Part shown: positions 1-64,000 of the stretch, in pieces
Position numbering within the stretch: the stretch's first letter is position 1
How the letters are laid out: each line of letters opens with the position of its first letter
Assembly (NCBI GenBank): GCA_964646425.1
Contig: CAZYEI010000001.1
Location: 4,731 to 68,730 of the forward strand
DNA from: an uncultured Eubacteriales bacterium
Lineage (GTDB): Bacteria; Bacillota_I; Bacilli_A; RFN20; JAISJY01
Direction: 5' to 3'
Length of the DNA: 64,000 bases
Program-made: the position numbers and the translations under genes
The notes under the pieces: generated by a model
Told to the model about the DNA's origin: nothing
Database searches by the model: none
The model's input: only the letters and a program-made list of their open reading frames with translations

Positions 1-1127
1 TTAATTTTTCAACATAGTCTAATCTTTCCCATGTTAAATCTAAATCAAGACGTCCAAAATGTCCATGAGAACCAAGTTTTGCATAAATTGGTTTACGTAA
101 TTCTAAACGATTGATAATTCCATTAGGAGTTAAATCAAACAAATCTTTAATTGCTGTTAAAATAACATCTTTTTCAACATGTTCTGTATTAAAAGTTTCT
201 ACCATTATTGAAATAGGCTCTGCTTGTCCAATTGCATAAGATAATTGAATTTCACATTTATCTGCAAGCCCAGCAGCTACAATATTTTTAGCAATATGGC
301 GTGCAGCATAAGCAGCACTCCTATCAACTTTAGTACAATCTTTTCCAGAAAATGCGCCTCCGCCATGACGTGCACTTCCACCATATGTATCTACAATTAT
401 TTTTCTACCGGTTAAACCTACATCTCCTTCAGGTCCACCAGTTACAAATCTACCAGTTGGATTAATTAATACTTTAAAATCATCATTTAATTTATATTCA
501 TAAGCAACAGGTTTCATAATATTATCGACAATATACTTTTTAAACTCTAGTTCATTAAAATCATCATCGTGTTGAATTGACATTAATATTGTATGAATTT
601 TAGGATTTTTTTCATCTGTATAATCAATTGTAACTTGAGATTTCATATCTGGTCTAGCCCACTTAAATTCGCCAGTTTTACGTAATTTTGTAGCTCTTTC
701 AATCAATCTATTTGCTAAAAAGATTGCCAATGGCATATAAGCTTCTGTTTCATTTGTAGCATAGCCAAACATAATTCCTTGATCGCCAGCACCACCAACA
801 TCAACACCCATTGAAATATCTAATGATTGTTTTTTAATAATAACTTTTATTTCACAAGTTTTAGCATCCATACCATATGCTAAATTTGTATAACCAATAT
901 CAGAAATTGTTTTACGAGCCACCGCTTCAAAATCAACTTTAGCTCTAGTTGTAATTTCTCCACCAATTATTAATAAATTAGTAGAAGCATAACATTCACA
1001 TGCTACACGAGAATATGGATCTTGAGCTAAGCAAGCATCAAGTATAGCATCACTTACCATATCACATAATTTATCAGGATGTCCCATTGAAACAGATTCT
1101 GATGTAAATAAATGCAAATTTTTCATT
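1..1127 (-). CDS. metK: S-adenosylmethionine synthetase. The CDS continues beyond position 1, so the C-terminus is outside the window.
   Basis: The minus-strand translation from the ATG at 1127..1125 reads MKNLHLFTSESVSMGHPDKLCD..., a typical MetK N-terminus. The 3' part ...DLDLTWERLDYVEKL matches the MetK C-terminal region. The ORF track does not list it because it runs off the window edge. Confidence 0.9.
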
Positions 1128-1146
1128 ACTACCACTCCACTCCTTT

Positions 1147-1314
1147 AAAAACAAAAAACTTCCCAAGAAGGAAGTAGTAATAATAATATTTACGACTTCT
1201 TCTTATTGTTCAGATAATGATATCTGCTGGGGATAAAGCACCTTTAATCCTTTTTTGATTGGGTTGCTACCACATTATCGATTCCCTCAATCTAGTGGTT
1301 CTTAATAAGAGATG
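1147..1314 (-). promoter_or_regulatory. S-box (SAM-I) riboswitch leader of metK, with an intrinsic terminator at 1147..1174
   Basis: The minus-strand RNA reads CUCUUAUUAAGAACCACUAGAUUGAGGGAAUCGAUAAUGUGGUAGCAACC...AAGGUGCUUUAUCCCCAGCAGAUAUCAUUAUCUGAACAAUAAGAAG. A P1 helix UCUUAUU/AAUAAGA, the GAGGGA and GCAACC motifs and the AAGGUGC...CAGCAGA segment resemble the SAM-I consensus. A hairpin CUUCCuucuugGGAAG plus UUUUUUGUUUUU follows. This is the location where Firmicute metK genes carry an S-box. Confidence 0.55.
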
Positions 1315-1342
1315 TTTTTTGTTAATTCTTATTTGCCTTATT

Positions 1343-1372
1343 ATTATACTCATCAATATTTTTATTGTCAAC
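1343..1372 (-). promoter_or_regulatory. Sigma-A type promoter driving the S-box-metK transcript
   Basis: On the minus strand, TTGACA (1372..1367), an 18-nt spacer and TATAAT (1348..1343) lie about 25 nt upstream of the riboswitch P1. Confidence 0.55.
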
Positions 1373-1561
1373 ACTTAAATACATTTTTAATTCTTCCTTT
1401 TCTAATCCTGATATCTTACTCACCAAATCTTCTTCCATTCCCATTTCATAAAATATTTTTGCTAATTCTATTTGTCTTCTTTTCCTATTTTTCATTTATT
1501 ACTCACCCAATAATATTATGGGAAAAAAATCAAAATTTAAACAAAAAAGTATCTAAATATC

Positions 1562-1807
1562 TTAGATACCTTTCATTGCTTTAGCTAATTGATCAGGACA
1601 AGAGGTTTGCTTAAACCCACATTTAATGCCTTCAAGAACTTTTGCTACCTGTTCCTTATCCATTCCTTCTACTAATGCAGCAATTCCTTTTAAATTGCCA
1701 TTGCAACCACCAACAAAGATAACATTATGTACTTTGTTGTTTTCATCTAAATCAAAAGATATTTCTCTTGAACATGTTCCTTGTGTTTTATATTGAATAT
1801 GTTTCAT
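1562..1807 (-). CDS. TSCPD-domain small protein (TIGR03905-like)
   Basis: The 81-aa product contains a CNGNLKG motif and the eponymous TSCPD motif (KQTSCPDQLAKA). The Shine-Dalgarno sequence GGAGGGTGG lies upstream. Confidence 0.7.
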   Translation of the reverse strand: MKHIQYKTQGTCSREISFDLDENNKVHNVIFVGGCNGNLKGIAALVEGMDKEQVAKVLEGIKCGFKQTSCPDQLAKAMKGI

Positions 1808-1861
1808 AATAAAATACCACCCTCCCTATCTATTTTATCAAATATTAATAAAGAAATAAAG

Positions 1862-2782
1862 TTACTTACTTAATACTTTTTCCTTAGCTTTCTTTTTCCA
1901 CCAGCTTTTTTTCTTATCATGAGGAATAGAAAGCACAATTTCTTGTTCATCATTCGGTAAATCATCAACAAATTTTGATAAATCATCATCATTTAATTCT
2001 TCAAAAGAAATACTTTCATCTAACGCTTGATGAATTTCTTCCATCATTTTTATATAACTAGGATCTTGTTCAATAAATGCTTGTTTAGAATATATTTTAT
2101 AAGTCTCCTCACCTGCAATAGAAATAATCATTAGAACAATCTTTTTTATAATTAGTGCAGTTGTTATCTTTGTAGCTATTTTTTTCATCCAAAAAAATGG
2201 ATTTACAGCATTAATAATCATTGATCCTGTTTTGATTATTTTAGTTAATTTATATTTTTTTGCTTGCTGAATAACTTGGGTATTATTAACTTTTTTTGAT
2301 GTATCCACTAAACTCATAATATAAGAAATTTTTAATTTTCTTATTATTTTTAAGCCTCTATATCCCAAAAGATTATCAACTCTATTAGTAATATATCTCA
2401 TTAACATTATCGATTCATCAATCGTTAACTCCAATAAAGGCCTTTTAGAGTCTGGAAAAAATTTGGTAGCAATCGTATGAACAACACCGAAAATCGCATC
2501 TTTCATTGCATTATCCGCTAATTCTTTATTATCTGATTTACGTTGCGATAAATATTCTTCTTGATATTCATTAATAATTTCCTTAATATCAGTTTCTTTT
2601 ATTTCATTTGCTAAATTAGACTCAATAATATATTTTTTTTCTTTTAAAGTTTTTAAAACTGAATAAAGATATAGTAATCCAAAAATTAATAATCCAAATA
2701 AAACACCAGACAAAAAAATGATAAGTGAGCCTAAATTAAATTCAATATCAAAAACTATCGATAAAATTATGTCATTCATCAT
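1862..2782 (-). CDS. Hypothetical membrane protein with an N-terminal TM segment and a K/E-rich body
   Basis: A 306-aa ORF with a hydrophobic N-terminus (LIIFLSGVLFGLLIFGLLYLY). I recognise no family. Confidence 0.5.
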   Translation of the reverse strand: MMNDIILSIVFDIEFNLGSLIIFLSGVLFGLLIFGLLYLYSVLKTLKEKKYIIESNLANEIKETDIKEIINEYQEEYLSQRKSDNKELADNAMKDAIFGVVHTIATKFFPDSKRPLLELTIDESIMLMRYITNRVDNLLGYRGLKIIRKLKISYIMSLVDTSKKVNNTQVIQQAKKYKLTKIIKTGSMIINAVNPFFWMKKIATKITTALIIKKIVLMIISIAGEETYKIYSKQAFIEQDPSYIKMMEEIHQALDESISFEELNDDDLSKFVDDLPNDEQEIVLSIPHDKKKSWWKKKAKEKVLSK

Positions 2783-2808
2783 TTATTTTCTTCCTCTCTC
2801 TTTTAATT

Positions 2809-4050
2809 TTACTTAGAGTCTATATTGGCAATTGCATTTCCTGCACAGTAACCAGTAGTAAAAGCAATTTGCAAATTATAGCCACCAGTTAATGCATCTA
2901 TATCTACTAATTCACCTACTATATATAATCCTTCAATCAGTTTACTTTCCATCGTTCTTGGATTTATTTCTTTAACATCTACTCCACCACATGTTATAAC
3001 TGCTCTATCAATACTATCTAATTTATTATATCTTAATGGGAAATTTTTTAAACATTTACAAATTATTTTTCTTTCTTGAACCGTAATTGCATTAATTAAT
3101 TTTTCCCCACTTATATGCATTATATTAAAAAAAGGATTAACTAATTTATGAGGTAATAACTCTTTCATTATTTTCTTCAATGAAGCATTTTTATCCTTAG
3201 TGAATTCTTTAAGTAATCTTGCATCAATTTGTTCTTCATTTAAAGCAGGTTTTAAATCTATAAATAATTCAATCTCTCCTTGACATTTATTAATATAACT
3301 ACTCATTTTTAGACTTATCGGTCCTTCTATTCCTTTATTATAAAAATCTAATTCGCCAAAAAAAGTATATGTTTTTGTTGAAGTTTTAGCAGTCAAATTG
3401 ACATTTTTTAAATTTAAACCATCAATTTCTCTTAAAAACGCATCTTTACATTCAATTCTAACCAGTCCTGGAATAATTGGATTTATCTTATGTCCTAATT
3501 TATTTAAAAACATATATCCTTGGCCATTACTTCCTGTTGCAGGATAAGAACTTCCACCCATTGCTAATACTAATTTATCACAAGTTAATTGATTATAATT
3601 TGCTTGATTATACATTATTGATAAAATAAATTTTCCATCTTTATATTGAATATCCTTAACTTCATTTTTATATAAAATACGCACTTTATATTTTAAACAC
3701 TCGTTAATTAAGCATTTTGTAATATCACTTGCTATATAACTTTTAGGATATACTCTATTTCCTCTTTCCACTACCAATGGTGTACCGTTTTTTTCAAAAA
3801 AATCCATTGTATCGCTTGGTTTAAATTTATTTAATGCCGAATAAAGAAATTTGGGATTTGTAACAATACTTTTTACAAAAGTGTTAATATCACAATTATT
3901 AGTTAAATTGCATCTTCCCTTACCAGTTATATATATTTTCTTTCCTGCTTTCTCATTTTTTTCTAAAACCCATACTTCGTTTCCACCTTTAGCTGCTTCA
4001 ATTGCCGCCATTAAGCCACTAGCTCCTGCTCCAACAACAATAACTCTCAC
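2809..4050 (-). CDS. HI0933-family (YhiN-like) NAD(P)/FAD-binding flavoprotein
   Basis: The N-terminus carries a Rossmann motif, VIVVGAGASGLMAAIEAA, followed by KIYITGKGRCNLTN. The 413-aa length is typical of the aminoacetone-oxidase-like family. Confidence 0.8.
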   Translation of the reverse strand: MRVIVVGAGASGLMAAIEAAKGGNEVWVLEKNEKAGKKIYITGKGRCNLTNNCDINTFVKSIVTNPKFLYSALNKFKPSDTMDFFEKNGTPLVVERGNRVYPKSYIASDITKCLINECLKYKVRILYKNEVKDIQYKDGKFILSIMYNQANYNQLTCDKLVLAMGGSSYPATGSNGQGYMFLNKLGHKINPIIPGLVRIECKDAFLREIDGLNLKNVNLTAKTSTKTYTFFGELDFYNKGIEGPISLKMSSYINKCQGEIELFIDLKPALNEEQIDARLLKEFTKDKNASLKKIMKELLPHKLVNPFFNIMHISGEKLINAITVQERKIICKCLKNFPLRYNKLDSIDRAVITCGGVDVKEINPRTMESKLIEGLYIVGELVDIDALTGGYNLQIAFTTGYCAGNAIANIDSK

Positions 4051-4110
4051 AAAGAATCCCTCTTTTCGTTTATTTATTTTATCACTTCTCTATTTATAAA
4101 TAAAGATATA

Positions 4111-4146
4111 AAAAAGAAGTAGAATAGATTAATTTTTCTCTACTTC
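4111..4146 (-). terminator. Intrinsic terminator downstream of the GH5 gene
   Basis: A hairpin GAAGTAGA(4116..4123)...TCTACTTC(4139..4146) is followed on the minus strand by a U-run (plus-strand AAAAA at 4111..4115). Confidence 0.55.
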
Positions 4147-4161
4147 TTAAAAAAATATATC

Positions 4162-5553
4162 TTAGTCAGCCTCAGTTTTTCCACCAATAAATTCAGCAAC
4201 AGCAGTATATACTACATTATTTTTAGAAATTGCTTTTCTTTGATCAGTCCACTTAGTAACAATAGCTGCATATGAATCATTTTTAACATCAACTGTGTAG
4301 GCATTAAAAATATTAAATAATCCCCATGTACTATTTCCTTTTACCTTGTATGACCATGTATTCCAGTGAATATCAAATTTATTTAAATAAGCTAAACACT
4401 TTCTCCACGATTCAATTTCAGAATGCATAGTAAATTCTCCCATTAAAATTGGAATGTTTAATTCAGCAGCAACAATGCGATCGATTTTATTCTTCATTTC
4501 TCCAAATTGAACTTCAACATTATTATAATCGCTCCATGTATATTGATGATATTGATACATGACATTTTCCCAATCTCTATTTTCAGGTCTAGGCAAATTT
4601 TCAACATCCCAACAAGATGACATTATAATAGTATGGTCAAAATCAATATTTCTTATCGCTTTATACAAGCGATCAAAAAAATCATATTCCCAACTAGTAG
4701 TAACATTTCCAGTCACACTTCCTGCGGGTTCATTTAAAATATCATAGGCAGCAATCACTGGATTATCTTTATATCTTTCAGCTAGAAATTCCCATAATTC
4801 TACTGTTTTATCTCTAAGTGCATCGCCTAAATCACCATAATACCACATTCTATCTCCTCTACCAGTATCTCCAGAATGATCTTGCCCATTTTGGCTACCT
4901 GGTGCACCATGTAAATCAAGAATAATATATATTCCTCTTTTTCCAGCTTCTTCGATATAATTATCAATTTTTGCCATCGAATCTTCCCTAACTGTGAATT
5001 TTAATGCTTTAAATTCTGCTGCAGTCAAATCTTTTTTAGCCATTACTGTATAATCAGTATCCCAAACATTCATATAAGTAATCGGAAGTCTAATACTATT
5101 TAATCCTAATTCAACGCAATTATCCCAATCTTCATCAGTCCAAAAGTTATCTTCATAAATTGAAAATAATTCATAAGCCTTATCTTTGCCAAATCTCTCA
5201 GTTAAAGTATTTAAAGCATCAAGTTGACATGAAGCATTTGTCAGTGTCATCCAATTTTCTTGCACGAACAAAGAACCGATATTTGTTCCTCTTAATTGAA
5301 CTGGTTCACCAACACCCTTATTTTTCATCATTTTTGGTTTTCCATATAAATAACCAACGCTTAAGAAATCGTATTCTCCAATTGGTGTTATTTGTTTATT
5401 TGCTGAAGATTGGCTTATAGTATTTGATGTTTGATTAGAAGAACTAGTTAAACTATTAGTTGAATTTTTATTTACGCTATTATTAGAATTACATGCATTT
5501 AAAATCGGTAATAATAAAAGACTAGATAATAGAATAATAAAATTTTTTTTCAT
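4162..5553 (-). CDS. Glycoside hydrolase family 5 lipoprotein, similar to exo-beta-1,3-glucanase (GH5_9-type)
   Basis: A lipobox signal is present (LLLLPILNAC) followed by an S/N/T-rich linker. The catalytic region IILDLHGAPGSQNG...ILNEP...GEFTMHSE resembles fungal-type Exg GH5 enzymes, with an NEP acid/base residue and a GEF nucleophile. Confidence 0.75.
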   Translation of the reverse strand: MKKNFIILLSSLLLLPILNACNSNNSVNKNSTNSLTSSSNQTSNTISQSSANKQITPIGEYDFLSVGYLYGKPKMMKNKGVGEPVQLRGTNIGSLFVQENWMTLTNASCQLDALNTLTERFGKDKAYELFSIYEDNFWTDEDWDNCVELGLNSIRLPITYMNVWDTDYTVMAKKDLTAAEFKALKFTVREDSMAKIDNYIEEAGKRGIYIILDLHGAPGSQNGQDHSGDTGRGDRMWYYGDLGDALRDKTVELWEFLAERYKDNPVIAAYDILNEPAGSVTGNVTTSWEYDFFDRLYKAIRNIDFDHTIIMSSCWDVENLPRPENRDWENVMYQYHQYTWSDYNNVEVQFGEMKNKIDRIVAAELNIPILMGEFTMHSEIESWRKCLAYLNKFDIHWNTWSYKVKGNSTWGLFNIFNAYTVDVKNDSYAAIVTKWTDQRKAISKNNVVYTAVAEFIGGKTEAD

Positions 5554-5565
5554 TTTTTAAATCCC

Positions 5566-6576
5566 CTATTTCATTGAATTTCGCTTTATAAATGTTGTAG
5601 GAATTCGTACCATTTTTTCTTTATATTCAGTATCATTCAACAACATATCAATTAATAAATTAGCAGCTGTTTCTCCAATTTTTTTAGTATCTTGCCTAAT
5701 AGTTGAAATACTTGGCTTATAGTATCTAGCGTATTCAATATCATCGAAGCCAAACACTGAAACTTGTTCTGGTACTTTAATATTACTATCTTCAAGTGCT
5801 ACAATAGCTCCCATGGCCAATAAATCAGAAACAGCAAAAATAACTTCTGGCAATTTATCGCATCTATCAATCATTTTTTTCATTGCGGTATATCCACTTT
5901 CAAAATCGTAACTTTCTGATTGAGTATACCATTCATCACGATATTCAAAGTTAAATTTTTGTTGATACTTAAAAAATGAAGTAAAGCGTTCAGTAAATGA
6001 ATAAGCACTATATGGCCCCATCAACAATCCCACACTCTTTGCTCCCATTTCATGAGCATAAGCAAAAGCCTCTTTAACACCATTATTATTATCACTAATT
6101 ACTGTTAGTACGTCATCAGTTACATAATCTGTAGACACAACCCTTAGTTCACTCTGAATGATATCATCTAAAAAATTATCTGATGATTTACCAGCGGCAA
6201 TTAAGACACCGCTAATATTTCTATTGCGACAATAATCTAAATAGTTTGTCTTATAATCACCTATTTTTGAAACAATAAAAGTCATCTCAAAGCCTTTAGC
6301 TTCAATTGTTTTCTTAAAACTTTGAAGTACTGCTGAAAAGAATGGATGTTCTAATCCAATATCTAACTCTTCCGAATATAATACCCCAATTGTATTACTT
6401 ACTTTAGCTTTTAAAGTTCTTGCATTTTGATTAGGAACATAACCAACTTTTCTAGCATATTCAATAATCATTTTTCTCTTTTCTTCACTAATTCCAGGAT
6501 TATTATTAAGTGCTTTAGAAATAGTACTTGGTGCAAAATTTAATTCTCTAGCTAATTCATAAATCGTTTTTTTCAT
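5566..6576 (-). CDS. LacI-family transcriptional regulator
   Basis: An N-terminal helix-turn-helix (TIYELARELNFAPSTISKALNN) is followed by a periplasmic-binding-protein-like sugar-binding domain. It lies 12 nt upstream of the GH5 gene. Confidence 0.9.
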   Translation of the reverse strand: MKKTIYELARELNFAPSTISKALNNNPGISEEKRKMIIEYARKVGYVPNQNARTLKAKVSNTIGVLYSEELDIGLEHPFFSAVLQSFKKTIEAKGFEMTFIVSKIGDYKTNYLDYCRNRNISGVLIAAGKSSDNFLDDIIQSELRVVSTDYVTDDVLTVISDNNNGVKEAFAYAHEMGAKSVGLLMGPYSAYSFTERFTSFFKYQQKFNFEYRDEWYTQSESYDFESGYTAMKKMIDRCDKLPEVIFAVSDLLAMGAIVALEDSNIKVPEQVSVFGFDDIEYARYYKPSISTIRQDTKKIGETAANLLIDMLLNDTEYKEKMVRIPTTFIKRNSMK

Positions 6577-6694
6577 TTTGGATTTCCTCCTAAAACATAT
6601 ATACTTTATGTAATAAAGTATATCATATATTTAAAAATATTGGAAACTTTTTCCACATAATTTCTTATTTAAAGAAACATTTAAGAAATAAATC

Positions 6695-7462
6695 TTATAA
6701 ATACTCTCGATTTTTATCTAAATCTATATATTTTTCCTCATTTTTTATTTTGTAATAACGAACATAATCGACTTCCATTGTAACAGGAAAAATAGAATCA
6801 TCTATTCCTCTACTTCCACCCCATTCTCCACCTATGGCAATATTCATAATTAAGGAATATGGATGATCAAATGGCCATTCTTTGTATGTATCGTTTTCTT
6901 TTTTTAGAAGCGAATAAATTCTTATATCATCAACATAAATATCAATAAAATCTTTTGTCCATTCCAATGCATAGACATGGAATTTTTCACAAACATCTTT
7001 TACATAAACTCGACCACCTCTTTGAGTATTAAATCTATGATTGCATGTTTCGGTATGAAACCAGCAATTAATAAAATTTGAGTTATATCCAACATGTTCC
7101 ATTAAATCAATTTCACCACATGCTGGCCATCTCATTGCTCTATTTTCAGGATGACCAATAAACCATAAGGCAGGCCAAGTTCCTCTTCCTTTAGGAATTT
7201 TAGCTTTTATTTCAATTCTTCCATATTTAAAATTATATTTATCCCTTGTGTTGATAAGACAAGATGTATATTCTTTATTTTGATATTTTTCTTTTTTTGC
7301 TATCAATACTAATTTGCTATCTTTAATATAATAATTATCATTTTTATAATACTGTAATTCTTTATTCGGAGAATCTCTTCTATCAATAACTGTCCATATT
7401 TTATCATTCAAAGTATTATCATCAAAATGATCTTCAAATATCAACTCTAATTCTCTACCCAT
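6695..7462 (-). CDS. Glycoside hydrolase family 16 (laminarinase / beta-1,3(4)-glucanase), cytoplasmic
   Basis: The GH16 catalytic motif ExDxxE occurs as GEIDLMEH. The 255-aa beta-jelly-roll-sized product has no signal peptide. Confidence 0.8.
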   Translation of the reverse strand: MGRELELIFEDHFDDNTLNDKIWTVIDRRDSPNKELQYYKNDNYYIKDSKLVLIAKKEKYQNKEYTSCLINTRDKYNFKYGRIEIKAKIPKGRGTWPALWFIGHPENRAMRWPACGEIDLMEHVGYNSNFINCWFHTETCNHRFNTQRGGRVYVKDVCEKFHVYALEWTKDFIDIYVDDIRIYSLLKKENDTYKEWPFDHPYSLIMNIAIGGEWGGSRGIDDSIFPVTMEVDYVRYYKIKNEEKYIDLDKNREYL

Positions 7463-7480
7463 TTTTTGTTTCCTTTCTTT

Positions 7481-7505
7481 TAAAAAGAGGCTTTAAAAGC
7501 CTCTT
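7481..7505 (-). terminator. Intrinsic terminator or attenuator after the 968-aa lipoprotein gene
   Basis: A hairpin AAGAGGCUU...AAGCCUCUU is followed by UUUUUA on the minus strand. The GH16 RBS follows directly after it. Confidence 0.5.
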
Positions 7506-7510
7506 ACTAA

Positions 7511-10417
7511 TTAGTTTTCATTAATTGTAAATACTTCTAATGTATACATAGAATATGGATAATTACTACCTTTTTCTAAACATGTTATTTTAACATATTT
7601 CGCATTTATAATTGTTTCTAGATTGATATAATCATGTCTTTTTTCTTGAACAGGTGTTGTTCTATATTGACAAACTGTTTCCCAATTTATTCCATCACTT
7701 GAAACTTCAATATCATATTGAGCAGCATTTGCACCTTCCCAATAAACATGAAAACCATAAATAGTATATTCTTTATCTAATGTTATTGTAATAGTAGGAG
7801 CACTGCCATCATTAATATCATCTTTAGTTGCAATCCAACGTGAGCCATCATTTCCATCAATAACAGAATCTCCATTTCCTGAAGTTGCTTCAGCATTTGC
7901 GCCTAGTGATGATAAAGCAACATTTACTAAATCATATTTAACATTTTGTTCTATTGTGTAGAAAGAATTATCGGCAATTGTACTACCTAAGGCTTTAACT
8001 TTTACAGTATAATCAAACAACATTGTTAAATCGTTTTCCACAAATTTAAATTCAGTTGTAGTAGTTGTGTAAGTATTTCCATTAATAATTACTTCATATC
8101 CTATAGCATTTTCGACTATATCCCATTTAATACCATTATAATCTGCAATAACATTTGTTGGAGCATTTAATTTTGTTTCACTAATATTGACTGTAAATTC
8201 TAATGAAGATACTTTACTACGATTAATTGTAATTTTATTTGTTGTTTCGCCATTAGTATAACTAACAGCTTTAATTAAAACATTATATTCCCCATTTAAA
8301 AGTTCAGCTAAACCTAAATCTATTGTTGTATTTGTAACAATTATTTCATATTCAATCGTAGGAATTGACACAACATAATATAAGGCATTTTCAACTTCAT
8401 CCCATGATAAATATAAAGTATCATTATCATATCTAATATTTTCTGGTCCAGCAAGATGATTTTCATTGACAATAATTGTTACTTCATTACTCCAAGCTGA
8501 AGGAGTTCCCCCATTATCTGCCATTGCTCTAATTTTTGCAGTATAAGTTCCAACAGGTAAATTTAAATCCTCAATATCAACTGAATAAGCAGTTCCTGAA
8601 TCAATTTCATCATCATATGATGTATAATAAGCTCTAAAATCATCAAATCTTATTTCATATCCACGATTCCAATTTCCAGTTGTCCAATTTAATTTTCCCT
8701 CAGATACAGATAATGATGAAATCGGCAATATTTGTCCAGCACCATTTACAGAAGTAGTAAATTTTACAAAATTTGAACTTTGATGTGTTGTTCCATTTCC
8801 TACAAACTGAACTACAAAATCCATATCTTCTGCCGTTAATGATTCTGCAAGTCCATTTAATCTATAATTATATGTTCCTACTGAAATTGGAAGTTCTCGA
8901 CGTAAAACACCATTTACATATACACGAACACTTGTAGCCCCTTCATACGCATTTGTATCCCATGAGAAAGAACTAACATTTTGAGTAATATAAGGATCTG
9001 CAACTTTTGGTAATTCAGAAATTGTTCCAAATTGAGTATTGCTTTCTCCCATTGCAATATAACCAACAATATCACCAGTTAATACATTAATTTTAACATT
9101 ATATTTTGTATCTATTGGCATACCATAATCAGCATATACGAATTCATTTGTAGTAACAATAAATACTTTATCTAAATCAGTAAATGTAATTTCATATCCC
9201 GTTGCAATATCAATTGCATCCCATGTTGCCTTTTTAGAATCTAATTTAACATTTTTAATTTCTAAATATTTACTTAATAATTCATCTAATTTATTTTTTA
9301 ATTCATCTGCATTATCTAATTCATTAAATATATTTTTTTGTGTTTCAGTTAAATTATCTAATTTAGTATTTACAGCATCAATGCGTGCTTTATCTTCCAA
9401 TGTAGCATTACCAAATGTAGGTAATTCTTCGATTAAATTAGCAATATATGCAACAACAGCACCATCATCTGCTGCAACTTGATAATCAAAAGAAATTGTT
9501 GTAGAAGCATTTCCAACTTGAATTGTAGCAGTTAGAACAAGAGTCCATTGCTCAGGTTTAGCTGGAAGAGTAATAATTGTATCATTAATAACTACATCAT
9601 CATCATTTGCTGACCATGAGATAATAGCATCATAATTTCCACTTATTAAAACTGATAAATTTTTATTATCGATTAATTCAGGCTTTATAAGGCTATCAGC
9701 AACTTTATTTACTCGTAGCAAATCATTTGCAATTATTTCATATACAAAATCAATACTATTTGTTATTGATCCTTTACTAATTGTAGCAGTTAATGTAAAT
9801 GTTGTGCCATCAAGAAAAGCATCTTCAGAGACATTTAAAATATTATCCTCAATAGTTGCATAATCATTTTGTGAAATTGTCCATTCAATTGAAACATCAT
9901 ATTTATTATCTAAAGTAATTAAAGTAACTCGAGTATTGTTATAATCTATTTCAGGCTTAGCAAGTACACCTTTAACTAAATCAATCTTTTCTTGTTCAGT
10001 ATAACCATAAACGATAGGCTTAAATTCAACCTTATGAATACCAGTCCCTTTATATTCATAAGTTGCCGTTAAGATAACAGTTGTATCATTAAGTGGTTTT
10101 GTAAATTTACCAGTTTCTGAAATTACACTTGTATTTTGAGAATGCCATGAAATTTCAATATTATATCCCTCTATTGAAGTAGGTAATGTAATATCACAAT
10201 CCACAACGTTTGGAATATAGCCTTTAATTATTTCATCAATTTTTGCCATTGTTTCACCAATATTTTCTACACTTATTGAACTAGATGGCTTATTAGTAGA
10301 ACTATTTATACTAGGTACAGAACTTGAATTTGGAATAGGTTTCGAATTATTTTCTCCACCACAAGCAGCAAGAACAAAACACATACTAGCAACTAGAAAT
10401 TTTAAATGCTTATTCAT
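7511..10417 (-). CDS. Large multi-domain surface lipoprotein with Ig-like/FN3-like repeats and a C-terminal F5/8 type C (discoidin) domain. It probably binds glycans.
   Basis: A lipobox is present (FVLAACGG) followed by an S/N-rich linker and repeated beta-sandwich segments. The C-terminal region ...NAEATSGNGDSVIDGNDGSRWIATK...YIKITCLEKGSNYPYSMYTLEVF is typical of a discoidin/F5_F8_type_C domain. Confidence 0.65.
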   Translation of the reverse strand: MNKHLKFLVASMCFVLAACGGENNSKPIPNSSSVPSINSSTNKPSSSISVENIGETMAKIDEIIKGYIPNVVDCDITLPTSIEGYNIEISWHSQNTSVISETGKFTKPLNDTTVILTATYEYKGTGIHKVEFKPIVYGYTEQEKIDLVKGVLAKPEIDYNNTRVTLITLDNKYDVSIEWTISQNDYATIEDNILNVSEDAFLDGTTFTLTATISKGSITNSIDFVYEIIANDLLRVNKVADSLIKPELIDNKNLSVLISGNYDAIISWSANDDDVVINDTIITLPAKPEQWTLVLTATIQVGNASTTISFDYQVAADDGAVVAYIANLIEELPTFGNATLEDKARIDAVNTKLDNLTETQKNIFNELDNADELKNKLDELLSKYLEIKNVKLDSKKATWDAIDIATGYEITFTDLDKVFIVTTNEFVYADYGMPIDTKYNVKINVLTGDIVGYIAMGESNTQFGTISELPKVADPYITQNVSSFSWDTNAYEGATSVRVYVNGVLRRELPISVGTYNYRLNGLAESLTAEDMDFVVQFVGNGTTHQSSNFVKFTTSVNGAGQILPISSLSVSEGKLNWTTGNWNRGYEIRFDDFRAYYTSYDDEIDSGTAYSVDIEDLNLPVGTYTAKIRAMADNGGTPSAWSNEVTIIVNENHLAGPENIRYDNDTLYLSWDEVENALYYVVSIPTIEYEIIVTNTTIDLGLAELLNGEYNVLIKAVSYTNGETTNKITINRSKVSSLEFTVNISETKLNAPTNVIADYNGIKWDIVENAIGYEVIINGNTYTTTTTEFKFVENDLTMLFDYTVKVKALGSTIADNSFYTIEQNVKYDLVNVALSSLGANAEATSGNGDSVIDGNDGSRWIATKDDINDGSAPTITITLDKEYTIYGFHVYWEGANAAQYDIEVSSDGINWETVCQYRTTPVQEKRHDYINLETIINAKYVKITCLEKGSNYPYSMYTLEVFTINEN

Positions 10418-10436
10418 ATTATTCCTCCTAAAAAAC

Positions 10437-10448
10437 GAAATCGTTTTC
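10437..10448. promoter_or_regulatory. cre/LacI-type operator-like palindrome (GAAATCGTTTTC) in the 5'UTR of the 968-aa lipoprotein gene, just upstream of its RBS
   Basis: The near-palindrome AAACGAAATCGTTTTC has a central CG. It matches the cre consensus TGNAANCGNWNNCW with one mismatch and shares its core with the sites at 10478 and 30074. Confidence 0.4.
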
Positions 10449-10463
10449 TCTAATTACAATTAT

Positions 10464-10492
10464 AATATAGCATTTTTTGAAATCGCTTTCAA
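10464..10492 (-). promoter_or_regulatory. Promoter of the 968-aa lipoprotein gene (TTGAAA-17-TATATT). A cre-like site, TGAAAGCGATTTCA (10478..10491), overlaps its -35 element.
   Basis: On the minus strand, TTGAAA (10492..10487), a 17-nt spacer and TATATT (10469..10464) form the promoter. The 14-mer TGAAAGCGATTTCA fits the catabolite-responsive-element consensus exactly. Confidence 0.5.
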
Positions 10493-10604
10493 TGATTTAT
10501 CGTTTATTTTTTTATAAAAAATAGAAATATTTCTTAAAATAATTAATTTAAATGGAAATGTTTCCAAAATAAAAGAAGCAAGTTTCCTTACTTCTTTAAA
10601 AAAT

Positions 10605-13600
10605 TTATTTAATATATGCAATTATTTGGTCATAATAACCATCACGAACTTTTTTAGCAATATCACCTTTAACAACATTGACAGTTGTTTTAACATTGTC
10701 TTTAATTAATTCATAATGAGAAATACAATTATCATTATAAACATTTTTCGCCTTATTTACTTTATAAGTAACTAATGTTTTTCCTAATAATTTAAAAGAT
10801 ACTTCACCATCTTTAGTGAAAAATGAACTGTGAATATGTGGATTAAGCGCCAATTTTAATTCATTATCTTCCATAATAAACATATGCTTTCCTACCATCA
10901 TATACAACCAAATACTTAGCATTTCAGCAGTTGTTCCTGAAAGTCTAGCAACAAAACCTTGTCCGTGAGTTAGAGGATCAGGATTTGCACTTGAAGCTAT
11001 AAATGAAGAATGTTCCATTGGAGATCTACCATAAACCGCAGGATTCATAAAACATACCAGATTAGTCTTCATCGCTTCATGGAATTCTTTATATAATCCA
11101 GCCTTTAATAAACCAAGTAAATACTTATATGTCATATGCATAAAATTTGATTCTCTTTCAAGCCATCCTTTAGTAAAGGCTCTAATTCTACCAATTTCTT
11201 GAGTTTCACCATCTAAATCTGCACTTGTTTTATATGTTTTAAGTTTTTCATCATAAATATCTGATTCTTTGATAAGCTTATACATTTCTTTAAGTTCTTG
11301 TTTATCTTTAACAACTTTTAAGGCTCTTGCAGGCCCTTCTAAGAATTTAGGCAATTCTCTAATTTTAAATTCTTTAACCTTGACTAAATTATATCCTTTA
11401 TAACCTGTTTTAACATTACCATTTTCATCTTTGATTAACTCATAATCAGTAACATCATATGCAATAAAAGTAGGATAAATTCCATTTCCTAATTCTTTTG
11501 CTTTTTCAATTGCAGAATTTAATTTAAGTTGCATTTTCTTTAAAATATTAGCAAAAGAATCAGCAGAAATCTCAATTTCGCCAGTAGCACCTAAACGTAA
11601 TTTTTCACGATAATCTTCTCTAGCACTACATACTTCATCCCAATATTTAAAATCATTGTTATATGTATCTAAAGCATTTTCAACTTTCTTGATAAATAAT
11701 TGTAATTCATTTGTTATATATAATTTTCCATTTGGATATTTTTTTGTCATATCAACTAAGAAATTTACAATCTTTAATGTTTCAAATGTTTCACTTACAC
11801 CAGAAGCAAACAATCCAGGTAAGCCATTCATAGCATCATTCCAACCTGGTTTTCCTGCTTCCATTTCAATACCAATTCCTTTATTATCTAATAATGCAAA
11901 TTTGTTAAATGCCAAAGAAAATAATTTTGAATATAAGTTTGTATAAATAATTTCTTGATTATCATATTTCGCCCAGTTTGTAGTCCATTTATTAATATTA
12001 AATTTATTAATTTTTAAATCATCTTCATGATATAAAGAACCATATTGACGAATTTTTCCTGTTTTTGTTAAAACAGTCTTTGCACTTCGAGGTTGGACAA
12101 AAGCACAAGATTCATAATATTTATAATCTTTTTCTTCAAATAAAGCTCTTTCTTCTTCATCAGGATATACTGATAAAAAGTTATCAACTAAATCCATTAA
12201 ATAAGAAAAATGATCGACCCAGAATCCTTCACCAAATGAAGCTTCAATATTTTGAACTGATTCTCCTAAAATTTGAGATAAATACTCGTCTTCAGTTAAT
12301 TTAGTTTTAACACCATTGTTTTCAACTGTATTAACAATGCTACCTGGAGTAAAACTATTTGATAGCAATTTAGTCATTAGCTCATGATGACTAGCAAAAC
12401 ATGTATCTACAATTTTACTAACATCTGCATTATTTACTAAATTAAATGTTGTACCATTAATTCCTAATGGATTATAACCATCTTGTTGAATCAGTGAAAC
12501 AAAATATTTTAAATTATAATCTTTTACTTTAGGACAAATCAAAGAATCACTTCTTCTATTTTGACAAATGTCACGGAAATTTCCATTACCTTGAGAATAA
12601 TATTCCGGAGCAATTGAAAAGAAATTATAATCTCTCTCTAAATCTCCATGTCTTCTTGAATATAAATAATAAATATACTCTTTATCTTTTGCTTTAAAGG
12701 CAAAAGGATATCCTCCACGAAGTAAATTGTCTAAATATGTGTTCTTTAAATATTCATCAAAAATAGGGAATGCTGTATGTGTTTCAACATCGCTCATCAT
12801 AATTTCAATTACATCTTTTGCTTCTTTTTCTTTTTGATTTACATATTCATGCGAACATAAATGAGGCAAAATTGCATTAAATGCTTCTAATGAATGGCAA
12901 TTACCTATAATAGTATCAAGACGTTTAGTTTCACCAGATTTTAAACATAAAGTAACTGGGGTAAAACCACACAATACTTTATTTGTACAATATTGAGGTT
13001 CTGCTTTCAAAGCCTCAATACCTCCCTTTACAAATTTATCATTTATATTTGTATATGAATTATCATAGCCAAATACAACATATGGATCACAAATAGGTTT
13101 AATTAGTTTGTTGTCAACAAAAGACAAGTAAAAATTACCTTCATAAACTTCAGCAACTTCTTCAGAATCACCTGTTGATGCTCGTAATTTATAGAATGCA
13201 CAATCATTTTCAAGATTGAATACTCCCATCCAAGAACGAAGTAAATTAGACATTACTTTAAATGAACCGTGTTCAGTTCCAGGAGTAAATATTTGTGAAC
13301 ATCCATCCAATAAATCAATTTTTAAATCACTATTCGAAATATTTGTTACTTCAACTTTTCTTACTAAGCCAACAATCGGCTCATTTGGAAGACCAAAATA
13401 AGTAACATCAACTCGAATACCAAGTTTTTTATTTTCTTCACTTATTCTGAATTTTTCTCTACTAATATACATTGTTCTTTTAGCAGAATCATTTTTTACA
13501 CAAAATATTTCTTGTACTTTATTATTTATTTTTACAAAAGTTCTAAAACCAATTCTATTAATAACTTCATACGCAGTGTAAGCAGGGAAAAATTCAAGAA

Positions 13601-13781
13601 TGGCACCATTTTTGTCTCTAACACCAAAACTACTCATTCCTTGGCCTCTATTTACATAAAAAGACCAACCTGGTACTCCTTTCTTACCAGCAATCGCTGG
13701 TAAAAAACTAGAAAATGTTTTTTGTTTATCAAAATTTTCAATTACAAATTCACCATTTGAAAAATAATAATCTTTTTTCAC
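10605..13781 (-). CDS. Large intracellular protein, possibly a GH94/GH149/GH161-like glycoside phosphorylase such as a beta-1,3-glucan phosphorylase. The function is not established from sequence alone.
   Basis: The 1058-aa product has no signal peptide. It is the last gene of an operon with GH16 and CUT1 ABC transporter genes and lies 12 nt after the GH16 lipoprotein gene. Its size and context are typical of beta-1,3-glucan phosphorylases, but I could not verify a catalytic motif by eye. Confidence 0.35.
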   Translation of the reverse strand: MKKDYYFSNGEFVIENFDKQKTFSSFLPAIAGKKGVPGWSFYVNRGQGMSSFGVRDKNGAILEFFPAYTAYEVINRIGFRTFVKINNKVQEIFCVKNDSAKRTMYISREKFRISEENKKLGIRVDVTYFGLPNEPIVGLVRKVEVTNISNSDLKIDLLDGCSQIFTPGTEHGSFKVMSNLLRSWMGVFNLENDCAFYKLRASTGDSEEVAEVYEGNFYLSFVDNKLIKPICDPYVVFGYDNSYTNINDKFVKGGIEALKAEPQYCTNKVLCGFTPVTLCLKSGETKRLDTIIGNCHSLEAFNAILPHLCSHEYVNQKEKEAKDVIEIMMSDVETHTAFPIFDEYLKNTYLDNLLRGGYPFAFKAKDKEYIYYLYSRRHGDLERDYNFFSIAPEYYSQGNGNFRDICQNRRSDSLICPKVKDYNLKYFVSLIQQDGYNPLGINGTTFNLVNNADVSKIVDTCFASHHELMTKLLSNSFTPGSIVNTVENNGVKTKLTEDEYLSQILGESVQNIEASFGEGFWVDHFSYLMDLVDNFLSVYPDEEERALFEEKDYKYYESCAFVQPRSAKTVLTKTGKIRQYGSLYHEDDLKINKFNINKWTTNWAKYDNQEIIYTNLYSKLFSLAFNKFALLDNKGIGIEMEAGKPGWNDAMNGLPGLFASGVSETFETLKIVNFLVDMTKKYPNGKLYITNELQLFIKKVENALDTYNNDFKYWDEVCSAREDYREKLRLGATGEIEISADSFANILKKMQLKLNSAIEKAKELGNGIYPTFIAYDVTDYELIKDENGNVKTGYKGYNLVKVKEFKIRELPKFLEGPARALKVVKDKQELKEMYKLIKESDIYDEKLKTYKTSADLDGETQEIGRIRAFTKGWLERESNFMHMTYKYLLGLLKAGLYKEFHEAMKTNLVCFMNPAVYGRSPMEHSSFIASSANPDPLTHGQGFVARLSGTTAEMLSIWLYMMVGKHMFIMEDNELKLALNPHIHSSFFTKDGEVSFKLLGKTLVTYKVNKAKNVYNDNCISHYELIKDNVKTTVNVVKGDIAKKVRDGYYDQIIAYIK

Positions 13782-13793
13782 ACTTAATTCCTC

Positions 13794-14984
13794 CTATAAA
13801 GCAGAAATTTCTTCTGCTTGGTATACACGAACATAATCAATTACAAATTTGGGACCGATTCCATTTTCATCAAAAATAGAATCATCAATTCCTTGGGCAC
13901 CACCCCAATTACCACCCCACGCAAAATTAAGGATGATAAAGAATTCTTGATCAAATGGCCATGACTTATAATCTGGACAAGCCACATGGCTATTTGGATT
14001 ATATGTATAATATGGATTACCATCAACATAATAAATTATTTTATCTGGCAACCATTCGGTAGTATATGTATGATATGTATCATATATATCGCTCAATTTT
14101 GTAGAGCCACCTTTTTGTAAACCATTCCCCCCATTGAAACTAGCTGTATGGATAGTTCCATGAATTACATTTTCACTATAGCCAACGGTTTCCATAAAAT
14201 CAATTTCTCCAGTATCTGGCCAACTCTTTTTACCATAAACACCAGTGTTTGGCAATGCCCAAAAAGCCGGCCAAGTACCTTTTCCTCTAGGCATTTTAGC
14301 TCTTATTTCAAATTTACCATATTTATATTTGACTTTATTTCTAGTAATAAGTCTTGCAGAAGTATAACTTGAACCTTCATATTCTTCTTTTCTTAATGTA
14401 ATAGTCAAATTTCCATCTTCGACTTTAGCATTTTCTTCTCTATTTGTATAATATTGAAGTTCGTTATTTCCCCAACCCCAACTACCAGTACCAATCTCCG
14501 GTGTCCAATAATCACTTGTAGGAAATCCTTCATAATCAAATTCATCAGACCATACTAATTCATAATTCAAAGTATCATAATTATAATTAAAATTATTAGC
14601 TTTACAAGCACTTGTTCCCTTACCAATAATTACAAAATAATAACCAGTTGCAGTCAAGCCACCACTATCTTCAACTGTAAATGTAACTTTATATTTATTA
14701 TCAATATTTAAGGGGATTGAATCTACATAATTTTTATTATCATAATCATAAATAGTATATGTAATTTTATCAGTTAAATTTCCATCTTCAGTATCATAAG
14801 CAGTAACATTTAACATAACATTATATGTTCCTGAAGATTTAGACGGCATTCTATCAAATAGACCACTTAGTTGTGGAGCCGTATTATTTTCATTATTACT
14901 TGAAGATGTTCCATTTCCTTGACATCCAACAACAGAACAACTTAGCACAAATAACAATCCTAATATTTTTATTTTACGATTCAT
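13794..14984 (-). CDS. Secreted glycoside hydrolase family 16 lipoprotein (laminarinase) with an extra N-terminal beta-sandwich domain
   Basis: A lipobox is present (VLSCSVVGC). The GH16 motif GEIDFMETVGY occurs in the C-terminal domain. Confidence 0.8.
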   Translation of the reverse strand: MNRKIKILGLLFVLSCSVVGCQGNGTSSSNNENNTAPQLSGLFDRMPSKSSGTYNVMLNVTAYDTEDGNLTDKITYTIYDYDNKNYVDSIPLNIDNKYKVTFTVEDSGGLTATGYYFVIIGKGTSACKANNFNYNYDTLNYELVWSDEFDYEGFPTSDYWTPEIGTGSWGWGNNELQYYTNREENAKVEDGNLTITLRKEEYEGSSYTSARLITRNKVKYKYGKFEIRAKMPRGKGTWPAFWALPNTGVYGKKSWPDTGEIDFMETVGYSENVIHGTIHTASFNGGNGLQKGGSTKLSDIYDTYHTYTTEWLPDKIIYYVDGNPYYTYNPNSHVACPDYKSWPFDQEFFIILNFAWGGNWGGAQGIDDSIFDENGIGPKFVIDYVRVYQAEEISAL

Positions 14985-15001
14985 ATAATATTCAAACCTT
15001 T

Positions 15002-15991
15002 CTATTGTCCAGTTAATCCTGTTTGCTCGATACCTTCAACGAATTGTTTTTGAAGAACTGCATATAAAATTAACAATGGAATAATTGAGATTAAAGTTCC
15101 CGCCATTCTTTTTGCTTCGTTAACCATCTCTTTGTTTCCTTTATCAACACCACCAAGCAATGTATCAATGGCATTTAATTGATTTGGCAAAATTTGTAAG
15201 CCACCAGCTAAATAATATTGAGTTCCTAAAGTATCATTCCAATTCCAGACAAATGAAAACAAAAAGACAGTAATAATGATTGGAATTGATAATTTAAAGA
15301 TTACATGATAGAAAGTTTGGAAAGATGTCGCACCATCCATAATTGATGCTTCATCTAAGTCATAAGGAATTTGTTTAAAGAAACTATAACAAATTAAGAT
15401 TAAAATAGTTGAATAAACACCTTGTCCAAATAATGCTAATAATATTTGTGGAAGCACTGTTCCAATCAATTTAATTCCAAGTTTATCATAAATAGTTGTA
15501 AAAATCATTCGACGAGGAATAATTAACATTGGTGCCGGAATAATAAAGGCAGCAATTAATAACCCCCACCAAAACTTTGCCCCCTTAATTTTATATCTTG
15601 CTAAGGCATATCCAGCTAAAGCAGATATAATTGTTTGGATAAAAGCAAGTAAAAATGAGAACCAAACTGAATTAAGCAATGATGTTAAATAATCTAATGC
15701 AAGATAAGCTGCTTTATAATTAACAAATTGCCATTTCTTTGGTAATACTATTACTTCCGGATCAACTAAATCAGAACTTGATTGAAATGATGTGAAAAAC
15801 ATATCTAAAATCGGTTCTAAAAATACAAATGCAATAACAATTAACAATGCATAATAGACAAGCATTGGTAAAAATCCATCACGTAATCCATTACCAAATA
15901 AAAAATTCTTAATCTTTACCCAATTTATTTTCTTAAATTTTTCATATAATGCAACACCAGCATTTTTAATTTTAGTAACTAAATTTTTCAT
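15002..15991 (-). CDS. Carbohydrate ABC transporter permease (MalG/CUT1 family)
   Basis: Multiple TM segments and the EAA-loop motif EASIMDGATSFQTF are present. I moved the start to the ATG at 15991..15989 (MKNLVTK...), which has the Shine-Dalgarno sequence AAGGGGGG and lies 2 nt after the upstream stop. The longer ORF-track start at 16048 overlaps the upstream gene by 56 nt. Confidence 0.85.
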   Translation of the reverse strand: MKNLVTKIKNAGVALYEKFKKINWVKIKNFLFGNGLRDGFLPMLVYYALLIVIAFVFLEPILDMFFTSFQSSSDLVDPEVIVLPKKWQFVNYKAAYLALDYLTSLLNSVWFSFLLAFIQTIISALAGYALARYKIKGAKFWWGLLIAAFIIPAPMLIIPRRMIFTTIYDKLGIKLIGTVLPQILLALFGQGVYSTILILICYSFFKQIPYDLDEASIMDGATSFQTFYHVIFKLSIPIIITVFLFSFVWNWNDTLGTQYYLAGGLQILPNQLNAIDTLLGGVDKGNKEMVNEAKRMAGTLISIIPLLILYAVLQKQFVEGIEQTGLTGQ

Positions 15992-15992
15992 T

Positions 15993-17108
15993 TTAATTAC
16001 CCCCCTTAGAAACATCATCATGTTGCTTCTTAAATTTTTTATTTTCACGTTCTAATTTTTTTCTACGAAGTTCAACTTCCTCTTCATGATCAAGTTGAGC
16101 CCTTCTTAAAGCTTTCATTTGGCGTCTTTGTGAAGCTTGTACACTTCTTAATTTTTTATTTCTTGCTTCAGATTCTTTTCTACCCATATTTTGAGTATAA
16201 GTAATTACCTCTTTAACTTTCTTTTGTCTAGGAAGTAAAATCAAAGCAAATAAACCAATCATTAATAAAATAAAGATTGTCATAATAAAGGCCATTGCTG
16301 CAGCTAAACCTTCTTGATTTATTGTAGTAATCATATTGTTCATAATTGTATATAATTGACTAGTTGGCAAAGTAGCAACTTGTACAATTGAAAATACAGC
16401 AATAATCATAGCAGTAGAACGCACATTAGGAATAGTTATTTTCCATAAACATTGCCATGAAGTTGCTCCATCAATTTGAGCAGCAGCATACAAATCTTTA
16501 CTAATCTTTTGCAATGCATTAATAAATAAAACAATAGGAATACCTGTAAGCCACAAAATTACGACAAACTCATCAAATATTGATTGAACTGCATTAGCAA
16601 GTGGCATACTATAGGAAGAAATAATTCTAAAAAGAAATGAAGTTTGCTCAGGGCCTTCAATAATATTTCCTGTTGTTCCTGTAGTAGTTGATTCAAATAA
16701 CATAGTTATTAATGCACCAGACATAATAATAACAGGCATAAAATAAATAGTTCTAAAGAATCCTCTACCTTTAATATTTTTATTTAATATTATTGCTAAG
16801 ATAAAAGAGATAACTAAGATAATCGGAACATAAATAATTTCCGTTTTCATAAAATCTCCAATTGCTGTTAAAAATGAAACATTTTGTGTCAATGCATTAA
16901 CAAAATTCTTTAAACCATTAAAAGTAAAATGATAGCCATGCACATCATGTTTAACAGTTGAGAAACTCATAATGACAGCAATAATAAAAGGTATAAATGT
17001 TAAAAATACAGCACCTATAATCCATGGAGAAAGGAAAGAATATCCTAAAATATTCTTTCTTTTAGCATTTTCATTTTTAAATTTATATTTTTTTGTTTTT
17101 TCTCCCAT
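15993..17108 (-). CDS. Carbohydrate ABC transporter permease (MalF/CUT1 family) with an unusual ~85-aa Lys/Arg/Glu-rich C-terminal tail
   Basis: The EAA loop AAAQIDGATSWQCLWKITIPN is present. I moved the start to the ATG at 17108..17106 (MGEKTKK...), which has the Shine-Dalgarno sequence GAGGTG and lies 1 nt after the upstream stop. The tail RQKKVKEV...RRKKLERENKKFKKQ looks like a charged coiled coil. Confidence 0.85.
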   Translation of the reverse strand: MGEKTKKYKFKNENAKRKNILGYSFLSPWIIGAVFLTFIPFIIAVIMSFSTVKHDVHGYHFTFNGLKNFVNALTQNVSFLTAIGDFMKTEIIYVPIILVISFILAIILNKNIKGRGFFRTIYFMPVIIMSGALITMLFESTTTGTTGNIIEGPEQTSFLFRIISSYSMPLANAVQSIFDEFVVILWLTGIPIVLFINALQKISKDLYAAAQIDGATSWQCLWKITIPNVRSTAMIIAVFSIVQVATLPTSQLYTIMNNMITTINQEGLAAAMAFIMTIFILLMIGLFALILLPRQKKVKEVITYTQNMGRKESEARNKKLRSVQASQRRQMKALRRAQLDHEEEVELRRKKLERENKKFKKQHDDVSKGGN

Positions 17109-17109
17109 A

Positions 17110-19557
17110 TTATAACACCTCGAATCCTTGAGCTGAAACTTTTGTTTCACCATAAGTAAGAGGTGAATCACTATAGTTTATTACAATTTTCTTTCCATTA
17201 CTATATTCATTTACAATTAAACCATTTTCTAATTTTGTACGATTAATCCAATCTGCATTAATTACTTTTCCTAAAGCACTATCAACTTGTGTATAAATAT
17301 TCTTAATCATCTCTTTATATAATGAATATTCAGTTGAATAATAATTTGAACTATTAGTATATGATAAATAATGCGAAGATTCTTGGCTTAAAACAAATGA
17401 AGGATAAACATTAAAATCTATCATTTTTAAAATACTTTCTTGATCATAGAAACTAAAATTACTATATGGTGCATATAGTTCCATACAACCATTTAAAACT
17501 AATTGTAGTAGTGGGATTTCTGTTTCTTCAATTAAATGTTGACTATTAAATACCGGAATATTGAAATATCTATCAACATATTTCCATAAATATTTATTTG
17601 GTTGTTCAGCATTTACCATACCTTTTCCATCTAAATATTTAAAAGCATTTTCAATATTTTCCATTGCTTTTTCTCTAGTGCCTTTATTATTTGATAAAAC
17701 ACGATTTGAAATACCAGTTACAGTCATTGAATTAATATTAGTTTTTTTACTTAATTCCTTATTTTGTGACTTAACCCATTTTAGTGAAGCATCACTTCTT
17801 GCATAACCAAATTCATTAATAAAGTAATGATTAAATGAAGTATATTCAATATATTTTCCATTATAATGTTTTGTTGCATTACCACTGAAACTTATTTGAC
17901 TTTCATTAATTAAGAAATAATCTTGGGAGAATGAAACATCAACATTTTGTTTTTCCATACTTGAAATTAATGATTTATATTCACTAGCAGTTCCTATTTT
18001 ACTTGTAAAATCTGCTTTATCAGGTCGTCCCAAAGTAATTCCTCCACTTTGCCAACCTAAAAGAGAAGTAACAATGTTGTCAATTCCATTATTTAAAGAA
18101 TCGTTTAAAATTGCTTTTACATCATTTGCTGTTGTTACAACAGCATCACTTGTCCCAAGAACACTTTCTTCAGCATCAGCCATAATGAAGTCTAAACGAG
18201 TAATAATATGCTCATTTTCAAAATTTTTCTTTGTTAATTGTTTTTCTTCATTTATTAAATAATCACGATAAGCCTTAGCAACACCAACATAGTTAGCATT
18301 ATCTCCTTCTAAAAAATCATAACGCATACCAATATCATAATCAAATGGATTATCATTTAATACCGGTGCACTAGATGTGCCATCTTGAGAATAGTATTCA
18401 GTATAATCAAAATTTGTTCTAAATGTTGCATATGCATAAATATAACTATCATTATCCGCGTTATCCGGACTAACATTAATAGCCATATGTTGTTCACCTT
18501 TAGTTGCATAAGCTACAACAGCTTTTTGTGAATTAGTTGCAGTTTCATTATGAACAACACCAAACATTGGCATTGATGCATCTTTCAAAGGAACCGTTGT
18601 TCTTCCTGATTCTGGACTATAATGTTGTTTATTTGTAGTATAATTTTGACCATATACATATGACTTATATACGCCAAGAGTTACATTACTATCTACAAAT
18701 GGAATAATTGCACCTGAACCATCAGGAACAATTATATATCCTTTAGCCATTTCTTTACTTATTTTTGTCTTAGTATCATAATCACCATTTTCAACAAATG
18801 TCTTAATTGTTTCTCCAGTTTCCGGATCAGTTGAATCTGATTCAACTTTTTTTGAAACAAATGGGCTACCTTCTCCACCTGTTGCGCCAATAAATGGGGC
18901 TATTGTTATATCTATTAATCTGTTTTTATCTGCACCAGTAATTTCTTCGTGACGAAGTTCAAATTCAATGCCTTTTTCATCAAAATAAATATGAACAGAA
19001 AGATTAATATCAGCCCATACTCCAATTTGAAAATCTAAACGATAGTGAGTATCACTATTATCGATTTTCATTAAAGTAGACTTACCATATTTTGGATTTT
19101 CATGAGCACTTGAAACTTTAAATAAATTAGTCATTGCTTTATCATCTTTTTTATAAATATATGCAGTAACTAAAGAATTGATTATTGAGTTTCCTGTTGT
19201 ATCTTCATATAAATCACAAACATAATTTGGATCAGCATTCATTGCCTTTCGACATGCATCTCTTGCTTCTCTTTTTGTTTGATAAGGAACATCAGCTCCT
19301 GTTTTCCATAATATTTCTTTTGAATTAACATCTTGAATTTGAATAATATCTAATGATTCTTTATATGAATATATATATTTACTATTACGATATAATTCAA
19401 CATATGTATCTTCATCCTTTGAAGATATGGCAGTTTTGGCAATTTCTTTTGTTGAGTTGTTATTTGCTTCTTCATTTCCAGCAATATTAATCAATGAAGA
19501 TAAAGGAAGCAAAAATACAATTAGTGCTAAATACTTAATTTTTTTAACTAATGACAT
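17110..19557 (-). CDS. Secreted protein of unknown function (815 aa) encoded within the ABC transporter operon
   Basis: The signal peptide MSLVKKIKYLALIVFLLPLSSLINIAG follows a strong Shine-Dalgarno sequence, AAGGAGG, and the start overlaps the upstream gene by 14 nt. I recognise no catalytic motif. It may be a DUF-type glycan-processing or glycan-binding protein. Confidence 0.5.
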   Translation of the reverse strand: MSLVKKIKYLALIVFLLPLSSLINIAGNEEANNNSTKEIAKTAISSKDEDTYVELYRNSKYIYSYKESLDIIQIQDVNSKEILWKTGADVPYQTKREARDACRKAMNADPNYVCDLYEDTTGNSIINSLVTAYIYKKDDKAMTNLFKVSSAHENPKYGKSTLMKIDNSDTHYRLDFQIGVWADINLSVHIYFDEKGIEFELRHEEITGADKNRLIDITIAPFIGATGGEGSPFVSKKVESDSTDPETGETIKTFVENGDYDTKTKISKEMAKGYIIVPDGSGAIIPFVDSNVTLGVYKSYVYGQNYTTNKQHYSPESGRTTVPLKDASMPMFGVVHNETATNSQKAVVAYATKGEQHMAINVSPDNADNDSYIYAYATFRTNFDYTEYYSQDGTSSAPVLNDNPFDYDIGMRYDFLEGDNANYVGVAKAYRDYLINEEKQLTKKNFENEHIITRLDFIMADAEESVLGTSDAVVTTANDVKAILNDSLNNGIDNIVTSLLGWQSGGITLGRPDKADFTSKIGTASEYKSLISSMEKQNVDVSFSQDYFLINESQISFSGNATKHYNGKYIEYTSFNHYFINEFGYARSDASLKWVKSQNKELSKKTNINSMTVTGISNRVLSNNKGTREKAMENIENAFKYLDGKGMVNAEQPNKYLWKYVDRYFNIPVFNSQHLIEETEIPLLQLVLNGCMELYAPYSNFSFYDQESILKMIDFNVYPSFVLSQESSHYLSYTNSSNYYSTEYSLYKEMIKNIYTQVDSALGKVINADWINRTKLENGLIVNEYSNGKKIVINYSDSPLTYGETKVSAQGFEVL

Positions 19558-21658
19558 TTCTAATCGCCTCCTTAAACAACGAACCAACATAATCAATCAA
19601 ATCACCAGCAAGCATTGTAATTATTAATATTACTAATAAAATTATCAACATAAATCCGATAGTAATAATAATACTCTTTATTGTTTGCCAGAAAGTATAA
19701 TTATGAATATTTTCAATACCCATAAAAATCATAAATCCTGTTAACCCAATTCCAGCATATTGAATTACTTGTAATAAAAAAACATCATCATATGTCAAGA
19801 AATGAGATAATATTGTAACAACAATCATTGAAATCATCCATGGAACAAGTGAATATCCAATCGTACGATAAATTGAAATCATTGTTCCTTCACCATCTTG
19901 AATAGAGGTTACCATATAATTACAATATATAAATAAACCAATAATGCCAACATATCCAGCAGTTAAAGCAATAAAGTCAACTTCAAAGGCTTCGACATAT
20001 TGATAGATAAATCCTTTACCTATTGTATACCATAAGAAAACTGCAAATGTAATAATATATAAAACTGTTGCCGCTAAAGTTGAACCTCTTTTTCCAGCCC
20101 TTAAATCATAAAAACTATCAGTTGGTTTCACTAATAATTGGTAAGTAAATTTTAAATCTTTAACCAGTTTAACATTATCTACCTTATTTTTAGCATTAAC
20201 AGCCACAGCTAAGCAATTAGTTCTCTTATGAACTTTCTTTAATATTACAATAGCAATGATTGCAATAAATAAAATCACTAATGCTGTAACTAAGTTATTT
20301 TGAATCCAAATATTACGAACTTCCCAATAAGCTTTTGAATATGATTGTCTATTTCTCGCAATTTCCAAATGGTACATTGCACTTTCATAATCTTCATTAT
20401 ATAAGTAATTTAAACCAATGTTATTATGAGCAAGTGAAGACATTTGATTCAATTCAATTACTTCTTCCCATAATGCAATTGATTCATCATAATGACCTAA
20501 ATCATATTCAGCAAGTGCTGCATAGATTTTTTTAGAGTAATCAGTAGGTGTAAAAGTGTGAACTGCAGCTTTTTCACTATCTAAACACCATATTTTTCCA
20601 TTATTATCAACAGCAATAGAAACTAATGAAGAGAACAATCCATCAATATCTTGAGTACTATCAGGTGTTTTACCACCAAACACACATAAAAATTCACCAT
20701 CATTAGTGTAAATATAAATATATCCATCATTACTTGCAGCATAAACAATACCTTGAGAATCAACATAAATATCAACTGGTGAGTTTGAAGAAACTAGATC
20801 ATACTTTGTAAATTGATTTACTCCTGCAGTATTGTGTTTTTGAATAAAAGCATAAGGTTTTGAATAATTTGTTGTAGTGTATAATAAACCATCTTTATCA
20901 GTAAATAAATTACTAAATAAAGGTGCTTGAATTGCTAAACCTAAATTTTCTTTTTGTTCTGTTGTAAATAGAATATCGTAAATATAATCCATAATTCCTT
21001 TAGTAACTTTGTTTGTTGCAAAATAGCCAAGGAATGAACCTTTCTTATCTAATTGAATTACACCATCGCCAATTCCATCTGCGATAACATAAACATTTCC
21101 ATTAATGTCGGCAGAAACTTTAGAAGGTTCAAAATCACGATCTCTAAATAAAGTGCTTGTTGGTTTTCCAAAAGCTGTATAATACTCAAATTTAGATGAT
21201 GAATCATTATATTGATAAATATATACATTTCTTGCTTCAGAATCCGCAATATAAAGCAAACGATTATTTAATTCGTTATTATATGTTATAAATACACCTC
21301 TAGGATTTTTTATATTTTCTCCTTCAATTGTATATAACAAATTCATATTATCATCAAAAACACGAACAGCACCCAAAGTATTTTTATCTAATTTTGAATC
21401 TGCAATATAAATAATATTGTCTTCATCAATAAAAATATCGTTTGGTTTATTTAGTCCAATATCTGTTAATGTTTTATTTGGTAAATAAGCATCTTGAGTT
21501 CTAATTAAACCATGTCCTCTTGCATCAAGAGAATATGTATATGATGTTGCATTTCCACTCATTTCTACTACCATAATATCTTTATTTTTTGGGGCCATTG
21601 CGAAACAAGTGAATAAAATAAGGACAACCGCAACAAATCCTTTTAATTTCATTTTCAT
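19544..21658 (-). CDS. Signal peptide + NHL/beta-propeller-like repeats + TPR + C-terminal polytopic Yip1-like membrane domain (704 aa)
   Basis: An N-terminal signal peptide (MKMKLKGFVAVVLILFTCFAMA) is followed by repeated ...IYIAD/VYVIAD/IVYAASNDGYIYIY... blades typical of NHL/YVTN propellers. TPR-like helices follow (ALAEYDLGHYDESIALWEEVIEL...NNIGLNYLYNEDYESAMYHLEIA), then a TM helix and a region of about 5 TM segments resembling the Yip1/DUF1282 family. The ORF is adjacent to, or overlaps, both neighbouring genes. Confidence 0.55.
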   Translation of the reverse strand: MKMKLKGFVAVVLILFTCFAMAPKNKDIMVVEMSGNATSYTYSLDARGHGLIRTQDAYLPNKTLTDIGLNKPNDIFIDEDNIIYIADSKLDKNTLGAVRVFDDNMNLLYTIEGENIKNPRGVFITYNNELNNRLLYIADSEARNVYIYQYNDSSSKFEYYTAFGKPTSTLFRDRDFEPSKVSADINGNVYVIADGIGDGVIQLDKKGSFLGYFATNKVTKGIMDYIYDILFTTEQKENLGLAIQAPLFSNLFTDKDGLLYTTTNYSKPYAFIQKHNTAGVNQFTKYDLVSSNSPVDIYVDSQGIVYAASNDGYIYIYTNDGEFLCVFGGKTPDSTQDIDGLFSSLVSIAVDNNGKIWCLDSEKAAVHTFTPTDYSKKIYAALAEYDLGHYDESIALWEEVIELNQMSSLAHNNIGLNYLYNEDYESAMYHLEIARNRQSYSKAYWEVRNIWIQNNLVTALVILFIAIIAIVILKKVHKRTNCLAVAVNAKNKVDNVKLVKDLKFTYQLLVKPTDSFYDLRAGKRGSTLAATVLYIITFAVFLWYTIGKGFIYQYVEAFEVDFIALTAGYVGIIGLFIYCNYMVTSIQDGEGTMISIYRTIGYSLVPWMISMIVVTILSHFLTYDDVFLLQVIQYAGIGLTGFMIFMGIENIHNYTFWQTIKSIIITIGFMLIILLVILIITMLAGDLIDYVGSLFKEAIRNVIS

Positions 21659-21659
21659 A

Positions 21660-22538
21660 TTATTTAATACCTGAATGAGCCATAGTATTCATAACTTTAC
21701 TTTGCATGAAAATAAAGATAATTAAATTTGGCACAAAGATAATAACAGACGCTGCAGCTTGCATACCGACCCCAATAATGCTATTTCCTGTAGTCGTCAT
21801 TGTTAATGTATTTAAGTAATAAGCAAATGTTTTTAGCGATTCTTCTTGAATGTATAAAGAAGAAGTTGAAGTATTATTCCAAACGCTTTGGAATGTTAAA
21901 ATACCTACCGTTGCAATCGCAGGTTTAATAATAGGAACAATTATCTTCCAGACAGTTTGGAAATCATTTGCACCATCTAACTTAGCTGATTCAATTAATT
22001 CATCTGGTGTTTGGTCCATAAATTGCTTAACTAAGAATAAACCAACTGGCATTGCAACAAGTGGAATTATATTTGCCCAGAAACTATTAATTAATCCAAT
22101 TTTACTAATAATAAAATAAGACGGAATTGAAAGAGCAGTACCAACAAACATAAGTGCAGTTTGATTTATAGAAACTAATTTACCACAAAATTTAAAATGC
22201 TTTTTTGATAAAGCATATGCTGCGAGCACTGTAATAACCCAGTTAATTAAAACCGTTAATACGGTAACGACAATTGAATTAAATAAATATCTAGACATTG
22301 GAATAAAGGTTGTTGAACCAGCCTTAAATAATCTTTTAAAATTATCTAATGTTGGATTTTGAACTAAAAACTTTGGTGGGAATGCAAATAATTCATCTAA
22401 AGGTTTTAGTGAGTGACAAAAAGTATATATTAAAGGTAAAATCATAAATGCTGCAATTGGAAGCAAGATTATATAAAATTTAATTTGGGATTTTGAAAAC
22501 TTTTTAGGGTTTATTGTGGATCCACTTAATTTTGCCAT
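21660..22538 (-). CDS. Carbohydrate ABC transporter permease (LplC/MalG-like, CUT1)
   Basis: The EAA loop ESAKLDGANDFQTVWKIIVPI is present, with 6 predicted TM segments. Confidence 0.85.
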   Translation of the reverse strand: MAKLSGSTINPKKFSKSQIKFYIILLPIAAFMILPLIYTFCHSLKPLDELFAFPPKFLVQNPTLDNFKRLFKAGSTTFIPMSRYLFNSIVVTVLTVLINWVITVLAAYALSKKHFKFCGKLVSINQTALMFVGTALSIPSYFIISKIGLINSFWANIIPLVAMPVGLFLVKQFMDQTPDELIESAKLDGANDFQTVWKIIVPIIKPAIATVGILTFQSVWNNTSTSSLYIQEESLKTFAYYLNTLTMTTTGNSIIGVGMQAAASVIIFVPNLIIFIFMQSKVMNTMAHSGIK

Positions 22539-22550
22539 ATACTACACCTC

Positions 22551-23522
22551 CTAATCCTTTTCACCAAATAGTTTATATGCAATTTTAGTAAAAATCATAA
22601 TAATTGCTAATAAAACTACTGATAATGCTGCTGCATAACCCATTTCATAACGTGCATAACCATAATCATCAATATGGTTAATAATCAATTGTGCTGAATA
22701 TTCAGGAGTTGGGTTTACTCCAGAAAGAGCAACACCTATACCTCCATTATTAAATGCACTGACAATTGCCATAACTGCTCCAAATAGCATTTGTGGTTTC
22801 ATGTTCGGAATTGTTACATACATAATTTCTTGAAATCTATTTTTTACGCCATCTATATGAGCTGCTTCATATTGTTCAGCATCAATATTAAGCATACCAG
22901 CTAATGTACTTAAAAAACCAACTCCCATTGAACTCCATAGAGCAACAACAATAACAATGGTCATTAAATACTTTGGATCTTGTAAAAATTGAATTGGCGT
23001 ATCTATTAATCCTAATTGCAATAAGATTGAATTTATATAACCACTTTGGTCACCTGAGAATAGTGTTTTCCAAATTACAGCCATAAATACACCACCAAGC
23101 ATACTTGGCAAATATAATATTAAAGCTAAAACTGTTCTAGGTTTATGTGGTAATTGAGCAAGCATCCATGCCAACATAAATGAAATTATATAACCACCAG
23201 GGCCAGTAATAATTGCATATTTAAATGTATTTGGCAATACATACTTTAAAAATATTTCATCTTGAGTTAATAAATAAATATAATTATCTAATCCACTAAA
23301 TTTTGGACTTTCAATAACGTTAAAAGAGGTAAATGAAAGACCGATTGCCACAGCAACTGGAATAGCAATGAATATACAGAAAAGTAATGCATAAGGTAAT
23401 AGCATAATAATGGTAGCACCCAAATCGCTAAATGTCATTCTTTTTAAGCGATTCCAAGCTGTATTTATGTAGCCACCTACACTCTTTCTTTCTTTAATTT
23501 CTTTTATTTTCTTTTCTTTCAT
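22551..23522 (-). CDS. Carbohydrate ABC transporter permease (LplB/MalF-like, CUT1)
   Basis: The EAA loop [22 protein letters not shown] is present. The N-terminal basic extension is typical of LplB-type permeases. Confidence 0.85.
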
Positions 23523-23524
23523 AA

Positions 23525-25153
23525 CTAATTACCTTTATTTTGGGCAATCATTTTTTCCACCCAATCTCTTTCTCTAATTGTATAACCATCTGTATAACCA
23601 AATTCTTCTAATTTTCTTGTTATTTCTCTATTTATTGAAATAACTGCAGTATCAATTGATCCCCTAACAGGTTCGTTGCTTAATACAACTTGTGTCCAAA
23701 TATTACTTAGTCCTCTTTCTAACATATATTGTCCTGGAGTTCTAGGAATATCGATAATATATTCAAGAGAATTTAAAATAACTTGTTTATCTTTTGAATC
23801 AATTGGCGCATTGGCAACTGCTTCTAGATTACAGCTTAACCATAAATATTCAGGTCCATATGTAGATTGCAAAGTATAACCAAATTCTGTTTGAACTTCA
23901 GTTGAAGTCCACCATTTTAAGAAATCCCAACATCTTTCAGCTTTGTTAGTATCAGCAAATATCATCGATGCAGAACCATTACTGATATATGTTCTATTTA
24001 TTGAACCATCATCTTGTTCTGTTCCAAGAGGCAAAGTAATTTGCCATTTACCATTTAATTCTGGAGCTGCATTTTTCATCATCAAGTAATCAGAGAATGA
24101 AGCAGTTCCAATTGGTTGAGTTCCATTTCTAAATGAATTATAGAAACTTTGAACTTGCGTTGATAAAGAATATTTTGTAAATAATTCTGTTAATTGAGTT
24201 ATTCCCTTAACAGCTGCTTCTGAATTAATAGCAGTAGCAGTTCCATTTGCATTATATAATTGTCCACCATTTTGATAAATCAATGGTGCAGTTTGATAGA
24301 ACCACTTAGTTGCATTTGTAGCACTAATTTGCATATAGTAATTCATTCCATATCTTTGTAATGTAGGAAGAATACCAATCATTTCAGTATAAGTATTTGG
24401 AACATCAATATCAAATGAATTAAAAATATCTTCACGATACATCATAACATTAAAATCAAGTGTTTCAGGTAATCCGTAAACTTTATCATTTAAAATATAT
24501 GATACTAAAGTTCCTGGAGCAAAATGGTTATCACTCATAACTTGCCAAAAATCTTCAAATTGAGTCATATCATATGCTGCATTTCTAACTGCAAAATCGA
24601 ATGGCATATGTGAACCAAGTCCCATAGCCATATCTGGTGTTTCGCCAGCAGCATTTGCCAATAATAATTTTGAAGCATCAGGCATAATTGCTAATTTTAC
24701 TTTGGTTTCCGTAGTATTAAATTCACGATCAATCATATTTTGCATAATATCAATGTAGGTCATTGGTCTATTTACCCAAATTGTTAAAACATTAGGATCT
24801 TCATCATCCAATGATTGTTTATACTTATCAGAAAAGAATGAATCCAGTAAGATTGTTGCATCAGCACCTAAAGTAACAAAAACATTTTTAGTTGCTCTTG
24901 GCAATTTAGTTTTTCCATAAACATACATCATATCTAAAGATATTGCTTGTCCAGAAAATGAAGAAATACTTTCACCAACAAGAGCGTTTATAGAACTTGT
25001 ACCACTATATAAATTTTCTAAATATAGAGGCAATTCATCAGGCTCTTCCATTAATTCTTCCAAAGTAGCAATTGCTTTTTGCACATATGAAAGTAATGAA
25101 GAATCAGCACCTTTTTCAGAATAAATTTTTCCTCTTGTAATTATTGCTTTCAT
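23525..25153 (-). CDS. Family-1 extracellular solute-binding-protein-like domain protein (LplA-like). It has no signal peptide of its own and no RBS.
   Basis: The 542-aa product has the size and composition of LplA-type oligosaccharide-binding proteins and is coupled to the permeases, with a 2-nt gap. The sequence upstream of its ATG (TATTTAAAAGCTTATGATACTTTAATG) has no Shine-Dalgarno element. It is in frame with the upstream ORF across a single TAA. Confidence 0.6.
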
Positions 25154-25177
25154 TAAAGTATCATAAGCTTTTAAATA

Positions 25178-26521
25178 TTATGAAGTTTCCGGAATATATT
25201 TTGTCAATTTCCAATCTTTATCCATATCAATATCATTTCCAGTAACTTTTAAAATTTCCAAGGCAAAATAATTTATATGATCAACAATTAATTGCAAATC
25301 GTTAATTAATGATGCCATATTTTCCATTTCAGCACGTAAAGTAATTTCATGTTTTCCAGCACTTAAATATACATAATATGGATTGCCATCATCATCTTGT
25401 AAATGGGTATTGCTCCATGTATTTCCAGTATGTGGGAATGAATAATTTTGTAACTCAGCAAATGGAATAACTCCATCTATATAGACACTTCTAAAAGCAT
25501 CATATTCATTTTTATCGTTAATATAATGGAATCCCAATTGATAATATCCGGCAACTTCTACCTCTACTTCATATGTTATACTTTGTCCGGCTTTTTGCCA
25601 TGATGTTCCAGAAATTACATTTAATTTTTTAATATCAGTTGAATATGGAGTAACATTTGGAGTTGACTCACTTTCTAATCTTACGTATGAAGAATTTTTT
25701 TCTATATATTCTGTTGCATTAATTTTGTAAAGAGATTTTTGTAAACTTTGTTCGCCATATTTTGCTTTTATTTCATTTTGATAATTAGCATAGGAAACAA
25801 TTTTTTGTGGGGACTTTGCTTTTAATTGTCCTAACGCTAAAACACCACTGCTCGAAATAGAATTAATTGTTATTTTATTTTCACCATTTTCTAAATAAAA
25901 AAGTAAAGGAGTAGATGATTTATATTGATTGTCATACATTTGTAATGACATCCATTCATCTATTCTAACACTTGATGGAATAGTCTCATCGCCATAAGAA
26001 TCTAAAGGAAAATCTTTTGTTGAATCTTGCCAGTATAAAGGAACATCAATTGTAGATGCTTCACTATATTGATATTTATCATTAATTTCAATTCCTATTG
26101 TTTGATTGGTTAAAACATTATCTCCTACAACTCGATAATCAACTTCAATCTCATATAATCCTGATGTTGGAATATCAACTAAATAGTCAACACTTTCACC
26201 ATATTCAATAGTATAGATATTTCCATTAGAATAGCCATAATTATTGTTCTCTTGATTAGTTTTTGAAGACATTGAAGCTATTTCACTATCCTTCAATGAA
26301 TAATTAATATCTTTTTCACCTAAAAAATCAACATATGTTGTTTCGTGTTTAAAACTACTCGTTTCAATAGATTTAACCAGTAAATCATATGCATTTTTTC
26401 TTTCTTCTTCATTTATATTAAAATCAGGAGCAGAACCACTATTTGCTATTACTACTACTCCAACGGATAATAGTGCAATTAAGGTAACAATCGACACTAC
26501 TCTTTTTGTTTTTCTTCTCAT
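25178..26521 (-). CDS. Membrane-anchored extracellular protein of unknown function. Its frame continues into the SBP-like ORF downstream. It may be the N-terminal half of a tethered SBP gene that is disrupted or read through.
   Basis: I placed the start at the ATG 26521..26519 (MRRKTKRVVSIVTLIALLSVGVVVIA), which has the Shine-Dalgarno sequence AAGGTGGGG. The ORF-track start at 26557 has no SD and lies inside a hairpin. After the single TM anchor the body is rich in beta strand. The ORF ends ...KYIPETS-TAA, then continues in frame with [13 protein letters not shown]... Confidence 0.5.
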   Translation of the reverse strand: MRRKTKRVVSIVTLIALLSVGVVVIANSGSAPDFNINEEERKNAYDLLVKSIETSSFKHETTYVDFLGEKDINYSLKDSEIASMSSKTNQENNNYGYSNGNIYTIEYGESVDYLVDIPTSGLYEIEVDYRVVGDNVLTNQTIGIEINDKYQYSEASTIDVPLYWQDSTKDFPLDSYGDETIPSSVRIDEWMSLQMYDNQYKSSTPLLFYLENGENKITINSISSSGVLALGQLKAKSPQKIVSYANYQNEIKAKYGEQSLQKSLYKINATEYIEKNSSYVRLESESTPNVTPYSTDIKKLNVISGTSWQKAGQSITYEVEVEVAGYYQLGFHYINDKNEYDAFRSVYIDGVIPFAELQNYSFPHTGNTWSNTHLQDDDGNPYYVYLSAGKHEITLRAEMENMASLINDLQLIVDHINYFALEILKVTGNDIDMDKDWKLTKYIPETS

Positions 26522-26560
26522 AATTAACCCCACCTTAATTAATTGTAAAGACTGCATAAG

Positions 26561-26587
26561 AGTAGGACAAAAAATGTCCTACTCTAT
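26561..26587 (-). other. Intercistronic stem-loop GAGUAGGACA-uuuu-UGUCCUACUC immediately downstream of the SBP gene
   Basis: A perfect 10-bp stem is visible, with no clear U-tract after it on the minus strand. It may act as a 3'-stabilising or processing element. Confidence 0.45.
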
Positions 26588-26610
26588 GTATCTTTTATTT
26601 AAAATATTAA

Positions 26611-28305
26611 TTAGAAATCAGACTCATTAAAGCCATAATAAGTAATCAATGATTGACGAATTAAACCAAATGCTTGCTCATAACGACCATTAATTACATC
26701 ATTATATTCGCTTAAGAACGCTGTATATGTGCTATACCAGTTCGGACTATCAATTGTAACACCTACAACATCTTCAACACCAAAGTTATCAATTTCATGT
26801 AAAATAGAAACTGTTTCTCCACCATCGTTCATATATTCTCTAGGGAATGCCTTATCTGAAACACCATAAATTTTTCCTTCTCCCCAAAGTCTAACAACTT
26901 CAGCAAATCCAGGGAATTTTTCAGCATCTGCAAATTCCATATGTCCAGGAGTAGATAACCAAATTTCCATTTGTTTATCATAATCATCACCCTTTGAAAT
27001 TAAAGGGAAAGATTGAGGAGTTGCATATGCATAAACATAATTACCATCATCATCTAATGTATCGGAATATTGTTGTTTACTTGCAGCTTCCCATGCATCT
27101 GTACTTGTTAGCCAGAAAGCAGTGAATGTATAGGCAATATCCATCTTCTTTAATTCAGCTTCACTACATGTATTGTTACCATCATCAGCACAATAGTTAT
27201 AAATAGAAATTGGATCTAAAACTACACCAACATGATTATCAACAATAACATCACCATTTGAATTTGTTAAAGCTGGACGAGGATAATAATCCCAATCATC
27301 TGATAATACTTCACTAGCTCCGCCTTCAGTATTTCCATAAACAAACATCCAAGGATGTTGATCAAGAGTTAGTAAACCACCTTTTGAGAAATAATAATAC
27401 TCATAATTGCCAAGTCTTGAAGTATAGTCTATAATTCCAGGATCAGTCCAATCTCCAGTAGCATTTTTAAAACTATATTGAGCTTGTTCAACAAGATTTG
27501 GAAGTGCTTGTTTAAAATCATCAGTAGCAAAATTTACATATGTTTCGCCACCTTCAAAATTTTGAAGTTGTGTTTCAATATATGCACCTTTTAGCATTGT
27601 CATACTAGCATCTAAGCTTCCATAATAAGAATAATCTACTTTATGTGAAACAAAGTCTGTGTAATCATCCCATGTCCAGTCAACATCTGGAGAAGCAATT
27701 TTTTGAGCTGTCGCTAATTCTCTATTTACATAAACTCCCCAAGGAATAGCATATTGAGGAAGCGCACCTTGGAATCCATAAAAATTACACATAGAAAGTA
27801 ATGATGGATTTAATTTCTTATATGCAGCATCATCTTTATATCTTGATAGATCTGCGATAATGCCTTGTTGCATATCATCATAAACATTTTTAGATAAGAA
27901 AATATCAGGATACGCTCCATTTGCAGCCTTATAATTTTCTAATTCAGCGCTCCAATCTTCCGGATCATCAGCTTTACTTGCTAAATTAATTTTAATATTT
28001 GGATATGTTTTATTAAATTCTTTAGCAATAGCATAAATCATTGCAGTATTAAATCCTGAAATTTCATTTGGTGCCCATTCAGCATGACCAATATCTTTAT
28101 GAGTTTGACCATCGCCAGCCCAAACCATAACAGTAATATCTCCACTTGTATTTTTATCAATTAAATCAGTTACTTGACCATTACCACCAGAAGCTGTATT
28201 ACTTGACTTATTTGGTTTTGAAGTATTACTGCCACCACACGCTGCAACTGACGTTAATAAAACTAATGAAGCAAGTAGAGTACTAAATTTATTAAATTTT
28301 TTCAT
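26611..28305 (-). CDS. Extracellular solute-binding lipoprotein (family 1, CUT1 oligosaccharide-binding)
   Basis: I placed the start at the ATG 28305..28303 (MKKFNKFSTLLASLVLLTSVAACGG, a lipobox), which has the Shine-Dalgarno sequence GGAGG 8 nt upstream. The ORF-track start at 28335 has no SD. An S/N/G-rich linker is followed by an SBP fold. Confidence 0.85.
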   Translation of the reverse strand: MKKFNKFSTLLASLVLLTSVAACGGSNTSKPNKSSNTASGGNGQVTDLIDKNTSGDITVMVWAGDGQTHKDIGHAEWAPNEISGFNTAMIYAIAKEFNKTYPNIKINLASKADDPEDWSAELENYKAANGAYPDIFLSKNVYDDMQQGIIADLSRYKDDAAYKKLNPSLLSMCNFYGFQGALPQYAIPWGVYVNRELATAQKIASPDVDWTWDDYTDFVSHKVDYSYYGSLDASMTMLKGAYIETQLQNFEGGETYVNFATDDFKQALPNLVEQAQYSFKNATGDWTDPGIIDYTSRLGNYEYYYFSKGGLLTLDQHPWMFVYGNTEGGASEVLSDDWDYYPRPALTNSNGDVIVDNHVGVVLDPISIYNYCADDGNNTCSEAELKKMDIAYTFTAFWLTSTDAWEAASKQQYSDTLDDDGNYVYAYATPQSFPLISKGDDYDKQMEIWLSTPGHMEFADAEKFPGFAEVVRLWGEGKIYGVSDKAFPREYMNDGGETVSILHEIDNFGVEDVVGVTIDSPNWYSTYTAFLSEYNDVINGRYEQAFGLIRQSLITYYGFNESDF

Positions 28306-28338
28306 TATTTTGCCTCCTATTTTACTAATTATCAATTC

Positions 28339-28368
28339 AAAGGTAACAACACTAAAGTTGTTACCTTT
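28339..28368. other. Perfect hairpin AAAGGTAACAAC-actaaa-GTTGTTACCTTT between the lipoprotein gene and the SBP gene
   Basis: A 12-bp stem is present. T-rich sequence follows it only on the plus strand. On the minus-strand operon transcript it would act as an intercistronic stability or processing structure rather than a terminator. Confidence 0.5.
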
Positions 28369-28378
28369 ATTTTTATTA

Positions 28379-30049
28379 TTAATTTTGAACTAATTTAACA
28401 TCCTTAATATAGAAAGTAATATCATCTGCTAATAAACCAAGTTCAATTGTTACCTTATTAACGCTATCGATTTCAGCAGCATTAATATTCAATGTAATAG
28501 TTTGGAAATCATTAGATGCAGATATTTCTGTTTCAGCATATGAAGTATAAGGATTTTGATTTTGAATAAAGGCAACCTTCATAGCGATACTTGTTTTAAT
28601 TTTGAATGTTAATGTATAAGAAAGTCCACCAATACATGGTAAATTATTCATATTTATTTGGTTAACATATGATTGTTCCCCTTTTCCTAAAGTATGAATT
28701 TTTACAGAGCCGTCTGTTTCATCGCTAAATGATTGTGTAATCCATGTTTCACACCATGAATCTTCTTTAAATTTAGCAGCATTATATGTTGGTAATAAGT
28801 TTGAACCAGCAGCAACAACAGTAATTGTACGTGAATCAGTAGTCTTATTTCCAGCAGCATCTTTTACTTCATAATTAACAGTATATGTTCCTGCTTTTGA
28901 AACATCTAATGTTGTAATTTCATTTCCATTATATGTTGCCTTAATATTAGCAGTTACATCACCATCAATATTATCACTAGCTGTTATTCCATGTAAAACG
29001 TTAAACTTTGTTGAAGATTCAGAAATTTTAATATTATTCATTCCACTAAATGAAGGTGCAGTTTCATCGACAACAGTGCCATCAAAAACGCCAACATAAA
29101 CATCTGTAAACCATAAAGTTGTCATTACATCTGCAGTTGGAGCAACTTTACCCATACTAAACAAGATTGAGCAACCATCTAATGTTGCATGAGTTGCAGT
29201 AAATGTATATTCAAATTCTTGCCAAGTAGAAGTAACTTCTGCAGTATAGATTTGTTGATCAGAAGTAAATCCTTCATACCAAGGAGATGCAGGCATTAAT
29301 TGACCAATAGAAACTTCGACGTATTTTGTAGTTAATGCTTTTGCTTTAAATGATACTTTATAATTTTGGCCACCAGTCATAGTAAAGCGCATATCTTCGC
29401 CACTGCCATTAGTTGCGTATGTTGCTGAGTTTAACCTTGGAGAAGATGCATTTGTCCAGTTTAATCCAGTCATAACAACTTTAGCAGCATTTTTGTTTTC
29501 TCCCATTACATCAGTTTTTTCAACTGAGAATTCGCCAGTACCACCTTCATGAGTAGCTAATTCCCAATCTTTTGTTCCTAGTTCAAAATTTGCATTTGAA
29601 ACTAGATTTCCAGCAGTAACAGTAGCTTCTATGATTTCAACATTTCTAGTAGCAGTTTCAGTTATTTCAACTCCACCAGTTTTAAAAGTTACTGAATAAT
29701 CAATTTTACAAGTACGAATTTCACTTGTATCAAGTAATTTTCCATTCAATGTACAATTAGATGTAGCGGTAGTTCTTGTCTTTAATTCAATACCAGTAGA
29801 AGTTAAAACACTAACTCCATCAAATACATTATAAGAGCTATGTTGTACAGCTTCACTTTCAACGCCAGAGAAATCATAAGCAATTGTTACTCCAGGGTTA
29901 ACATTAGTAGATTGTGAAGTACTTGGTGTGATAGACGGTGTTGATGTGCTTGATGAATTTGAAGTGGGTTTTGATGTATTATTTCCACCACAAGCAGCAA
30001 GAGCACATAACATCAATGTGGCAAGACTTGCCGTAAATATTTTTTTCAT
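28379..30049 (-). CDS. Surface lipoprotein with a DUF5011-type Ig-like domain and a CBM4_9-like carbohydrate-binding domain
   Basis: A lipobox is present (LMLCALAACGG). The segment ITASDNIDGDVTANIKATYNGNEITTLDVSKAGTYTVNYEVKDAAGNKTTDSRTITVV is a textbook DUF5011 pattern. The NANFELGTKDWE motif resembles the start of a CBM_4_9 domain. Confidence 0.6.
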   Translation of the reverse strand: MKKIFTASLATLMLCALAACGGNNTSKPTSNSSSTSTPSITPSTSQSTNVNPGVTIAYDFSGVESEAVQHSSYNVFDGVSVLTSTGIELKTRTTATSNCTLNGKLLDTSEIRTCKIDYSVTFKTGGVEITETATRNVEIIEATVTAGNLVSNANFELGTKDWELATHEGGTGEFSVEKTDVMGENKNAAKVVMTGLNWTNASSPRLNSATYATNGSGEDMRFTMTGGQNYKVSFKAKALTTKYVEVSIGQLMPASPWYEGFTSDQQIYTAEVTSTWQEFEYTFTATHATLDGCSILFSMGKVAPTADVMTTLWFTDVYVGVFDGTVVDETAPSFSGMNNIKISESSTKFNVLHGITASDNIDGDVTANIKATYNGNEITTLDVSKAGTYTVNYEVKDAAGNKTTDSRTITVVAAGSNLLPTYNAAKFKEDSWCETWITQSFSDETDGSVKIHTLGKGEQSYVNQINMNNLPCIGGLSYTLTFKIKTSIAMKVAFIQNQNPYTSYAETEISASNDFQTITLNINAAEIDSVNKVTIELGLLADDITFYIKDVKLVQN

Positions 30050-30073
30050 TTTATTATTTTCCTCCCTTTGTAA

Positions 30074-30085
30074 GAAATCGATTTC
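30074..30085. promoter_or_regulatory. Perfect 12-bp palindrome GAAATCGATTTC (cre/LacI-type operator candidate) in the 5'UTR of the lipoprotein/ABC operon, just upstream of its RBS
   Basis: The 12-mer is its own reverse complement and has a central CG. The same core occurs at 10437 and 10478 before the other surface lipoprotein gene. Confidence 0.45.
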
Positions 30086-30157
30086 GATATAATTGAATAA
30101 AAAAATACGCTACTTAATATTTTTTTATCTATTATTCAAAATATTTTTTACATTAAT

Positions 30158-30186
30158 ATTATATTAAATATTGTAAGCGGTGTCAA
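30158..30186 (-). promoter_or_regulatory. Consensus sigma-A promoter (TTGACA-17-TATAAT) for the polysaccharide-utilisation operon
   Basis: On the minus strand, TTGACA (30186..30181), a 17-nt spacer and TATAAT (30163..30158) form the promoter. It implies a 5'UTR of about 100 nt that contains the palindrome. Confidence 0.55.
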
Positions 30187-30310
30187 CTAAATTAAAATCA
30201 AAATAATAAATACTTTTTTATATTATAAAAAGTAATATTCTTTTAATTATTTTTTTAATAAAAAAATATCACGAAAAATTACATTTTTTTATAATTTAAA
30301 TCGTAAAATA

Positions 30311-30339
30311 TTGAGTTTTAGATTACATCATTATATAAT
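30311..30339 (+). promoter_or_regulatory. Candidate promoter for the PAP2 gene (TTGAGT-17-TATAAT)
   Basis: TTGAGT at 30311..30316 and TATAAT at 30334..30339, with a 17-nt spacer. Confidence 0.4.
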
Positions 30340-30355
30340 AAATTAGGTGATTTTT

Positions 30356-31069
30356 ATGAAAAATTTTATTAAAAAATATTTTCCAGTTGAAGCATTAATT
30401 CCTCTTGCATTTATTTTAATTGTACAATGTATTTGCTACTATACTCCAAAATTATTCGTTGAAATGGGATGGTATATCAAAATTTTTGATTTTACAACAC
30501 AATTTGATATTGATACACCATGGATTCCTGAATTCATTGTTATTTATGTCGGTTGTTTCTTATTCTGGTTTTTTGGTATTTTTGTAGCCTACCGTGTAAA
30601 AAACAAAAAAATACCTTATGATGCTGTATTATCACTAATTATTTGTCATTTTGTTTGTTTAATTATCTATCTATTAATGCCTACAACTACCAACATTAGA
30701 CCTGATATGACAAATTACACCGGAAATAATGTTTTTAAATTATTATGTAAATTAATTTATTCAACCGATTCACCTTATAATTTATTTCCAAGCATGCATG
30801 TTACAGTTACTTGGTTTTGCTATATTGCGATTAGAGGACAAAAAGATATATCCTTAAAATATCGTATTTTTTCCTTGCTATTCAGTTTTGCAATTTTTGC
30901 ATCAATTCTTTTCACAAAGCAACATTATGTTTTAGACATTCTACCAAGTATTATTTTATGTGAAATTATTTATTTCATTGTTAAAAAAACAAATATTTCT
31001 GTTAAATTCAAAAATATTTGTTTTAAAATAAATAACTTAATTGGTTTTGAAAAATTTATTACAAAATAA
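30356..31069 (+). CDS. PAP2-family (phosphatidic acid phosphatase type 2 / undecaprenyl-PP phosphatase-like) membrane protein
   Basis: The protein is polytopic and carries the PAP2 motifs RPD, PSMHV and QHYVLD. I placed the start at the ATG 30356 (MKNFIKK...), which has the Shine-Dalgarno sequence AGGTGA. Confidence 0.65.
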   Translation: MKNFIKKYFPVEALIPLAFILIVQCICYYTPKLFVEMGWYIKIFDFTTQFDIDTPWIPEFIVIYVGCFLFWFFGIFVAYRVKNKKIPYDAVLSLIICHFVCLIIYLLMPTTTNIRPDMTNYTGNNVFKLLCKLIYSTDSPYNLFPSMHVTVTWFCYIAIRGQKDISLKYRIFSLLFSFAIFASILFTKQHYVLDILPSIILCEIIYFIVKKTNISVKFKNICFKINNLIGFEKFITK

Positions 31070-31092
31070 TTTTTATGTTATATATAATTATT

Positions 31093-31125
31093 GCAGTCTT
31101 TCATAAGACTGCTTTTTTATTTTTT
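31093..31125 (+). terminator. Intrinsic terminator after the PAP2 gene
   Basis: A hairpin GCAGTCTT-tcat-AAGACTGC is followed by TTTTTTATTTTTT. Confidence 0.7.
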
Positions 31126-31259
31126 AATAAAAAAAGCCAAGAAGATTATTATTTCTCTTGGTTTTATCATACGAAAATCTCATAATAAAAACCCCTAAAT
31201 TTTTCTAACTAAATTTAATTTGTTATCCAAACTTCAAGGGGTAATACTTAATTATATTT

Positions 31260-31388
31260 TTAAAATAATAATTTTATAATAACATAAACCAAATAAACAC
31301 CAATCAATAAATTAATAAATAATAATAAATAATTTTGTCTTTTTAACGCAAGTTTTCTTCTTACATTATCTTCTTCTTTTTTTGCCAT
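31260..31388 (-). CDS. Possible small single-TM protein (42 aa) translationally coupled to asnS
   Basis: The ATG lies 2 nt after the asnS stop, in the arrangement TAATAATG. The product MAKKEEDNVRRKLALKRQNYLLLFINLLIGVYLVYVIIKLLF has a basic N-terminus followed by one hydrophobic helix. The region is AT-rich, so the ORF could be spurious. Confidence 0.2.
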   Translation of the reverse strand: MAKKEEDNVRRKLALKRQNYLLLFINLLIGVYLVYVIIKLLF

Positions 31389-31390
31389 TA

Positions 31391-32788
31391 TTAATACATT
31401 AAATTTTTAGGTGTTCTTGGGAATGGTAAGACATCACGAATGTTTTGCATGCCTGTAATATACATTAAAAATCTTTCAAAGCCAAGTCCAAATCCTGCAT
31501 GCTTGCAACCACCATATTTTCTTAATTGAAGATACCAATCATATCCATCAAGTTTCATTCCTAATTCTTCCATACGTTTAACTAATAAGTCATATCTTTC
31601 TTCTCTTTGAGAACCACCTATTAATTCTCCAACTGTAGGAACTAATAAATCACAAGCAGCAACTGTTTTTCCATCGGCATTTTGGCGCATGTAGAAAGCT
31701 TTAATATCTTTTGGATAATCAATTAAAAACATAGGTCCTTTAGCTATTTGTTCACATAAATATCTCTCGTGTTCAGATTGCAAATCCATTCCCCAATAAA
31801 TATTTTTATTTTCAAATTGATGTCCTTCTTCAACAGCTTTTTGTAATAATTCAATTCCACGAGTGTATGTCATTTTAACAAAATCACTATTTACAACATG
31901 ATCCAATCTTTCTAATAATGTTTTATCAATCATTGAGTTAAAGAAATTCATTTCTTCTTCACAGTTTTCTCTTACATAATTTATGCAAAACTTAACCATA
32001 TCTTCTGCCAAATCCATATCATCTTCTAAATCAGCAAAAGCAATTTCAGGTTCAATCATCCAAAATTCAGCAGCATGTCTTAGGGTATTAGAATTTTCAG
32101 CTCTAAATGTTGGGCCAAAAGTATATACATCACGATAAGCAAGAGCAAATGCTTCAGCCTCAAGTTGACCAGAAACCGTTAAACTAGCATGTTTACCGAA
32201 AAAGTCTTCTTCATAATTTCCATCATTTCTTGTTGTTACTGTAAACGCTTCTCCTGCACCCTCAGCATCATTTCCTGTAATTATTGGAGCATGAACATAA
32301 ATGAAACCTTGTGATTGAAAGAACTCATGAATTGCCATAGATAAAACACTTCTTACTCTAAACACAGCACTAAAAGTATTTGTACGAGGTCTTAAATGAG
32401 CAATATCTCTTAAAAATTCAAAACTATGGCGTTTCTTTTGTAAAGGATAATCATTATCACAAGTACCTTCAACTTCTAATTCAGTAACTTGAATCTCAAA
32501 AGGTTGTCTATTTTCTGGAGTATATACATATTTTCCAACAACTCTAATAGCAAAACCTGTATTACATTTTCCAGCTTCTAAAAAATTACTTAATGTTGAG
32601 TTATAAACTAACTGAGCATTTTTAAAATAAGTTCCATCATTTAATTCAATAAAACCTAACGAACCATTATTACGATTAGTACGCACCCAACCTTCAATTT
32701 CAACATATTCAAGTGCGTCAATTTCCATTTGAGAACCATTTTTTGATATTTCATATAATTCTCTAATAGTCATAAATTCTAATCCCAT
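31391..32788 (-). CDS. asnS: Asparagine--tRNA ligase
   Basis: The 465-aa product has a class IIb aaRS architecture, the motif-3 region [15 protein letters not shown] and a C-terminal ...[12 protein letters not shown] typical of AsnRS. Confidence 0.85.
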
Positions 32789-32794
32789 AAAATT

Positions 32795-33015
32795 TCCCCC
32801 TTAATTATAAAAAAAGCATAATTTTAGAACGAAAAAACATCGTGCCATCTAGAATTCGCTTTCTTATAGTATCTTTAACGCAGATATACGATTAAGCTCA
32901 AAAAGTGTTTGCAAATAAAATAATCATGTTTCTTTTTCACCATAAACAAGAACTCTCTAGGCACTTTCTAATTACTGCTTGCTTTTTTCATCGCTTAGAA
33001 TAAATATCTAACTGG
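32795..33015 (-). promoter_or_regulatory. Putative T-box leader (tRNA-Asn specific) upstream of asnS
   Basis: The leader is about 220 nt long. It contains a stem-I-like GCGAUGA...AGCAGUAAUU (AGUA box) and AGAGAG, a candidate specifier GAAACA (AAC = Asn), and a degenerate T-box sequence AAUUCUAGAUGGCACG whose UGGC would pair with an NCCA end carrying a G discriminator. A U-run precedes the RBS. Confidence 0.45.
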
Positions 33016-33021
33016 CTTTAT

Positions 33022-33050
33022 TATAGTAATTTAATTTATTTTTTTCAAGT
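33022..33050 (-). promoter_or_regulatory. Promoter of the asnS leader (TTGAAA-17-TATAAT)
   Basis: On the minus strand, TTGAAA (33050..33045), a 17-nt spacer and TATAAT (33027..33022). Confidence 0.55.
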
Positions 33051-33131
33051 CTAAACATACATTTATTAGTCTTTTTTAATTGAATTTCTTTTAAAACAAG
33101 TGTAATATTATGATGAATTGAGGTAGATAAG

Positions 33132-33614
33132 ATGAAAAGACAAGCAATATATCCTGGTAGTTTTGATCCAATTACACTTGGACACGTTGATATTATCGAA
33201 AGAGCAGCGCAATTATTTGACCATATCTATGTGGTAATAAGTTTAAATTCCAATAAAACATCACCCTTCTTTTCATTAGAAGAAAGAATTAATCTTGCTA
33301 AATTAAGTTTAGCACATATTCCAAACGTTACCGTAGATTGTCATAAAGGCTTTGTTTATCAATATGCACTTGAACATGATTGTTGTGCTATTATTAGAGG
33401 ACTTAGAACTCTAACTGATTATCAAAGTGAAAATCAACTTTTTGATTTCAATTATCGCTTATCAAATAAAAAAATAGATACTGTCGCTTTATTCGCCGAT
33501 TCAAAACATGTTTTCTTATCGAGTTCAAGTGTTAAAGAAATATTAACATTTGGTGGAGATATTTCGCCATATGTGCCAAAAGTCATTTTACCATACATAC
33601 ATGAAAAAAAATAA
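33132..33614 (+). CDS. coaD: Phosphopantetheine adenylyltransferase
   Basis: The N-terminus AIYPGSFDPITLGHVDII carries the HxGH-type nucleotidyltransferase motif. The product is 160 aa. Confidence 0.9.
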   Translation: MKRQAIYPGSFDPITLGHVDIIERAAQLFDHIYVVISLNSNKTSPFFSLEERINLAKLSLAHIPNVTVDCHKGFVYQYALEHDCCAIIRGLRTLTDYQSENQLFDFNYRLSNKKIDTVALFADSKHVFLSSSSVKEILTFGGDISPYVPKVILPYIHEKK

Positions 33615-33634
33615 ACTTAATTATCTTGTGCTTA

Positions 33635-33669
33635 AAAAGGAATGAAATCCGATTTTCATTCCTTTTTTA
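33635..33669. terminator. Bidirectional intrinsic terminator between coaD and the convergent 148-aa gene
   Basis: A hairpin AAGGAATGAAA-tccgat-TTTCATTCCTT is flanked by an A-run on one side and a T-run on the other. Confidence 0.65.
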
Positions 33670-33712
33670 CTAATTAAATTTCATTATTTCAAAGAGCAAA
33701 TACAATAAAATT

Positions 33713-34159
33713 TTATTTTGAATCTAAAAAATCCATATTTGTTTGATATAAACTCATTCTTTCAATCGGAGTTAAATGCAGAAAACTAGTTATTAAAACA
33801 CTAGCTTCCTTATCAATCGAATTTAAGATTTCCCTTATTCGTAATATATCATCTTGATAATGACTATAAATATATGAACTTAAACGATAAATATCTTTAT
33901 TAGTTAAATATTCTTCAAATATTTCTTTTTTTTCTTCTAAATTTTCTAATGCTTCTTCATCAAATTGTGCCAATAATACTGCAGCTCTATTTTTTTCTTC
34001 TATATATGCATTTAATAACCGATAAATACTATTTCTTGTTTCACTAACCTTATCATCTAATTTATTCAATAATACTTTTAAAAAAGTAATATCCTCATTT
34101 AAACTGATATTAAGATTTTTTAAAAACAATATTTTTGCTTCGTCATTCATAAAATTCAA
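33713..34159 (-). CDS. Hypothetical all-helical cytoplasmic protein
   Basis: A 148-aa acidic protein with no recognisable motif. Confidence 0.4.
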   Translation of the reverse strand: MNFMNDEAKILFLKNLNISLNEDITFLKVLLNKLDDKVSETRNSIYRLLNAYIEEKNRAAVLLAQFDEEALENLEEKKEIFEEYLTNKDIYRLSSYIYSHYQDDILRIREILNSIDKEASVLITSFLHLTPIERMSLYQTNMDFLDSK

Positions 34160-34196
34160 CTTCTTTCAATAAATATTATGAACGCATAAATTAAAT

Positions 34197-34841
34197 TTAT
34201 TCTACTAATTTTCTCCATGTATTACATCCAACTATTCCATCAACTATTAATCCATTATTTCTTTGATATGATTTTATTGCTTGTAAAGTAGCATTTCCAA
34301 CTATACCATCCATCGAAATATTGTAATTATTATTTGCAAGAATTTCCTGAAGAACAAAAATATAATTTCCTTTACTTCCATTTTTTAAAGTCGGATAGCC
34401 AGCCCCACAAGCTGCTTTGCCATATCTTTTATCAATATGAATCCACCTAGGTGTCATACTTATCGGTTCAACATATGACCATATCCCCATTTTCACTGCT
34501 AAGTTTCGAAGTTTTTTTCTTTGTGAAGATGTTAAATTTTGAGCAATGTCTAAAGCTGTCCCTGCATAATGTTGACTTTGTGAAGCATGGCCACCACGAG
34601 TTATTCTTTGAAAAGCAAAGCCAACATAAATTGGACTTCCCCATTTTGCTCTAAATTTATTAAATGCTTCCATTGTTTGTTTACTTGTCCACAAAACATT
34701 AGAATTACTGCTTCCTCTAAACTCTTTAACAGATAAATACTTATTTTTAATATATGGCATTTGATCAGTTAAATTTTTATTATATCTTTGAATTTTTTGT
34801 GTTACTTCATCATAAACATATATAATCATAGTTATATTCAC
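34197..34841 (-). CDS. Peptidase M15 (VanY/DUF882-like zinc D,D- or L,D-peptidase) with a C-terminal PG_binding_1 domain. It has an endolysin-like architecture and no signal peptide.
   Basis: The metal-site region GGHASQSQHYAGTALDI...WIHID is typical of Peptidase_M15_3. The C-terminus LQEILANNNYNISMDGIVGNATLQAIKSYQRNNGLIVDGIVGCNTWRKL is a typical peptidoglycan-binding repeat. Confidence 0.65.
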   Translation of the reverse strand: MNITMIIYVYDEVTQKIQRYNKNLTDQMPYIKNKYLSVKEFRGSSNSNVLWTSKQTMEAFNKFRAKWGSPIYVGFAFQRITRGGHASQSQHYAGTALDIAQNLTSSQRKKLRNLAVKMGIWSYVEPISMTPRWIHIDKRYGKAACGAGYPTLKNGSKGNYIFVLQEILANNNYNISMDGIVGNATLQAIKSYQRNNGLIVDGIVGCNTWRKLVE

Positions 34842-34877
34842 CCTAATTAGTATATGAATAAAAAAAGAATATGTGCT

Positions 34878-36125
34878 TTATTCAATCACATATTCTTCAT
34901 ATTGACTTTTAAGATAAGATGGTCCAAAAAGCCTAATCATAATTCCTTCATTATCTTCAATTCTACTTGTTATGCAATATGCATCATTAATTTTATAATA
35001 ATCTTGAATTTTCTGATAAGGAATGTATAGGCTTAATCTAATATAATCTTTAAAAATATGTTTTTTAATTTCATTAATTAGTGGAAATAAATTATTATCT
35101 TTTAATGCACTCATACTAATCATATTTTGATATAAACTATAATCTTTATCATATTGGATATCAGCCTTATTAAAAACAAATATAACCGGAATATCTTCAA
35201 CCCCTAGTTCTTGTAATGTCGTTACTGTTACTTCTAATTGATTTTCAATATTTGCATCACTTGAATCGACCACAATAATCAATAAATCAGAATCTAGAGC
35301 TTCTTCAAGGGTTGATCTAAATGCATTTACTAAGAAAGTTGGCAAGTTAGAAATAAAACCTACTGTATCTTTTAAAATAAAGTTTAAATTTTGTGGTAAT
35401 GTTATTTTTCGAGAATATGTTTCTAATGTTGCAAATAACATATCTTTTTGAATAACCGTTTTTTCATTATTTGCTCCATATTCTTTTACAAAACGATTCA
35501 TAATTGTTGATTTTCCTGAATTTGTATAACCCACAAGTGTAACTTGAGGTATTTCATTTTTTCCTCTGCGTTTTCTAATATTAGTTCTATTTTTCTTTAT
35601 ATTTTCAAGTTCAAGTTGGTAACGATAAATTTGACGTCTTAATCTATTTTTTAATAATTGTGTTTGTTTTTCTCCTTCACCCTTATTTTTTACTCCACCA
35701 CCGACTTGCTGATTGTAATTAGCTTTTTCATCTCTAAGACGAGGTAATTCATATTGTAATTTAGCAATTTGAATTTGTAATTTTGCTTCATATGTAGTAG
35801 CACGTAGTTTAAAGATTTCTAAAATCAAACCTGTTCTATCTAATAATTCACAAGTTATTTTAGCACTTATATTACTATATTGTGCTGGTGTTAATTCATT
35901 ATCAAAAATTACTATATCAACATTATAAAAATTAATTGCAGCACACAATTCATCCATCTTGCCTTGACCAATATAATATTGTTCATTTATTTGTTTAATG
36001 TTTTGAATAAATTCCCCTACAATTTTATAATTCATACTTTCAGTCATTCTTCTTAATTCTTGAAACGAATAATTAAATTGAGAATTATTTAAATTGGCCC
36101 CAACTATTAATGCTCTTTGATTCAT
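34878..36125 (-). CDS. hflX: GTPase HflX
   Basis: The HflX N-terminal domain and glycine-rich segment are present, with the G1 motif GYTNSGKST, G3 DTVGF and G4 NKAD. Confidence 0.85.
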   Translation of the reverse strand: MNQRALIVGANLNNSQFNYSFQELRRMTESMNYKIVGEFIQNIKQINEQYYIGQGKMDELCAAINFYNVDIVIFDNELTPAQYSNISAKITCELLDRTGLILEIFKLRATTYEAKLQIQIAKLQYELPRLRDEKANYNQQVGGGVKNKGEGEKQTQLLKNRLRRQIYRYQLELENIKKNRTNIRKRRGKNEIPQVTLVGYTNSGKSTIMNRFVKEYGANNEKTVIQKDMLFATLETYSRKITLPQNLNFILKDTVGFISNLPTFLVNAFRSTLEEALDSDLLIIVVDSSDANIENQLEVTVTTLQELGVEDIPVIFVFNKADIQYDKDYSLYQNMISMSALKDNNLFPLINEIKKHIFKDYIRLSLYIPYQKIQDYYKINDAYCITSRIEDNEGIMIRLFGPSYLKSQYEEYVIE

Positions 36126-36134
36126 ATATCTCTA

Positions 36135-36185
36135 CTTCCTTTCATAATAAATAAGAAGTGATAAATATAAAATCTATCACTTTGC
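36135..36185 (-). terminator. Probable intrinsic terminator after the acyltransferase gene
   Basis: On the minus strand, the hairpin AGUGAUAGAUUUUAUAUUUAUCACUU is followed by CUUAUUUAUU. Confidence 0.4.
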
Positions 36186-36188
36186 ATT

Positions 36189-36947
36189 TTATTTAGAATA
36201 AGGATAATTTTTTTTACCAACATTATTATACGGAACAACCTTATGTCGAGGTAATTCTTGCGCAAGTCTTGTTATTTCACCTTGCAAATATTCACAAATA
36301 ACTTTTCTTTGTTCATTTATATCCATTTCAGGATTATACTCGATTGGTTTTCCAAATATAACTTCCTTTAATTTCGCAGCATTATATGTAGGAATAAATT
36401 TAAGTTTTTTACCAGTTTTCTTATAATAAAGCCTAGCCACATCTATAAATTTATTTTGAAATTCGTTAACTATATTATTATATGTTGCAGGACATTCTGG
36501 AAAAATAACAATATTAGCTCCTTCTTCTAACTTTTCTATAGTTTCTCGATATGTTGCCATTAATCTAACATCTTTATAAACTGCAATAGTATCTGCTTGA
36601 TTTAAAACATATGATGCAAGTGGAGCAATAAGATAAGATATAATTTTAAACAACCACTTAATATATTTAGGCTTCATGCTCCAAAAATCTTTATAAGCAT
36701 AAGCAGGCACTTCTTTGCATTTCATCATTTCGCCGATACACCAAATATATTTCTTTTTTGGAAAAAAAAGTTCACTGGCAAGTGGTCCATTCATCTGAGC
36801 ATGATTACCAACATAAATCGCAGGTTCTTCAGGCATATATTCTAGTCCCTTATATTCTCTTTTACGATAAAAAATGCCACATAATCTTCTTAGGAATTTA
36901 AAAAATAATCCTTTTTTCTTTGTTTCACTATATTTGCTCATTTTCAA
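36189..36947 (-). CDS. Acyltransferase-like protein (PlsC/LPLAT family candidate)
   Basis: The 252-aa product has a GNHAQMNGP segment resembling the NHxxxxD acyltransferase motif and a basic N-terminus. Confidence 0.4.
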   Translation of the reverse strand: MKMSKYSETKKKGLFFKFLRRLCGIFYRKREYKGLEYMPEEPAIYVGNHAQMNGPLASELFFPKKKYIWCIGEMMKCKEVPAYAYKDFWSMKPKYIKWLFKIISYLIAPLASYVLNQADTIAVYKDVRLMATYRETIEKLEEGANIVIFPECPATYNNIVNEFQNKFIDVARLYYKKTGKKLKFIPTYNAAKLKEVIFGKPIEYNPEMDINEQRKVICEYLQGEITRLAQELPRHKVVPYNNVGKKNYPYSK

Positions 36948-37070
36948 TCACCATTTTAATTATAATCATTTAATGACTTTTTTTCTATATAATTACTCTA
37001 AAATATATTATTTTTATTGAAAATAACATTATATTTAGATAATATTATAATATTAGAAAAGGAGATAAAT

Positions 37071-38834
37071 ATGAAAAACTCATGGAATTTAACACATTTA
37101 TTTAAAAATGACAACGATTGGAAAACTGCGCTTGATTTACTATCACCTATGATTGAAAAAATCGCAACATTTAAAGGGAAATTAGAAAATGATGATGATT
37201 TTCATTCACTTTTACTTTTAGATTTAGAAATATCTAATATAATAGAGCCAGTTTTTTCATATGCTCATTTAGCACATGATTTAAATACCAAAGATGTTTC
37301 TTTAACACAAAAAATGCAACAAGCCTACATTGCTTATCTTAAATATGAAGAAGCAACAAGTTGGGTTACACCTGAAATTATTTCACTTGGTAAAGATAAA
37401 GTTTTTGAAGTAATTAATAAATATGAAGATTTACATCAATTTAAATTTTATATTGAAAAAATATTTCATAATCAAGAACATATTTTGGATGATGAAAAAG
37501 AATTAATAATTGCAAACTTTAATAATATAACAAGTGGCAGTGATATGTATACTGCTCTTGCTGTTGCCGATCACAATAATAAAAGTATTAAACTAAGTGA
37601 TGGAAAAAAATACAAAATAACTCATGGTAATTTTAGAGGTCTTCTTGCTGAGTTAAAAGAAGATAAAGATCGTCGAAAAGTACTAGGCACAATTTTTAAA
37701 GATTACGAAAAATATAAAAATACATACGCTGCAATTTATACCAATGTAATGAAATCAGAATGGGCTAATGCAAAATCTCGTGGCTTCTCATCAGTTCTAG
37801 AAAGCAAACTATTTGTTAAAAATATCCCAACTTCAGTTTTTCTTTCATTGATAAATACAACAAGAAACAATACTGAACCAGTAAAAAGATATTACAAATT
37901 ACGCAAAAAATATTTTAATTTAAAAGAAATCCATACATATGATAGATTTTTAGAAATGTCAAATTCTAACAAAAAATATTCATACGAAGAAGGAAAAGAA
38001 TTATTCTTTGCATCTTTAAACGGCATGAATGATGAATTTATAAAAAATCAACATCGAGCTAGTGAAGAGGGTTTTGTTGATGTATACGAAAAAGAAGGAA
38101 AAATCACTGGAGCATATTCAAGTGGAATCTATGGAAAACATCCATATATATTACTAAATTATAATAATGACTTAGATAATGTATTTACATTAGCACATGA
38201 AAGTGGCCATTCTGCTCATACCTTATTTTCCAATGAAACCCAATCTTCTATTAACGCAAACTATGCAATTTTTGTTGCTGAAATTGCTTCAACATTTAAC
38301 GAACATAATCTTTTAGATTATATGTTGGCTAATGCAAAAACAAAAAATGAAAAAATTTGTTTATTACAAAAAGCCATCGATGATATTTTAAGCACATATT
38401 ACCGTCAAGCTTTATTTGCAAATTATGAATACGAAGCATTTAAATTAGTTGAAGAAAATAAACCTGTTACAGAAACAGATTTATGTCAAATTATGATTGA
38501 TTTATATAAAGACTATTATGATATCGATATTTCAAAAGAGCCAGGTAAAAAATATATTTGGGCATATATTCCTCATTTATTTAATACCCCATATTATGTA
38601 TATCAATATGCTACATCGTTTAGTGCTTCATTGAAGATTTATGAAAATATTAAGAATAAAGTTCCTAATGCAATGGAAAATTATATAAAAATGCTAAAAG
38701 CTGGTGGTAGCAATTATCCAATTGAAATTGTTAAAATTGCTGGAGTTGATTTAACTACCGAAGCTCCATTTATTGCCGTTGTAAAACGTTTAAATGATTT
38801 AGTTGATCAATTGGAAAAAATTATTAATGAATAA
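37071..38834 (+). CDS. pepF: Oligoendopeptidase F (M3B)
   Basis: The zinc motif HESGHSAH (HExxH) occurs in the M3-type C-terminal half. I placed the start at the ATG 37071 (MKNSWNLTHLF), which has the Shine-Dalgarno sequence AAAGGAG. The ORF-track start at 37017 has no SD. Confidence 0.85.
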   Translation: MKNSWNLTHLFKNDNDWKTALDLLSPMIEKIATFKGKLENDDDFHSLLLLDLEISNIIEPVFSYAHLAHDLNTKDVSLTQKMQQAYIAYLKYEEATSWVTPEIISLGKDKVFEVINKYEDLHQFKFYIEKIFHNQEHILDDEKELIIANFNNITSGSDMYTALAVADHNNKSIKLSDGKKYKITHGNFRGLLAELKEDKDRRKVLGTIFKDYEKYKNTYAAIYTNVMKSEWANAKSRGFSSVLESKLFVKNIPTSVFLSLINTTRNNTEPVKRYYKLRKKYFNLKEIHTYDRFLEMSNSNKKYSYEEGKELFFASLNGMNDEFIKNQHRASEEGFVDVYEKEGKITGAYSSGIYGKHPYILLNYNNDLDNVFTLAHESGHSAHTLFSNETQSSINANYAIFVAEIASTFNEHNLLDYMLANAKTKNEKICLLQKAIDDILSTYYRQALFANYEYEAFKLVEENKPVTETDLCQIMIDLYKDYYDIDISKEPGKKYIWAYIPHLFNTPYYVYQYATSFSASLKIYENIKNKVPNAMENYIKMLKAGGSNYPIEIVKIAGVDLTTEAPFIAVVKRLNDLVDQLEKIINE

Positions 38835-38850
38835 ATAATATCATTACAAT

Positions 38851-38904
38851 AAAAAACATAAATCCAAAATGTCATACTATATAATGGATTTATGTTTTTT
38901 TTAT
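38851..38904. terminator. Bidirectional intrinsic terminator between pepF and the convergent LRR gene
   Basis: A hairpin AACATAAATCCA...TGGATTTATGTT is flanked by an A-run and a T-run. Confidence 0.7.
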
Positions 38905-38924
38905 TAATTTTATCTATCAATCTT

Positions 38925-40427
38925 TTAATCTTTAAAATAACTTAAATTTACATATTCCTGAAAATCTAAAAAATAATTTGCCCACTCACTATTTTTATAT
39001 ACTGTGGCATTAAAACTAAAACAAATATTTCTACTTTCTTCATAAAAAGCTCTTGAGTCAATCGAAACAGCAGTATCAGGAAATACCAACAAATTACTTT
39101 GATTTAATGATAAAAATAAATATTTTTCAACATTTTTTACATTTGTAAAATAAATCGTATTAATATTATCAAGTGAATAGAAAGCCCCGCTATTTATTTT
39201 AGAAATTTCAGCTGACAAATGATATTCGCTTCCGCTATGATTAGAATTAAAATATACTAATGCATAAGTTCCATCATCTAATTTTTCTAAAATATTATCA
39301 TCATCAAGCAAATATTTTTTATTTGTCCTAATACTTATTTCTTTTAATACCCCAGTTTGAAAAGCTCCCCTACCAATATATGTAATGGAAGTAGGAATAC
39401 TAATCGAAGTAATCATAGTATTTTTAAAAGCATAATCACCAATAGTGTCTAATGGACTATATATTATAATTTCATTCAAATATGAATTTGCAAATGCATA
39501 CTCTCCTATTTCAATAAGCTCATCATTCATATAAAATTTCATAATCCCTGAATTTGCAAATGCATATTTTCCTATTTTTGTAATTCCATATGGTAATTGA
39601 ATACTTTGAATATTCTTTCTTCCATAGAAACAATAAGGAGCAATACTTACAATTTTAATATTATTGCTATAATATTTTCGAGTAATATCAATAGTGCTAT
39701 CACCAAATAATGAATGAATTTCACAAGTGCCCTCGTTATCAAGTTTTTCAAATAATGTCATATTATGAATTAAATACTTATTATTTTTTTCGATTTTTAA
39801 TTCTTTGATATTATTTGCTCCAATAAATGCTCCATGTGCGATATCTGTAATATTATTTCCTAATTCAATATATTCTAACTCGCTTTCATAGAAACTACTA
39901 AATCCTATTGTTTTAATAAAATAAGGCACATATAATTTTTTTATTTGTGAATAAGAAAAACCATAATCCATAATTCCAGTAACTTTATAGCCATCAATAT
40001 AAGTAGGTATTGAAACATTTTTTTGATTAATTCCCTTATTATTTAGACCAATACACGCCTCAAAACTATCATTTAACTGATATGTATAATAAGCATCTGT
40101 CCATTTAGCATATAAATCTAAATCACCTGTTACTTCGTATGTAGTTAAATCCAATGGTTGCGTTAATTTTGAATCAAAATACCAATTGACAAATTGCTTT
40201 TCTTCTTTTTGAGGAATATACCGATTATTAAAAAAATAATTTTCATCAATTTTTATAGAAATATCATTTGATGTTGTTTGTTCATTGACAATTAAATATC
40301 CACCATTCAAATGAAAAGTAACTCTAATTTCATCGCCTTTTACATATGGAGTTGACTCATTAAATGTGTTACAAGAAACTATACCAAAGCTTAACATTAA
40401 TAATAATAATATATTTTTTGCTTTCAT
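38925..40427 (-). CDS. BspA-type leucine-rich-repeat (LRR_5) surface lipoprotein
   Basis: I placed the start at the ATG 40427 (MKAKNILLLLMLSFGIVSCN, a lipobox), which has the Shine-Dalgarno sequence GGAGGAG 13 nt after the trmD stop. The repeated ...IGxxAFxxxxxLxxIxIP... units are typical of BspA-like LRRs. Confidence 0.7.
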   Translation of the reverse strand: MKAKNILLLLMLSFGIVSCNTFNESTPYVKGDEIRVTFHLNGGYLIVNEQTTSNDISIKIDENYFFNNRYIPQKEEKQFVNWYFDSKLTQPLDLTTYEVTGDLDLYAKWTDAYYTYQLNDSFEACIGLNNKGINQKNVSIPTYIDGYKVTGIMDYGFSYSQIKKLYVPYFIKTIGFSSFYESELEYIELGNNITDIAHGAFIGANNIKELKIEKNNKYLIHNMTLFEKLDNEGTCEIHSLFGDSTIDITRKYYSNNIKIVSIAPYCFYGRKNIQSIQLPYGITKIGKYAFANSGIMKFYMNDELIEIGEYAFANSYLNEIIIYSPLDTIGDYAFKNTMITSISIPTSITYIGRGAFQTGVLKEISIRTNKKYLLDDDNILEKLDDGTYALVYFNSNHSGSEYHLSAEISKINSGAFYSLDNINTIYFTNVKNVEKYLFLSLNQSNLLVFPDTAVSIDSRAFYEESRNICFSFNATVYKNSEWANYFLDFQEYVNLSYFKD

Positions 40428-40440
40428 ATTTTCTCCTCCA

Positions 40441-41211
40441 TTACATAAATTTTTTAGCATTTTTAATTGCATCAACCAACCATTTTGGTTCCTCAACGCC
40501 ATCTTCAATTTCTTTTAATAGTTTTATTTCTTCTTTGCTATATCTTCTATTTATTAGTAAATCTGGACGACTATTTTTTGTTAGTTTTAGGCTTTCTTTT
40601 AAACGCCATTTTTTTATAGCTTTGTGATTACCTGAAAACAAAATATCCGGTACTTTTTTCCCTTGATATTCACGAGGAAAAGTATATTGGGGATATTCTA
40701 ATAAACCATTTTCAAAGGACTCTTCCAAAGTAGAACCCTCACTTATCGCACCATCAAGCAATCTAATAATGGCATCACTAATTACCATACTTGCAAGTTC
40801 CCCACCAGTAAGAACATAATCTCCAATTGAAATCATATCGGTAAAAGCAGAATTTACTCTTTCATCAAGCCCCTCATAATGTCCACAAACTAAAACAATA
40901 TGTTCTTCTTTTGCTAAGCAACGAGCCATTTCTTGATTAAATTTTTTTCCTCTAGGAGACATAAGAAAAACCTTTGAATTTTCTTTTTTTACTGAATTTA
41001 ATGAATCTAATATTGGTTGACATTTCATTACTAATCCAGCACCACCACCGATAGGATAGTCATCAATTCGTCCATTTTTATCTTTTGTGAATGATCTTAT
41101 ATCAATGACATTAACCTTTACAATTTCTTGAGAAATTGCTCTAGCAATAATTGATGTTGCTAAGAAATCATTAAACATCGAAGGAAATATCGTCAAAATA
41201 TCAATTACCAT
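40441..41211 (-). CDS. trmD: tRNA (guanine37-N1)-methyltransferase
   Basis: MVIDILTIFPSMF...GGGAGLVMK...SPRG motifs of the SPOUT-class TrmD. Confidence 0.9.
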   Translation of the reverse strand: MVIDILTIFPSMFNDFLATSIIARAISQEIVKVNVIDIRSFTKDKNGRIDDYPIGGGAGLVMKCQPILDSLNSVKKENSKVFLMSPRGKKFNQEMARCLAKEEHIVLVCGHYEGLDERVNSAFTDMISIGDYVLTGGELASMVISDAIIRLLDGAISEGSTLEESFENGLLEYPQYTFPREYQGKKVPDILFSGNHKAIKKWRLKESLKLTKNSRPDLLINRRYSKEEIKLLKEIEDGVEEPKWLVDAIKNAKKFM

Positions 41212-41213
41212 AA

Positions 41214-41729
41214 TTAAATTCCTTCCATATCAATAATTTCAATTTTTTTATTATCAATATCAACATTAACTAACCAAGATTTTACAAATGGAATAAGTTT
41301 TATATGATTGTCAGGCGTTGCAATACGTAATAAATCATGTGCACCATTATTTTCAACAGAAACTACATCACCAATCAAATTTTCCTTTATATAAACGCTA
41401 CATTGTAATAAATCATGGTGATAATATTGGTCTTTTTTTAATTTGTGCATATTTTCTTCATTCATATATACTGCAAACCCCTTATATTTTTCAGCAGTCG
41501 TCATATCATCAATATCTTTAAAATGAACAATAATAAATTTACCATTATTTCTTGAAAAAGTAACTTCTACCTCTTTTGTTAAATTTCTTAATTCATCAAC
41601 TAAAAAAAGAATACTTCCCTTCTTAAAACGGAGATTAGAAAAATCAGTCAATGAATAAATTTTTAAATCTCCTTTTACGCCAAATGTAGATACAACACTT
41701 CCGATAATAATTTTATTCACAAAAAACAC
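41214..41729 (-). CDS. rimM: Ribosome maturation factor RimM
   Basis: The 171-aa product has the GxVxxxFGxKGxL N-terminal motif and a PRC-barrel C-terminus. Confidence 0.8.
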   Translation of the reverse strand: MFFVNKIIIGSVVSTFGVKGDLKIYSLTDFSNLRFKKGSILFLVDELRNLTKEVEVTFSRNNGKFIIVHFKDIDDMTTAEKYKGFAVYMNEENMHKLKKDQYYHHDLLQCSVYIKENLIGDVVSVENNGAHDLLRIATPDNHIKLIPFVKSWLVNVDIDNKKIEIIDMEGI

Positions 41730-41770
41730 ACTCCCTTTTGTTATTATACATTATTTAATGATAAAAACAT

Positions 41771-41813
41771 AGAAAAAAGTGTTCACTAATGCTTTTTTAC
41801 AGCTGGAACACTT
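41771..41813 (-). terminator. Intrinsic terminator after the tetR-family gene
   Basis: On the minus strand, a hairpin AGUGUUC...GAACACU is followed by UUUUUUCU. Confidence 0.5.
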
Positions 41814-41818
41814 TTATT

Positions 41819-42421
41819 TTATTTGTATGTACCATATTTTAAAATATTAAAGGAAATTCTTAATTCTTCTCTTACTACATTTGGATCTCTATTAAATACT
41901 AAAACTTGAGACATTGCATCAACTAAATTAGTAATTAACATTTTTCTAAGCATTCTAAATTCAATTTGAGTTGTTATTGAATAATCTTCAGGAACAAAAG
42001 AAATATCTTGAACAAAATTATGCTTTTCGCCTTCCGATAATAAATTATGAACTTGAATAAAATTAATCGGATTAGCGTTTCTTAATATATTTGCAATAAA
42101 TCCAATACTATCATCTAAATTTGATTCGATTATTATATAATCATAAACATCCATTACTGCAAAGAAAATATTATTACCTCTTGCCAATGTTTCTTTTATT
42201 CTTTCTAACACTTTGTTAAATGTGCATTTCAAAAGATGCGAATATATATCCCATTTGTCCTCAAAATATAAATAAAAACTTCCTCTAGAAATATTAGATC
42301 TGCTAACAATTTCATTAATAGATACTTCATCATATGGTTTCAAAGAAAATTCATCTCTGGCCGCTAAAATAATCTTTTCACGCTTTTCTAATTTTAATTT
42401 AAAGAAATTTTCTTTAGGCAT
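41819..42421 (-). CDS. TetR/AcrR-family transcriptional regulator inserted between the KH-protein gene and rimM
   Basis: An N-terminal TetR helix-turn-helix is present (ILAARDEFSLKPYDEVSINEIVSRSNISRGSFYLYF). The product is 200 aa. Confidence 0.8.
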   Translation of the reverse strand: MPKENFFKLKLEKREKIILAARDEFSLKPYDEVSINEIVSRSNISRGSFYLYFEDKWDIYSHLLKCTFNKVLERIKETLARGNNIFFAVMDVYDYIIIESNLDDSIGFIANILRNANPINFIQVHNLLSEGEKHNFVQDISFVPEDYSITTQIEFRMLRKMLITNLVDAMSQVLVFNRDPNVVREELRISFNILKYGTYK

Positions 42422-42492
42422 TAAAAATCCCCCCCTTATACTAAAAAATATATCAGGAAAATATTAACTTAATATTAACAAACAATAAAAAA

Positions 42493-42520
42493 TGTAAAAA
42501 AAAAGAGAGATGAAATCTCT
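42493..42520. terminator. Hairpin with flanking T/A runs after the KH-domain gene
   Basis: AGAGAgaugaaaUCUCU is followed on the plus strand by T7, and on the minus strand the equivalent hairpin by T9. Confidence 0.45.
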
Positions 42521-42524
42521 TTTT

Positions 42525-42788
42525 TTAATCCTCGGTACTTGTTTCGTAAGATTCAAATTTTACAAAAACTCTTGTACCATTAATTTTTCCAGCAACATTA
42601 ACTACTTCTCTAATAGCAGTTGCAGTAATTCCACCTTTACCAATTAATCGTGCGATATCATTTGATTCAGCACACACTAAGATTACTACATGTTTTTCTT
42701 CTTCTGTCGGTAAAGCACGAATTAATAATGCATCTTTATTAACTACTAAAGGAGAAACAATGTTGCGAACTACGCTTTCGTAATCCAT
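42525..42788 (-). CDS. KH-domain RNA-binding protein (YlqC-like)
   Basis: The 87-aa product contains a GKGG KH motif, IGKGGITATAIREV. It lies between rpsP and rimM, as ylqC does in Firmicutes. Confidence 0.75.
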   Translation of the reverse strand: MDYESVVRNIVSPLVVNKDALLIRALPTEEEKHVVILVCAESNDIARLIGKGGITATAIREVVNVAGKINGTRVFVKFESYETSTED

Positions 42789-42807
42789 CTCTTATCTCCT
42801 CTATATC

Positions 42808-43080
42808 TTACTTAGAGTATTTCTTTTCGTGTAATTTTGTCATAACACCTGCATCAGATAAAAGTGTTCTAACAGTATCAGTTGGTTGTGCGCCTTTTTC
42901 TAACCAAGCCAAAGCTAAATCAGCATTTAAAGTTACTTTAGCAGGTTGTCTTTTAGGTTCATAAGTTCCTAATTCTTCAATAAAACGACCATCACGAGGT
43001 GAATGTGAATCTGCTACAACAATTCTATATTGAGCTAAATGATGACGACCAACTCTTTTTAATCTAATTTTTACTGCCAT
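42808..43080 (-). CDS. rpsP: 30S ribosomal protein S16
   Basis: [35 protein letters not shown]... Confidence 0.9.
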
Positions 43081-43161
43081 AAAAAATCCTCCTTATTTTT
43101 AAGTACTATGACATTATAACATTTAATACATATATGTCAAGTATTTTTACTTAACATTTAA

Positions 43162-44493
43162 TTATTTTTTAAATTTTGGCATCATACCAGATTTCATCAT
43201 CTTGCCTAATTGTTGCATTTGGACACTCATTTGTTCAAATTGGCGAAGTAATCTATTGACATCTGAGACTTCTTTTCCACAACCTTTAGCAATACGAGCT
43301 TTTCTAGAAGCCTTAATTATATCAGGATTTTTTCTTTCTTGAGGCGTCATACTATAAATAATTGCACGAGTTATCTTTAATTTATCTTCTGCTTCTTGTT
43401 TTTGTTCTTCACTTAACTTTGGCATACCTGGAATTAATTTTAAAATCATTTTTAATGGTCCCATTTTATTCATTTGTTCCATTTGAGTTAACATATCTTC
43501 TAAATCGAATTTTCCAGCCATTAAACGATTCATACTTTTTTGTAATTTCTTTTCATCTAAATTTTCTTGAGCTTTTTCAATTAATTGAAGAATATCCCCC
43601 ATTCCTAAGATTCTTTCAGCCATTCTATCAGGATAAAAAATCTCAATATCATCAGGTTTTTCACCAGTTGTAATAAATTTCAAAGGAACTCCAGTCATAT
43701 GACGAATTGATAAAGCAGCTCCGCCCCTTGCATCGCCATCCATTTTTGTCATTACAGCTCCACTAATTTTAATTTGTTTATAAAATGAATCAGCAACATT
43801 TACAGCATCCTGTCCACTCATTGCATCAACAACTAATAAAACTTCTGTCGGATTAATTGCTTCTTGGATTTTTTTCAATTCATCCATTAATTGTTCATCA
43901 ATATGCAAACGTCCTGCTGTATCAACAATAATTGTATCATAGCCATGATATTTAGCATATTCTAATGAATTTTTTGAAATAGTTACAGGATCAACTTTAT
44001 CTCCTTCTTGAAAAACTTCTACATCTATTTTCTTGCCTAATTGAACTAATTGTTCAATTGCACCAGGACGATATATATCGCATGCAACAAGCATTGGCTT
44101 TTTATTAAATTTTTTTCTTACAATAGTAGCAATTTTACTTGCTGTTGTCGTTTTACCACTACCTTGTAAACCAACCATCATAATAATTGTTGGTTTATTA
44201 GTGTTAAAAGTTAATTGACAAACATCTTTACCTAAAAGAATTTTTAATTCTTCATTTACAAGTTTAACAACCATTTGGCTTGGTGTTAGAGTTGGCAATA
44301 CTTTCATTCCTACAAGACGATTTTTTAAACTAGCAACAAATTCTCTTGCAACTTTTACATTAACATCAGCTTCTAAAAGAGCAATACGAATTTCCTCAAG
44401 AATCTCTTTCATGTTATTTTCTGAAAGTGTCGATTCTCCTTTTATCTTTTTAAATATACCATTTAATCTTTCACTTAAAGCTTCAAATGCCAT
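43162..44493 (-). CDS. ffh: Signal recognition particle protein Ffh
   Basis: The NG domain carries a GLQGSGKTTT P-loop and DTAGR, followed by the Met-rich M domain. Confidence 0.95.
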   Translation of the reverse strand: MAFEALSERLNGIFKKIKGESTLSENNMKEILEEIRIALLEADVNVKVAREFVASLKNRLVGMKVLPTLTPSQMVVKLVNEELKILLGKDVCQLTFNTNKPTIIMMVGLQGSGKTTTASKIATIVRKKFNKKPMLVACDIYRPGAIEQLVQLGKKIDVEVFQEGDKVDPVTISKNSLEYAKYHGYDTIIVDTAGRLHIDEQLMDELKKIQEAINPTEVLLVVDAMSGQDAVNVADSFYKQIKISGAVMTKMDGDARGGAALSIRHMTGVPLKFITTGEKPDDIEIFYPDRMAERILGMGDILQLIEKAQENLDEKKLQKSMNRLMAGKFDLEDMLTQMEQMNKMGPLKMILKLIPGMPKLSEEQKQEAEDKLKITRAIIYSMTPQERKNPDIIKASRKARIAKGCGKEVSDVNRLLRQFEQMSVQMQQLGKMMKSGMMPKFKK

Positions 44494-44504
44494 AATTATT
44501 CCCC

Positions 44505-44807
44505 CTAACGATTAAGAATTTTCATTACTTTATTTTTTAATTCATTGTGATTTTCTAAAATACTATTTATTTCTTCTATTTTATCAAGTAAATGCATTTT
44601 CGATTCATAATCTTCAAGTATTATTTCAACTCTTTTTAAAACATCATGAACCGCATTTCTCGATATATCTAAGTCTTCTGCAATTTCTTTTAAAGATAAA
44701 TCATCTTGATAATAGCTTTGAAAAATTTGTATTTGGTGTGAAGTCAACAAATTTTCATAAATATCAAACAAAAGATTTATTCTTTCTGTTTTTTCAATAT
44801 TACCCAT
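44505..44807 (-). CDS. ylxM: YlxM/UPF0122 putative helix-turn-helix protein of the SRP operon
   Basis: The product is 100 aa and lies immediately upstream of ffh, with the sigma-70 region-4-like helix-turn-helix [20 protein letters not shown]. Confidence 0.7.
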
Positions 44808-45094
44808 TAAAAGATAAAAATTTCAATAATAGAAATCACAAAGAAAACTGTAAAGTAAACTAATACGACACGATGAAACTCAGGTGTCTTTATCGCATTA
44901 CGACGATATCCTGCAGGCACATAAAATAAATTCAAAAAGAATGAACATAAGTAATATATTACTGCAGTTGCAATAATCAAGCCTGGATATCCCGGAATAA
45001 TTGTCATAACTAAAGGAAATAGCCAAAGTTCTCCTACCCATTGGACTACTAAAAGAATTAATAGTCCTCCAAATAATCTCTTAAAATCTATCAT
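44807..45094 (-). CDS. Small two- or three-TM membrane protein of unknown function between ftsY and ylxM
   Basis: A 95-aa hydrophobic ORF that is tightly packed against its neighbours (its stop overlaps the ylxM start). Confidence 0.4.
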
Positions 45095-45098
45095 GATT

Positions 45099-46082
45099 TT
45101 ACTCCCTTCCTAAAAATAATCCATTTAAATATTGGTCCAGATCAAATTCTTCTAAATCTTCCATTTTTTCTCCTAAACCAATAAATTTAACAGGAATTCC
45201 CAACGCTGATTTTATTGCGATAATGATACCACCTTTACTTGTACCATCCATTTTTGTCAAAACAATTCCATTAACACCTGTTGCTTCTGCAAAAGCTTTA
45301 GCTTGGAAAACGCCATTTTGACCAGTGGTTGCATCAATAACAAGTAACACTTCATGAGGAGCATTTGGAATCTCCTTTCCAAGAACACGGCGAACTTTGC
45401 TTAATTCGTTCATTAAATTCACCTTTGTTTGTAATCTACCAGCAGTATCACATATCAAAATATCAATATTATTATCTTTTGCTTTCTTAGCAGCATCAAA
45501 CATAACCGAAGCAGGGTCACCACCTAATTTCCCCTCAACAACTTCAACGCCAAGACGCTCACCCCATATTTTTAATTGTTCAGTTGCGCCTGCTCTAAAT
45601 GTATCACCAGCTGCAAGTAAAACTTTTTTGCCCATTTTTAAATACCTGTGTGTAAGTTTAGCTATTGTAGTAGTCTTGCCAACACCATTTACTCCAACCA
45701 TTAGAATAACAGTAGGCCCTTCTTTAGCAAAATTAATTTCACTTTCAAGTTCATCATTTGAAGCATAAGAAACAAATATTTTATCAATAACAATATCATT
45801 GATTGTTTGAGGATCTGTAATATTTTCTAATTTAACTTGAGACTTAGTAGCATTAATAATTTCAATAACTTCATGAACACCAACATCTGCTTCTATTAGT
45901 ATTTGTTCAAGTTCATCAAAATAATCATCATCAACAACACGATATCTTGCCACCAAAGCATTTAGCTTATCAGAAAATGAAGTTCGTGCTTTATCTAAAC
46001 CAGCAATATATTTTTCTTGTTGTTTAACTGATTTACCTAATATTTTTTCTTTTATTTTTGAAAAAAACGACATATTTGTCAC
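45099..46082 (-). CDS. ftsY: Signal recognition particle receptor FtsY
   Basis: The NG domain carries GVNGVGKTTT, DTAGR and TKMDG. A short N-terminus is typical of Gram-positives. Confidence 0.9.
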   Translation of the reverse strand: MTNMSFFSKIKEKILGKSVKQQEKYIAGLDKARTSFSDKLNALVARYRVVDDDYFDELEQILIEADVGVHEVIEIINATKSQVKLENITDPQTINDIVIDKIFVSYASNDELESEINFAKEGPTVILMVGVNGVGKTTTIAKLTHRYLKMGKKVLLAAGDTFRAGATEQLKIWGERLGVEVVEGKLGGDPASVMFDAAKKAKDNNIDILICDTAGRLQTKVNLMNELSKVRRVLGKEIPNAPHEVLLVIDATTGQNGVFQAKAFAEATGVNGIVLTKMDGTSKGGIIIAIKSALGIPVKFIGLGEKMEDLEEFDLDQYLNGLFLGRE

Positions 46083-46088
46083 ACCTTC

Positions 46089-46799
46089 CTATTCAGCTTC
46101 AATTGCAAGTGCAGCTTTAGCAGCTTCTTGTTCAGCTTCCTGTTTTGATTTACCTTTTCCTTCACCAAAACGAATTCCATCTACTTCAACAACAACAGTA
46201 AATAATTTAGTGTTATCATCAAAGTCTTCTTCATTAATTACTCTATAACCTATGCTACCACGATCATCATTTTGAATTCGTTCTTGTAGTTTTGTTTTAT
46301 AATCCTTGAAATCAACTTCTTTTCCATTTCTTTTTTCTTCTATAAAATCTTTTATTAATTCTTCAAAATTAATCAAAAAAATTTTTCTTGCTTCCTTAAA
46401 TCCTAAATCAATATAAATAGCGCCAAAAATAGATTCTAAATTATCACATAACAAAGAATTTCTATCTCTTGCACCATTTTTTTCTTCACCTTTACCCAAA
46501 AATAGATACTTACCTAGATTAATTGTTCTTGCAAGATAAGCAAGAAAAGGTTCTTCTACAATTTTTTGACGACAAAGTGATAGAGTTCCTTCAGAAAATT
46601 CAGGATAAGAGTTAAATAAATATTCAGTCACTATTAATTGAATTACTGCATCGCCCATCAATTCAAGTCTTTGATAGTGATTTAATTGTAATTGATGTTC
46701 ATTAACATAAGTTGGATGAGTTAATGCCTCAATATATAATTGAGGATTTCTTGGTCGTATCTCTAAATACTTTAGTAAAGGAATAATATGATTAATCAT
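46089..46799 (-). CDS. rnc: Ribonuclease III
   Basis: The RNase III signature ERLELMGDAV is followed by a C-terminal dsRBD. Confidence 0.9.
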   Translation of the reverse strand: MINHIIPLLKYLEIRPRNPQLYIEALTHPTYVNEHQLQLNHYQRLELMGDAVIQLIVTEYLFNSYPEFSEGTLSLCRQKIVEEPFLAYLARTINLGKYLFLGKGEEKNGARDRNSLLCDNLESIFGAIYIDLGFKEARKIFLINFEELIKDFIEEKRNGKEVDFKDYKTKLQERIQNDDRGSIGYRVINEEDFDDNTKLFTVVVEVDGIRFGEGKGKSKQEAEQEAAKAALAIEAE

Positions 46800-47772
46800 T
46801 TGAACACATTGCTTCTTTTAAAGAAGCAACCACTCCACTTTCAACCATTTCTTTCGTAATTCTAATTGCGTGATAGAACGAACGAGCATCACTATTTCCA
46901 TGACCTTTTACAACCACACCATTTACGCCAACCAACATTGCACCACCATATTGTTTATAGTCCATAATTTTCATCATTTCAGCTACTCCACTTTTTGCAA
47001 AAATATAGCCGATTTTTGTAAATATATTTTTCTTAAAAGCATTTTTCATCAATGTTGCCATCATTTTTGCTGCTCCTTCAGTAGATTTCAAGAAAACATT
47101 ACCATCAAAGCCATTAGTAATTATTACATCAGCATCTCCATTTAAGGCATATCTTGCTTCTAAATTACCTTTAAAATAATCAAGATTTTCATTTTTCAAT
47201 AATTGATGAGCTTCTTTTACTAAAGGACTTCCCTTTTTTTCCTCTGCTCCATTACTTAATAAAAATACTCTAGGATTTGCCACTTTTCTAACGCATTTAG
47301 CATATAAGGCACCGATATGTGCAAATTGTTTTAAGTGTTCTGGCGTATTTTCATTATTAGCACCAATATCAGTAATTACAACTCCCTTACCATCAACTGT
47401 TGGGAAAGTTGTTAATAATGCCGCTCTTAGAACTCCAGGAATCAATTTTAATTTAATTGTTGCTGCAGTCAAAAAAGCTCCAGTTGAACCAGCACTAACA
47501 ACACCATCACAAGTACCATTAGCCACTAAATCTACAGCTTTAAGCATACTTGTTTCTCTTTTACGCATTACTTCTAATGCTCCATCTTCCATTTTCATCA
47601 CATCACGAGCATCGATAATTTTACAAAAAGAAACTAACTCACTTAATTCTTCTTTTTTACCACATACATAAAATTCAACATCTCTATATTCTTCATGAAA
47701 CTTTTTAATAGCCTCAACAACAATTTTACTTCCATTATCGCTACCCATTGCATCAACAGCAAGTTTAATCAT
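46792..47772 (-). CDS. plsX: Phosphate acyltransferase PlsX
   Basis: MIKLAVDAMGSDNG...GNGFDGNVFLK... is typical of PlsX. Confidence 0.9.
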   Translation of the reverse strand: MIKLAVDAMGSDNGSKIVVEAIKKFHEEYRDVEFYVCGKKEELSELVSFCKIIDARDVMKMEDGALEVMRKRETSMLKAVDLVANGTCDGVVSAGSTGAFLTAATIKLKLIPGVLRAALLTTFPTVDGKGVVITDIGANNENTPEHLKQFAHIGALYAKCVRKVANPRVFLLSNGAEEKKGSPLVKEAHQLLKNENLDYFKGNLEARYALNGDADVIITNGFDGNVFLKSTEGAAKMMATLMKNAFKKNIFTKIGYIFAKSGVAEMMKIMDYKQYGGAMLVGVNGVVVKGHGNSDARSFYHAIRITKEMVESGVVASLKEAMCSND

Positions 47773-47818
47773 AATAATTTCACCTCATATATTCTTAATC
47801 TTATTTATTTTACCATTT

Positions 47819-49831
47819 TTAAGCTTCTTGTGCTATCTTTTTATTAAGATATTCTTTACTTCTAATTAAAATATTATGATTTTCAGCTTCATTTATACGA
47901 TAAATGATTGATTGTGCATCTTTTTGAGCAATATCAAGTATCTTAATATCATCCACTAATGAAGCAAACATCATTGTCGGTAAACCACTTTGTTTTAAGC
48001 CTAAAATTTGACCAGGTCCTCTAAACGATAAATCAAAACGTGCGATTTCAAAACCATCATTACAATTTTCTAGATATTGTAATCTTTTTAAAGTGTCTTC
48101 TTCTTTTTTCGTTGTCAATAAATAACATTTAGCTTGACTTCCATCTCTACCAATTCTTCCTCTTAGTTGGTGAATTTGTGCTAGTCCAAAATTTTCAGAA
48201 TCATAGATAATCATCATAGTTGCGCTTTTAACATCAACCCCTACTTCAACAACTGTAGTAGAAATTAGTATTTGATATTTACCATTTGCAAAATCTGTCA
48301 TTACGTTTAATTTTTCTTCATCGTTCATTTTTCCATGAAGAAGACCTACATTAGCAAATTGTTTTACATATTCTTTTAACCCATTATAAACATCTGTGAC
48401 ATTTCTTCTTAACTCATTATCTCCTTCAATCATACTACAAATTATATAAACACTTTTTCCACTTAAAACTGCTTTTCTTATTTCTGGAATTAGTGAAATA
48501 ATTGTATTAGATTGAATGACTTTTGTTTCAACCTTCCTTTTTCCAGATGGGAAGCATTGAAGGGTTGAAACATCCATATCACCATACAATGAAATCGCTA
48601 AAGTTCTAGGAATTGGTGTAGCACTCATTGATAACAAATCAACAAATTCACCTTTTTCTTTCAACATTCTTCTTTGTTGCACTCCAAAACGATGTTGCTC
48701 ATCAATAACAATTAAGCCTAACTTAGCAAATTGAACACTCTCTTGAATTAAAGCATGAGTTCCTACAACAATATCTATTTTATGCTCTTTTAAATCTAAA
48801 TATATTTTTTCCTTTTCTTTTAAAGATAAACTTCCTACAAGTAATGATACTTTGAATTCTTTAGGAGCCATTTTCTTTAGTAAATTAAAATGCTGTCTTG
48901 CTAAAATATCGGTAGGAGCCATTAAGACACTTTGATATGAAGCAAAAGAAGTTGCAATCAAAGCCGTCATTGCCACAAGTGTTTTACCAGTACCAACATC
49001 TCCTTGCAATAAACGATACATTACTTTTTCACTATTTAAATCATTTAAAATATCTTTAATACAATTACTTTGATCTATCGTAGGTTTAAATTCTAAAGAA
49101 TTTAACCAATCATTAACTTTATTTATTGGAATATTTTTATTTACTTTTTTTTCTTTTAAACTATTAGAATTTTTTTGCAATTGCATAGCTAAAGAAAACA
49201 CCAATAATTCTTCATATTTTAAATAACGTAATGCTTGTTTGATATCATCTCGTGAAGAAGGAAAATGTACAAAAAAATAAGCCATTCTTCTTGAAATTAA
49301 ATGGTATTTTTCTCGAAATGACTCTGGAACTATTTCTTCAAAAAAGCCTTTTTTATCTAAATAAATATAAGTTTTATTAACTAAATTTGCAAATTCTTTA
49401 TTTTTAACATCTTGAGGTAATGAATATAAAGGTTTTATCACTCCGTCTTTTTCAATATTAAGCAATAAATCTTGTACTATGATTTCTTTTTTATAATAAT
49501 TATATTTTCCTTTAATTAATATTTCTTTACCTATGGACAAATTTTTGTAGTAAAAAGTTCTATTAAATACAATGCAATTATATTCTTCTTCATTGTACAA
49601 AACTTTAAAAGAAAATCTCGTTAAATTTCCTCTTATTCTCACAAATGCCGATTTTGCCACTATCATACCTTTAAAACAGACTAAATTATTATTCATTTCA
49701 ATATTTAAAGAAGTAATAGTCATATCCTCATAGCGATATGGCAAATAAGAAATAATTTCTTCACAAGAATTAATATTTAGTTTATTAAGATATTCTTTTC
49801 TTTTATTTGTTAATTTAAAATCTTTATCCAT
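47819..49831 (-). CDS. recG: ATP-dependent DNA helicase RecG
   Basis: The SF2 helicase motifs GDVGTGKT and DEQHRFG are present, with a wedge domain N-terminus. The product is 670 aa. Confidence 0.9.
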   Translation of the reverse strand: MDKDFKLTNKRKEYLNKLNINSCEEIISYLPYRYEDMTITSLNIEMNNNLVCFKGMIVAKSAFVRIRGNLTRFSFKVLYNEEEYNCIVFNRTFYYKNLSIGKEILIKGKYNYYKKEIIVQDLLLNIEKDGVIKPLYSLPQDVKNKEFANLVNKTYIYLDKKGFFEEIVPESFREKYHLISRRMAYFFVHFPSSRDDIKQALRYLKYEELLVFSLAMQLQKNSNSLKEKKVNKNIPINKVNDWLNSLEFKPTIDQSNCIKDILNDLNSEKVMYRLLQGDVGTGKTLVAMTALIATSFASYQSVLMAPTDILARQHFNLLKKMAPKEFKVSLLVGSLSLKEKEKIYLDLKEHKIDIVVGTHALIQESVQFAKLGLIVIDEQHRFGVQQRRMLKEKGEFVDLLSMSATPIPRTLAISLYGDMDVSTLQCFPSGKRKVETKVIQSNTIISLIPEIRKAVLSGKSVYIICSMIEGDNELRRNVTDVYNGLKEYVKQFANVGLLHGKMNDEEKLNVMTDFANGKYQILISTTVVEVGVDVKSATMMIIYDSENFGLAQIHQLRGRIGRDGSQAKCYLLTTKKEEDTLKRLQYLENCNDGFEIARFDLSFRGPGQILGLKQSGLPTMMFASLVDDIKILDIAQKDAQSIIYRINEAENHNILIRSKEYLNKKIAQEA

Positions 49832-49907
49832 ACAATATTACCTCATAATAATTATACAAAAAAAATATTAAAATATAAAGAAAAAAGGAGGTAATACCTC
49901 CTTAAAT

Positions 49908-51539
49908 TTATTCGACACTTAAATAATAAGAATATACTGGTTGTCCCCCAAAATGAACTTCAACATCAATTGGATAATTATTTGAAACATAATTTGCTAA
50001 TGCTTCAGCTTCTTCTTTGGTAGCTCCTTCACCATAAATAATAGTGGCAATCGCAGAATCTTCATCAATCATTCTTGCTAATAAATCTTTAGCGACTGTT
50101 GTTCTATCTTTATGAGCACAAATAATTTTCTTTTCCATAATTCCCATAAAATCATCTTGATTAATTTCAACTCCATCAATAACAGTTGATTTAATTGAAA
50201 AAGTAATTTGACCTGATTTAACCATATGTAAAGCTTCTTTCATCTCTTCTACATTTGATTCAAAATCAGCCTCAGGATTGAACATCATACACGCAGTTAG
50301 TCCTTGAGAAATTGTTTTTGAAGGAATTACACAACAATTTTCGCACTCTGCAACTTCGCAAGCTTGCGTAGCAGCCATTACTATATTTGAGTTATTCGGT
50401 AATATAAAAATATTTTTAGCATTAGTTTCCTTAATTGCTTTAACAAAATCTTCTGTTGAAGGATTCATAGTTTGACCACCACTCACAATAGTAGTAACTC
50501 TTAAATCTTTAAACATTTTGTCTAGTCCATCACCAACGGAAACAGCAATAATTGCATTTTCAACCTTAGGCTTATCTGGCGCTTTATTTTGTTCAATCAA
50601 ATTATTATGCTGTTCTTGCATGTTTTCTATTTTCAATGTCACAAATTCACCAAAAGATTGAGCATAATTTAAAACTGCTCCAGGCTTTAAAGTATGTACA
50701 TGAACTTTTACAATATCTTCATCACGAACAACAACAGCAGATACACCAAATTTTTGAATCATATCAGAAAAATTCTTTTTAATAAAAGTCTTTTTTCCTT
50801 CGCCTTCTTTTCCCAAACGTAAAATAAACTCTGTACAATATCCATACGCTTCTTCATCATCGCTATTGTCAATTTTAGCACCGACAGCTTCCACATGAAC
50901 TTGTGAAATTTCTTTTCTAGGAACAACTTGATTTTTTAATCCAAATAAAAATCCCTCTAAAACATAAAGTAATCCAGCACCGCCAGAATCAACTACACCA
51001 ACATCTTTTAATACAGGTAATAAATCAGGAGTTCTTTTTAATGAAGCTTTTGCTTCTTTTAATAAAAATTCCATTGCAGCTTCAATTGTTTGAAATTCAT
51101 CAACATGATGTTTTAAAGCAGTACTGCTTTCTCTTATAACCGTCAATACAGTTCCTTCAACAGGACGCATTACAGCTTTATAAGCAACTTCTCTTGCTTT
51201 ATCCCATGCCTCGGTAAATTCGATAACATTAACTTCAGCTTTTCCTTCCATTCCTTGAGCAAATCCCCTAAAGATTTGAGACAAAATAACACCAGAATTT
51301 CCTCTTGCCCCCATCAATAATCCTTTAGAAAAAGCTCTTGCAATTTCATAAATATTTGCATTAGATATATTCATAACTTCTTTTGAGCCAGAAGTTATTG
51401 TTAAATTCATATTTGTACCTGTATCACCATCAGGAACTGGAAACACATTTAATGCATCCACTTCAGGATAATGATTAAATAGGTTATTCGCACCTGAAAT
51501 AATCATTTGCTTCAGGATATGACCATTTATAGTTTTCAT
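49908..51539 (-). CDS. DAK2-domain fusion protein (YloV-like)
   Basis: A Dak2 phosphatase-like N-terminus (DGDTGTNM) is followed by a DegV-like C-terminal half. The product is 543 aa. It lies downstream of the Asp23 gene, as yloU-yloV do in Firmicutes. Confidence 0.8.
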   Translation of the reverse strand: MKTINGHILKQMIISGANNLFNHYPEVDALNVFPVPDGDTGTNMNLTITSGSKEVMNISNANIYEIARAFSKGLLMGARGNSGVILSQIFRGFAQGMEGKAEVNVIEFTEAWDKAREVAYKAVMRPVEGTVLTVIRESSTALKHHVDEFQTIEAAMEFLLKEAKASLKRTPDLLPVLKDVGVVDSGGAGLLYVLEGFLFGLKNQVVPRKEISQVHVEAVGAKIDNSDDEEAYGYCTEFILRLGKEGEGKKTFIKKNFSDMIQKFGVSAVVVRDEDIVKVHVHTLKPGAVLNYAQSFGEFVTLKIENMQEQHNNLIEQNKAPDKPKVENAIIAVSVGDGLDKMFKDLRVTTIVSGGQTMNPSTEDFVKAIKETNAKNIFILPNNSNIVMAATQACEVAECENCCVIPSKTISQGLTACMMFNPEADFESNVEEMKEALHMVKSGQITFSIKSTVIDGVEINQDDFMGIMEKKIICAHKDRTTVAKDLLARMIDEDSAIATIIYGEGATKEEAEALANYVSNNYPIDVEVHFGGQPVYSYYLSVE

Positions 51540-51571
51540 TTTATACCTCCGAGTTTTGCAGGTTCATTTTT

Positions 51572-51925
51572 TTATAAATTTTTTATATTTTGAACATAAA
51601 CATTAATTGTATTAAATTTTCTATTTAATGTTTTTTCTAAAACATATTTAACTTTCTTTTGAACTTCGGAAACCACTTCAGTAATACGCACACCATAGCT
51701 AACAACAATATACATATCAATTTCAATTCCATGATTTCTCTTTTTAGCGAAAACTCCACGGCTATAATTATCTTTACCAAGAAGTTCGGCGATACCATCT
51801 CGAATAGTATTTTTTGAAGCCATACCAACCACACCATAACATTCTAATGCAGCATTTGCAGTAATTGTTGCAATCGCATTCATTGTTACATTTGTATTGC
51901 CTTGCATAGCATTGTTATTCATCAA
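51572..51925 (-). CDS. Asp23/Gls24-family (alkaline shock protein-like, YloU-like) protein
   Basis: The 117-aa product shows the Asp23 family pattern (ECYGVVGMAS...GVRITEV). Confidence 0.75.
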   Translation of the reverse strand: MMNNNAMQGNTNVTMNAIATITANAALECYGVVGMASKNTIRDGIAELLGKDNYSRGVFAKKRNHGIEIDMYIVVSYGVRITEVVSEVQKKVKYVLEKTLNRKFNTINVYVQNIKNL

Positions 51926-52143
51926 ACAGCATCTCCTTTCGCCCTAACTATTATATAGAAAAAATTATTTTTTTCAAGTGTTATTTATTTTTAGCCTGCT
52001 TTTCTACTAAAACGCCATAACAACACGCATATATTTTAGCACACTTTTTATAAAAATGCTATAAATATATTTTCTTCTTATTTTATTTAAAATAAAAAGA
52101 CACATTTTTACTAAAAAGTTAGTTAAATGTATCCTTTTAAAAA

Positions 52144-54036
52144 CTATGTATTTAATCCTTTAAATTGTGTATCATATAATTTTTTATAAACACCTTTTAT
52201 ACTTAAAAGTTCATTATGATTACCTTGCTCAACAACACGACCTTTATCTAAAACAACAATTAAATCTGCATCTTGAATTGTTGATAATCTATGGGCAATA
52301 ATTATTGATGTACGATTCTTCATTAGTTTTACCATCGCATCTTGGATTCTTTTTTCAGTTCTTGTATCGACGCTTGAGGTTGCTTCATCAAGAATTAATA
52401 TCTTAGGATTAGCTAAAACAGCTCTTGCAATGGTCAATAATTGACGTTGACCTTGACTTATATTCGTTGCCCCTTCAGTTAGCATCGTTTTCTTTCCATT
52501 TGGAAGTTTATTAATAAAAGAATCACAATTAGCAAATTTTAACGCTTCATCAATCTCGATATCACTAGCATTACTTCTACCATACTTAATATTATTTTCT
52601 ATTGTATCCCCAAATAAAATCGGATCTTGAAGTACTATTGAAATCGCCTCTCTTAACTGTCTTTTAGAAACTTTAGAAATATCTTTACCATCAATTTTTA
52701 TTACTCCAGAATCAACATCATAAAATCTTAATAATAAATTAACAATTGTTGTTTTACCAGAACCAGTCGCTCCAACAAAAGCTATTTTATGTCCAGGTTT
52801 TATATAAAGATTTAAATTTTTAATCACCGGTACATCTTTAGAATAACCAAAATTGACATCTTCAAAATCAATTCTTCCAATAATCTTTTCATTATTTAAT
52901 TCATCACCATCAAATTTTTCAATATCTTCATCTAAAATATCAAAAATTCTTTCAGCACACGCTAATGCAGTTACAATTGAAGTATATAAATTAGCAATTT
53001 CATTTATTGGACGAGTAAATTGTTTAGTAGTAGTTAAAAACATAATTACAATAGGAATTGTTAAAGGATTGCCATTAAGAGTATTTCCGATTCCATTAAC
53101 AATAAATAATGCTCCGAATATACAAACTAAGAAATAACCTATATTTCCAATAAAATTCATTATAGGTCCCATCGCACCACCAAGAATTTGTGCATTAATT
53201 GCTGTTTTGGTAAATTGGTTAGAATACTCATTAAATTCATTGATTGCTTCTTTTTGTCGATTATTTGTAATAACAGTTTTATAGCCCGTAACCATTTCTT
53301 CAGTTTGCGTATTTAATTTTCCAAGAATTGTCTGTTGCTTTTTAAACAAAGGACTAACATGTTTTGACATAAATCGTGTAAATAATAAAGTTAAAACTAA
53401 AACAATTAACGAAACACAAGTTAATAACGGAGAATACCAAATCATGATACCTAAGCACCCTAAAATAGTTAATATACCTGAGATTAAGGAAGTAATCGAT
53501 GAAGAAATAGCACTAGAAACACTATCAACATCATTTGTCATACGGGACATTATGTCACCATATTGATTTTTATCCAAATAAGAAACTGGCAAATAAACTA
53601 TTTTAGCGAATAAATCATCACGCATTTTTCTTACAGTTTTATTTGCTATATAAGTTCCTAATAGAGAAGAAAAATATTGAAGAATCGAGTAAATAATATA
53701 AGTAATTAATAAGATAATTAGATATGAAAAAAACTTTTCCTCATTTGGTAATTCTGTAAAAACTTTATTCTCATAATCATAAATTCCTAAAGCTCCCACA
53801 ACATCTTTGATTAAAATATTTGTATATAAATTAGCTAAAGTATAAAATATCACAATAATTATTAATGAAATAAACAACAAATTCGAACTAGTTACATATC
53901 CTAATAATCTCTTAATTGCTTTTTTAGTATTTTGTGGTTTTTCTTTGTGCTTTGCAAATCTTGAAGCAGGACCACCAGGTCTTCCCATCATTCTTTTTTC
54001 TTGCATTTGGCTACGTTCATTTTTAGGCTCATTCAT
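52144..54036 (-). CDS. ABC exporter, fused permease/ATPase (heterodimeric multidrug-type, subunit B)
   Basis: A 6-TM domain is followed by Walker A GATGSGKTT, the signature LSQGQRQ and Walker B ILILDEATS. Confidence 0.85.
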   Translation of the reverse strand: MNEPKNERSQMQEKRMMGRPGGPASRFAKHKEKPQNTKKAIKRLLGYVTSSNLLFISLIIIVIFYTLANLYTNILIKDVVGALGIYDYENKVFTELPNEEKFFSYLIILLITYIIYSILQYFSSLLGTYIANKTVRKMRDDLFAKIVYLPVSYLDKNQYGDIMSRMTNDVDSVSSAISSSITSLISGILTILGCLGIMIWYSPLLTCVSLIVLVLTLLFTRFMSKHVSPLFKKQQTILGKLNTQTEEMVTGYKTVITNNRQKEAINEFNEYSNQFTKTAINAQILGGAMGPIMNFIGNIGYFLVCIFGALFIVNGIGNTLNGNPLTIPIVIMFLTTTKQFTRPINEIANLYTSIVTALACAERIFDILDEDIEKFDGDELNNEKIIGRIDFEDVNFGYSKDVPVIKNLNLYIKPGHKIAFVGATGSGKTTIVNLLLRFYDVDSGVIKIDGKDISKVSKRQLREAISIVLQDPILFGDTIENNIKYGRSNASDIEIDEALKFANCDSFINKLPNGKKTMLTEGATNISQGQRQLLTIARAVLANPKILILDEATSSVDTRTEKRIQDAMVKLMKNRTSIIIAHRLSTIQDADLIVVLDKGRVVEQGNHNELLSIKGVYKKLYDTQFKGLNT

Positions 54037-54037
54037 T

Positions 54038-55780
54038 TTATTTATCCTCCTTTAATTGAGATAAATAGATATCACGATAAACATTTGACTTTTGCATAAG
54101 TTCTTCATGACTACCAATTGATTCAATTTGCCCATTATCTAGCACCATAATTCTATCAGCGTTTTTAGCAGTAGCAATTCTTTGAGCAACAATTATTTTA
54201 GTTATATTAGGCATTTTTTCATTTAATTCTCGATATAAATTAGCTTCAGTCACCAAATCAAGAGCACTTGTCGAGTCATCGAAAATTAAAATTTCTGGTT
54301 TTCTTAAGATTGCTCTAGCAATTGATAGTCTTTGCTTTTGTCCCCCAGATAATGATGCGCCTTTTTCAGCAACAAATTCATCATATTTCAAATCTTTTTC
54401 AACAATAAAGTTATTAGCTTGAGCAATTTTAGCTGCTTTTATAATTTCTTCATTGCCAATATTTTCAACACCAAAAGCAATATTTTCTTTAATAGTACCT
54501 GCAAATAATTCTGATTTTTGTAAACAAATACCTACAATATTTCTTAAATCTTCTTTCTTATATTTTTTTACGTTAACATTATCAACCAACACTTCACCAT
54601 CAGTTGAATCATAAAATCTAACCAACAAATTAACCAATGTTGATTTACCACAACCAGTTGAACCGACAATTGCCAATGTTTCACCTGCGTTTATTTTAAA
54701 AGTAAGATTGTTCAAAACATTATTACTTGTCAAAGGATATTTAAAAGAAACATTTTTAAATTCTATAACTCCCTTTTCTTTTTTGTTACTTATATCAAAA
54801 TCACCATCTAATAATTCTGGAATAGTCTCTAATACTTCACTAATTCTAGAACTAGAAGCATATGCTTTAGCAATATTTGTAAACATCATTCCCAACATCA
54901 TAATTGACATACAAATCATAGAAATATATGTAACTGCTTGAGTGATTTGTCCGACAAGAATTTCAGGACCGACGATTGATTTAGCGCCATCAATTATTGC
55001 AGTTCCACCAATGTAGTAAATAATTATTTGAGCAAAATAAACAATCAAATTAAGTAATGGCATCAAAAAAGAGGTAATCTTTCCGACATATAAATTTTCA
55101 CCAGTATAATCATCATTTACCTTTTTAAATCTATGATATTCATAATCTTCTTTGCAAAAAGCCTTAACAACTCTAGCACCAGTTACATTTTCATGCATTA
55201 CGGTATTTACTCTATCTAACTTTTCCTGAATTTTTTTAAAAACAGGGAAAACAAGTTTCATAAAAATAATTAATAATATTATTTCAATTGGTAAAATAAT
55301 TAATAATATTATTCCAAATTTTTTAGTAATGGAAAGCGTAAAAATAATTCCAAGTATAAAGAAACTTAATGCTCTTACTAAGCCTCGCAAGCACATTGAA
55401 ATCATATTTTGAATTTGCGTAATATCATTGGTTACTCTCGTAACAAGTGAACCGGTCTTAAAATTATCTGCTTGATGACTAGATAAATTCATAATTTTAT
55501 CAAATACAGCTTTTCGCAAATCATTGCCAAATTTAAAACTTGCAATATTCGTAAAAACATTAGCAAGAATCCCTCCAATCACACCACATATCAAAATAAT
55601 TATCATTATTAGTCCATATTTAATGATATTATTAAAATTATTTGTTGAAATACCAAAATCAACAATTTTTTGCATATAAGAAGTTAAAAACATATCCATT
55701 GCAACTTCTACTATCATAAATAATGGGGCAAGAAGTGCAAAATACCAGTATTTTTTTAAATACTTTAATATCTTAATCAT
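54038..55780 (-). CDS. ABC exporter, fused permease/ATPase (subunit A)
   Basis: Walker A GSTGCGKST, the signature LSGGQKQR and Walker B ILIFDDSTSALD are present. It overlaps the marR stop. Confidence 0.85.
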   Translation of the reverse strand: MIKILKYLKKYWYFALLAPLFMIVEVAMDMFLTSYMQKIVDFGISTNNFNNIIKYGLIMIIILICGVIGGILANVFTNIASFKFGNDLRKAVFDKIMNLSSHQADNFKTGSLVTRVTNDITQIQNMISMCLRGLVRALSFFILGIIFTLSITKKFGIILLIILPIEIILLIIFMKLVFPVFKKIQEKLDRVNTVMHENVTGARVVKAFCKEDYEYHRFKKVNDDYTGENLYVGKITSFLMPLLNLIVYFAQIIIYYIGGTAIIDGAKSIVGPEILVGQITQAVTYISMICMSIMMLGMMFTNIAKAYASSSRISEVLETIPELLDGDFDISNKKEKGVIEFKNVSFKYPLTSNNVLNNLTFKINAGETLAIVGSTGCGKSTLVNLLVRFYDSTDGEVLVDNVNVKKYKKEDLRNIVGICLQKSELFAGTIKENIAFGVENIGNEEIIKAAKIAQANNFIVEKDLKYDEFVAEKGASLSGGQKQRLSIARAILRKPEILIFDDSTSALDLVTEANLYRELNEKMPNITKIIVAQRIATAKNADRIMVLDNGQIESIGSHEELMQKSNVYRDIYLSQLKEDK

Positions 55781-56219
55781 AATAGTCCCCCTTTAAAACT
55801 TCTATCATTTTATCCAGTATTACATTAAAAATTTGTAATTCTTCATCAGTGATTGCCGACTCCATTAAGCTATCAACTTCTTTAAAAAGTTTTTTAAATT
55901 TTTTACTTTGTTCTTCACCTTTATCAGTTAAAGATATTATTGTTTTTCGATTATCATTTAATGATTTTTTTCTAGCAATTAATTTATCATTTTCTAAATT
56001 AGATAAAGTAATGGAAATTGTTGAAGCCTTCATTTTCAAAAAATCACAAATATCTTTTTGAGTTATTTCCAAATTGCGATTTTTATCTAAAAATTTAATA
56101 ATTTGGAATTGTGTTACACTCATTCCACTTTTTATCACTTTGCTTTTAACTGTTTCTCCAAACAACTTTGAAACTTCTTTTATTCTGTATCCTATCGGTT
56201 CCATAGTTTCTCCTTTCAT
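55773..56219 (-). CDS. MarR-family transcriptional regulator
   Basis: The 148-aa product has a winged helix-turn-helix (ITQKDICDFLKMKASTISITLSNLENDKLIARK). It is the first gene of the ABC-exporter operon. Confidence 0.85.
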   Translation of the reverse strand: MKGETMEPIGYRIKEVSKLFGETVKSKVIKSGMSVTQFQIIKFLDKNRNLEITQKDICDFLKMKASTISITLSNLENDKLIARKKSLNDNRKTIISLTDKGEEQSKKFKKLFKEVDSLMESAITDEELQIFNVILDKMIEVLKGDYYD

Positions 56220-56238
56220 ATCAATATAATTATATATT

Positions 56239-56252
56239 TAGTTTTAAAACTA
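56239..56252. promoter_or_regulatory. Perfect 14-bp palindrome TAGTTTTAAAACTA in the marR / divergent-gene intergenic region (candidate MarR operator)
   Basis: The 14-mer is self-complementary and lies about 20 nt upstream of the marR start codon. Confidence 0.35.
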
Positions 56253-56330
56253 ATCAACAATAAAATATATATTTTACTTTGCAAATCATCAAAATCATGC
56301 TAAAATTATAACGCTGGAGTGTGAAATATT

Positions 56331-57461
56331 ATGATAACAATTAAAGAAGTAGTTACAAAAAGCGATATAAAGAAATTCGTAAAATTTCCTTTGAAATTAT
56401 ACAAAGATAGCAAAAATTTTATTCCTCCTCTTACTGGAGATGAGATTAATAGTTTTAACCCAAAGAAAAATTATTCATATACTTATGGTGAAACAAAATT
56501 ATGGTTAGCATATAAAGATGGCGAAATTGTTGGACGTATTGCTGGTTTAATTAATTTTGCATATAATAAAAAAACTGAAAGCAATATTTTAAGATTTAAT
56601 CATTTTGATGTTATTGATGATATCGAAGTATCAAAAGCCCTATTTAACGAACTAGTTGCTTGGGGAAAAGAAAAGCAATGTACCGATATTATGGGACCAA
56701 TTGGTTTTAATGATTTTGATCATCAAGGATTTTTAATCGAAGGATATGATCAACCAGGAATGTTTATTACAATCTATAATCATCCATACTACATTGAACA
56801 TTTAGAACAACTTGGTTTTATCAAAAAAGTAGATTGGGTTGAATATAAAATTGGAGTTCCTAAGGAAATTGACCCTCGAATTGAAAAAGTATGTACATTC
56901 TTAGAAAAAAGAGGTATTAGATGTTTAAAACTTAAAAATAAAAAACACTTAATGCAATATATTTATAAAGCATTTGACACATATAATGATGCTTTTGCAC
57001 CATTATTTGGTACAGTTCGTTTGCCTAAAGAACAAATAGATCGCATTGTAAAACAATATTTACCTCTATTAGACTTGGATTTAGTATTTGTTGTAGTAAA
57101 TGATAAGGATGATGTAATAGCTTTTGGTGTATGTATGCCTAGTTTTGCTGAAGCATCTAAAAAAACTAATGGAAAATTATTCCCATTCGGATTCATACAT
57201 TTCTTAAAAGCAATTAAAAAATCAAAAATTATGGACATGTATTGGATTGCAGTACATCCTACTTATCAAAAATTAGGTGTTAATGCTCTTATTCTTGCAG
57301 AAGCAATTAAAGCTGCTAAAAAGAAAGGAATTGAATTTGCAGAAACAGGTCCAGAACTAGAAGAAAATTTTGCTGTTCGTTCACAATGGAACAATTTTGA
57401 TGCAGAATTAATTAGAAAACGTCGATGTTTTACAATAAATATTAATGAAGTAAAATTATAA
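56331..57461 (+). CDS. Hypothetical protein, possibly a GNAT-fold acyltransferase
   Basis: The 376-aa product, transcribed divergently from marR, has an FPLKLYKDSKNFIPPL-type N-terminus. I have no firm family assignment. Confidence 0.3.
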   Translation: MITIKEVVTKSDIKKFVKFPLKLYKDSKNFIPPLTGDEINSFNPKKNYSYTYGETKLWLAYKDGEIVGRIAGLINFAYNKKTESNILRFNHFDVIDDIEVSKALFNELVAWGKEKQCTDIMGPIGFNDFDHQGFLIEGYDQPGMFITIYNHPYYIEHLEQLGFIKKVDWVEYKIGVPKEIDPRIEKVCTFLEKRGIRCLKLKNKKHLMQYIYKAFDTYNDAFAPLFGTVRLPKEQIDRIVKQYLPLLDLDLVFVVVNDKDDVIAFGVCMPSFAEASKKTNGKLFPFGFIHFLKAIKKSKIMDMYWIAVHPTYQKLGVNALILAEAIKAAKKKGIEFAETGPELEENFAVRSQWNNFDAELIRKRRCFTININEVKL

Positions 57462-57572
57462 GGTTTGACATTTTTCTGAAATTAAACAAAAAAGTGTTGA
57501 AATTACTTATCTAATATGATAATATAAATAAGCATTTATGAACAAAACTTACTGTGAAGGGGGAAGAACAAG

Positions 57573-57758
57573 ATGTCAAGAGTATGTGTATTAACTAACA
57601 AAGGTCCTATGAGCGGAAATAAGCGTTCTCACTCATTAAGAGCTACTAGACGTAGCTGGGGCGTAAACTTACAAAAAGTTAAAGTTAACATTAATGGTAA
57701 AGTTACTACTATTAAAGTTTCAGCTAGAGCTCTAAGAACCCTTAAAAAAGCAGGTTAA
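57573..57758 (+). CDS. rpmB: 50S ribosomal protein L28
   Basis: [36 protein letters not shown]... is a canonical L28. Confidence 0.9.
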
Positions 57759-57770
57759 TTAATATTAAAA

Positions 57771-57797
57771 AAGAGGGAAATTCTCCCTCTTTTTATT
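57771..57797 (+). terminator. Intrinsic terminator after rpmB
   Basis: A hairpin AGAGGGA-aattc-TCCCTCT is followed by TTTTATTT. Confidence 0.6.
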
Positions 57798-57817
57798 TCC
57801 TAAAAAGGAGGTTAAAT

Positions 57818-59161
57818 ATGAATCATACTATTAGAAAAAACATTATTCAATTATTTTGGCCGATTTTTTTAGAAACATTACTTATGACACTTGCCGGAAG
57901 CGTTGACACTTGGATGATTTCTAATGTAAGTGACAATGCTGCAGGAGCAATTGGTACAAGTAACACCTTTATTGCTTTATTTGTAATTTCATTTAGTATA
58001 ATTAGCAGTGGTGTTATGGCTGTAATGACTCAATATATCGGTGCCAAAAAAGAAAGTGTTGCAGTTAGAGCATTTAAACTCGGATTAGTTCTTAATTTAA
58101 TACTTGGAATGGTTATTTCTTCTATTTTGTTTTTTTTCGCTGAGGATTTATTACATTTAATGAGTGTTAACAAAATTCAATTTAATGATGCTTTAACTTA
58201 TACTAAAATTATTGGAGCCACTGTCTTTTTAAACTCAATTACTCCAATATTCAGTTCTTATTTAAGAGCCTTCGGTAGAACATCACTTCCAATGATTTCA
58301 TCATTAGTTGCAAATTTATTAAATGTTGTTTTTAATGCAATTTGGATTTTTGGCTTATTTGGAGCTCCTAAATGGGGAGTAATGGGTGTTGCTTTGGCCA
58401 CGGTTATTTCAAAAATTTTTAATTTGGCACTAAATATATTATTTTCGATATTTCTAATTAAAACAAATAAAGATAAATATCAAATATCAAACATCAATAT
58501 TTTAAAACAAATTATCAAAATAGGTATGCCAGCTGCCCTTGAAACAACACTATATAATTTAGCAATGACATTAGTTTCTAAAATGATTAATTCAATGGAT
58601 AATGAGGGACTAAATAATACTGCAAGATCTTATGCACAAACCATTACAAATTTTTCTTATGTTGCTGGTGTTTCATTAGCACAAGCCAATGCTATAATGG
58701 TTGGCTGGGCAATTGGTGAAGAAAAGCAAGATGACGCTTATAAATTTACTTTAAATAGATTAAAATACGGACTAGTGATAAGTATAATTTGTTCAACAAT
58801 AATTGCACTTTCTTCTTCTTATATTCTTTCTTTATTTACTAAAAATCCTGAGATTATTAGATTATGTAAAATAATTTTATTTATTGATATAGTTTTGGAA
58901 TTAGGAAGAGTGACCAATTTAACAATTGGGCTTGCTCTAAAAACTTCTGGTGATGCATTATATATTGTAATAACAGGAATTATCTTTATGTTCATCTTTG
59001 GTGTTGGTCTTTCTTATATTTTTGGTATTTCACTAAAAATGATGGTAGTTGGTTGCTACATTGGGCTTGCCGCTGATGAATTGATGAGAGGGTTTTTAGC
59101 ACTTATTCGCTGGAAATCAAAAAAATGGACTACTAAGGGCTTAATAAAAAACCAAGCATAA
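57818..59161 (+). CDS. MATE-family efflux transporter
   Basis: The 447-aa product has 12 TM segments and a MATE-like N-terminal pattern (IFLETLLMTLAGSVDTWMIS). Confidence 0.8.
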   Translation: MNHTIRKNIIQLFWPIFLETLLMTLAGSVDTWMISNVSDNAAGAIGTSNTFIALFVISFSIISSGVMAVMTQYIGAKKESVAVRAFKLGLVLNLILGMVISSILFFFAEDLLHLMSVNKIQFNDALTYTKIIGATVFLNSITPIFSSYLRAFGRTSLPMISSLVANLLNVVFNAIWIFGLFGAPKWGVMGVALATVISKIFNLALNILFSIFLIKTNKDKYQISNINILKQIIKIGMPAALETTLYNLAMTLVSKMINSMDNEGLNNTARSYAQTITNFSYVAGVSLAQANAIMVGWAIGEEKQDDAYKFTLNRLKYGLVISIICSTIIALSSSYILSLFTKNPEIIRLCKIILFIDIVLELGRVTNLTIGLALKTSGDALYIVITGIIFMFIFGVGLSYIFGISLKMMVVGCYIGLAADELMRGFLALIRWKSKKWTTKGLIKNQA

Positions 59162-59164
59162 AAA

Positions 59165-59215
59165 AACGTATGTCAAGTTATGGTGAAGAATTTTCCCACA
59201 ACTTACATACGTTTT
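59165..59215. terminator. Bidirectional intrinsic terminator between the MATE gene and the convergent hydrogenase gene
   Basis: A hairpin AACGTATGT-AAGTT...AACTT-ACATACGTT is flanked by an A-run and a T-run. Confidence 0.7.
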
Positions 59216-59218
59216 TAT

Positions 59219-60646
59219 TTATTTTAAAACACCAATAGCATCAGAAATTGTTTTTTCCATTGCTTCTTTACCATATTTATCAACTTCATTTTTATCTTTA
59301 GCTTCATGAGTAAGGTTACAAGGTCCCCCAATACAACCTCCAACGCATGCCATACCTTCGACAAAGTTGTTTGGTAATGCTCCACGAGACGCTTTCATCA
59401 AAGCCATTTTACATTGTTCAATTCCATCACAAACGAGAGGATTAATAATTGATGTATCTAGGTTCATTTCAGTTGCTGCTTGTTTTACAGCATCTGTTAA
59501 TCCTCCGATACGAGCAAAAATACGGCCAAAATATGATGCATTATCTAAATAGTCTAATGGTAATGTTGACATATCAATTTCTTTTGAATCGATTAGTGCT
59601 TGTAATTCCTCAAAAGTTAATACTGAATCAACATATGGTTTAACCTTTTCTTTTTGCATCTCCATTTTTTTAGCAGTACATGGTCCGATAAAAACAATTT
59701 TACTTGTTGGATCAATTTCTTTAATATATTTTCCCAACTCAGCCATTGGCGAAAAATTATGAGAAATTTTATCTACCATTGTTGGAAAGTTTTTCTCGAT
59801 AAAACTAACAAATGCAGGACAACAAGAACTTGTTAAGAAACCTTTTTCATATAATTCTTTTGTTTCTTTCATTGCAACCATATCAGCTCCAAGTGCTGCC
59901 TCTACAACACTATAGAAACCAAGTTGTTTCATTGCACTGACTACTTGGCCCAATTTAATTGCAGGAAATTGAGCTGAAATTGAAGGAGCAACAATAGCAT
60001 ATACCTTATATTTACTATTTTGTTCACTCTTTTTAATCATATCAATTACTTCAACAATATATGATTTATCATTAATAGCTCCAAATGGACATTGATAAAC
60101 GCATGCCCCACATCTAATACACTTTTCTTCAGATATTTGAGCAGCATGTGTATCTTCATTCATTGAAATTGCTTTAACCTTACAAGCATTTTCGCATGGT
60201 CTTTTTCTATTGCCAATTGCATTATATGGACACACATTTGAGCATAATCCACAATTAACACATTTTGATTTATCAATATGTGCTTTTAGATGTTCATCAA
60301 ATGTAATTGCACCTTTTCTACATGCATTAGCACATCTATGAGCTATACATCCTCGACAAGCATCAGTAACATAATAACCACCAACAGGACATTCATCACA
60401 AGCAATATCGATTACTTCAATAACATTAGGATTGTTTTTATCGCCACCCATTGCTAGTTTAATTCTTTCACCAACAATTGCTCTTTCCTTATATACACAA
60501 CAACGCATTGTTGCTTTTGGTCCTGGAACAATTTCTTTAGGAATTTCTGTAAAACATTCCATTAATCTATCTTCAAATGCATGTTTAGCTACGCTTTTCA
60601 AAACATTATACTTTAATAATTGAACGGTTGTATCAAACTTCGCCAT
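59219..60646 (-). CDS. [FeFe]-hydrogenase catalytic subunit (HfsD/HydA-like) with N-terminal ferredoxin-like cluster-binding domains
   Basis: 4Fe-4S motifs CVNCGLCSNVCP and CIRCGACVYQCP are present. The H-cluster motifs are L1 TSSCCPAF, L2 GPCTAKKME and L3 EGMACVGGCIGGPCN. Confidence 0.8.
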   Translation of the reverse strand: MAKFDTTVQLLKYNVLKSVAKHAFEDRLMECFTEIPKEIVPGPKATMRCCVYKERAIVGERIKLAMGGDKNNPNVIEVIDIACDECPVGGYYVTDACRGCIAHRCANACRKGAITFDEHLKAHIDKSKCVNCGLCSNVCPYNAIGNRKRPCENACKVKAISMNEDTHAAQISEEKCIRCGACVYQCPFGAINDKSYIVEVIDMIKKSEQNSKYKVYAIVAPSISAQFPAIKLGQVVSAMKQLGFYSVVEAALGADMVAMKETKELYEKGFLTSSCCPAFVSFIEKNFPTMVDKISHNFSPMAELGKYIKEIDPTSKIVFIGPCTAKKMEMQKEKVKPYVDSVLTFEELQALIDSKEIDMSTLPLDYLDNASYFGRIFARIGGLTDAVKQAATEMNLDTSIINPLVCDGIEQCKMALMKASRGALPNNFVEGMACVGGCIGGPCNLTHEAKDKNEVDKYGKEAMEKTISDAIGVLK

Positions 60647-60658
60647 TCTAACTTCCTC

Positions 60659-61834
60659 CTAAAAATAACTGACTTTAATTTTTTTATTCATTTTTTCAAG
60701 ACACTTAGATAAATCTTCAACTAATTGCATCTTTATATTAAATGTAATAGGTAATTCTGGATTTTGGTGGGCAGGATTTATTGCCTTACCAACAAAGAAA
60801 TTAATATCAGTTGCTTCTTCAAACAATACTTTTGCGATTTTTGAAGCGCCATCATGACGATAATTCCATTCATAATAAAATTCATTATCATTTAAGTAAT
60901 CTTTAGCATATTCTAAAACCTTTGCAAAAGTAATAACCCCTTCTGTAACTAAGTCTATACCTTCAATTTTAGCCATTGGAGGAATATCAGGAGATAAACT
61001 TTCTAAATCAACTTCTATTTCTTTACCTAAATATTTTGCCACAATATTTGATGTAGTGCCACCACAAACAATATGTTTTCCATCTTTTCCTAAGAAAAGC
61101 GATAACATTTTATTATCATTAGCTGAATCAACTGGAGGCCCAATCAATAAATTAACTGGCTTTCTTTCTCTAATTTTAATGGCACAAACTGTTGTATCAT
61201 CACCAGGTTTAAATGCATATAATTGATTGCATTTATCAAGCAATAATGTTGCTGTAGACTTTGCCGAACGATCATTTTCAAAGTTTTCTTCCATAAATTT
61301 AACAATATTCTTTCTAGTCCAACCTAAATTTAATGATTGTCCAACACCAGCATGAATTGCGCCATCACTCATAAGCACGAAAACATCATCTTTCATTAAT
61401 GATATTCTTGCCTTATATATTGTTTTCCCCTCAATTTCTAAAGCCGTTTCTGGATATGCTCTACTTAATCCATTTCGCAATAAAATAACTGAAGGATTAT
61501 CAAAATTAATAATTTCAGCTTCGGAATTATTAACAATACGTAAAATTGTGAAAGTCGAATAAGCTAATTTTCTAACTTCACAAATTGGTAATGTTGAAGC
61601 AATTGTGGAAACACATTCTTCAAGCGGCATATTACTCGCCATCATAGTTGAAATAATCGTTGAAGTTAAGGTAGATAAAATACTAGCTTTAACCCCACTT
61701 CCAAGACCATCAGCAAGCACAATAACCGTAGATTGCTCATTTTCTTGCTCAATTATTTTTATGTGATCACCACATAATTGTTCGCCATATTTATTAACAC
61801 TAGAATAACCGATTTCTGTTGTAAGATTATTCAT
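60659..61834 (-). CDS. PP2C-type (SpoIIE-family) serine phosphatase, HfsC-like
   Basis: The N-terminal region ...CGDHIKIIEQENEQSTVIVLADGLGSGVKASI... carries the PPM metal-binding Asp residues. The gene overlaps the sensory hydrogenase gene by 8 nt. Confidence 0.7.
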   Translation of the reverse strand: MNNLTTEIGYSSVNKYGEQLCGDHIKIIEQENEQSTVIVLADGLGSGVKASILSTLTSTIISTMMASNMPLEECVSTIASTLPICEVRKLAYSTFTILRIVNNSEAEIINFDNPSVILLRNGLSRAYPETALEIEGKTIYKARISLMKDDVFVLMSDGAIHAGVGQSLNLGWTRKNIVKFMEENFENDRSAKSTATLLLDKCNQLYAFKPGDDTTVCAIKIRERKPVNLLIGPPVDSANDNKMLSLFLGKDGKHIVCGGTTSNIVAKYLGKEIEVDLESLSPDIPPMAKIEGIDLVTEGVITFAKVLEYAKDYLNDNEFYYEWNYRHDGASKIAKVLFEEATDINFFVGKAINPAHQNPELPITFNIKMQLVEDLSKCLEKMNKKIKVSYF

Positions 61835-63509
61835 CTTTCAAAGTCTCCTTTAATTTAGTTAAAGCAATCTTTGTTTCAGCAGTTGTCTCACCAAGCAATG
61901 AAGCAATTTCTTGTACAACTCTCATTTGCTTTTCAATCACTTTATCGGTTACTTCAATTGTTTTACGACTCATTTCATCTTTCTTTTCATGTTGAATTTC
62001 TTCTTTAGTAATATCACGCATAATAGACATTAAAATATGATAGTTTTTATCATAGATAATTGTTTCTTCGATATATTTTTTATACTCTGCTAAATATGAA
62101 CGCTTATCTTTAATTGTAATTTCATCAGTCATAGCATGCATATAATCACGAGGGTCTAATATGCTAACGCTAGAAACACCGATAACATCTTTAGGCTCTC
62201 TAATATTCAAAATATTACAAGCTGATTGATTTATTAGTTGGATTTCTAACGCTTCATTTAAAACAATAATTCCATTTGGAGAATTATTAATTATTGTGTC
62301 TGAAAATGATTCAGCTTTTTCCTTTAAAAATGGCAAGCACATTGAAATATCGGCTTTTCTTTGATAAACAGCTATCGCTTTTTCACGACATGTATCATAA
62401 CCACAACTTCCACAATTTAATTCATCTTCTTTGCGGGTTTTGCCCATATCTTTTAAGATTTGTTTTATGATATCTTCGCTTGGACGAGGCATATAGACAT
62501 CTTTAACTTTTATTTCTTTATGCAAGTCAGTAGCGCTAGGTTGCTTAATATTAATGTCTTCTTTTCCTGTATATTTGTTGACTTCAACATAATCACGAAT
62601 TAAATGCCTACGTTTTGATTTATCCATAACTGGACCACCGATACAACTGCCAATACATGCAGACATTTCAATAAAACAATGTGAAAGATTTCCATTTTTA
62701 ATATCTTCTAAAGCATTCATACAATTCTCAACACCATCAAGTGTTATATATGTATAATCTGTTGGAAACTTATCCATTGAGGCAATAACACCACCAGTTG
62801 TTGGAAAAATTCGTGCCTTTCCTTTTTCATCTATATCTTTTTCATTTGGATCTAGTTCAATATTATTTTCTTCAAGCCACTTAGAAAATTCTTCAAAAGA
62901 AAGCACGCAATCAATATATCCTTGATATTCATCTGCCTCAGCCTTTTTAGAAATGCAAGGTCCTACAAAGATTGTTTTGCAATTTGGATGTTCTTGTTTT
63001 AATTTTGCCCCATGGGCAAGCATTGGTGATAAAACATCAGCTAAATATGGTAGCAAACTAGGATAATATTTTTGAATTAAAGTATTAATTGAATGACAAC
63101 AAGAAGTAATAATAATATCTTTTTCTTGGTTTTTAACCATTTCTTCATAACGCTTTTTGACAATAGTAGCACCTACTGCTGTTTCTTCAGCACCTGCTAA
63201 TCCTAATTTTTTAACAGCCTTATCAATAGCCTTAATAGTAATACCATCATAATTTGCAATAAAAGAAGGGGCTATGCTAACATAGACCTCTTCCTTATTT
63301 TGTACGAACGATTTAGCAATTGGCAAATCATCACGAATTAACTTTGCATTTTGTGGACAAACGACAAAACACTTACCACACATTATACATTCATCATATA
63401 CAATAAGGGCTTGGTCATTTGCAAAACTAATTGCTTTTACAGGACAATTACGAATGCATTTATAGCAATTTTTGCAATTTGATTTTTTTAACTTTAGATA
63501 TTCTCTCAT
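61827..63509 (-). CDS. Sensory-type [FeFe]-hydrogenase-like protein with a C-terminal PAS domain (HydS/HfsB-like)
   Basis: An N-terminal 2x[4Fe-4S] domain (CIRNCP, CGKCFVVCP) is followed by H-cluster-like motifs with an altered L1 (TSCCHS), GPCISKK and EMSACIGSCIGGP. A PAS-like C-terminus ends the protein (...IINNSPNGIIVLNEALEIQLINQSACNIL...). Confidence 0.7.
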   Translation of the reverse strand: MREYLKLKKSNCKNCYKCIRNCPVKAISFANDQALIVYDECIMCGKCFVVCPQNAKLIRDDLPIAKSFVQNKEEVYVSIAPSFIANYDGITIKAIDKAVKKLGLAGAEETAVGATIVKKRYEEMVKNQEKDIIITSCCHSINTLIQKYYPSLLPYLADVLSPMLAHGAKLKQEHPNCKTIFVGPCISKKAEADEYQGYIDCVLSFEEFSKWLEENNIELDPNEKDIDEKGKARIFPTTGGVIASMDKFPTDYTYITLDGVENCMNALEDIKNGNLSHCFIEMSACIGSCIGGPVMDKSKRRHLIRDYVEVNKYTGKEDINIKQPSATDLHKEIKVKDVYMPRPSEDIIKQILKDMGKTRKEDELNCGSCGYDTCREKAIAVYQRKADISMCLPFLKEKAESFSDTIINNSPNGIIVLNEALEIQLINQSACNILNIREPKDVIGVSSVSILDPRDYMHAMTDEITIKDKRSYLAEYKKYIEETIIYDKNYHILMSIMRDITKEEIQHEKKDEMSRKTIEVTDKVIEKQMRVVQEIASLLGETTAETKIALTKLKETLKDE

Positions 63510-63539
63510 ACTAAAGTCCCCCTAACTGAAATTTTTTTA

Positions 63540-63785
63540 TTATAAAGCTTCTAGTACATATTTGTTAAAAACTTCTTCAAAATTTTCTGGAGTAACACCT
63601 GTTACAATTTCGTCATTAAATTTTACACTAACTCCAGCAGAAGCACATTTTCCTAAGCAGAAAGCAGCACTTAATTTAACTTTTTCAGTTAAATTATTCT
63701 TTGCTAAATGTTCTTTCATTAATTCAATAATTGGATAAGATCCTTTTAAATGACAAGAACTTCCTACACATACATAAATGTTCAT
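63540..63785 (-). CDS. Small thioredoxin-like [2Fe-2S] ferredoxin (HfsA/NuoE-like)
   Basis: The 81-aa product has four Cys in the CxxxxC...CxxxC arrangement (CVGSSCH...CLGKC). Confidence 0.55.
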   Translation of the reverse strand: MNIYVCVGSSCHLKGSYPIIELMKEHLAKNNLTEKVKLSAAFCLGKCASAGVSVKFNDEIVTGVTPENFEEVFNKYVLEAL

Positions 63786-63804
63786 ACAAATAATTCCTCC
63801 TAAA

Positions 63805-64000
63805 TTAATTTCCTTTATAAGCTTTTCTTAAAATTTCTTCCATGTCTTCTACTAATGGAACACGTGGATTTGCAGGAGAACATTGATCCTCATAAGCAAG
63901 TAAAGCAACTTTTTTGATTTGAGCATTCCATTCTTCTTCTTCAATTCCACAATCTTGGAAATTCATACCGATTCCAATTTCTTTTCCTAAATTCATAACT
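63805..64000 (-). CDS. Iron-containing (class III) alcohol dehydrogenase, C-terminal fragment. The gene starts beyond the window end.
   Basis: The C-terminal sequence ...AYEDQCSPANPRVPLVEDMEEILRKAY matches the conserved Fe-ADH tail (A..D.C...NPR....ED...I). The ORF remains open to position 64000. Confidence 0.5.
   Translation of the reverse strand, partial: VMNLGKEIGIGMNFQDCGIEEEEWNAQIKKVALLAYEDQCSPANPRVPLVEDMEEILRKAYKGN

What the first reader, a model, noticed from the sequence alone, without database searches (positions are those of the whole stretch)
17110..19557. 815-aa secreted protein of unknown function embedded between two ABC permease pairs
The gene has a strong SD and a signal peptide, and it overlaps the upstream gene by 14 nt. 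Its stop codon lies 1 nt before the next permease start codon. I can find no GH catalytic signature or SBP-like pattern by eye. It may be an uncharacterised extracellular glycan-processing or glycan-binding component specific to this locus.
Basis: inference. Interest (0 to 1): 0.5.

Follow-up and report, generated by a model that had tools for sequence, protein, structure and literature searches.

The report
Surface glycosidase-like partner of sugar importer
The gene is real and encodes a cell-surface protein of the uncharacterised DUF5696 family; it has the fold of GH129/GH101 glycosidases and always sits in a fixed gene cassette with a propeller/Yip1 membrane protein and a sugar ABC importer, so this is one example of a large, unstudied transporter-linked system and not a local oddity.

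Summary
An 815-codon gene lies on the minus strand (ATG 19557 to TAA 17110) with an AAGGAGG ribosome-binding site, a 14-nt overlap with the upstream gene and TAA-T-ATG coupling to the next permease.

The protein matches Pfam DUF5696 (E 6.5e-131). This family has more than 7,000 clusters at 50% identity, and I found no paper on it.

In 60-66 of 60-66 related loci, DUF5696 follows an NHL-propeller/TPR/Yip1 membrane protein and precedes two dedicated ABC permeases. A giant binding protein and a second permease pair are usually present as well.

Here the cassette sits in a laminarin operon with GH16, GH5 and a GH161 phosphorylase.

Most family members keep four Asp (279, 305, 623, 678). The window clade has N305, N623 and E678. 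I therefore favour an importer-associated oligosaccharide-handling role. Whether the protein cuts its ligand or only binds it is unresolved.

"Extracellular glycan component" is supported.

The parts
17110..19557 (-). DUF5696 gene, 815 aa (the finding)
   Evidence: ORF and translation. Pfam PF18952 E 6.5e-131, residues 181-812. dN/dS 0.10 and 0.29 against orthologues.
19567..19573 (-). Shine-Dalgarno AAGGAGG, 9 nt upstream of the ATG
   Evidence: Read directly from the sequence.
19480..19554 (-). Codons 2-26: N-terminal hydrophobic helix (signal peptide or type II membrane anchor)
   Evidence: AF2 helix 2-26 followed by a disordered linker 24-34. The same feature occurs in 180 of 186 family members.
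18298..19440 (-). Codons about 40-420: N-terminal beta-sandwich domain. It carries the family motif GY..VPDGSGAI (D279) and YG.D (N305 in this protein).
   Evidence: AF2 secondary structure, conservation, hhalign to the DagB N-domain.
17263..18240 (-). Codons about 440-765: (beta/alpha)8 barrel. Strands start near residues 453, 495, 539, 610, 647, 663, 693 and 720. N623 and E678 occupy positions where the family has Asp.
17113..17250 (-). Codons 770-815: C-terminal beta domain
   Evidence: AF2. It aligns to the C-terminal Ig-like domain of DagB.
19544..21658 (-). Partner gene YIP, 704 aa: N-terminal helix, six-bladed NHL propeller, TPR-like helices, Yip1 multi-pass membrane domain. It overlaps the DUF5696 gene by 14 nt.
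   Evidence: Pfam, AF2 and Foldseek. It lies upstream of DUF5696 in 60 of 60 loci. The same 14-nt overlap occurs in L003, L118 and L119.
15993..17108 (-). P3, dedicated ABC importer permease, 371 aa. Its start is 1 nt after the DUF5696 stop.
   Evidence: BPD_transp_1. Best PDB matches are SugA, AlgM1 and MalF, and the coupling-helix motif AAQIDGATSW..ITIP is present. It lies downstream of DUF5696 in 66 of 66 loci.
15002..15991 (-). P4, second dedicated permease, 329 aa from ATG 15991 (TAA-A-ATG junction, SD AAGGGGG)
   Evidence: It lies downstream in 60 of 60 loci.
21660..23522 (-). P1 (22551-23522) and P2 (21660-22538): first permease pair
   Evidence: BPD_transp_1, own HMMs.
23525..26557 (-). 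Giant binding protein (about 1,010 codons; N-terminal extension plus SBP_bac_1/8 domain), broken here by an in-frame TAA at 25178-25180
   Evidence: Orthologues are intact at 997-998 aa.
26611..30049 (-). Two further SBP-like lipoprotein genes (574 and 556 aa) at the head of the operon
   Evidence: Their orthologues carry SBP_bac_1/8 hits.
30158..30186 (-). Perfect TTGACA-17-TATAAT promoter-like site upstream of the first gene of the operon
   Evidence: a consensus match only.
10605..14984 (-). Downstream catabolic genes: GH16 (13794-14984) and GH161 beta-1,3-glucan phosphorylase (10605-13781)
   Evidence: Pfam. PDB 9qqk/9sr2 GH161, E 3.5e-215.

Best explanation
The gene encodes a surface-exposed DUF5696 protein. 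It is held at the membrane by an N-terminal helix or released by a signal peptidase. Its ectodomain has the three-domain GH129/GH101 glycosidase architecture: beta-sandwich, (beta/alpha)8 barrel and C-terminal beta domain.

It is the invariant middle gene of a conserved cassette: NHL-propeller/TPR/Yip1 membrane protein, then DUF5696, then two type I ABC importer permeases. One or two binding proteins accompany the cassette, and usually a second permease pair does too. The genes are translationally coupled.

In this window the cassette is embedded in a laminarin (beta-1,3-glucan) operon. I propose that DUF5696 works at the outer face of the membrane next to its dedicated importer. There it takes oligosaccharides released by the secreted GH16 enzyme(s) into its barrel pocket. 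It then either trims them or simply passes them on for uptake. In the cytoplasm GH161 phosphorolyses them.

Shown: gene, family, fold, homology to GH129-like enzymes, cassette conservation, purifying selection and the laminarin context.

Inferred: surface location, physical association with YIP and P3/P4, and the ligand.

Unresolved: catalysis. Most of the family keeps four Asp (279, 305, 623, 678), which fits a glycosidase site. The window clade has Asn at 305 and 623 and Glu at 678. For this protein I therefore lean slightly towards a binding or hand-over role, or a rewired site, and away from a classical retaining hydrolase.
For: - Family: Pfam DUF5696, 438 bits.
- Homology: a PDB profile search hits DagB in three collinear stretches. 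hhalign of the family against 25 DagB homologues gives 99.9%, E 8e-32, 637 columns.
- Cassette: seen in all loci inspected one by one. In 80 metagenomic loci YIP is upstream in 60/60, P3 downstream in 66/66 and P4 downstream in 60/60.
- Self-contained cassettes: some have no other GH nearby (L001, L002, L094, L085).
- P3/P4 are real importer subunits.
- Coupling: 14-nt and 1-nt junctions recur.
- The N-terminal hydrophobic segment is family-wide.
- Purifying selection: dN/dS 0.10.
- Pocket residues D279, Y302, N654, Y656, S672 and N700 are retained in the window protein, while D305N, D623N and D678E are changed.
- Laminarin context: GH16 x2, GH5, LacI, GH161 (PMC6484121).
Against: - No biochemical data exist for any DUF5696 protein.
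- I could not inspect model coordinates, so the clustering of residues 279/305/623/678 in the barrel mouth is inferred from strand order and not seen.
- The family's relatives (GH129, GH101, GH36, GH31, GH13) act on alpha-linkages, whereas the local substrate is a beta-glucan.
- Physical association with the transporter rests on gene order alone.
- The clade keeps its own invariant acids (D461, D546, E677/E678), so it may be a fully active enzyme with a shifted catalytic pair.
- The giant binding-protein gene of this cassette carries a stop codon in the window. The system may therefore be impaired in this strain, or the assembly may contain an error.
Confidence: 0.6

Rival explanations
1. It is an ordinary, fully active secreted glycoside hydrolase of a not-yet-defined GH family. 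For example, it could remove side branches or end groups from laminarin, or cleave an alpha-linked decoration. On this view it is merely co-regulated with the transporter and is not part of it. The window clade would use a different pair of carboxylates.
For: - GH129/GH101 fold and homology.
- Four well-conserved Asp in most of the family.
- Stand-alone cassettes in which DUF5696 is the only enzyme-like protein.
- Clade-invariant acids D461, D546, E677 and E678 on barrel loops.
- E651 aligns with DagB E517.
Against: - No carboxylate column is invariant across the family. D623 is 73% conserved, D678 82%, and the beta4-end column only 29% Asp.
- Aligned to the GH129 nucleophile is window N618, in a column that is variable across the family.
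- Three of the four signature Asp are replaced in the window clade.
- A merely co-regulated enzyme would not be expected to keep one exact position and translational coupling in 60-66 of 60-66 loci.
Confidence: 0.27
2. The YIP-DUF5696 pair is not catabolic. It senses extracellular glycan or acts on the cell's own envelope or exopolysaccharide, and the permeases serve another purpose.
For: - NHL propellers serve as extracellular sensor domains, for example PknD.
- Several cassettes sit next to AraC-type or two-component regulators.
- Yip1-domain proteins have no known role in sugar import (my own knowledge).
Against: - P3/P4 are canonical CUT1-type importer subunits with the ATPase-coupling motif.
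- Binding proteins always accompany the cassette.
- Flanking genes, where informative, are catabolic GHs and a phosphorylase.
- YIP has no kinase or other output domain.
Confidence: 0.08
3. The gene is a decaying remnant in this strain, because the cassette's giant binding protein is already broken.
For: In-frame TAA at 25178-25180 in the SBP gene, which is intact in orthologues. Signature Asp are lost.
Against: - The 815-codon frame is intact, with an SD and coupled junctions.
- dN/dS is 0.10.
- The Asp replacements are shared by all nine clade members from independent samples, so they are old and fixed.
- All other cassette genes are intact.
Confidence: 0.04

Closest known systems
GH129-like alpha-1,3-(3,6-anhydro)-D-galactosidase DagB / ZgGH129 of Zobellia galactanivorans (PDB 5opq, 8rzg-8rzk; PMC5698469)
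   Different: Identity is only 11-16%. The residues shown by mutagenesis to be essential in DagB do not map onto conserved acids. D486 aligns with window N618, E517 with E651 (acidic in only 43% of the family), E531 with F665/N666, and D202 with no conserved position. DagB is a soluble periplasmic homodimer in a Bacteroidota carrageenan PUL. DUF5696 occurs in Bacillota and Mollicutes-like bacteria and is tied to an ABC cassette.
GH129 alpha-N-acetylgalactosaminidase NagBb of Bifidobacterium bifidum (PDB 5wzn) and GH101 endo-alpha-GalNAc-ases (EngBF, SpGH101)
   Different: The protein has no Pfam GH129 or GH101 match. I could not align the NagBb catalytic pair D435/E478 directly. Those enzymes act on alpha-GalNAc of mucin glycans, whereas the window context is beta-1,3-glucan.
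Type I (CUT1) sugar ABC importers such as LpqY-SugABC, MalFGK2-MalE and AlgM1M2SS-AlgQ2
   Same: P1-P4 are BPD_transp_1 permeases with the EAA coupling motif. P3 matches SugA, AlgM1 and MalF. The ATPase is encoded elsewhere, as in many Gram-positive systems (PMC6484121).
   Different: No described importer of this class carries a dedicated GH-fold ectoprotein and a propeller/Yip1 membrane protein between two permease pairs. The main binding protein is about 1,000 aa, roughly twice the usual size.
4F2hc (CD98hc)/rBAT heavy chains of eukaryotic heteromeric amino-acid transporters (PDB 6i9q, 6irs)
   Different: The heavy chains are GH13-type and lack the N-terminal beta-sandwich. Their partner is a LeuT-fold transporter, linked by a disulfide. 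Association of DUF5696 with P3/P4 is untested.
Acholeplasma laidlawii GH161/GH94 laminarin gene clusters described in PMC6484121
   Same: The description matches the right half of the window cassette: GH161, GH16 and two permeases 'without an SBP', lying next to a cluster that has an SBP plus permeases. Base composition and the names on the homologues place the window organism in or near Acholeplasmatales/Haloplasmatales.
   Different: That paper treats them as two adjacent clusters sharing one SBP and does not discuss the genes in between. I could not fetch the A. laidlawii locus to confirm that YIP and DUF5696 are those genes.

Membership tests
Pfam DUF5696 (PF18952) | Match to the family HMM above the gathering score | tested here: met
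   438.2 bits against a cut-off of 25.6; E 6.5e-131; profile positions 19-612 of 612.
DUF5696 mainstream (my own definition from 192 + 82 sequences) | Four signature Asp at window positions 279 (VPDGSG), 305 (YG.D), 623 (SD[FY]) and 678 (D..[IV]P) | tested here: not met
   The window has D279, N305, N623 and E678. Among the 192 aligned sequences these columns are D in 94%, 85%, 73% and 82%; in the 82 added locus sequences most carry D at all four. The whole nine-member clade shares N305 and N/H623.
YIP-DUF5696-P3-P4 cassette (defined here) | Propeller/Yip1 gene immediately upstream and two dedicated permease genes immediately downstream, on the same strand | tested here: met
   Window gene order. 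The same order holds in 60/60, 66/66 and 60/60 metagenomic loci and in every genome locus inspected.
CAZy GH129 (including GH129-like DagB) | Three-domain fold with a central (beta/alpha)8 barrel | tested here: met
CAZy GH129 (including GH129-like DagB) | Detectable sequence homology | tested here: met
   hhalign 99.9%, E 8e-32 against DagB homologues. PDB profile search E 2e-10. No hit by single-sequence phmmer and no Pfam GH129 hit.
CAZy GH129 (including GH129-like DagB) | Catalytic nucleophile Asp after beta4 (NagBb D435 / DagB D486) | tested here: not met
   The aligned residue is N618, in a variable family column. The neighbouring beta4-end column 615 is G in the window and D in only 29% of the family. 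Alignment confidence in this stretch is only 2-5 of 9, so a shift of a few residues cannot be excluded.
CAZy GH129 (including GH129-like DagB) | Second catalytic carboxylate (DagB E517/E531; NagBb E478) | tested here: inconclusive
   E517 aligns with window E651, a column that is acidic in 43% of the family. E531 aligns with F665/N666, and column 666 is N/D/E in 86% of the family.
CAZy GH129 (including GH129-like DagB) | Retaining alpha-glycosidase activity | not testable with these tools
   Needs enzyme assays.
Secreted or surface protein | N-terminal signal peptide or signal anchor | tested here: met
   A basic n-region plus a hydrophobic stretch of about 19 residues. AF2 shows helix 2-26 followed by a disordered linker. 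Cleavage versus anchoring could not be tested, and there is no lipobox Cys.
Type I ABC importer permeases (for neighbours P3 and P4) | BPD_transp_1 domain with the EAA/coupling-helix motif | tested here: met
   (EASIMDGATSFQ..LSIP in P4; AAQIDGATSWQ..ITIP in P3).
Transporter heavy-chain-like pseudo-glycosidase (4F2hc analogy) | Physical complex with the transporter, plus loss of catalysis | not testable with these tools
   Only gene order, translational coupling and the Asp replacements speak for it.

The most novel reading that the evidence does not exclude
DUF5696 and the propeller/Yip1 protein are integral subunits of a previously unrecognised class of Gram-positive sugar ABC importers. In this reading a membrane-tethered glycosidase-fold ectodomain and an extracellular propeller dock on a dedicated permease pair. 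The topology parallels 4F2hc/rBAT on eukaryotic transporters. Capture of large oligosaccharides, and in most lineages their cleavage, would then be mechanically coupled to import. That would make the cassette a Bacillota counterpart of the Bacteroidota SusCD utilisome. The window clade would be a variant in which the ectodomain has given up hydrolysis and only hands over laminarin fragments.
Probability: 0.25. Interest if true: 0.8.

Novelty: new variant of a known kind. Interest (0 to 1): 0.55.

Why it matters
DUF5696 is a very large family: more than 7,000 clusters at 50% identity, found in soil, gut, bioreactor and marine Bacillota and relatives. I could find no publication on it.

This work links it to the GH129/GH101 glycosidase superfamily. 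It also shows that the family is bound to a fixed cassette with a propeller/Yip1 membrane protein and its own ABC permease pair. Together these give a concrete, testable hypothesis for thousands of "hypothetical" genes in Gram-positive polysaccharide-utilisation loci.

If the proteins form a complex with the importer, that would be a new way of coupling extracellular glycan handling to uptake in bacteria that lack an outer membrane. It would also explain the puzzling "two permease pairs, one binding protein" layout already noted around GH161 laminarin clusters.

If instead the protein is simply a new GH family, it adds a CAZy family with unknown specificity.

Tried and rejected
1. Single-sequence search of the PDB found nothing. 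Only the family profile reached GH129.

2. NCBIfam gave only a spurious sub-threshold hit, the TDE1717 beta-barrel family at 22 bits against a cut-off of 135. I rejected it.

3. A database search with a 146-aa fragment of DagB returned nothing. That search was wasted, so I recovered DagB homologues through a genome scan instead.

I repeated it with nine mainstream sequences. That sample is therefore biased to proteins carrying the PDGSGA motif.

5. I tried to place the GH129 catalytic residues by profile-profile alignment. Confidence in the catalytic half of the barrel is low (2-5 of 9), so the mapping is only indicative. Model coordinates are not exposed, so I could not measure distances.

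6. Recoding of the stop inside the SBP gene was considered. The codon is TAA, not TGA, and TAA is the commonest genuine stop in the window, so code 4 or readthrough is not supported.

7. I looked for fusions of DUF5696 to Yip1, permease or CBM domains in long family members and found none.

8. Rfam found no RNA element in the window. The promoter and terminator scans are at background level, apart from one perfect promoter match.

9. Literature searches for DUF5696, PF18952 and Yip1 combined with ABC/SBP/polysaccharide found nothing relevant.

Full report
**1. Observation**

The finding's coordinates are exact, but the gene lies on the minus strand.
- The ATG is at 19557 and the TAA at 17112-17110, giving 815 aa.
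- AAGGAGG sits at 19573-19567, 9 nt upstream of the ATG.
- The upstream gene (19544-21658) ends 14 nt inside this gene. The stop is followed by one base and then the ATG of the next gene at 17108.
- The same TAA-N-ATG junction joins that gene to the following permease, whose real start is ATG 15991.
- The N-terminus is a basic stretch followed by a hydrophobic segment with no lipobox cysteine.
- The window has 28.7% G+C, so an 815-codon open frame is not a chance event.
- Against orthologues of 88% and 70% identity, dN/dS is 0.10 and 0.29.
- One detail needs correcting. The immediate upstream neighbour is not a permease. It is a 704-aa membrane protein, and the first permease pair lies beyond it.

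**2. Family**

- The protein matches Pfam DUF5696 (PF18952) at E 6.5e-131 over residues 181-812.
- NCBIfam gives nothing meaningful.
- A profile of 38 homologues finds 7,124 representatives of 50%-identity clusters at E <= 1e-3, and 4,125 at E <= 1e-30. This is a large family.
- Named members come from Paenibacillus, Cohnella, Oscillospiraceae, Ruminiclostridium, Haloplasmataceae and unclassified Bacillota.
- Full-text searches for DUF5696 and PF18952 return no paper.

**3. Fold and distant homology**

- The AlphaFold2 model is confident (pLDDT 87, pTM 0.86). It shows:
  - an N-terminal helix (2-26) and a disordered linker;
  - a large beta-sandwich (about 40-420);
  - a linker helix carrying the motif ANYVG.A..YR.YL;
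  - a (beta/alpha)8 barrel (about 453-765);
  - a small C-terminal beta domain.
- Foldseek against the PDB puts the GH129-like 3,6-anhydro-D-galactosidase DagB/ZgGH129 first (5opq, E 2e-27). Next come the GH129 alpha-GalNAc-ase NagBb (E 2.5e-23), GH101, GH36 and GH31.
- The relation is also visible in sequence.
  - The family profile hits DagB in three collinear stretches (E 2e-10) and NagBb (E 3e-5).
  - I fetched 27 DagB homologues from genomes. Their numbering reproduces the published D202, D486, E517 and E531 (PMC5698469).
  - hhalign of the DUF5696 family against them gives 99.9% probability, E 8e-32, over 637 columns spanning both proteins end to end.
- DUF5696 is therefore a remote homologue of the GH129/GH101 group, at 11-16% identity.

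**4. Catalytic residues**

- I aligned 192 family members. No carboxylate column is invariant.
- The best-conserved acidic columns, in window numbering, are:
  - D279 in the N-domain motif GY..VPDGSGAI (94% D);
  - D305 in YG.D (85%);
  - D623 in an SD[FY] motif nine residues after strand beta4 (73%);
  - D678 four residues before an invariant Pro in the beta6-alpha6 loop (82%).
- In 82 further proteins taken from loci, most carry all four.
- The window protein has D279, N305, N623 and E678. All nine members of its clade share N305 and N/H623. The nearest outgroups (Haloplasma and relatives) keep D305 and D/E623 but have T678.
- The published DagB catalytic residues do not map onto conserved acids:
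  - D486 aligns with N618, a variable column;
  - E517 aligns with E651, acidic in 43% of the family;
  - E531 aligns with F665/N666.
  Alignment confidence is only 2-5 of 9 in this part.
- Other pocket-type residues are conserved in the family and kept in the window protein: Y302, N654, Y656, S672 and N700. The clade also has its own invariant acids D461, D546 and E677 on barrel loops.
- I conclude that a ligand pocket is maintained. Classical GH129-type catalysis cannot be assumed. The window clade departs from the family's own signature at three of four positions.
- I could not see model coordinates, so the spatial clustering of these residues is inferred from strand order only.

**5. Genomic context**

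This is the main new result.
- In the window the minus-strand order is:
  1. two SBP-like genes (28379-30049 and 26611-28335);
  2. a giant binding-protein gene (23525-26557);
  3. permeases P1 and P2;
  4. the 704-aa gene, here called YIP;
  5. DUF5696;
  6. permeases P3 and P4;
  7. GH16;
  8. a 1,058-aa gene;
  9. a 968-aa F5/8-type-C protein;
  10. a second GH16, LacI and GH5.
- The same core order (big SBP, P1, P2, YIP, DUF5696, P3, P4) appears around homologues of only 22-39% identity. These come from Paenibacillus, an Oscillospiraceae MAG, Haloplasmataceae and other Bacillota and from close relatives.
- I built HMMs for each cassette gene and scanned 80 metagenomic DUF5696 loci.
  - YIP is immediately upstream in 60 of 60 loci with enough flank.
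  - P3 is downstream in 66 of 66, and P4 in 60 of 60.
  - The big SBP-P1-P2 block is upstream in 29 of 44 loci, downstream in 2, and absent from the flank in 13.
- In two of the loci lacking that block, an ordinary 439-465-aa SBP follows P4. In L094 the surrounding genes are unrelated; in L085 another SBP and an AraC-type regulator lie just upstream. Neither locus shows another GH, so YIP-DUF5696-P3-P4-SBP behaves as a self-contained unit.
- Searching from the YIP side gives the same picture. In Haloplasma contractile and another genome, DUF5696 follows with the identical 14-nt overlap.
- P3 and P4 are genuine type I importer subunits. They carry the EAA coupling motif and match SugA, AlgM1, MalF and MalG.
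- No ATPase gene lies in the operon. This is usual for such systems (PMC6484121).
- No long family member is fused to another known domain.

**6. The partner YIP**

- The model (pLDDT 83) shows:
  - an N-terminal helix;
  - a six-bladed NHL propeller (about 30-371);
  - TPR-like helices;
  - a long helix;
  - a multi-pass Yip1 domain (527-703).
- Foldseek finds NHL domains of TRIM, Brat and Thin, and the extracellular sensor domain of PknD. These are binding platforms, not enzymes.
- YIP is better conserved than DUF5696: 38-47% identity in its homologues from Haloplasma, Acholeplasmatales and Clostridia, against 20-39% for distant DUF5696 homologues.
- Within the cassette, DUF5696 evolves fastest. 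That fits the component that meets a variable ligand.

**7. Local pathway**

- The 1,058-aa protein has no Pfam hit, but it matches the solved GH161 beta-1,3-glucan phosphorylases 9qqk and 9h8v at E of about 1e-215.
- Together with two GH16, one GH5 and a LacI regulator, the operon is a laminarin/beta-1,3-glucan utilisation locus.
- Related cassettes carry GH16/GH30/GH3/GH5/GH1 or PF10091/GH35/GH3.
- The GH161 paper describes Acholeplasma laidlawii clusters with "two permeases, GH16, GH161 but no SBP", lying next to a cluster that has an SBP and permeases (PMC6484121). This looks like the same cassette with the two middle genes left undiscussed. I could not fetch that genome to confirm it.

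**8. Mechanism proposed**

- Shown:
  - a real, selected gene;
  - DUF5696 membership;
  - the GH129/GH101 fold and homology;
  - an extracytoplasmic N-terminus, shared by 180 of 186 family members;
  - an obligatory, translationally coupled cassette with YIP and an ABC importer;
  - the laminarin context.
- Inferred: the ectodomain sits at the membrane surface beside P3/P4 and YIP. It receives oligosaccharides produced by secreted GH16. It either trims them or passes them to the importer, and GH161 then phosphorolyses them inside the cell.
- For the family as a whole, a glycosidase activity is plausible. Four Asp are conserved, and DUF5696 is the only enzyme-like gene in stand-alone cassettes.
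- For this clade, the replacement of three signature Asp while the pocket and the cassette are kept under purifying selection makes a binding or hand-over role, or a rewired active site, slightly more likely than a classical hydrolase.
- My confidence is 0.6 in the importer-associated glycan-handling picture. Within it, I put roughly 0.45 on non-classical or binding and 0.4 on an active hydrolase.

**9. Rivals**

- A free-standing new GH that is merely co-regulated with the transporter (0.27).
- A sensing or envelope role (0.08).
- A decaying gene (0.04). This was prompted by the in-frame TAA at 25178-25180, which splits the giant SBP gene here but not in orthologues. It is contradicted by the selection data.

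**10. Comparison and novelty**

- The closest known proteins are DagB/ZgGH129 and NagBb. Fold and homology are shared, while the catalytic residues, host phylum, substrate context and gene neighbourhood differ.
- I do not file the protein as GH129, because the nucleophile test was not met.
- The protein itself is one more member of a catalogued DUF.
- What appears undescribed is the family's link to GH129/GH101 and its fixed cassette.
- I rate it a new variant of a known kind, with interest 0.55.

Noticed in passing
window 25178-25180 (minus strand), within 23525-26557: The cassette's giant binding-protein gene is split by a single in-frame TAA into a 459-aa N-terminal part and a 542-aa SBP part. 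The second part would lack a signal peptide. Orthologues are intact at 997-998 aa. This is a nonsense mutation or an assembly error, not TGA recoding.
   Followed up: partly
window 10605-13781 (minus strand): A 1,058-aa ORF with no Pfam hit is a GH161 beta-1,3-glucan phosphorylase (PDB 9qqk/9h8v, E about 1e-215). The NCBIfam GH149 model hits only weakly. This fixes the operon as a laminarin locus.
   Followed up: yes
window 19544-21658 (minus strand) and loci L038-L117: The propeller/TPR/Yip1 partner is more conserved than DUF5696 (38-47% against 20-39% identity to distant homologues). In many metagenomic loci it is split into two genes, a propeller part and a Yip1 part.
   Followed up: partly
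window 23525-26557; L001, L002, L003, L005, L007, L009: The main binding protein of the cassette is about 970-1,000 aa. It has an N-terminal extension of about 450 aa with two repeat-like beta-rich segments ahead of the SBP_bac_1/8 domain. One orthologue has a faint Golvesin_C hit. This may be a built-in carbohydrate-binding module.
   Followed up: no
window 1-64000: None of the 45 ORFs of at least 150 aa with a readable stop ends in TGA (37 TAA, 8 TAG), at 28.7% G+C. Homologues' names point to Acholeplasmatales/Haloplasmatales relatives.
   Followed up: partly
window 30158-30186 (minus strand): A perfect TTGACA-17-TATAAT match lies just upstream of the first SBP-like gene. No convincing minus-strand terminator is seen in the scanned stretch down to 13000. 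This suggests one long operon; a run of more than 20 kb down to about 7500 is inferred from gene order only.
   Followed up: no
window 26559-26585 and 28339-28368: Two 11-12-bp stem hairpins sit in the short gaps between the SBP-like genes. They may be intercistronic stabilisers or attenuators that set SBP-to-permease ratios.
   Followed up: no
PMC6484121 (Acholeplasma laidlawii PG-8A GH161 and GH94 clusters): The published 'GH161 cluster lacking an SBP, next to a GH94 cluster with an SBP' resembles the two halves of this cassette. The genes between them (probably YIP and DUF5696) were not discussed there.
   Followed up: partly
window 7511-10417 (minus strand) and 38925-40508 (minus strand): There is a 968-aa protein with atrophied Ig and F5/8-type-C (galactose-binding-like) domains but no recognised catalytic domain. 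There is also a 527-aa BspA-type LRR surface protein. Both are uncharacterised surface proteins.
   Followed up: no
window 15993-17108 (P3) compared with L001/L005 P3: P3 of the window clade is about 70 aa longer (371 aa against 295-300 aa) than in Paenibacillus-type cassettes. A hydrophilic stretch around residue 139 (ESATTGTTENIIEGPEQ) is probably the insert, possibly an extracellular loop; this placement was not checked on the alignment.
   Followed up: no

Follow-up and report, generated by a model that had tools for sequence, protein, structure and literature searches.

A premature TAA divides a single gene for a predicted membrane-tethered sugar-binding protein in an uncultured Eubacteriales bacterium

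Main finding

Two adjacent open reading frames (ORFs) on the minus strand of a 64,000-nucleotide stretch of DNA from an uncultured Eubacteriales bacterium (hereafter, the window) are, as judged from their homologues, the halves of one ordinary gene, predicted to encode a membrane-tethered sugar-binding protein of ~1000 residues that serves an ABC importer. The whole ancestral gene (23525..26521, minus strand) comprises ~997 codons with one interruption, a TAA at codon 448. No new mechanism is involved: the gene has been broken recently or else, which is less likely, the sequence is in error at this point. Probably the TAA is a real and recent mutation through which the function of the tethered receptor was lost. 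A preliminary description had proposed that a single gene encoding a transmembrane (TM) anchor, a beta-rich domain and a solute-binding protein (SBP) had been split by a nonsense mutation or a sequencing error, and this proposal is borne out by collinear single-protein homologues and by intact syntenic orthologues.

Reading frames and the junction

ORF A (25181..26521, minus strand) encodes 447 amino acids (aa) from the ATG at 26521 and begins MRRKTKR. Called mechanically, the ORF extends over 25178..26557 and opens at an upstream ATG, for a length of 459 aa. The ATG at 26521 is likely the real start in preference to the ATG at 26557, because it is served by the Shine-Dalgarno (SD) sequence AAGGTGGGG (26528..26536, minus strand, 6 nt 5' of the ATG) and because every close orthologue has the MRRKTKR start. 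The anti-SD duplex amounts to -7.7 kcal/mol for the ATG at 26521 versus +1.5 kcal/mol for the ATG at 26557. The C-terminus of ORF A, ...KYIPETS, is set by the premature TAA (25178..25180, minus strand). Eight in-frame codons, YLKAYDTL (25154..25177, minus strand), which are homologous to residues of the intact proteins, lie between the TAA and the ATG that opens ORF B (25151..25153, minus strand). ORF B (23525..25153, minus strand, 542 aa) carries the rest of a helical bundle and a complete MalE-like family-1 (CUT1) sugar SBP domain. The two frames, the single in-frame TAA between them and the KYIPETS/YLKAYDTL junction are thus all present as first described, and lie on the minus strand.

The same description had found neither an SD sequence nor a signal peptide on ORF B, and both absences hold. 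The duplex before its ATG is only -0.7 kcal/mol, compared with a background median of -1.6 kcal/mol over all ATGs and with -7 to -13 kcal/mol in most window genes. The highest 19-residue Kyte-Doolittle mean in its first 60 residues is 0.59, whereas the maximum reaches 2.91 in ORF A and 1.76 in the neighbouring lipoprotein. As encoded, ORF B therefore has no feature that would place it outside the cytoplasm; the uninterrupted ancestral protein has one in the TM helix of ORF A. It should be noted that five same-strand neighbour pairs in the window, this one included, are in frame across a single stop, and that the downstream gene has its own SD sequence in the other four. The in-frame position alone is not unusual, and it becomes significant because homology runs on across the TAA.

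Homologues and intact orthologues

All 96 homologues are collinear with the concatenated protein, 95 of them as single proteins of 926-1103 aa and one as a partial record. They cover 85-100% of it (74% for the partial record) with E-values down to 0, and full-length collinear homology extends across the large Bacillota family at 24-87% identity. Intact syntenic orthologues were found in three lineages (L001, L002 and L005), where an uninterrupted gene of 996-997 codons encodes a protein 85-87% identical to the window's. At the position of the TAA these three close lineages have AAA, GAG or AAT, and the corresponding column of the family alignment holds E, S, D, Q, K or N. One open frame is present at 16 of the 17 GTDB genome loci. 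A family member from a MAG, L011, likewise has a lone in-frame stop.

A search of 1.84 billion representatives with the N-terminal module returned 1413 cluster representatives, mostly of 900-1100 aa; the best 150 that contain this module include 107 in that size range. Among these hits there is no stand-alone class of ~447 aa, the short ones being heterogeneous contig-end or frameshift fragments. NCBIfam has no model for the whole protein or for either half. The orthologue comparison with the concatenated protein that the preliminary description had called for has therefore been made and yields uninterrupted single genes. Orthologous loci with two genes, each with its own ribosome-binding site and with a signal peptide on the SBP, were also looked for as the outcome that would tell against a common origin, and the opposite was found. 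At the level of sequence and modelled structure, the single-gene ancestry, the position of the stop and its uniqueness, the domain architecture and the lack of decay are well established.

Architecture of the protein

The intact protein consists of a membrane anchor, two CBM35-like sandwiches, a helical-bundle spacer and a MalE-like SBP. In the AF2 model of ORF A (pLDDT 89.9), an N-terminal TM/signal-anchor helix (residues 3-27) is followed by two beta-sandwich domains that resemble CBM35 (about residues 100-237 and 262-398) and, in residues 400-447, by the first helices of the linker bundle. Foldseek matched both sandwiches to the CBM35 modules 2vzp, 2w1w, 2w47 and 2w3j with a probability of 1.0 and target-normalised TM-scores of 0.58-0.72. 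Further, a profile match in the PDB led to the CBM35 of cycloisomaltooligosaccharide glucanotransferase (3wnk/5x7g; E 4.5e-9 for 5x7g). While the fold of CBM35 (2vzp, 2w1w, 3wnk/5x7g) is thus common to both ORF A sandwiches, Pfam CBM_35 scores the window protein below threshold (16.7 bits, cut-off 28); a precomputed PF16990 match exists in some homologues. The CBM35-like modules of the window sit on a transporter receptor and not on a glycoside hydrolase.

For the remainder of the fold, the AF2 model of the orthologue P0001 (87% identical, pLDDT 88.5) was used. The helical-bundle linker domain (24953..25324, minus strand; residues about 400-522 of the full protein) is cut through by the stop. 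Its helices in P0001 span residues 399-426, 438-441, 445-466, 477-491, 493-505 and 510-522, and the position of the TAA falls inside the helix 445-466, not at a domain border.

The SBP domain (about 23528..24940, minus strand) is MalE-like, belongs to family 1 (CUT1) and makes up the C-terminal 470 residues. In ORF B, Pfam detects SBP_bac_8 at 69.2 bits (cut-off 27) and SBP_bac_1 at 63 bits (cut-off 26). Among the listed PDB profile matches of the SBP part, which range from 7.8e-28 to 2.8e-20, Lin1841 is best at 7.8e-28. The P0001 model shows a two-lobe MalE-like fold, with MalE, CbpB and Lin1841 retrieved by Foldseek at target-normalised TM-scores of 0.7-0.83. The nearest solved relatives are accordingly CUT1 oligosaccharide SBPs, for example Lin1841 (5ysb), which binds beta-1,2-glucooligosaccharides, CbpB of C. 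thermocellum (7x0i), which binds cellodextrins, and MalE, all of which share the two-lobe fold. However, identity to the solved CUT1 SBPs is about 14-21% over the listed matches, and these are lipoproteins or periplasmic proteins of about 400 aa, whereas the window protein is extended at its N-terminus by 520 residues and carries a TM anchor. Taken together, the models describe a predicted sugar SBP that is joined to CBM35-like domains and tethered by a TM helix.

Origin and age of the stop codon

The stop lies within a 23-nt quasi-palindrome, TCATAATATTT-A-AAAGCTTATGA (25161..25183, minus strand). Its arms are complementary at 9 of 11 positions in the window versus 4-6 of 11 in the intact relatives, and each of the four window-specific nucleotides in the segment adds complementarity. 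At the stop, the window differs from its relatives by a block of three substitutions rather than by one miscalled base. The 4-nt block TCAT, which overlaps the stop, is, base for base, the reverse complement of a conserved ATGA that lies downstream in the mirror position. This match and the rise to 9/11 are the signature of a template switch and thereby make a base-calling error less likely than a real mutation. Equally strong palindromes occur at only 2 of the gene's 2971 positions, although the signature was spotted after the fact and its chance estimate, about 0.01, is therefore post hoc. Further, one of the four changes is synonymous and lies in the opposite arm, where it would need a second event or a two-sided correction.

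Template-switch mutagenesis at quasi-palindromes is an established mechanism (PMC7202029, PMC9435742). As in the mutations described from E. coli (PMC7202029) and in genome mutation clusters (PMC9435742), the cluster of substitutions here perfects an inverted repeat. Unlike in those cases, the event is inferred between species-level relatives (dS about 0.8) and not between parent and offspring, and one change falls in the opposite arm. We infer that the TAA arose by a short intrastrand template switch at the quasi-palindrome, in which GAAA/G would have been replaced by TCAT copied from the ATGA 15 nt downstream. A single event of this kind would have given both Glu447Ser and the stop. No simple-sequence tract, as expected of a phase-variable repeat, is present at the lesion.

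The 997 codons contain no further stop or frameshift. Between the window and the orthologues, dN/dS is 0.13-0.16 in the N-terminal half and 0.07-0.10 in the C-terminal half, values that do not exceed those between the intact orthologues (0.14-0.21 and 0.09-0.11, respectively). Lineage-specific amino-acid changes number 26 in the window and 24, 56 and 35 in the intact lineages. Since both halves remain at low dN/dS without an excess of lineage-specific change, the lesion appears recent, although the branch is long (dS about 0.8-0.9) and the low dN/dS gives no precise date. An old pseudogene is ruled out by the same dN/dS values and change counts, and the gene would be at most a very young pseudogene. 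It resembles unitary nonsense pseudogenes in having a premature stop where relatives are intact and a truncated product without the functional domain, but differs from them in the lack of further decay, in the absence of frameshifts and in its normal dN/dS.

With the stop in place, translation would end after the anchor and the CBM part. The SBP domain would either not be made or, with reinitiation eight codons on, be made in the cytoplasm without an export signal. The gene for the lipoprotein SBP and the other genes of the operon are intact. The loss of tethered-receptor function follows from this topology and is proposed on that basis.

Alternative explanations

The most serious competitor to a real mutation is a sequencing, consensus or assembly artefact, in which the gene is intact and the TAA, perhaps together with the TCA, is an error or the consensus of a strain chimera. 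We consider this unlikely, yet it deserves more attention than the remaining alternatives. A lesion limited to one codon, in a gene that is otherwise perfectly conserved and strongly constrained by purifying selection, fits an error, and the lone stop of L011 shows that such lesions occur in draft assemblies. A consensus error is also conceivable because the searches made returned no independent copy of the strain's sequence around the stop: an exact-protein look-up of ORF B and both permeases gave no record, and a 30-nt pattern across the stop (first base N) was absent from the genome-contig and metagenome-contig collections. Against an artefact stands the nature of the change, which involves three substitutions and not a single miscalled base, and which reproduces the reverse complement of nearby sequence, as a replication template switch predicts. 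Moreover, no truncation was seen among the window genes checked against orthologue lengths or Pfam, and no other frameshift, split or broken gene among the checked genes in 64 kb of AT-rich sequence, so the assembly does not appear error-prone. The description of the two frames as separate genes, for a stand-alone anchored carbohydrate-binding protein and an independent SBP, is refuted by the orthologue comparison and retains next to no probability. Both ORFs are long and an ATG does follow the stop, but neither half forms a stand-alone class among the homologues, the break interrupts a helix within a folded domain, ORF B has neither an SD sequence nor an export signal, and the eight codons that would then be 'intergenic' have homologous coding sequence as their counterpart in the relatives.

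Two further readings accept the stop as real. The split may have been accommodated by reinitiation at the ATG 24 nt downstream, with the operon running on the lipoprotein SBP. Reinitiation would supply no working receptor, but ribosomes would stay on the mRNA, polarity would be avoided and the translational coupling of the permeases would be preserved, while the truncated anchor and CBM protein might persist as a surface glycan binder. The ATG itself lends some colour to this improbable reading. Peculiar to the window, it replaces Leu by Met through two substitutions (TTA/CTA to ATG) in a column that holds L, I, V or F in all 51 aligned family members and Met in none, and no ATG, GTG or TTG occurs in the relatives over the 20 codons that follow this position. 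Of the 26 lineage-specific changes, three fall no more than 12 codons from the stop (P about 0.03, post hoc), and permease 1, which abuts the SBP gene, has a weak SD sequence (-3.9). However, the ATG lacks an SD sequence, the change from Leu to Met, being conservative, can be neutral and may be older than the stop, the statistics were drawn up after the fact, and the product would be cytoplasmic. Less probable still in our estimation is programmed read-through or recoding that yields the full-length tethered SBP. In its favour, the frame is kept across the stop and both halves are intact, but no orthologue conserves the stop. Of the window's 44 ORFs, 36 end in TAA, which is the organism's main stop codon, and the tetranucleotide TAAT is common to 13 normal gene ends in the window; TAAT is a strong termination context in E. 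coli. A segment of 141 nt that spans the stop and the sequence following it folds no better than shuffled sequences (z = +0.99), so no stimulatory RNA structure is indicated, and the window contains no tRNA gene and no Rfam element. Owing to the main-stop status of TAA, its TAAT context and the lack of RNA structure after it, read-through is unlikely, in line with its lower ranking in the preliminary description. Stop-codon reassignment was considered as well and rejected on account of the 36 ORFs ended by TAA, the lack of a tRNA gene in the window and the full length of the checked genes under table 11. A recent nonsense mutation in a single gene accordingly remains the preferred explanation.

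Neighbouring genes

The gene 5' of the interrupted one (26611..28305, minus strand) encodes a lipoprotein of 564 aa from the ATG at 28305, with the lipobox VAAC and an SD duplex of -10.2 kcal/mol. It is a distant family-1 SBP by its phmmer match in the PDB (22hh_A, 'extracellular solute-binding protein family 1', 2e-7), and its orthologues give faint SBP_bac_8 matches. The dual-receptor arrangement noted at the outset, in which this lipoprotein SBP adjoins the tethered SBP, is upheld and is kept in three close lineages; from its sequence, the lipoprotein would act as the second receptor here.

Two ABC permease genes (21660..23522, minus strand; 323 and 292 aa) begin 2 nt beyond the end of the SBP gene. 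Their orthologues are 93-97% identical and carry BPD_transp_1. An intact tethered SBP would pass oligosaccharides to these two permeases encoded directly downstream. The locus also contains GH16 and GH5 genes, and the substrate is on that account probably beta-glucan-derived. The conserved partners further downstream are genes for an NHL/TPR/Yip1-domain membrane protein (19544..21658, minus strand) and for a DUF5696 protein (17110..19557, minus strand). Together with the two permeases, they are kept in the three close lineages and occur in the same order in the distant L013 and L022. A second permease pair forms a further part of the conserved module. Literature searches found no paper on DUF5696, none pairing a YIP1 family protein with an extracellular solute-binding protein, and nothing relevant on CBM-fused SBPs.

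Significance

The nearest known counterpart of the interrupted gene is a Bacillota family annotated as 'extracellular solute-binding protein', represented for example by WP_052414505.1 of Paenibacillus odorifer (999 aa), which has the same architecture and the same downstream genes; homologues from Lachnospiraceae, Oscillospiraceae and Eubacterium album belong to it as well. The window copy differs from this family in being cut by a TAA at codon 448, nearly all others being uninterrupted. In annotation, the two ORFs are best joined in a single entry marked as a disrupted gene with an internal stop, and not listed as a novel anchored protein and a signal-less SBP. If its origin is as proposed, the lesion shows cleanly, in nature, how a template switch at a quasi-palindrome can create a nonsense codon.

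The SBP family and its Yip1-domain and DUF5696 partners are widespread in Bacillota, and no paper was found on them. The tethered CBM35-SBP, the lipoprotein SBP, the NHL/TPR/Yip1 protein, the DUF5696 protein and the second permease pair could represent a distinct Gram-positive type of polysaccharide-capture importer. In the strain sequenced here, an ordinary, recent gene inactivation has probably deprived a beta-glucan-type uptake locus of one of its two receptors.

One ancestral gene

Read mechanically, the upstream anchored reading frame (ORF A) covers 25178..26557 on the minus strand and encodes 459 aa. Its true start is most plausibly the ATG at 26521, which gives 447 aa, because the Shine–Dalgarno (SD) sequence AAGGTGGGG at 26528..26536 serves this codon (duplex energy −7.7 kcal/mol vs +1.5 at the upstream ATG) and all closest relatives share its N-terminus, MRRKTKR. 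The TAA at 25178..25180 closes this frame behind the C-terminal ...KYIPETS, and beyond it the same frame runs on for eight codons (YLKAYDTL) to the ATG at 25153, which opens the 542-aa ORF B. This second frame ends at 23525 on the same minus strand and lies well over the Pfam threshold for both SBP_bac_8 and SBP_bac_1, as a solute-binding protein (SBP). No SD precedes its ATG (−0.7 kcal/mol, vs a background median of −1.6 over all ATGs and the −7 to −13 that most window genes reach), and its N-terminus carries no hydrophobic segment (maximum 19-residue Kyte–Doolittle mean 0.59 vs 2.91 for ORF A and 1.76 for the neighbouring lipoprotein). Sharing a frame across one stop is unremarkable alone; five neighbour pairs in the window do so, this one among them, and the downstream gene of each remaining pair is preceded by an SD of its own. 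Every element of the preliminary description is confirmed.

The proposal that the two frames were once a single gene is borne out by the orthologues. A search with the concatenated protein found 96 homologues, all collinear over the junction, 95 of which are single proteins of 926–1103 aa, the remaining one being a partial record. The four nearest (996–997 aa) are 85–87% identical and cover 100% of the query. Three close lineages are syntenic with the window across ~19 kb, in the common order AsnRS, PAP2, Ig/CBM lipoprotein, 564–577-aa lipoprotein, ~997-aa gene, two permeases, Yip1/NHL/TPR protein, DUF5696 protein and two more permease-like genes (contigs L001, L002–L004 and L005–L007), and the big gene is unbroken in all three. 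Opposite the TAA these lineages have AAA, GAG or AAT; one codon earlier they read GAA vs TCA in the window, and the counterpart of ATG 25153 is TTA or CTA. One open frame also runs over the whole match in 16 of 17 more distant loci from species-representative genomes. The exception, in an uncultured Acetatifactor MAG (L011:9020..9030, CAYXQG010000008.1), has an in-frame TAG at another, unrelated and highly conserved position, where it replaces a conserved Tyr (LPELQR*GMNFY; family consensus QRY).

The N-terminal half alone, searched against 1.84 billion cluster representatives, has 1413 relatives. Among the best 150 of these, 107 are 900–1100 aa long and there is no stand-alone class of ~447 aa; the shorter ones are read as fragments because their lengths are scattered and they either continue into SBP sequence or finish in garbled tails. 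Two consistently separate genes, the pattern that would speak against a split gene, are clearly not what the orthologues present. The evidence supports a single gene broken by one premature stop; it belongs to a family of large tethered SBPs that is annotated but uncharacterised. ORF A and ORF B should be annotated as one disrupted gene. An interrupted SBP gene is in itself an ordinary finding.

Architecture of the encoded protein

An AlphaFold2 model of the intact orthologue P0001 (87% identical; pLDDT 88.5, pTM 0.81) comprises a TM helix (residues 3–27), two beta-sandwich domains (~100–235 and ~263–397), a helical spacer bundle (399–522) and a two-lobe domain (527–997). The last superposes with MalE, CbpB and the beta-1,2-glucooligosaccharide-binding protein Lin1841, with which it has the two-lobe fold in common (target-normalised TM-scores 0.7–0.83), and the family profile matches the same solved SBPs at 7.8e-28 to 2.8e-20. 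The profile further matches the CBM35 of cycloisomaltooligosaccharide glucanotransferase (4.5e-9), and ORF A of the window itself, when modelled (pLDDT 89.9), matches the fold of isolated CBM35 modules (Foldseek probability 1.0, target-normalised TM-scores 0.58–0.72). Models and profile matches thus point to a membrane-tethered sugar SBP in which a pair of CBM35-like modules and then a helical spacer precede the SBP domain. Its N-terminal helix may either stay in place as an anchor or be cleaved off as a signal peptide (cut between VIA and NS). The premature stop, at residue 448, falls inside helix 445–466 of the spacer bundle, away from the domain borders, which counts against a functional two-gene design; that design is very unlikely.

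Age and origin of the stop

When aligned by codon with the intact genes of the three lineages, the window copy gave dN/dS values vs these relatives of 0.13–0.16 in the N-terminal half (0.14–0.21 among the intact orthologues) and 0.07–0.10 in the C-terminal half (0.09–0.11). The window lineage carries 26 private amino-acid changes, that is, differences at columns where the other three lineages agree, vs 24, 56 and 35 in the intact lineages, and the 997 codons hold no second stop or frameshift. Judged from these alignments, purifying selection on the big gene was normal along virtually the entire window branch, and the stop is therefore either recent or not real.

We consider it probable that the stop is a real, recent mutation. 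An artefact would also fit the intact remainder of the gene, and is unlikely given that the assembly looks clean. No other checked gene is truncated: the operon genes equal their orthologues in length, and ffh, ftsY, rnc, plsX, recG, trmD, rimM, hflX, pepF and asnS all have full-length Pfam matches. Further, the lesion comprises more than one base: three substitutions within four adjacent bases (GAAA/G to TCAT) turn Glu447 into Ser and the following codon into TAA. The block is part of a quasi-palindrome of 23 nt, TCATAATATTT-A-AAAGCTTATGA (25183..25161, minus strand), whose arms are complementary at 9 of 11 positions in the window; in the three relatives the count is 4, 5 and 6 of 11. Equally palindromic sites are rare in the big gene (2 of 2971 positions). 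All four window-specific nucleotides of the segment create pairing (chance ~0.01, a post hoc figure for a pattern spotted afterwards), and TCAT exactly reverse-complements ATGA, a conserved sequence (codons TAT GAT) that occupies the mirrored place downstream. Quasi-palindrome template-switch mutagenesis is known to leave this signature (PMC7202029, PMC9435742). It is this multi-base signature, itself a by-product worth keeping, together with the clean assembly, that favours mutation over error. Programmed read-through of the stop had been ranked as less likely, and that ranking holds. The stop is missing from every orthologue, and TAA is the normal terminator here, closing 36 of the 44 window ORFs of ≥ 120 aa (TAG 8, TGA 0). 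The tetranucleotide at the lesion, TAAT, is common to 13 ordinary gene ends and is an efficient termination context in E. coli. Around and downstream of the stop, the RNA is no more stably folded than shuffled sequence (z = +0.99), and the window contains no tRNA gene or Rfam element. Collectively, these observations make read-through very unlikely. TGA interrupts no gene of the window either and appears essentially unused in this sequence, which is 29% GC.

If the stop is real, the product would break off within the spacer, after the anchor and both CBM35-like domains. The SBP domain would go untranslated, or be made through reinitiation at ATG 25153 and, because it lacks an export signal, stay in the cytoplasm; the tethered receptor would be lost under either outcome. 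Secondary selection for such reinitiation, which would keep the message occupied by ribosomes up to the permease gene, has some points in its favour. ATG 25153 is lineage-specific and required two substitutions, and the 51 aligned family members all have L, I, V or F in its column; within 20 codons past the stop position, the relatives lack any start codon; and the downstream permease gene is tightly coupled, with a weak SD. However, a neutral Leu-to-Met change older than the stop explains the ATG equally well, and we give selection only a slim chance.

The locus and its conserved partners

Two ABC permease genes begin 2 nt past the stop of the SBP gene, followed by the NHL/TPR/Yip1 membrane protein, the DUF5696 protein and, after it, a second permease-like pair (15002..17171; ~329 and ~371 aa from SD-supported starts) with weak BPD_transp_1 matches (34–54 bits). 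Farther downstream on the same strand, the stretch 2809..14984 includes two genes of family GH16 (at 13794..14984 and 6695..7462), a 1058-aa ORF with a strong SD and no Pfam match at E ≤ 0.001 (10605..13781), a 968-aa protein at 7511..10417 that combines aBig_2 with F5/8 type C domains, a LacI regulator (5566..6576) and a GH5 gene (4162..5553); these genes suggest a beta-glucan utilisation locus. Elsewhere in the window, the ORFs at 1862..2782 (306 aa) and 36189..36947 (252 aa) match nothing in Pfam at E ≤ 1e-5, and a BspA-type leucine-rich-repeat surface protein with a Listeria–Bacteroides repeat (38925..40427) sits amid the housekeeping genes trmD, rimM and pepF.

The 564-aa lipoprotein immediately upstream of the big gene is, by its match to one solved SBP (2e-7), a distant family-1 SBP. 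The suggested pairing of a tethered with a lipoprotein SBP therefore exists, and it is kept in close relatives. The core order of big SBP, two permeases, Yip1 protein (~700 aa) and DUF5696 protein (~800 aa) is found in relatives down to 23% identity. The module (window 15002..30049; the more distant loci L013:6227..18959 and L022:7992..18492) also has at least one further permease-like gene, frequently a lipoprotein SBP upstream, and in these three loci no ABC ATPase gene. Cultured members, e.g. Paenibacillus odorifer WP_052414505.1, are annotated merely as 'extracellular solute-binding protein', and we found no literature mentioning DUF5696. A second by-product worth keeping is the family's conserved, unstudied partnership of large tethered SBPs with Yip1-domain and DUF5696 proteins.

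Follow-up and report, generated by a model that had tools for sequence, protein, structure and literature searches.

The end of a 64,000-nucleotide stretch of DNA (the window), from an uncultured, Erysipelotrichales-like bacterium of the low-GC Bacilli, is likely to be the distal part of a (rex-)adhE-hfsA-hfsB-hfsC-hfsD operon, and we hold the whole explanation of it as a sensor operon to be likely. Intact and in no way unusual, the cluster belongs to a type that is very widespread and previously described, hfsABCD or HydS-phosphatase-HydA2. Gene content, domain architecture, motif states, orthology and conserved synteny were all observed directly. The five open reading frames of the original prediction are present in the order and at the positions that it gave, all on the minus strand (Table 1).

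Table 1. Features of the adhE-hfs region, in window coordinates
Feature	Positions	Strand	Basis and description
adhE 3' end	63805-64000	-	last 64 codons; gene runs off window
adhE-hfsA spacer	63786-63804	-	19 nt, AGGAGG ribosome-binding site; read from sequence
hfsA, [2Fe-2S] protein	63540-63785	-	PF01257 match, 81 aa
hfsB/hydS, PAS-containing hydrogenase-like protein	61827-63509	-	Pfam and R. albus HydS identity, 560 aa
HfsB N-terminal domain, two [4Fe-4S] motifs	63345-63491	-	C12/15/18/22 and C41/44/47/51
HfsB H-cluster domain, residues 74-293	62631-63290	-	L1 TSCCHS, L2 VGPCISKKAE, L3 EMSACIGSCIGG
HfsB Cx2Cx4Cx16C motif (C366, C369, C374, C391)	62337-62414	-	PF04060, E 2.9e-10
HfsB PAS domain, residues about 404-499	62013-62300	-	PF00989 25.3 bits, PF13188 21.5 bits, PAS_9 residues 411-501
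HfsB C-terminal helical hairpin, residues 501-560	61830-62009	-	model helices 501-539 and 543-559
hfsB/hfsC overlap ATGAATAA	61827-61834	-	8 nt, hfsB stop codon with hfsC start codon
hfsC, PP2C phosphatase	60659-61834	-	PF07228 SpoIIE, 391 aa
HfsC PP2C/SpoIIE-type Ser/Thr phosphatase domain, residues 10-221	61172-61807	-	PF07228 63.8 bits (cutoff 25)
HfsC C-terminal domain, residues 222-391	60662-61171	-	uncharacterised Rossmann/flavodoxin-like alpha/beta fold
hfsD/hydA2, [FeFe] hydrogenase	59219-60646	-	TIGR04105, 475 aa
Hairpin and T-run	59158-59222	none	between convergent hfsD and MATE transporter genes; RNA folding

The coding fragment at the edge of the window matches the C-terminal domain of Fe-type alcohol dehydrogenases (Pfam PF25137, ADH_Fe_C). 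Its best NCBIfam match is AdhE (PRK13805, positions 805-866 of 872), and it has 88% identity with residues 804-867 of the 867-residue AdhE encoded on a syntenic contig of a close relative (L001). An alcohol dehydrogenase does adjoin the hfs genes as predicted, but it is the C-terminus of a bifunctional AdhE (acetaldehyde-CoA/alcohol dehydrogenase) and not a plain Fe-type enzyme. Co-transcription of adhE and hfsA is likely, since the spacer between them is too short for a terminator. A consensus scan of positions 58900-64000 gave no terminator-like site. RNA folding revealed the hairpin beyond hfsD, with an energy of -26.2 kcal/mol and z = -6.3 (none of 200 shuffled sequences was equally stable); the scan missed it because of its AT-rich stem. 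To judge from its sequence it is probably a bidirectional intrinsic terminator that closes the hfs operon.

By its sequence the last gene, hfsD, is a group B hydrogenase. The product scores 563 bits on the TIGR04105 model for monomeric [FeFe] hydrogenase (cutoff 450), and is 66% identical to HydA2 of Ruminococcus albus over 472 amino acids. Like other group B enzymes, it has an L1 motif (TSSCCP) one residue longer than that of group A, and lacks the upstream Pro294 (Phe in 53 of 60 orthologues). E279, E282, C299, S319 and M497 are all kept in 60 of 60 orthologues, and HfsD is presumed to be a catalytic, ferredoxin-linked, H2-evolving enzyme. M2a enzymes have the sequence TSCCCP, in which the extra cysteine has been tied to O2 protection; HfsD and HydA2 differ from these in having serine at that position (31 of 31 scored).

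HfsB is a putative H2-sensing [FeFe]-hydrogenase-like protein, of the M2f/group C3 class by architecture. It falls below the NCBIfam cutoffs for both group A (84 bits vs 406) and group B (198 vs 450), and is 55.8% identical to R. albus HydS across 99% of its length. Pfam recognises two Fer4 motifs, Fe_hyd_lg_C (168 bits), the PF04060 FeS motif and a PAS domain (25.3 bits, cutoff 22.6). Fer4_10 and Fer4_21 match residues 7-55, and the N-terminal [4Fe-4S] cysteines are invariant in the alignments A1 and A3. The Cx2Cx4Cx16C spacing is kept in 120 of 120 homologues; the motif has been described for the M2e and M2f subclasses (PMC8163306), and here it marks an accessory [4Fe-4S] site of the kind that is usual in putative sensory hydrogenases. 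In an AlphaFold model (mean pLDDT 81.5), residues 413-499 adopt a five-stranded PAS fold (beta-beta-alpha-alpha-beta-beta-beta, pLDDT about 84). The helices of the C-terminal hairpin have pLDDT values of 53-67, and no Pfam family matches residues 501-560. The hairpin includes a near-invariant 29-residue segment, with T542 and T546 at its tip.

The original prediction of a sensor role was based on the L1 motif of HfsB. TSCCHS is indeed encoded, at positions 63090-63107, and aligns with the TSCCP of solved group A hydrogenases. It is not peculiar to this protein, but the norm of the family (about 95% of orthologues); of the homologues from the database, 117 of 120 have [ST][ST]CCH[ST], as do 76 of 80 orthologues from genomes, and R. 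albus HydS has SSCCHS. The change of proline to histidine is moreover no established marker of lost catalysis, and it is other residues that favour the sensor role. Neither cysteine is lost from TSCCHS, and one of them is Cys299 of the proton relay (CpI numbering), which sensory enzymes usually lack: in HydDB only 17% of them keep it (PMC10055695). Mapping of HfsB onto CpI numbering gave C299 = C, C300 = C, P301 = H, S319 = A, E282 = M, M353 = G and M497 = S. S319A is present in 86 of 86 orthologues, and the whole family has both M497S and the replacement of E282 by Met, Leu or Ile. At E279 the outcome varies with the alignment, BLAST pairing the position with Glu and MAFFT with Tyr. The better signatures of a sensor are S319A, M497S, the loss of E282 and probably that of E279, all four residues being retained in the partner HfsD, and the case is strengthened by the Cx2Cx4Cx16C cluster and the PAS domain.

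Might HfsB nevertheless be an enzyme? All four H-cluster cysteines are present, the H-cluster ligands and second-sphere K358 and E361 are invariant in 86 of 86 orthologues, and Cys299 is kept in 84 of 86; HfsB may therefore retain real catalytic activity. In the original 'hydrogenase-Fe-S' reading, HfsABCD is a multi-subunit catalytic hydrogenase. HfsB would then also be active, evolving or oxidising H2 as a second subunit that is fed electrons via HfsA, with the phosphatase only modulating activity post-translationally and no H2 sensing. A plausible catalytic path for electrons would run through the [2Fe-2S] partner and both N-terminal clusters, TamHydS interconverts H+ and H2 reversibly without the canonical proton pathway (PMC8163306), and it has been raised that HfsABC might be a functional hydrogenase without HfsD (PMC13277313). 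Against this, the fixed changes at S319, E282 and M497 stand beside an HfsD that keeps all three residues, while the PAS domain, the extra C-terminal cluster and the obligately coupled phosphatase are features of signalling. In addition, deletion of hfsB in Thermoanaerobacterium saccharolyticum raised hydrogenase activity rather than lowering it (PMC5707799). We consider the catalytic reading unlikely.

HfsA matches positions 67-144 of the 145 in PF01257 (E 3.5e-10), with cysteines C6, C11, C43 and C47 in its translation. It is a small [2Fe-2S] ferredoxin of thioredoxin-like type, similar to the C-terminal half of NuoE/HydC, and 70 of 77 loci from species-representative genomes have such a gene upstream of the sensor. 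Such a dedicated partner, together with three accessory [4Fe-4S] sites, would also suit a sensor of redox state instead of H2. Ferredoxin or donors linked to NAD(P)H would charge the FeS chain via HfsA, the chain would inform the phosphatase of the electron load of the cell, and the site of the H-cluster would be vestigial or only a buffer. Neighbours of the cluster include Rex, which senses NADH/NAD+, and AdhE, which is a sink for NADH, the PAS domain is possibly responsive to intracellular redox potential (PMC11837493), and the Rossmann-like domain of HfsC could bind nucleotide. However, the invariance of the H-cluster ligands, K358 and E361 argues for a functional H-cluster under selection, and R. 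albus responded when a partner organism took H2 away (PMC10838669). We regard such a redox sensor as improbable.

The closest solved chains to HfsC are the SpoIIE phosphatase domains of Bacillus subtilis (5mqh, 3t91). The GD, DGxGxG, SDG and DDxT motifs of HfsC align with these chains and are conserved in its family, so that the catalytic Asp motifs are intact. The protein is without an N-terminal regulatory domain. Its C-terminal domain contains invariant GGTT, TEG and NPAHQNP motifs, and no family assignment was found for it. The hfsC gene has an AAGGAG ribosome-binding site 9 nt before its start. The 8-nt overlap with hfsB, which had been taken to suggest coupled expression, recurs in 74 of 76 orthologous loci, in support of that suggestion. 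No kinase, STAS protein or other obvious phospho-target is encoded in the 64-kb window or in 21.7 kb of the syntenic relative. The proposal that absence of such a partner should count against a sensor proves too strict, because about half of the orthologous clusters (35 of 73) also lack an adjacent kinase.

The gene order of the cluster recurs in the 80 species-representative genomes of our synteny survey, in which counts were limited to loci with enough flanking sequence. In every one of 76 loci the phosphatase comes after the sensor, and in 54 of 67 the group B hydrogenase is next; the arrangement is not due to chance. The predicted link to ethanol metabolism is likewise conserved, with adhE upstream in 27 of 55 loci. 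In the close relative (L001) rex lies upstream of adhE. Relatives share a conserved palindrome, ATATCGATAT, upstream of their rex genes. The presence of rex as first gene in many orthologous clusters, and the absence of adhE from about half, such that the sensor module needs no nearby adhE, would fit adhE and hfs being members of a Rex regulon transcribed according to NADH/NAD+ via Rex only, with HfsB/HfsC regulating just HfsD activity, but we give this very little credence given that most of these rex genes have no canonical Rex box upstream, that the adhE-hfsA gap implies a single transcript, and that hfsA and hfsB deletions altered the adhE transcript in T. saccharolyticum, where adhE is treated as a separate locus (PMC5707799).

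In the sensor operon that we favour, we infer every functional step, along with the HfsB-HfsC complex and the polarity of signalling. We know of no member of the hfs/HydS family for which H2 sensing, a HydS-phosphatase complex or a phospho-target has been demonstrated. HfsD would dispose of reduced-ferredoxin electrons as H2. HfsB would be a HydS-type sensor that binds an H-cluster and should turn over slowly, because most of its proton-relay residues are missing. HfsA is probably its redox partner, and HfsC, translationally coupled to HfsB, is probably bound to it. Occupancy or oxidation of H2 at the H-cluster of HfsB would be relayed by the FeS chain to the extra C-terminal [4Fe-4S] cluster, and from there to the PAS domain and conserved helical hairpin, whose state would control HfsC. 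Phosphorylation of a putative target would then set the expression or activity of adhE and hfsD, such that high H2 would lead to ethanol and ferredoxin-driven H2, and low H2 to acetate. As a working polarity, oxidised (H2-free) HfsB would restrain HfsC, and H2 or the loss of HfsB would release it; this would be consistent with the published genetics.

Assignment of the cluster to the hfsABCD or R. albus HydS type was correct, and a gene-for-gene counterpart exists on plasmid pRUMAL01 of R. albus 7 (locus L004), in the order rex-adhE-kinase-two [2Fe-2S] genes-hydS-SpoIIE phosphatase-hydA2. This plasmid and the window, with rex supplied from the syntenic relative, share the order of rex, adhE, [2Fe-2S], sensor, phosphatase and hydrogenase, and the 8-nt overlap of sensor and phosphatase is identical. 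Sensor, phosphatase and hydrogenase are 56%, 59% and 66% identical between window and plasmid, and both combine an SSCCHS-type sensor with a TSSCCP hydrogenase. The R. albus unit differs in having a gene for a 249-aa APH/RIO-like kinase between adhE and the [2Fe-2S] genes, where the window has none, in its two [2Fe-2S] genes rather than one, and in its location on a megaplasmid, whereas the unit of the window lies among housekeeping genes. As far as Zheng et al. (2014) is cited in PMC10838669 and PMC5707799, this is the unit described there; removal of H2 by a partner organism lowered hydA2 transcripts 90-fold and reduced ethanol production (PMC10838669).

The hfsABCD operon of T. saccharolyticum has the same four genes, the likeness being by description: A an FeS protein, B a PAS hydrogenase, C a Ser phosphatase and D a ferredoxin-linked hydrogenase. 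It is described as four genes, hfsA-D, with no kinase (PMC11837493). It has a functional tie to adhE expression and ethanol yield (Shaw, 2009; Eminoglu, 2017, PMC5707799). Deletion of hfsA or hfsB raised the adhE transcript 2-3 fold, and the rise in hydrogenase activity on deletion of hfsB was not seen on deletion of hfsC or hfsD (PMC5707799). The exact mechanism of hfs mutations is still not known (PMC13277313). T. saccharolyticum is a thermophile, and the papers on it treat its adhE (next to Tsac_0415) as standing apart from the hfs operon, whereas the window comes from a low-GC Bacilli-like metagenome-assembled genome with adhE 19 nt upstream.

HfsB resembles the 'phosphatase-linked' group C3 of HydDB, or M2f, typified by TmHydS of Thermotoga maritima, in its two [4Fe-4S] motifs, H-domain, Cx2Cx4Cx16C and PAS domain, in its gene being linked to that of a Ser/Thr phosphatase, in the disruption of the canonical proton pathway, and in Gly at M353 and Ser at M497, which TmHydS has too. 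TmHydS has Ala at 299, whereas the HfsB family keeps Cys299 and has a conserved His at 301. The purified relatives TmHydS and TamHydS have low turnover (PMC8163306, PMC10055695), and TamHydS has increased affinity for H2 (PMC8163306). HfsC shares the PP2C catalytic fold and Asp motifs of the SpoIIE/RsbU partner-switching phosphatases. It is unlike them in having no nearby gene for a STAS-domain substrate or anti-sigma kinase, and in carrying a C-terminal Rossmann-like domain instead of N-terminal regulatory domains.

The four hfs genes lie in the order given in the original prediction, with the [2Fe-2S] protein HfsA followed by the PAS-hydrogenase HfsB, the PP2C phosphatase HfsC and the [FeFe] hydrogenase HfsD, all four being found on one strand. 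Together with a partial alcohol dehydrogenase gene they make up five co-directional open reading frames on the minus strand of 59219-64000, arranged head to tail. The spacers are 19, 30 and 12 nt, with a Shine-Dalgarno sequence in each. The 8-nt overlap between the genes for the sensor and the phosphatase is present as predicted, with the sequence ATGAATAA, and the sensor does encode TSCCHS. The original prediction is correct in each detail that it observed, and mostly correct in its interpretation. The positions of these and other features are collected in the table.

Features of the hfs operon, of the remainder of the window and of related loci
Feature	Position	Strand	Basis or value
Fe-type alcohol dehydrogenase domain, last 64 codons, partial	63805-64000	-	Pfam/NCBIfam
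Thioredoxin-like [2Fe-2S] protein (HfsA), 81 aa	63540-63785	-	Pfam/NCBIfam
Sigma-70-like site, TTAACA-18-TATAAT	63539-63568	-	11/12 matches
PAS-containing hydrogenase-like protein (HfsB), 560 aa	61827-63509	-	Pfam/NCBIfam
TSCCHS (L1 motif) of HfsB	63090-63107		
C-terminal helical hairpin of HfsB, residues 501-560	61830-62009	-	
hfsB/hfsC overlap	61827-61834		
SpoIIE/PP2C phosphatase (HfsC), 391 aa	60659-61834	-	Pfam/NCBIfam
C-terminal domain of HfsC, residues 222-391	60662-61171	-	pLDDT 89
[FeFe] hydrogenase (HfsD), 475 aa	59219-60646	-	Pfam/NCBIfam
HydA2 of R. albus (HfsD counterpart)	L004:11844-13280		
Hairpin and T-run between hfsD and the convergent MATE transporter gene	59158-59222		dG -26.2 kcal/mol, z -6.3 (direct folding)
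TATCGATA palindrome, metagenome relative	L001:6404-6425		
TATCGATA palindrome, R. albus	L004:4276-4298		
TATCGATA palindrome, examples from other orthologous loci	L011:5473-5494; L029:1007-1028; L015:5246-5268		
Polysaccharide (beta-glucan-like) utilisation locus	4162-30049	-	
Large ORFs in this locus	10605-13781 (1058 aa); 25178-26557; 26611-28335		no Pfam match
ORF just outside this locus	1862-2782		no Pfam match
Overlapping ORF pairs, within 15002-21658	15002-16048/15993-17171; 17110-19596/19544-21658	-	overlaps of 50-60 nt
Ffh	43162-44493	-	
rlmN abutting rsgA, metagenome relative	L001:3131-5061		

The AT-rich hairpin following hfsD, which is very stable and closes the unit, came from direct folding of the RNA, a consensus terminator scan having returned no site. 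Scans of the window for Rfam families and tRNA gave no matches. The near-consensus sigma-70-like site has its end at the last base of the spacer between hfsA and hfsB, 30 nt ahead of the hfsB start, and judged by its sequence it could serve hfsBCD as an internal promoter. In the operon region as a whole, promoter-like sites are not above chance, with 20 found and 27.9 expected.

An Fe-type alcohol dehydrogenase gene had been placed immediately upstream of the cluster. A domain of that type is indeed there, but the gene to which it belongs is very probably that of the bifunctional enzyme AdhE, of which the window has the last 64 codons. The fragment aligns best with positions 805-866 of the 872 of bifunctional AdhE (NCBIfam). 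For the upstream context we used a 187-kb metagenome scaffold (L001) that carries a sensor 83% identical to the window HfsB, and is syntenic with the window downstream (MATE, L28, acetyltransferase, MarR, two ABC exporters and Asp23). Its order is Rex (217 aa), AdhE (867 aa), HfsA, HfsB, HfsC, HfsD; the Rex passes the NCBIfam Rex model (291 bits, cutoff 130) and the AdhE passes the NCBIfam model PRK13805 (1410 bits, cutoff 951). The window fragment is 88% identical to the C-terminus of this full-length AdhE. From the match of the fragment, together with the gene order and model scores of the relative, we therefore take the neighboring gene to be adhE, and by analogy the window operon very probably starts with rex, beyond position 64000.

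We examined HfsB for the features expected of a putative sensory [FeFe] hydrogenase (M2f, or subtype C3 of HydDB group C). Its N terminus has two [4Fe-4S] motifs at C12/15/18/22 and C41/44/47/51, and all four H-cluster cysteines are present, at C138 (CpI C300), C185 (C355), C285 (C499) and C289 (C503). These are followed by a C-terminal Cx2Cx4Cx16C cluster motif and then the PAS domain. The protein falls below the NCBIfam cutoffs for both group A (84 bits, cutoff 406) and group B (198 bits, cutoff 450) hydrogenases. TSCCHS aligns with the TSCCP of solved group A enzymes, and the deviation had been called consistent with a non-catalytic sensor role. However, [ST][ST]CCH[ST] occurs in 117 of the 120 database homologues listed and in 76/80 genome orthologues (the best 80 of at least 600), and the motif is SSCCHS in HydS of Ruminococcus albus; on these alignments it is the norm for the HfsB family. 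Moreover L1 retains both cysteines, including the proton-relay Cys299. Among the sequences accepted as sensory, Cys299 is present in only 17% (PMC10055695), so that its retention does not bar HfsB from the sensory class. A connection of the L1 histidine with the "histidine pendulum" of a proton-entry preprint was rejected, since that work concerns CpI H565/H569 and not position 301.

Mapping of 86 HfsB and 60 HfsD orthologues to CpI numbering, with the CpI segment taken from a printed alignment, gave the comparison in the second table.

Residues of HfsB and HfsD orthologues at positions in CpI numbering
CpI position	HfsB	HfsD
C299	Cys 84/86	Cys
P301	His 82/86	Pro
S319	Ala 86/86	Ser
E282	Met/Leu/Ile	Glu
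E279	Tyr, alignment-dependent (BLAST pairing gives Glu)	Glu
M353	Gly	Gly
M497	Ser (EMSAC, 80/80)	Met

The relay set of group A consists of C299, E279, S319, E282 and R286, of which HfsB has replaced S319 and E282 while keeping C299. The glycine at position 353 is shared with the catalytic partner HfsD, and so does not help to tell the two apart. The sensor-like character of HfsB, as read from the sequence, has its basis in a relay broken beyond Cys299, the M497S change, the Cx2Cx4Cx16C cluster and the PAS fold, and the change of proline to histidine does not carry it alone. A catalytic Hfs complex, the first of the rival readings, is to be set beside both the retained Cys299 and these replacements.

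HfsD scores 563.4 bits on the curated group B model TIGR04105 (cutoff 450). It keeps E279, E282, C299, S319, K358, E361 and M497, and its residues in the second table are retained in essentially all the orthologues scored. Its L1 is TSSCCP. Group B enzymes of the M2a structural subclass have TSCCCP, with an extra cysteine (bioRxiv 10.1101/2025.03.17.643706); in HfsD and HydA2, by contrast, serine takes the place of this cysteine, which is implicated in O2 protection. By the curated model HfsD is assigned to group B, within which its sequence falls outside the M2a type with TSCCCP. The HydA2-type subgroup of group B may thus differ in its O2 behavior.

HfsC starts directly with its PP2C domain (PF07228, 63.8 bits). 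The GD, DGxGxG, SDG and DDxT motifs align with those of Bacillus subtilis SpoIIE (5mqh and 3t91), and are at least 98% conserved. This is followed by a 170-residue alpha/beta domain of Rossmann/flavodoxin-like fold, with invariant GGTT, TEG and NPAHQNP motifs. The domain corresponds to no Pfam family, and a Foldseek search of the PDB gave no significant match; the predicted fold may have a role in binding a ligand or docking HfsB. The C-terminal helical hairpin of HfsB is the most conserved stretch of that protein, above the H-domain, and the threonines at its tip, T542 and T546, are invariant. It too has no family match in Pfam. The coupled PP2C phosphatase, and the APH-like kinase in those clusters that have one, could dock at this hairpin, or the hairpin could itself be the phospho-acceptor on which they act. 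If the threonines were the phospho-acceptor, the sensor would be its own phospho-switch.

How general is this arrangement? Protein searches with the sensor and with the phosphatase each gave at least 8000 candidates, and nearly all of the 120 matches listed cover the full length, with identities of about 58-67%. When one genome per species was scanned there were at least 600 hits, of which the best 80 were kept as orthologous loci; the best sensor match among those listed is 63% identical. The 80 are mostly from Clostridia, with others in Bacilli/Anaeroplasmatales, Erysipelotrichia, Atopobiaceae and Flexilinea. Counting, among these best 80 of at least 600, only loci with enough flanking sequence, the phosphatase follows the sensor in 76/76 and the 8-nt overlap is present in 74/76. 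A group B hydrogenase comes next in 54/67, and an HfsA gene precedes the sensor in 70/77, in two copies in 43. There is an upstream adhE in 27/55 and a kinase in 38/73. The layout of the window, with one HfsA and no kinase, is a common variant (16/73), and adhE without a kinase is rare (3/55).

The original prediction had called for a search for a partner kinase or phospho-target. In a Pfam scan of every window ORF of at least 110 aa there was neither a protein kinase nor a STAS or anti-sigma protein, and the partner-switching module of STAS substrate and HATPase kinase is absent both from these ORFs and from the metagenome relative. The housekeeping genes among them are ffh, ftsY, rnc, plsX, recG, fakA, trmD, rimM, an aminoacyl-tRNA synthetase and an hflX-like gene, and there is a MarR/ABC exporter set besides the beta-glucan utilisation-like locus. 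The kinase of the R. albus cluster is APH/RIO-like; neither tblastn with this protein nor an HMM of 39 kinase sequences gave a match in six-frame translations of the window or the relative. No partner is thus found within the 64 kb, but about half of the orthologous clusters are also without a kinase, and therefore its absence does not refute the signalling model. Many Bacillota carry a prpC-prkC pair (PP2C and PASTA kinase) between rlmN and rsgA. In the metagenome relative rlmN abuts rsgA, with no such pair between them. The lineage may be without this kinase-phosphatase pair, which bears on the missing kinase partner.

On comparison with characterized relatives, an H2-responsive switch is the best-supported reading of the window cluster. 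HfsB would sense H2, or the redox state imposed by H2, and the signal would pass from its C-terminal cluster through the PAS domain and the helical hairpin to HfsC, made stoichiometrically with HfsB. Change in a phospho-target would then alter the output of adhE and hfsD. We infer the polarity to be such that H2-free HfsB restrains HfsC. In R. albus, scavenging of H2 lowered hydA2 transcripts 90-fold and reduced ethanol (PMC10838669). In Thermoanaerobacterium saccharolyticum deletion of hfsA or hfsB raised adhE mRNA, and deletion of hfsB raised hydrogenase activity; no such rise followed deletion of hfsC or hfsD (PMC5707799). Both sets of results would be accounted for by this polarity. The second rival reading is that HfsB is a general redox sensor.

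The third rival, control of adhE by Rex alone, is to be considered with the sequence upstream of rex. The metagenome relative shows no enrichment of the canonical Rex operator TTGTTAA-N4-TTAACAA, and most of the cluster rex genes have none upstream. Of the 35 loci with a Rex gene, 16 have a palindrome TATCGATA, with the extended form ATATCGATAT, at 24-114 nt upstream of the rex start, and one more has it at 250 nt (17/35); there are often two copies, 14-15 nt apart. In all 23 sites were observed where 0.46 were expected. In three loci (L041, L051 and L063) it is upstream of adhE instead of rex. The palindrome is not a canonical Rex box, and one literature search for TATCGATA gave no description of the element. 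The equivalent region of the window operon falls beyond position 64000. Returning to the H2-responsive switch, the tandem ATATCGATAT palindrome could be an operator carrying the signal to transcription. That the hairpin, as a docking or phospho-acceptor site, and the palindrome, as an operator, together point to the output of the HydS pathway we regard as improbable.

Elsewhere in the window the large polysaccharide utilisation locus contains two GH16 genes and one GH5, with DUF5696, a Yip1/NHL protein, four ABC permeases, a solute-binding protein and a LacI regulator. Two ORF pairs in this region overlap and have GTG or TTG starts; translation probably begins further downstream. For the window Ffh the nearest named relatives are from Erysipelotrichaceae, Erysipelotrichales and Bacilli MAGs, at only ~60% identity, and metagenomic relatives reach 93-94%. 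The GC content of the window is about 30%. Its sequence suggests an uncultured low-GC lineage of Bacilli, Erysipelotrichales-like.

In fermentative Firmicutes, clusters of this type determine how the products divide among H2, acetate and ethanol. This matters for the hydrogen economy of rumen and gut and for the engineering of ethanol yield, a field in which knockouts of hfsB are in use already. The residues that tell the sensor from its catalytic partner (S319A, E282 to hydrophobic, M497S and P301H, with Cys299 kept) can be used by anyone designing HydS mutants. The question of the phosphatase target is family-wide, and the window makes its answer no easier.

The likeness to the HydS system of R. 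albus that was originally proposed is borne out by gene order and by identity. A tblastn search of plasmids led to pRUMAL01 of R. albus 7, where Rex and AdhE are annotated first; next come a "phosphotransferase" of 249 aa and a pair of [2Fe-2S] ferredoxin-domain genes, and then HydS (558 aa), the SpoIIE phosphatase with its 8-nt overlap, and HydA2 (478 aa). HydS is 55.8% identical to the window HfsB over 99% of its length, the phosphatase 59% identical to HfsC, and HydA2 66% identical to HfsD over 472 aa. HydS has been equated with HfsB of T. saccharolyticum, and HydA2 with HfsD (PMC5707799, PMC11837493); it is through these published equivalences that, of HfsA-D of that species (ACU11594-97), we liken HfsB and HfsD to the window genes. 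In HydDB, group C3 is the "phosphatase-linked (putative)" sensory class, defined by linkage to a Ser/Thr phosphatase, and group B enzymes are presumed to link the oxidation of ferredoxin to H2 evolution in fermentation (PMC5037454). HfsB has the linkage that defines C3, to a SpoIIE-family gene that it overlaps by 8 nt. The cluster type is very abundant and already named, and the window copy is an ordinary example of it, with nothing new in kind: it has the reduced, kinase-less form with a single HfsA, placed immediately after adhE, in a lineage that is Erysipelotrichales-like.
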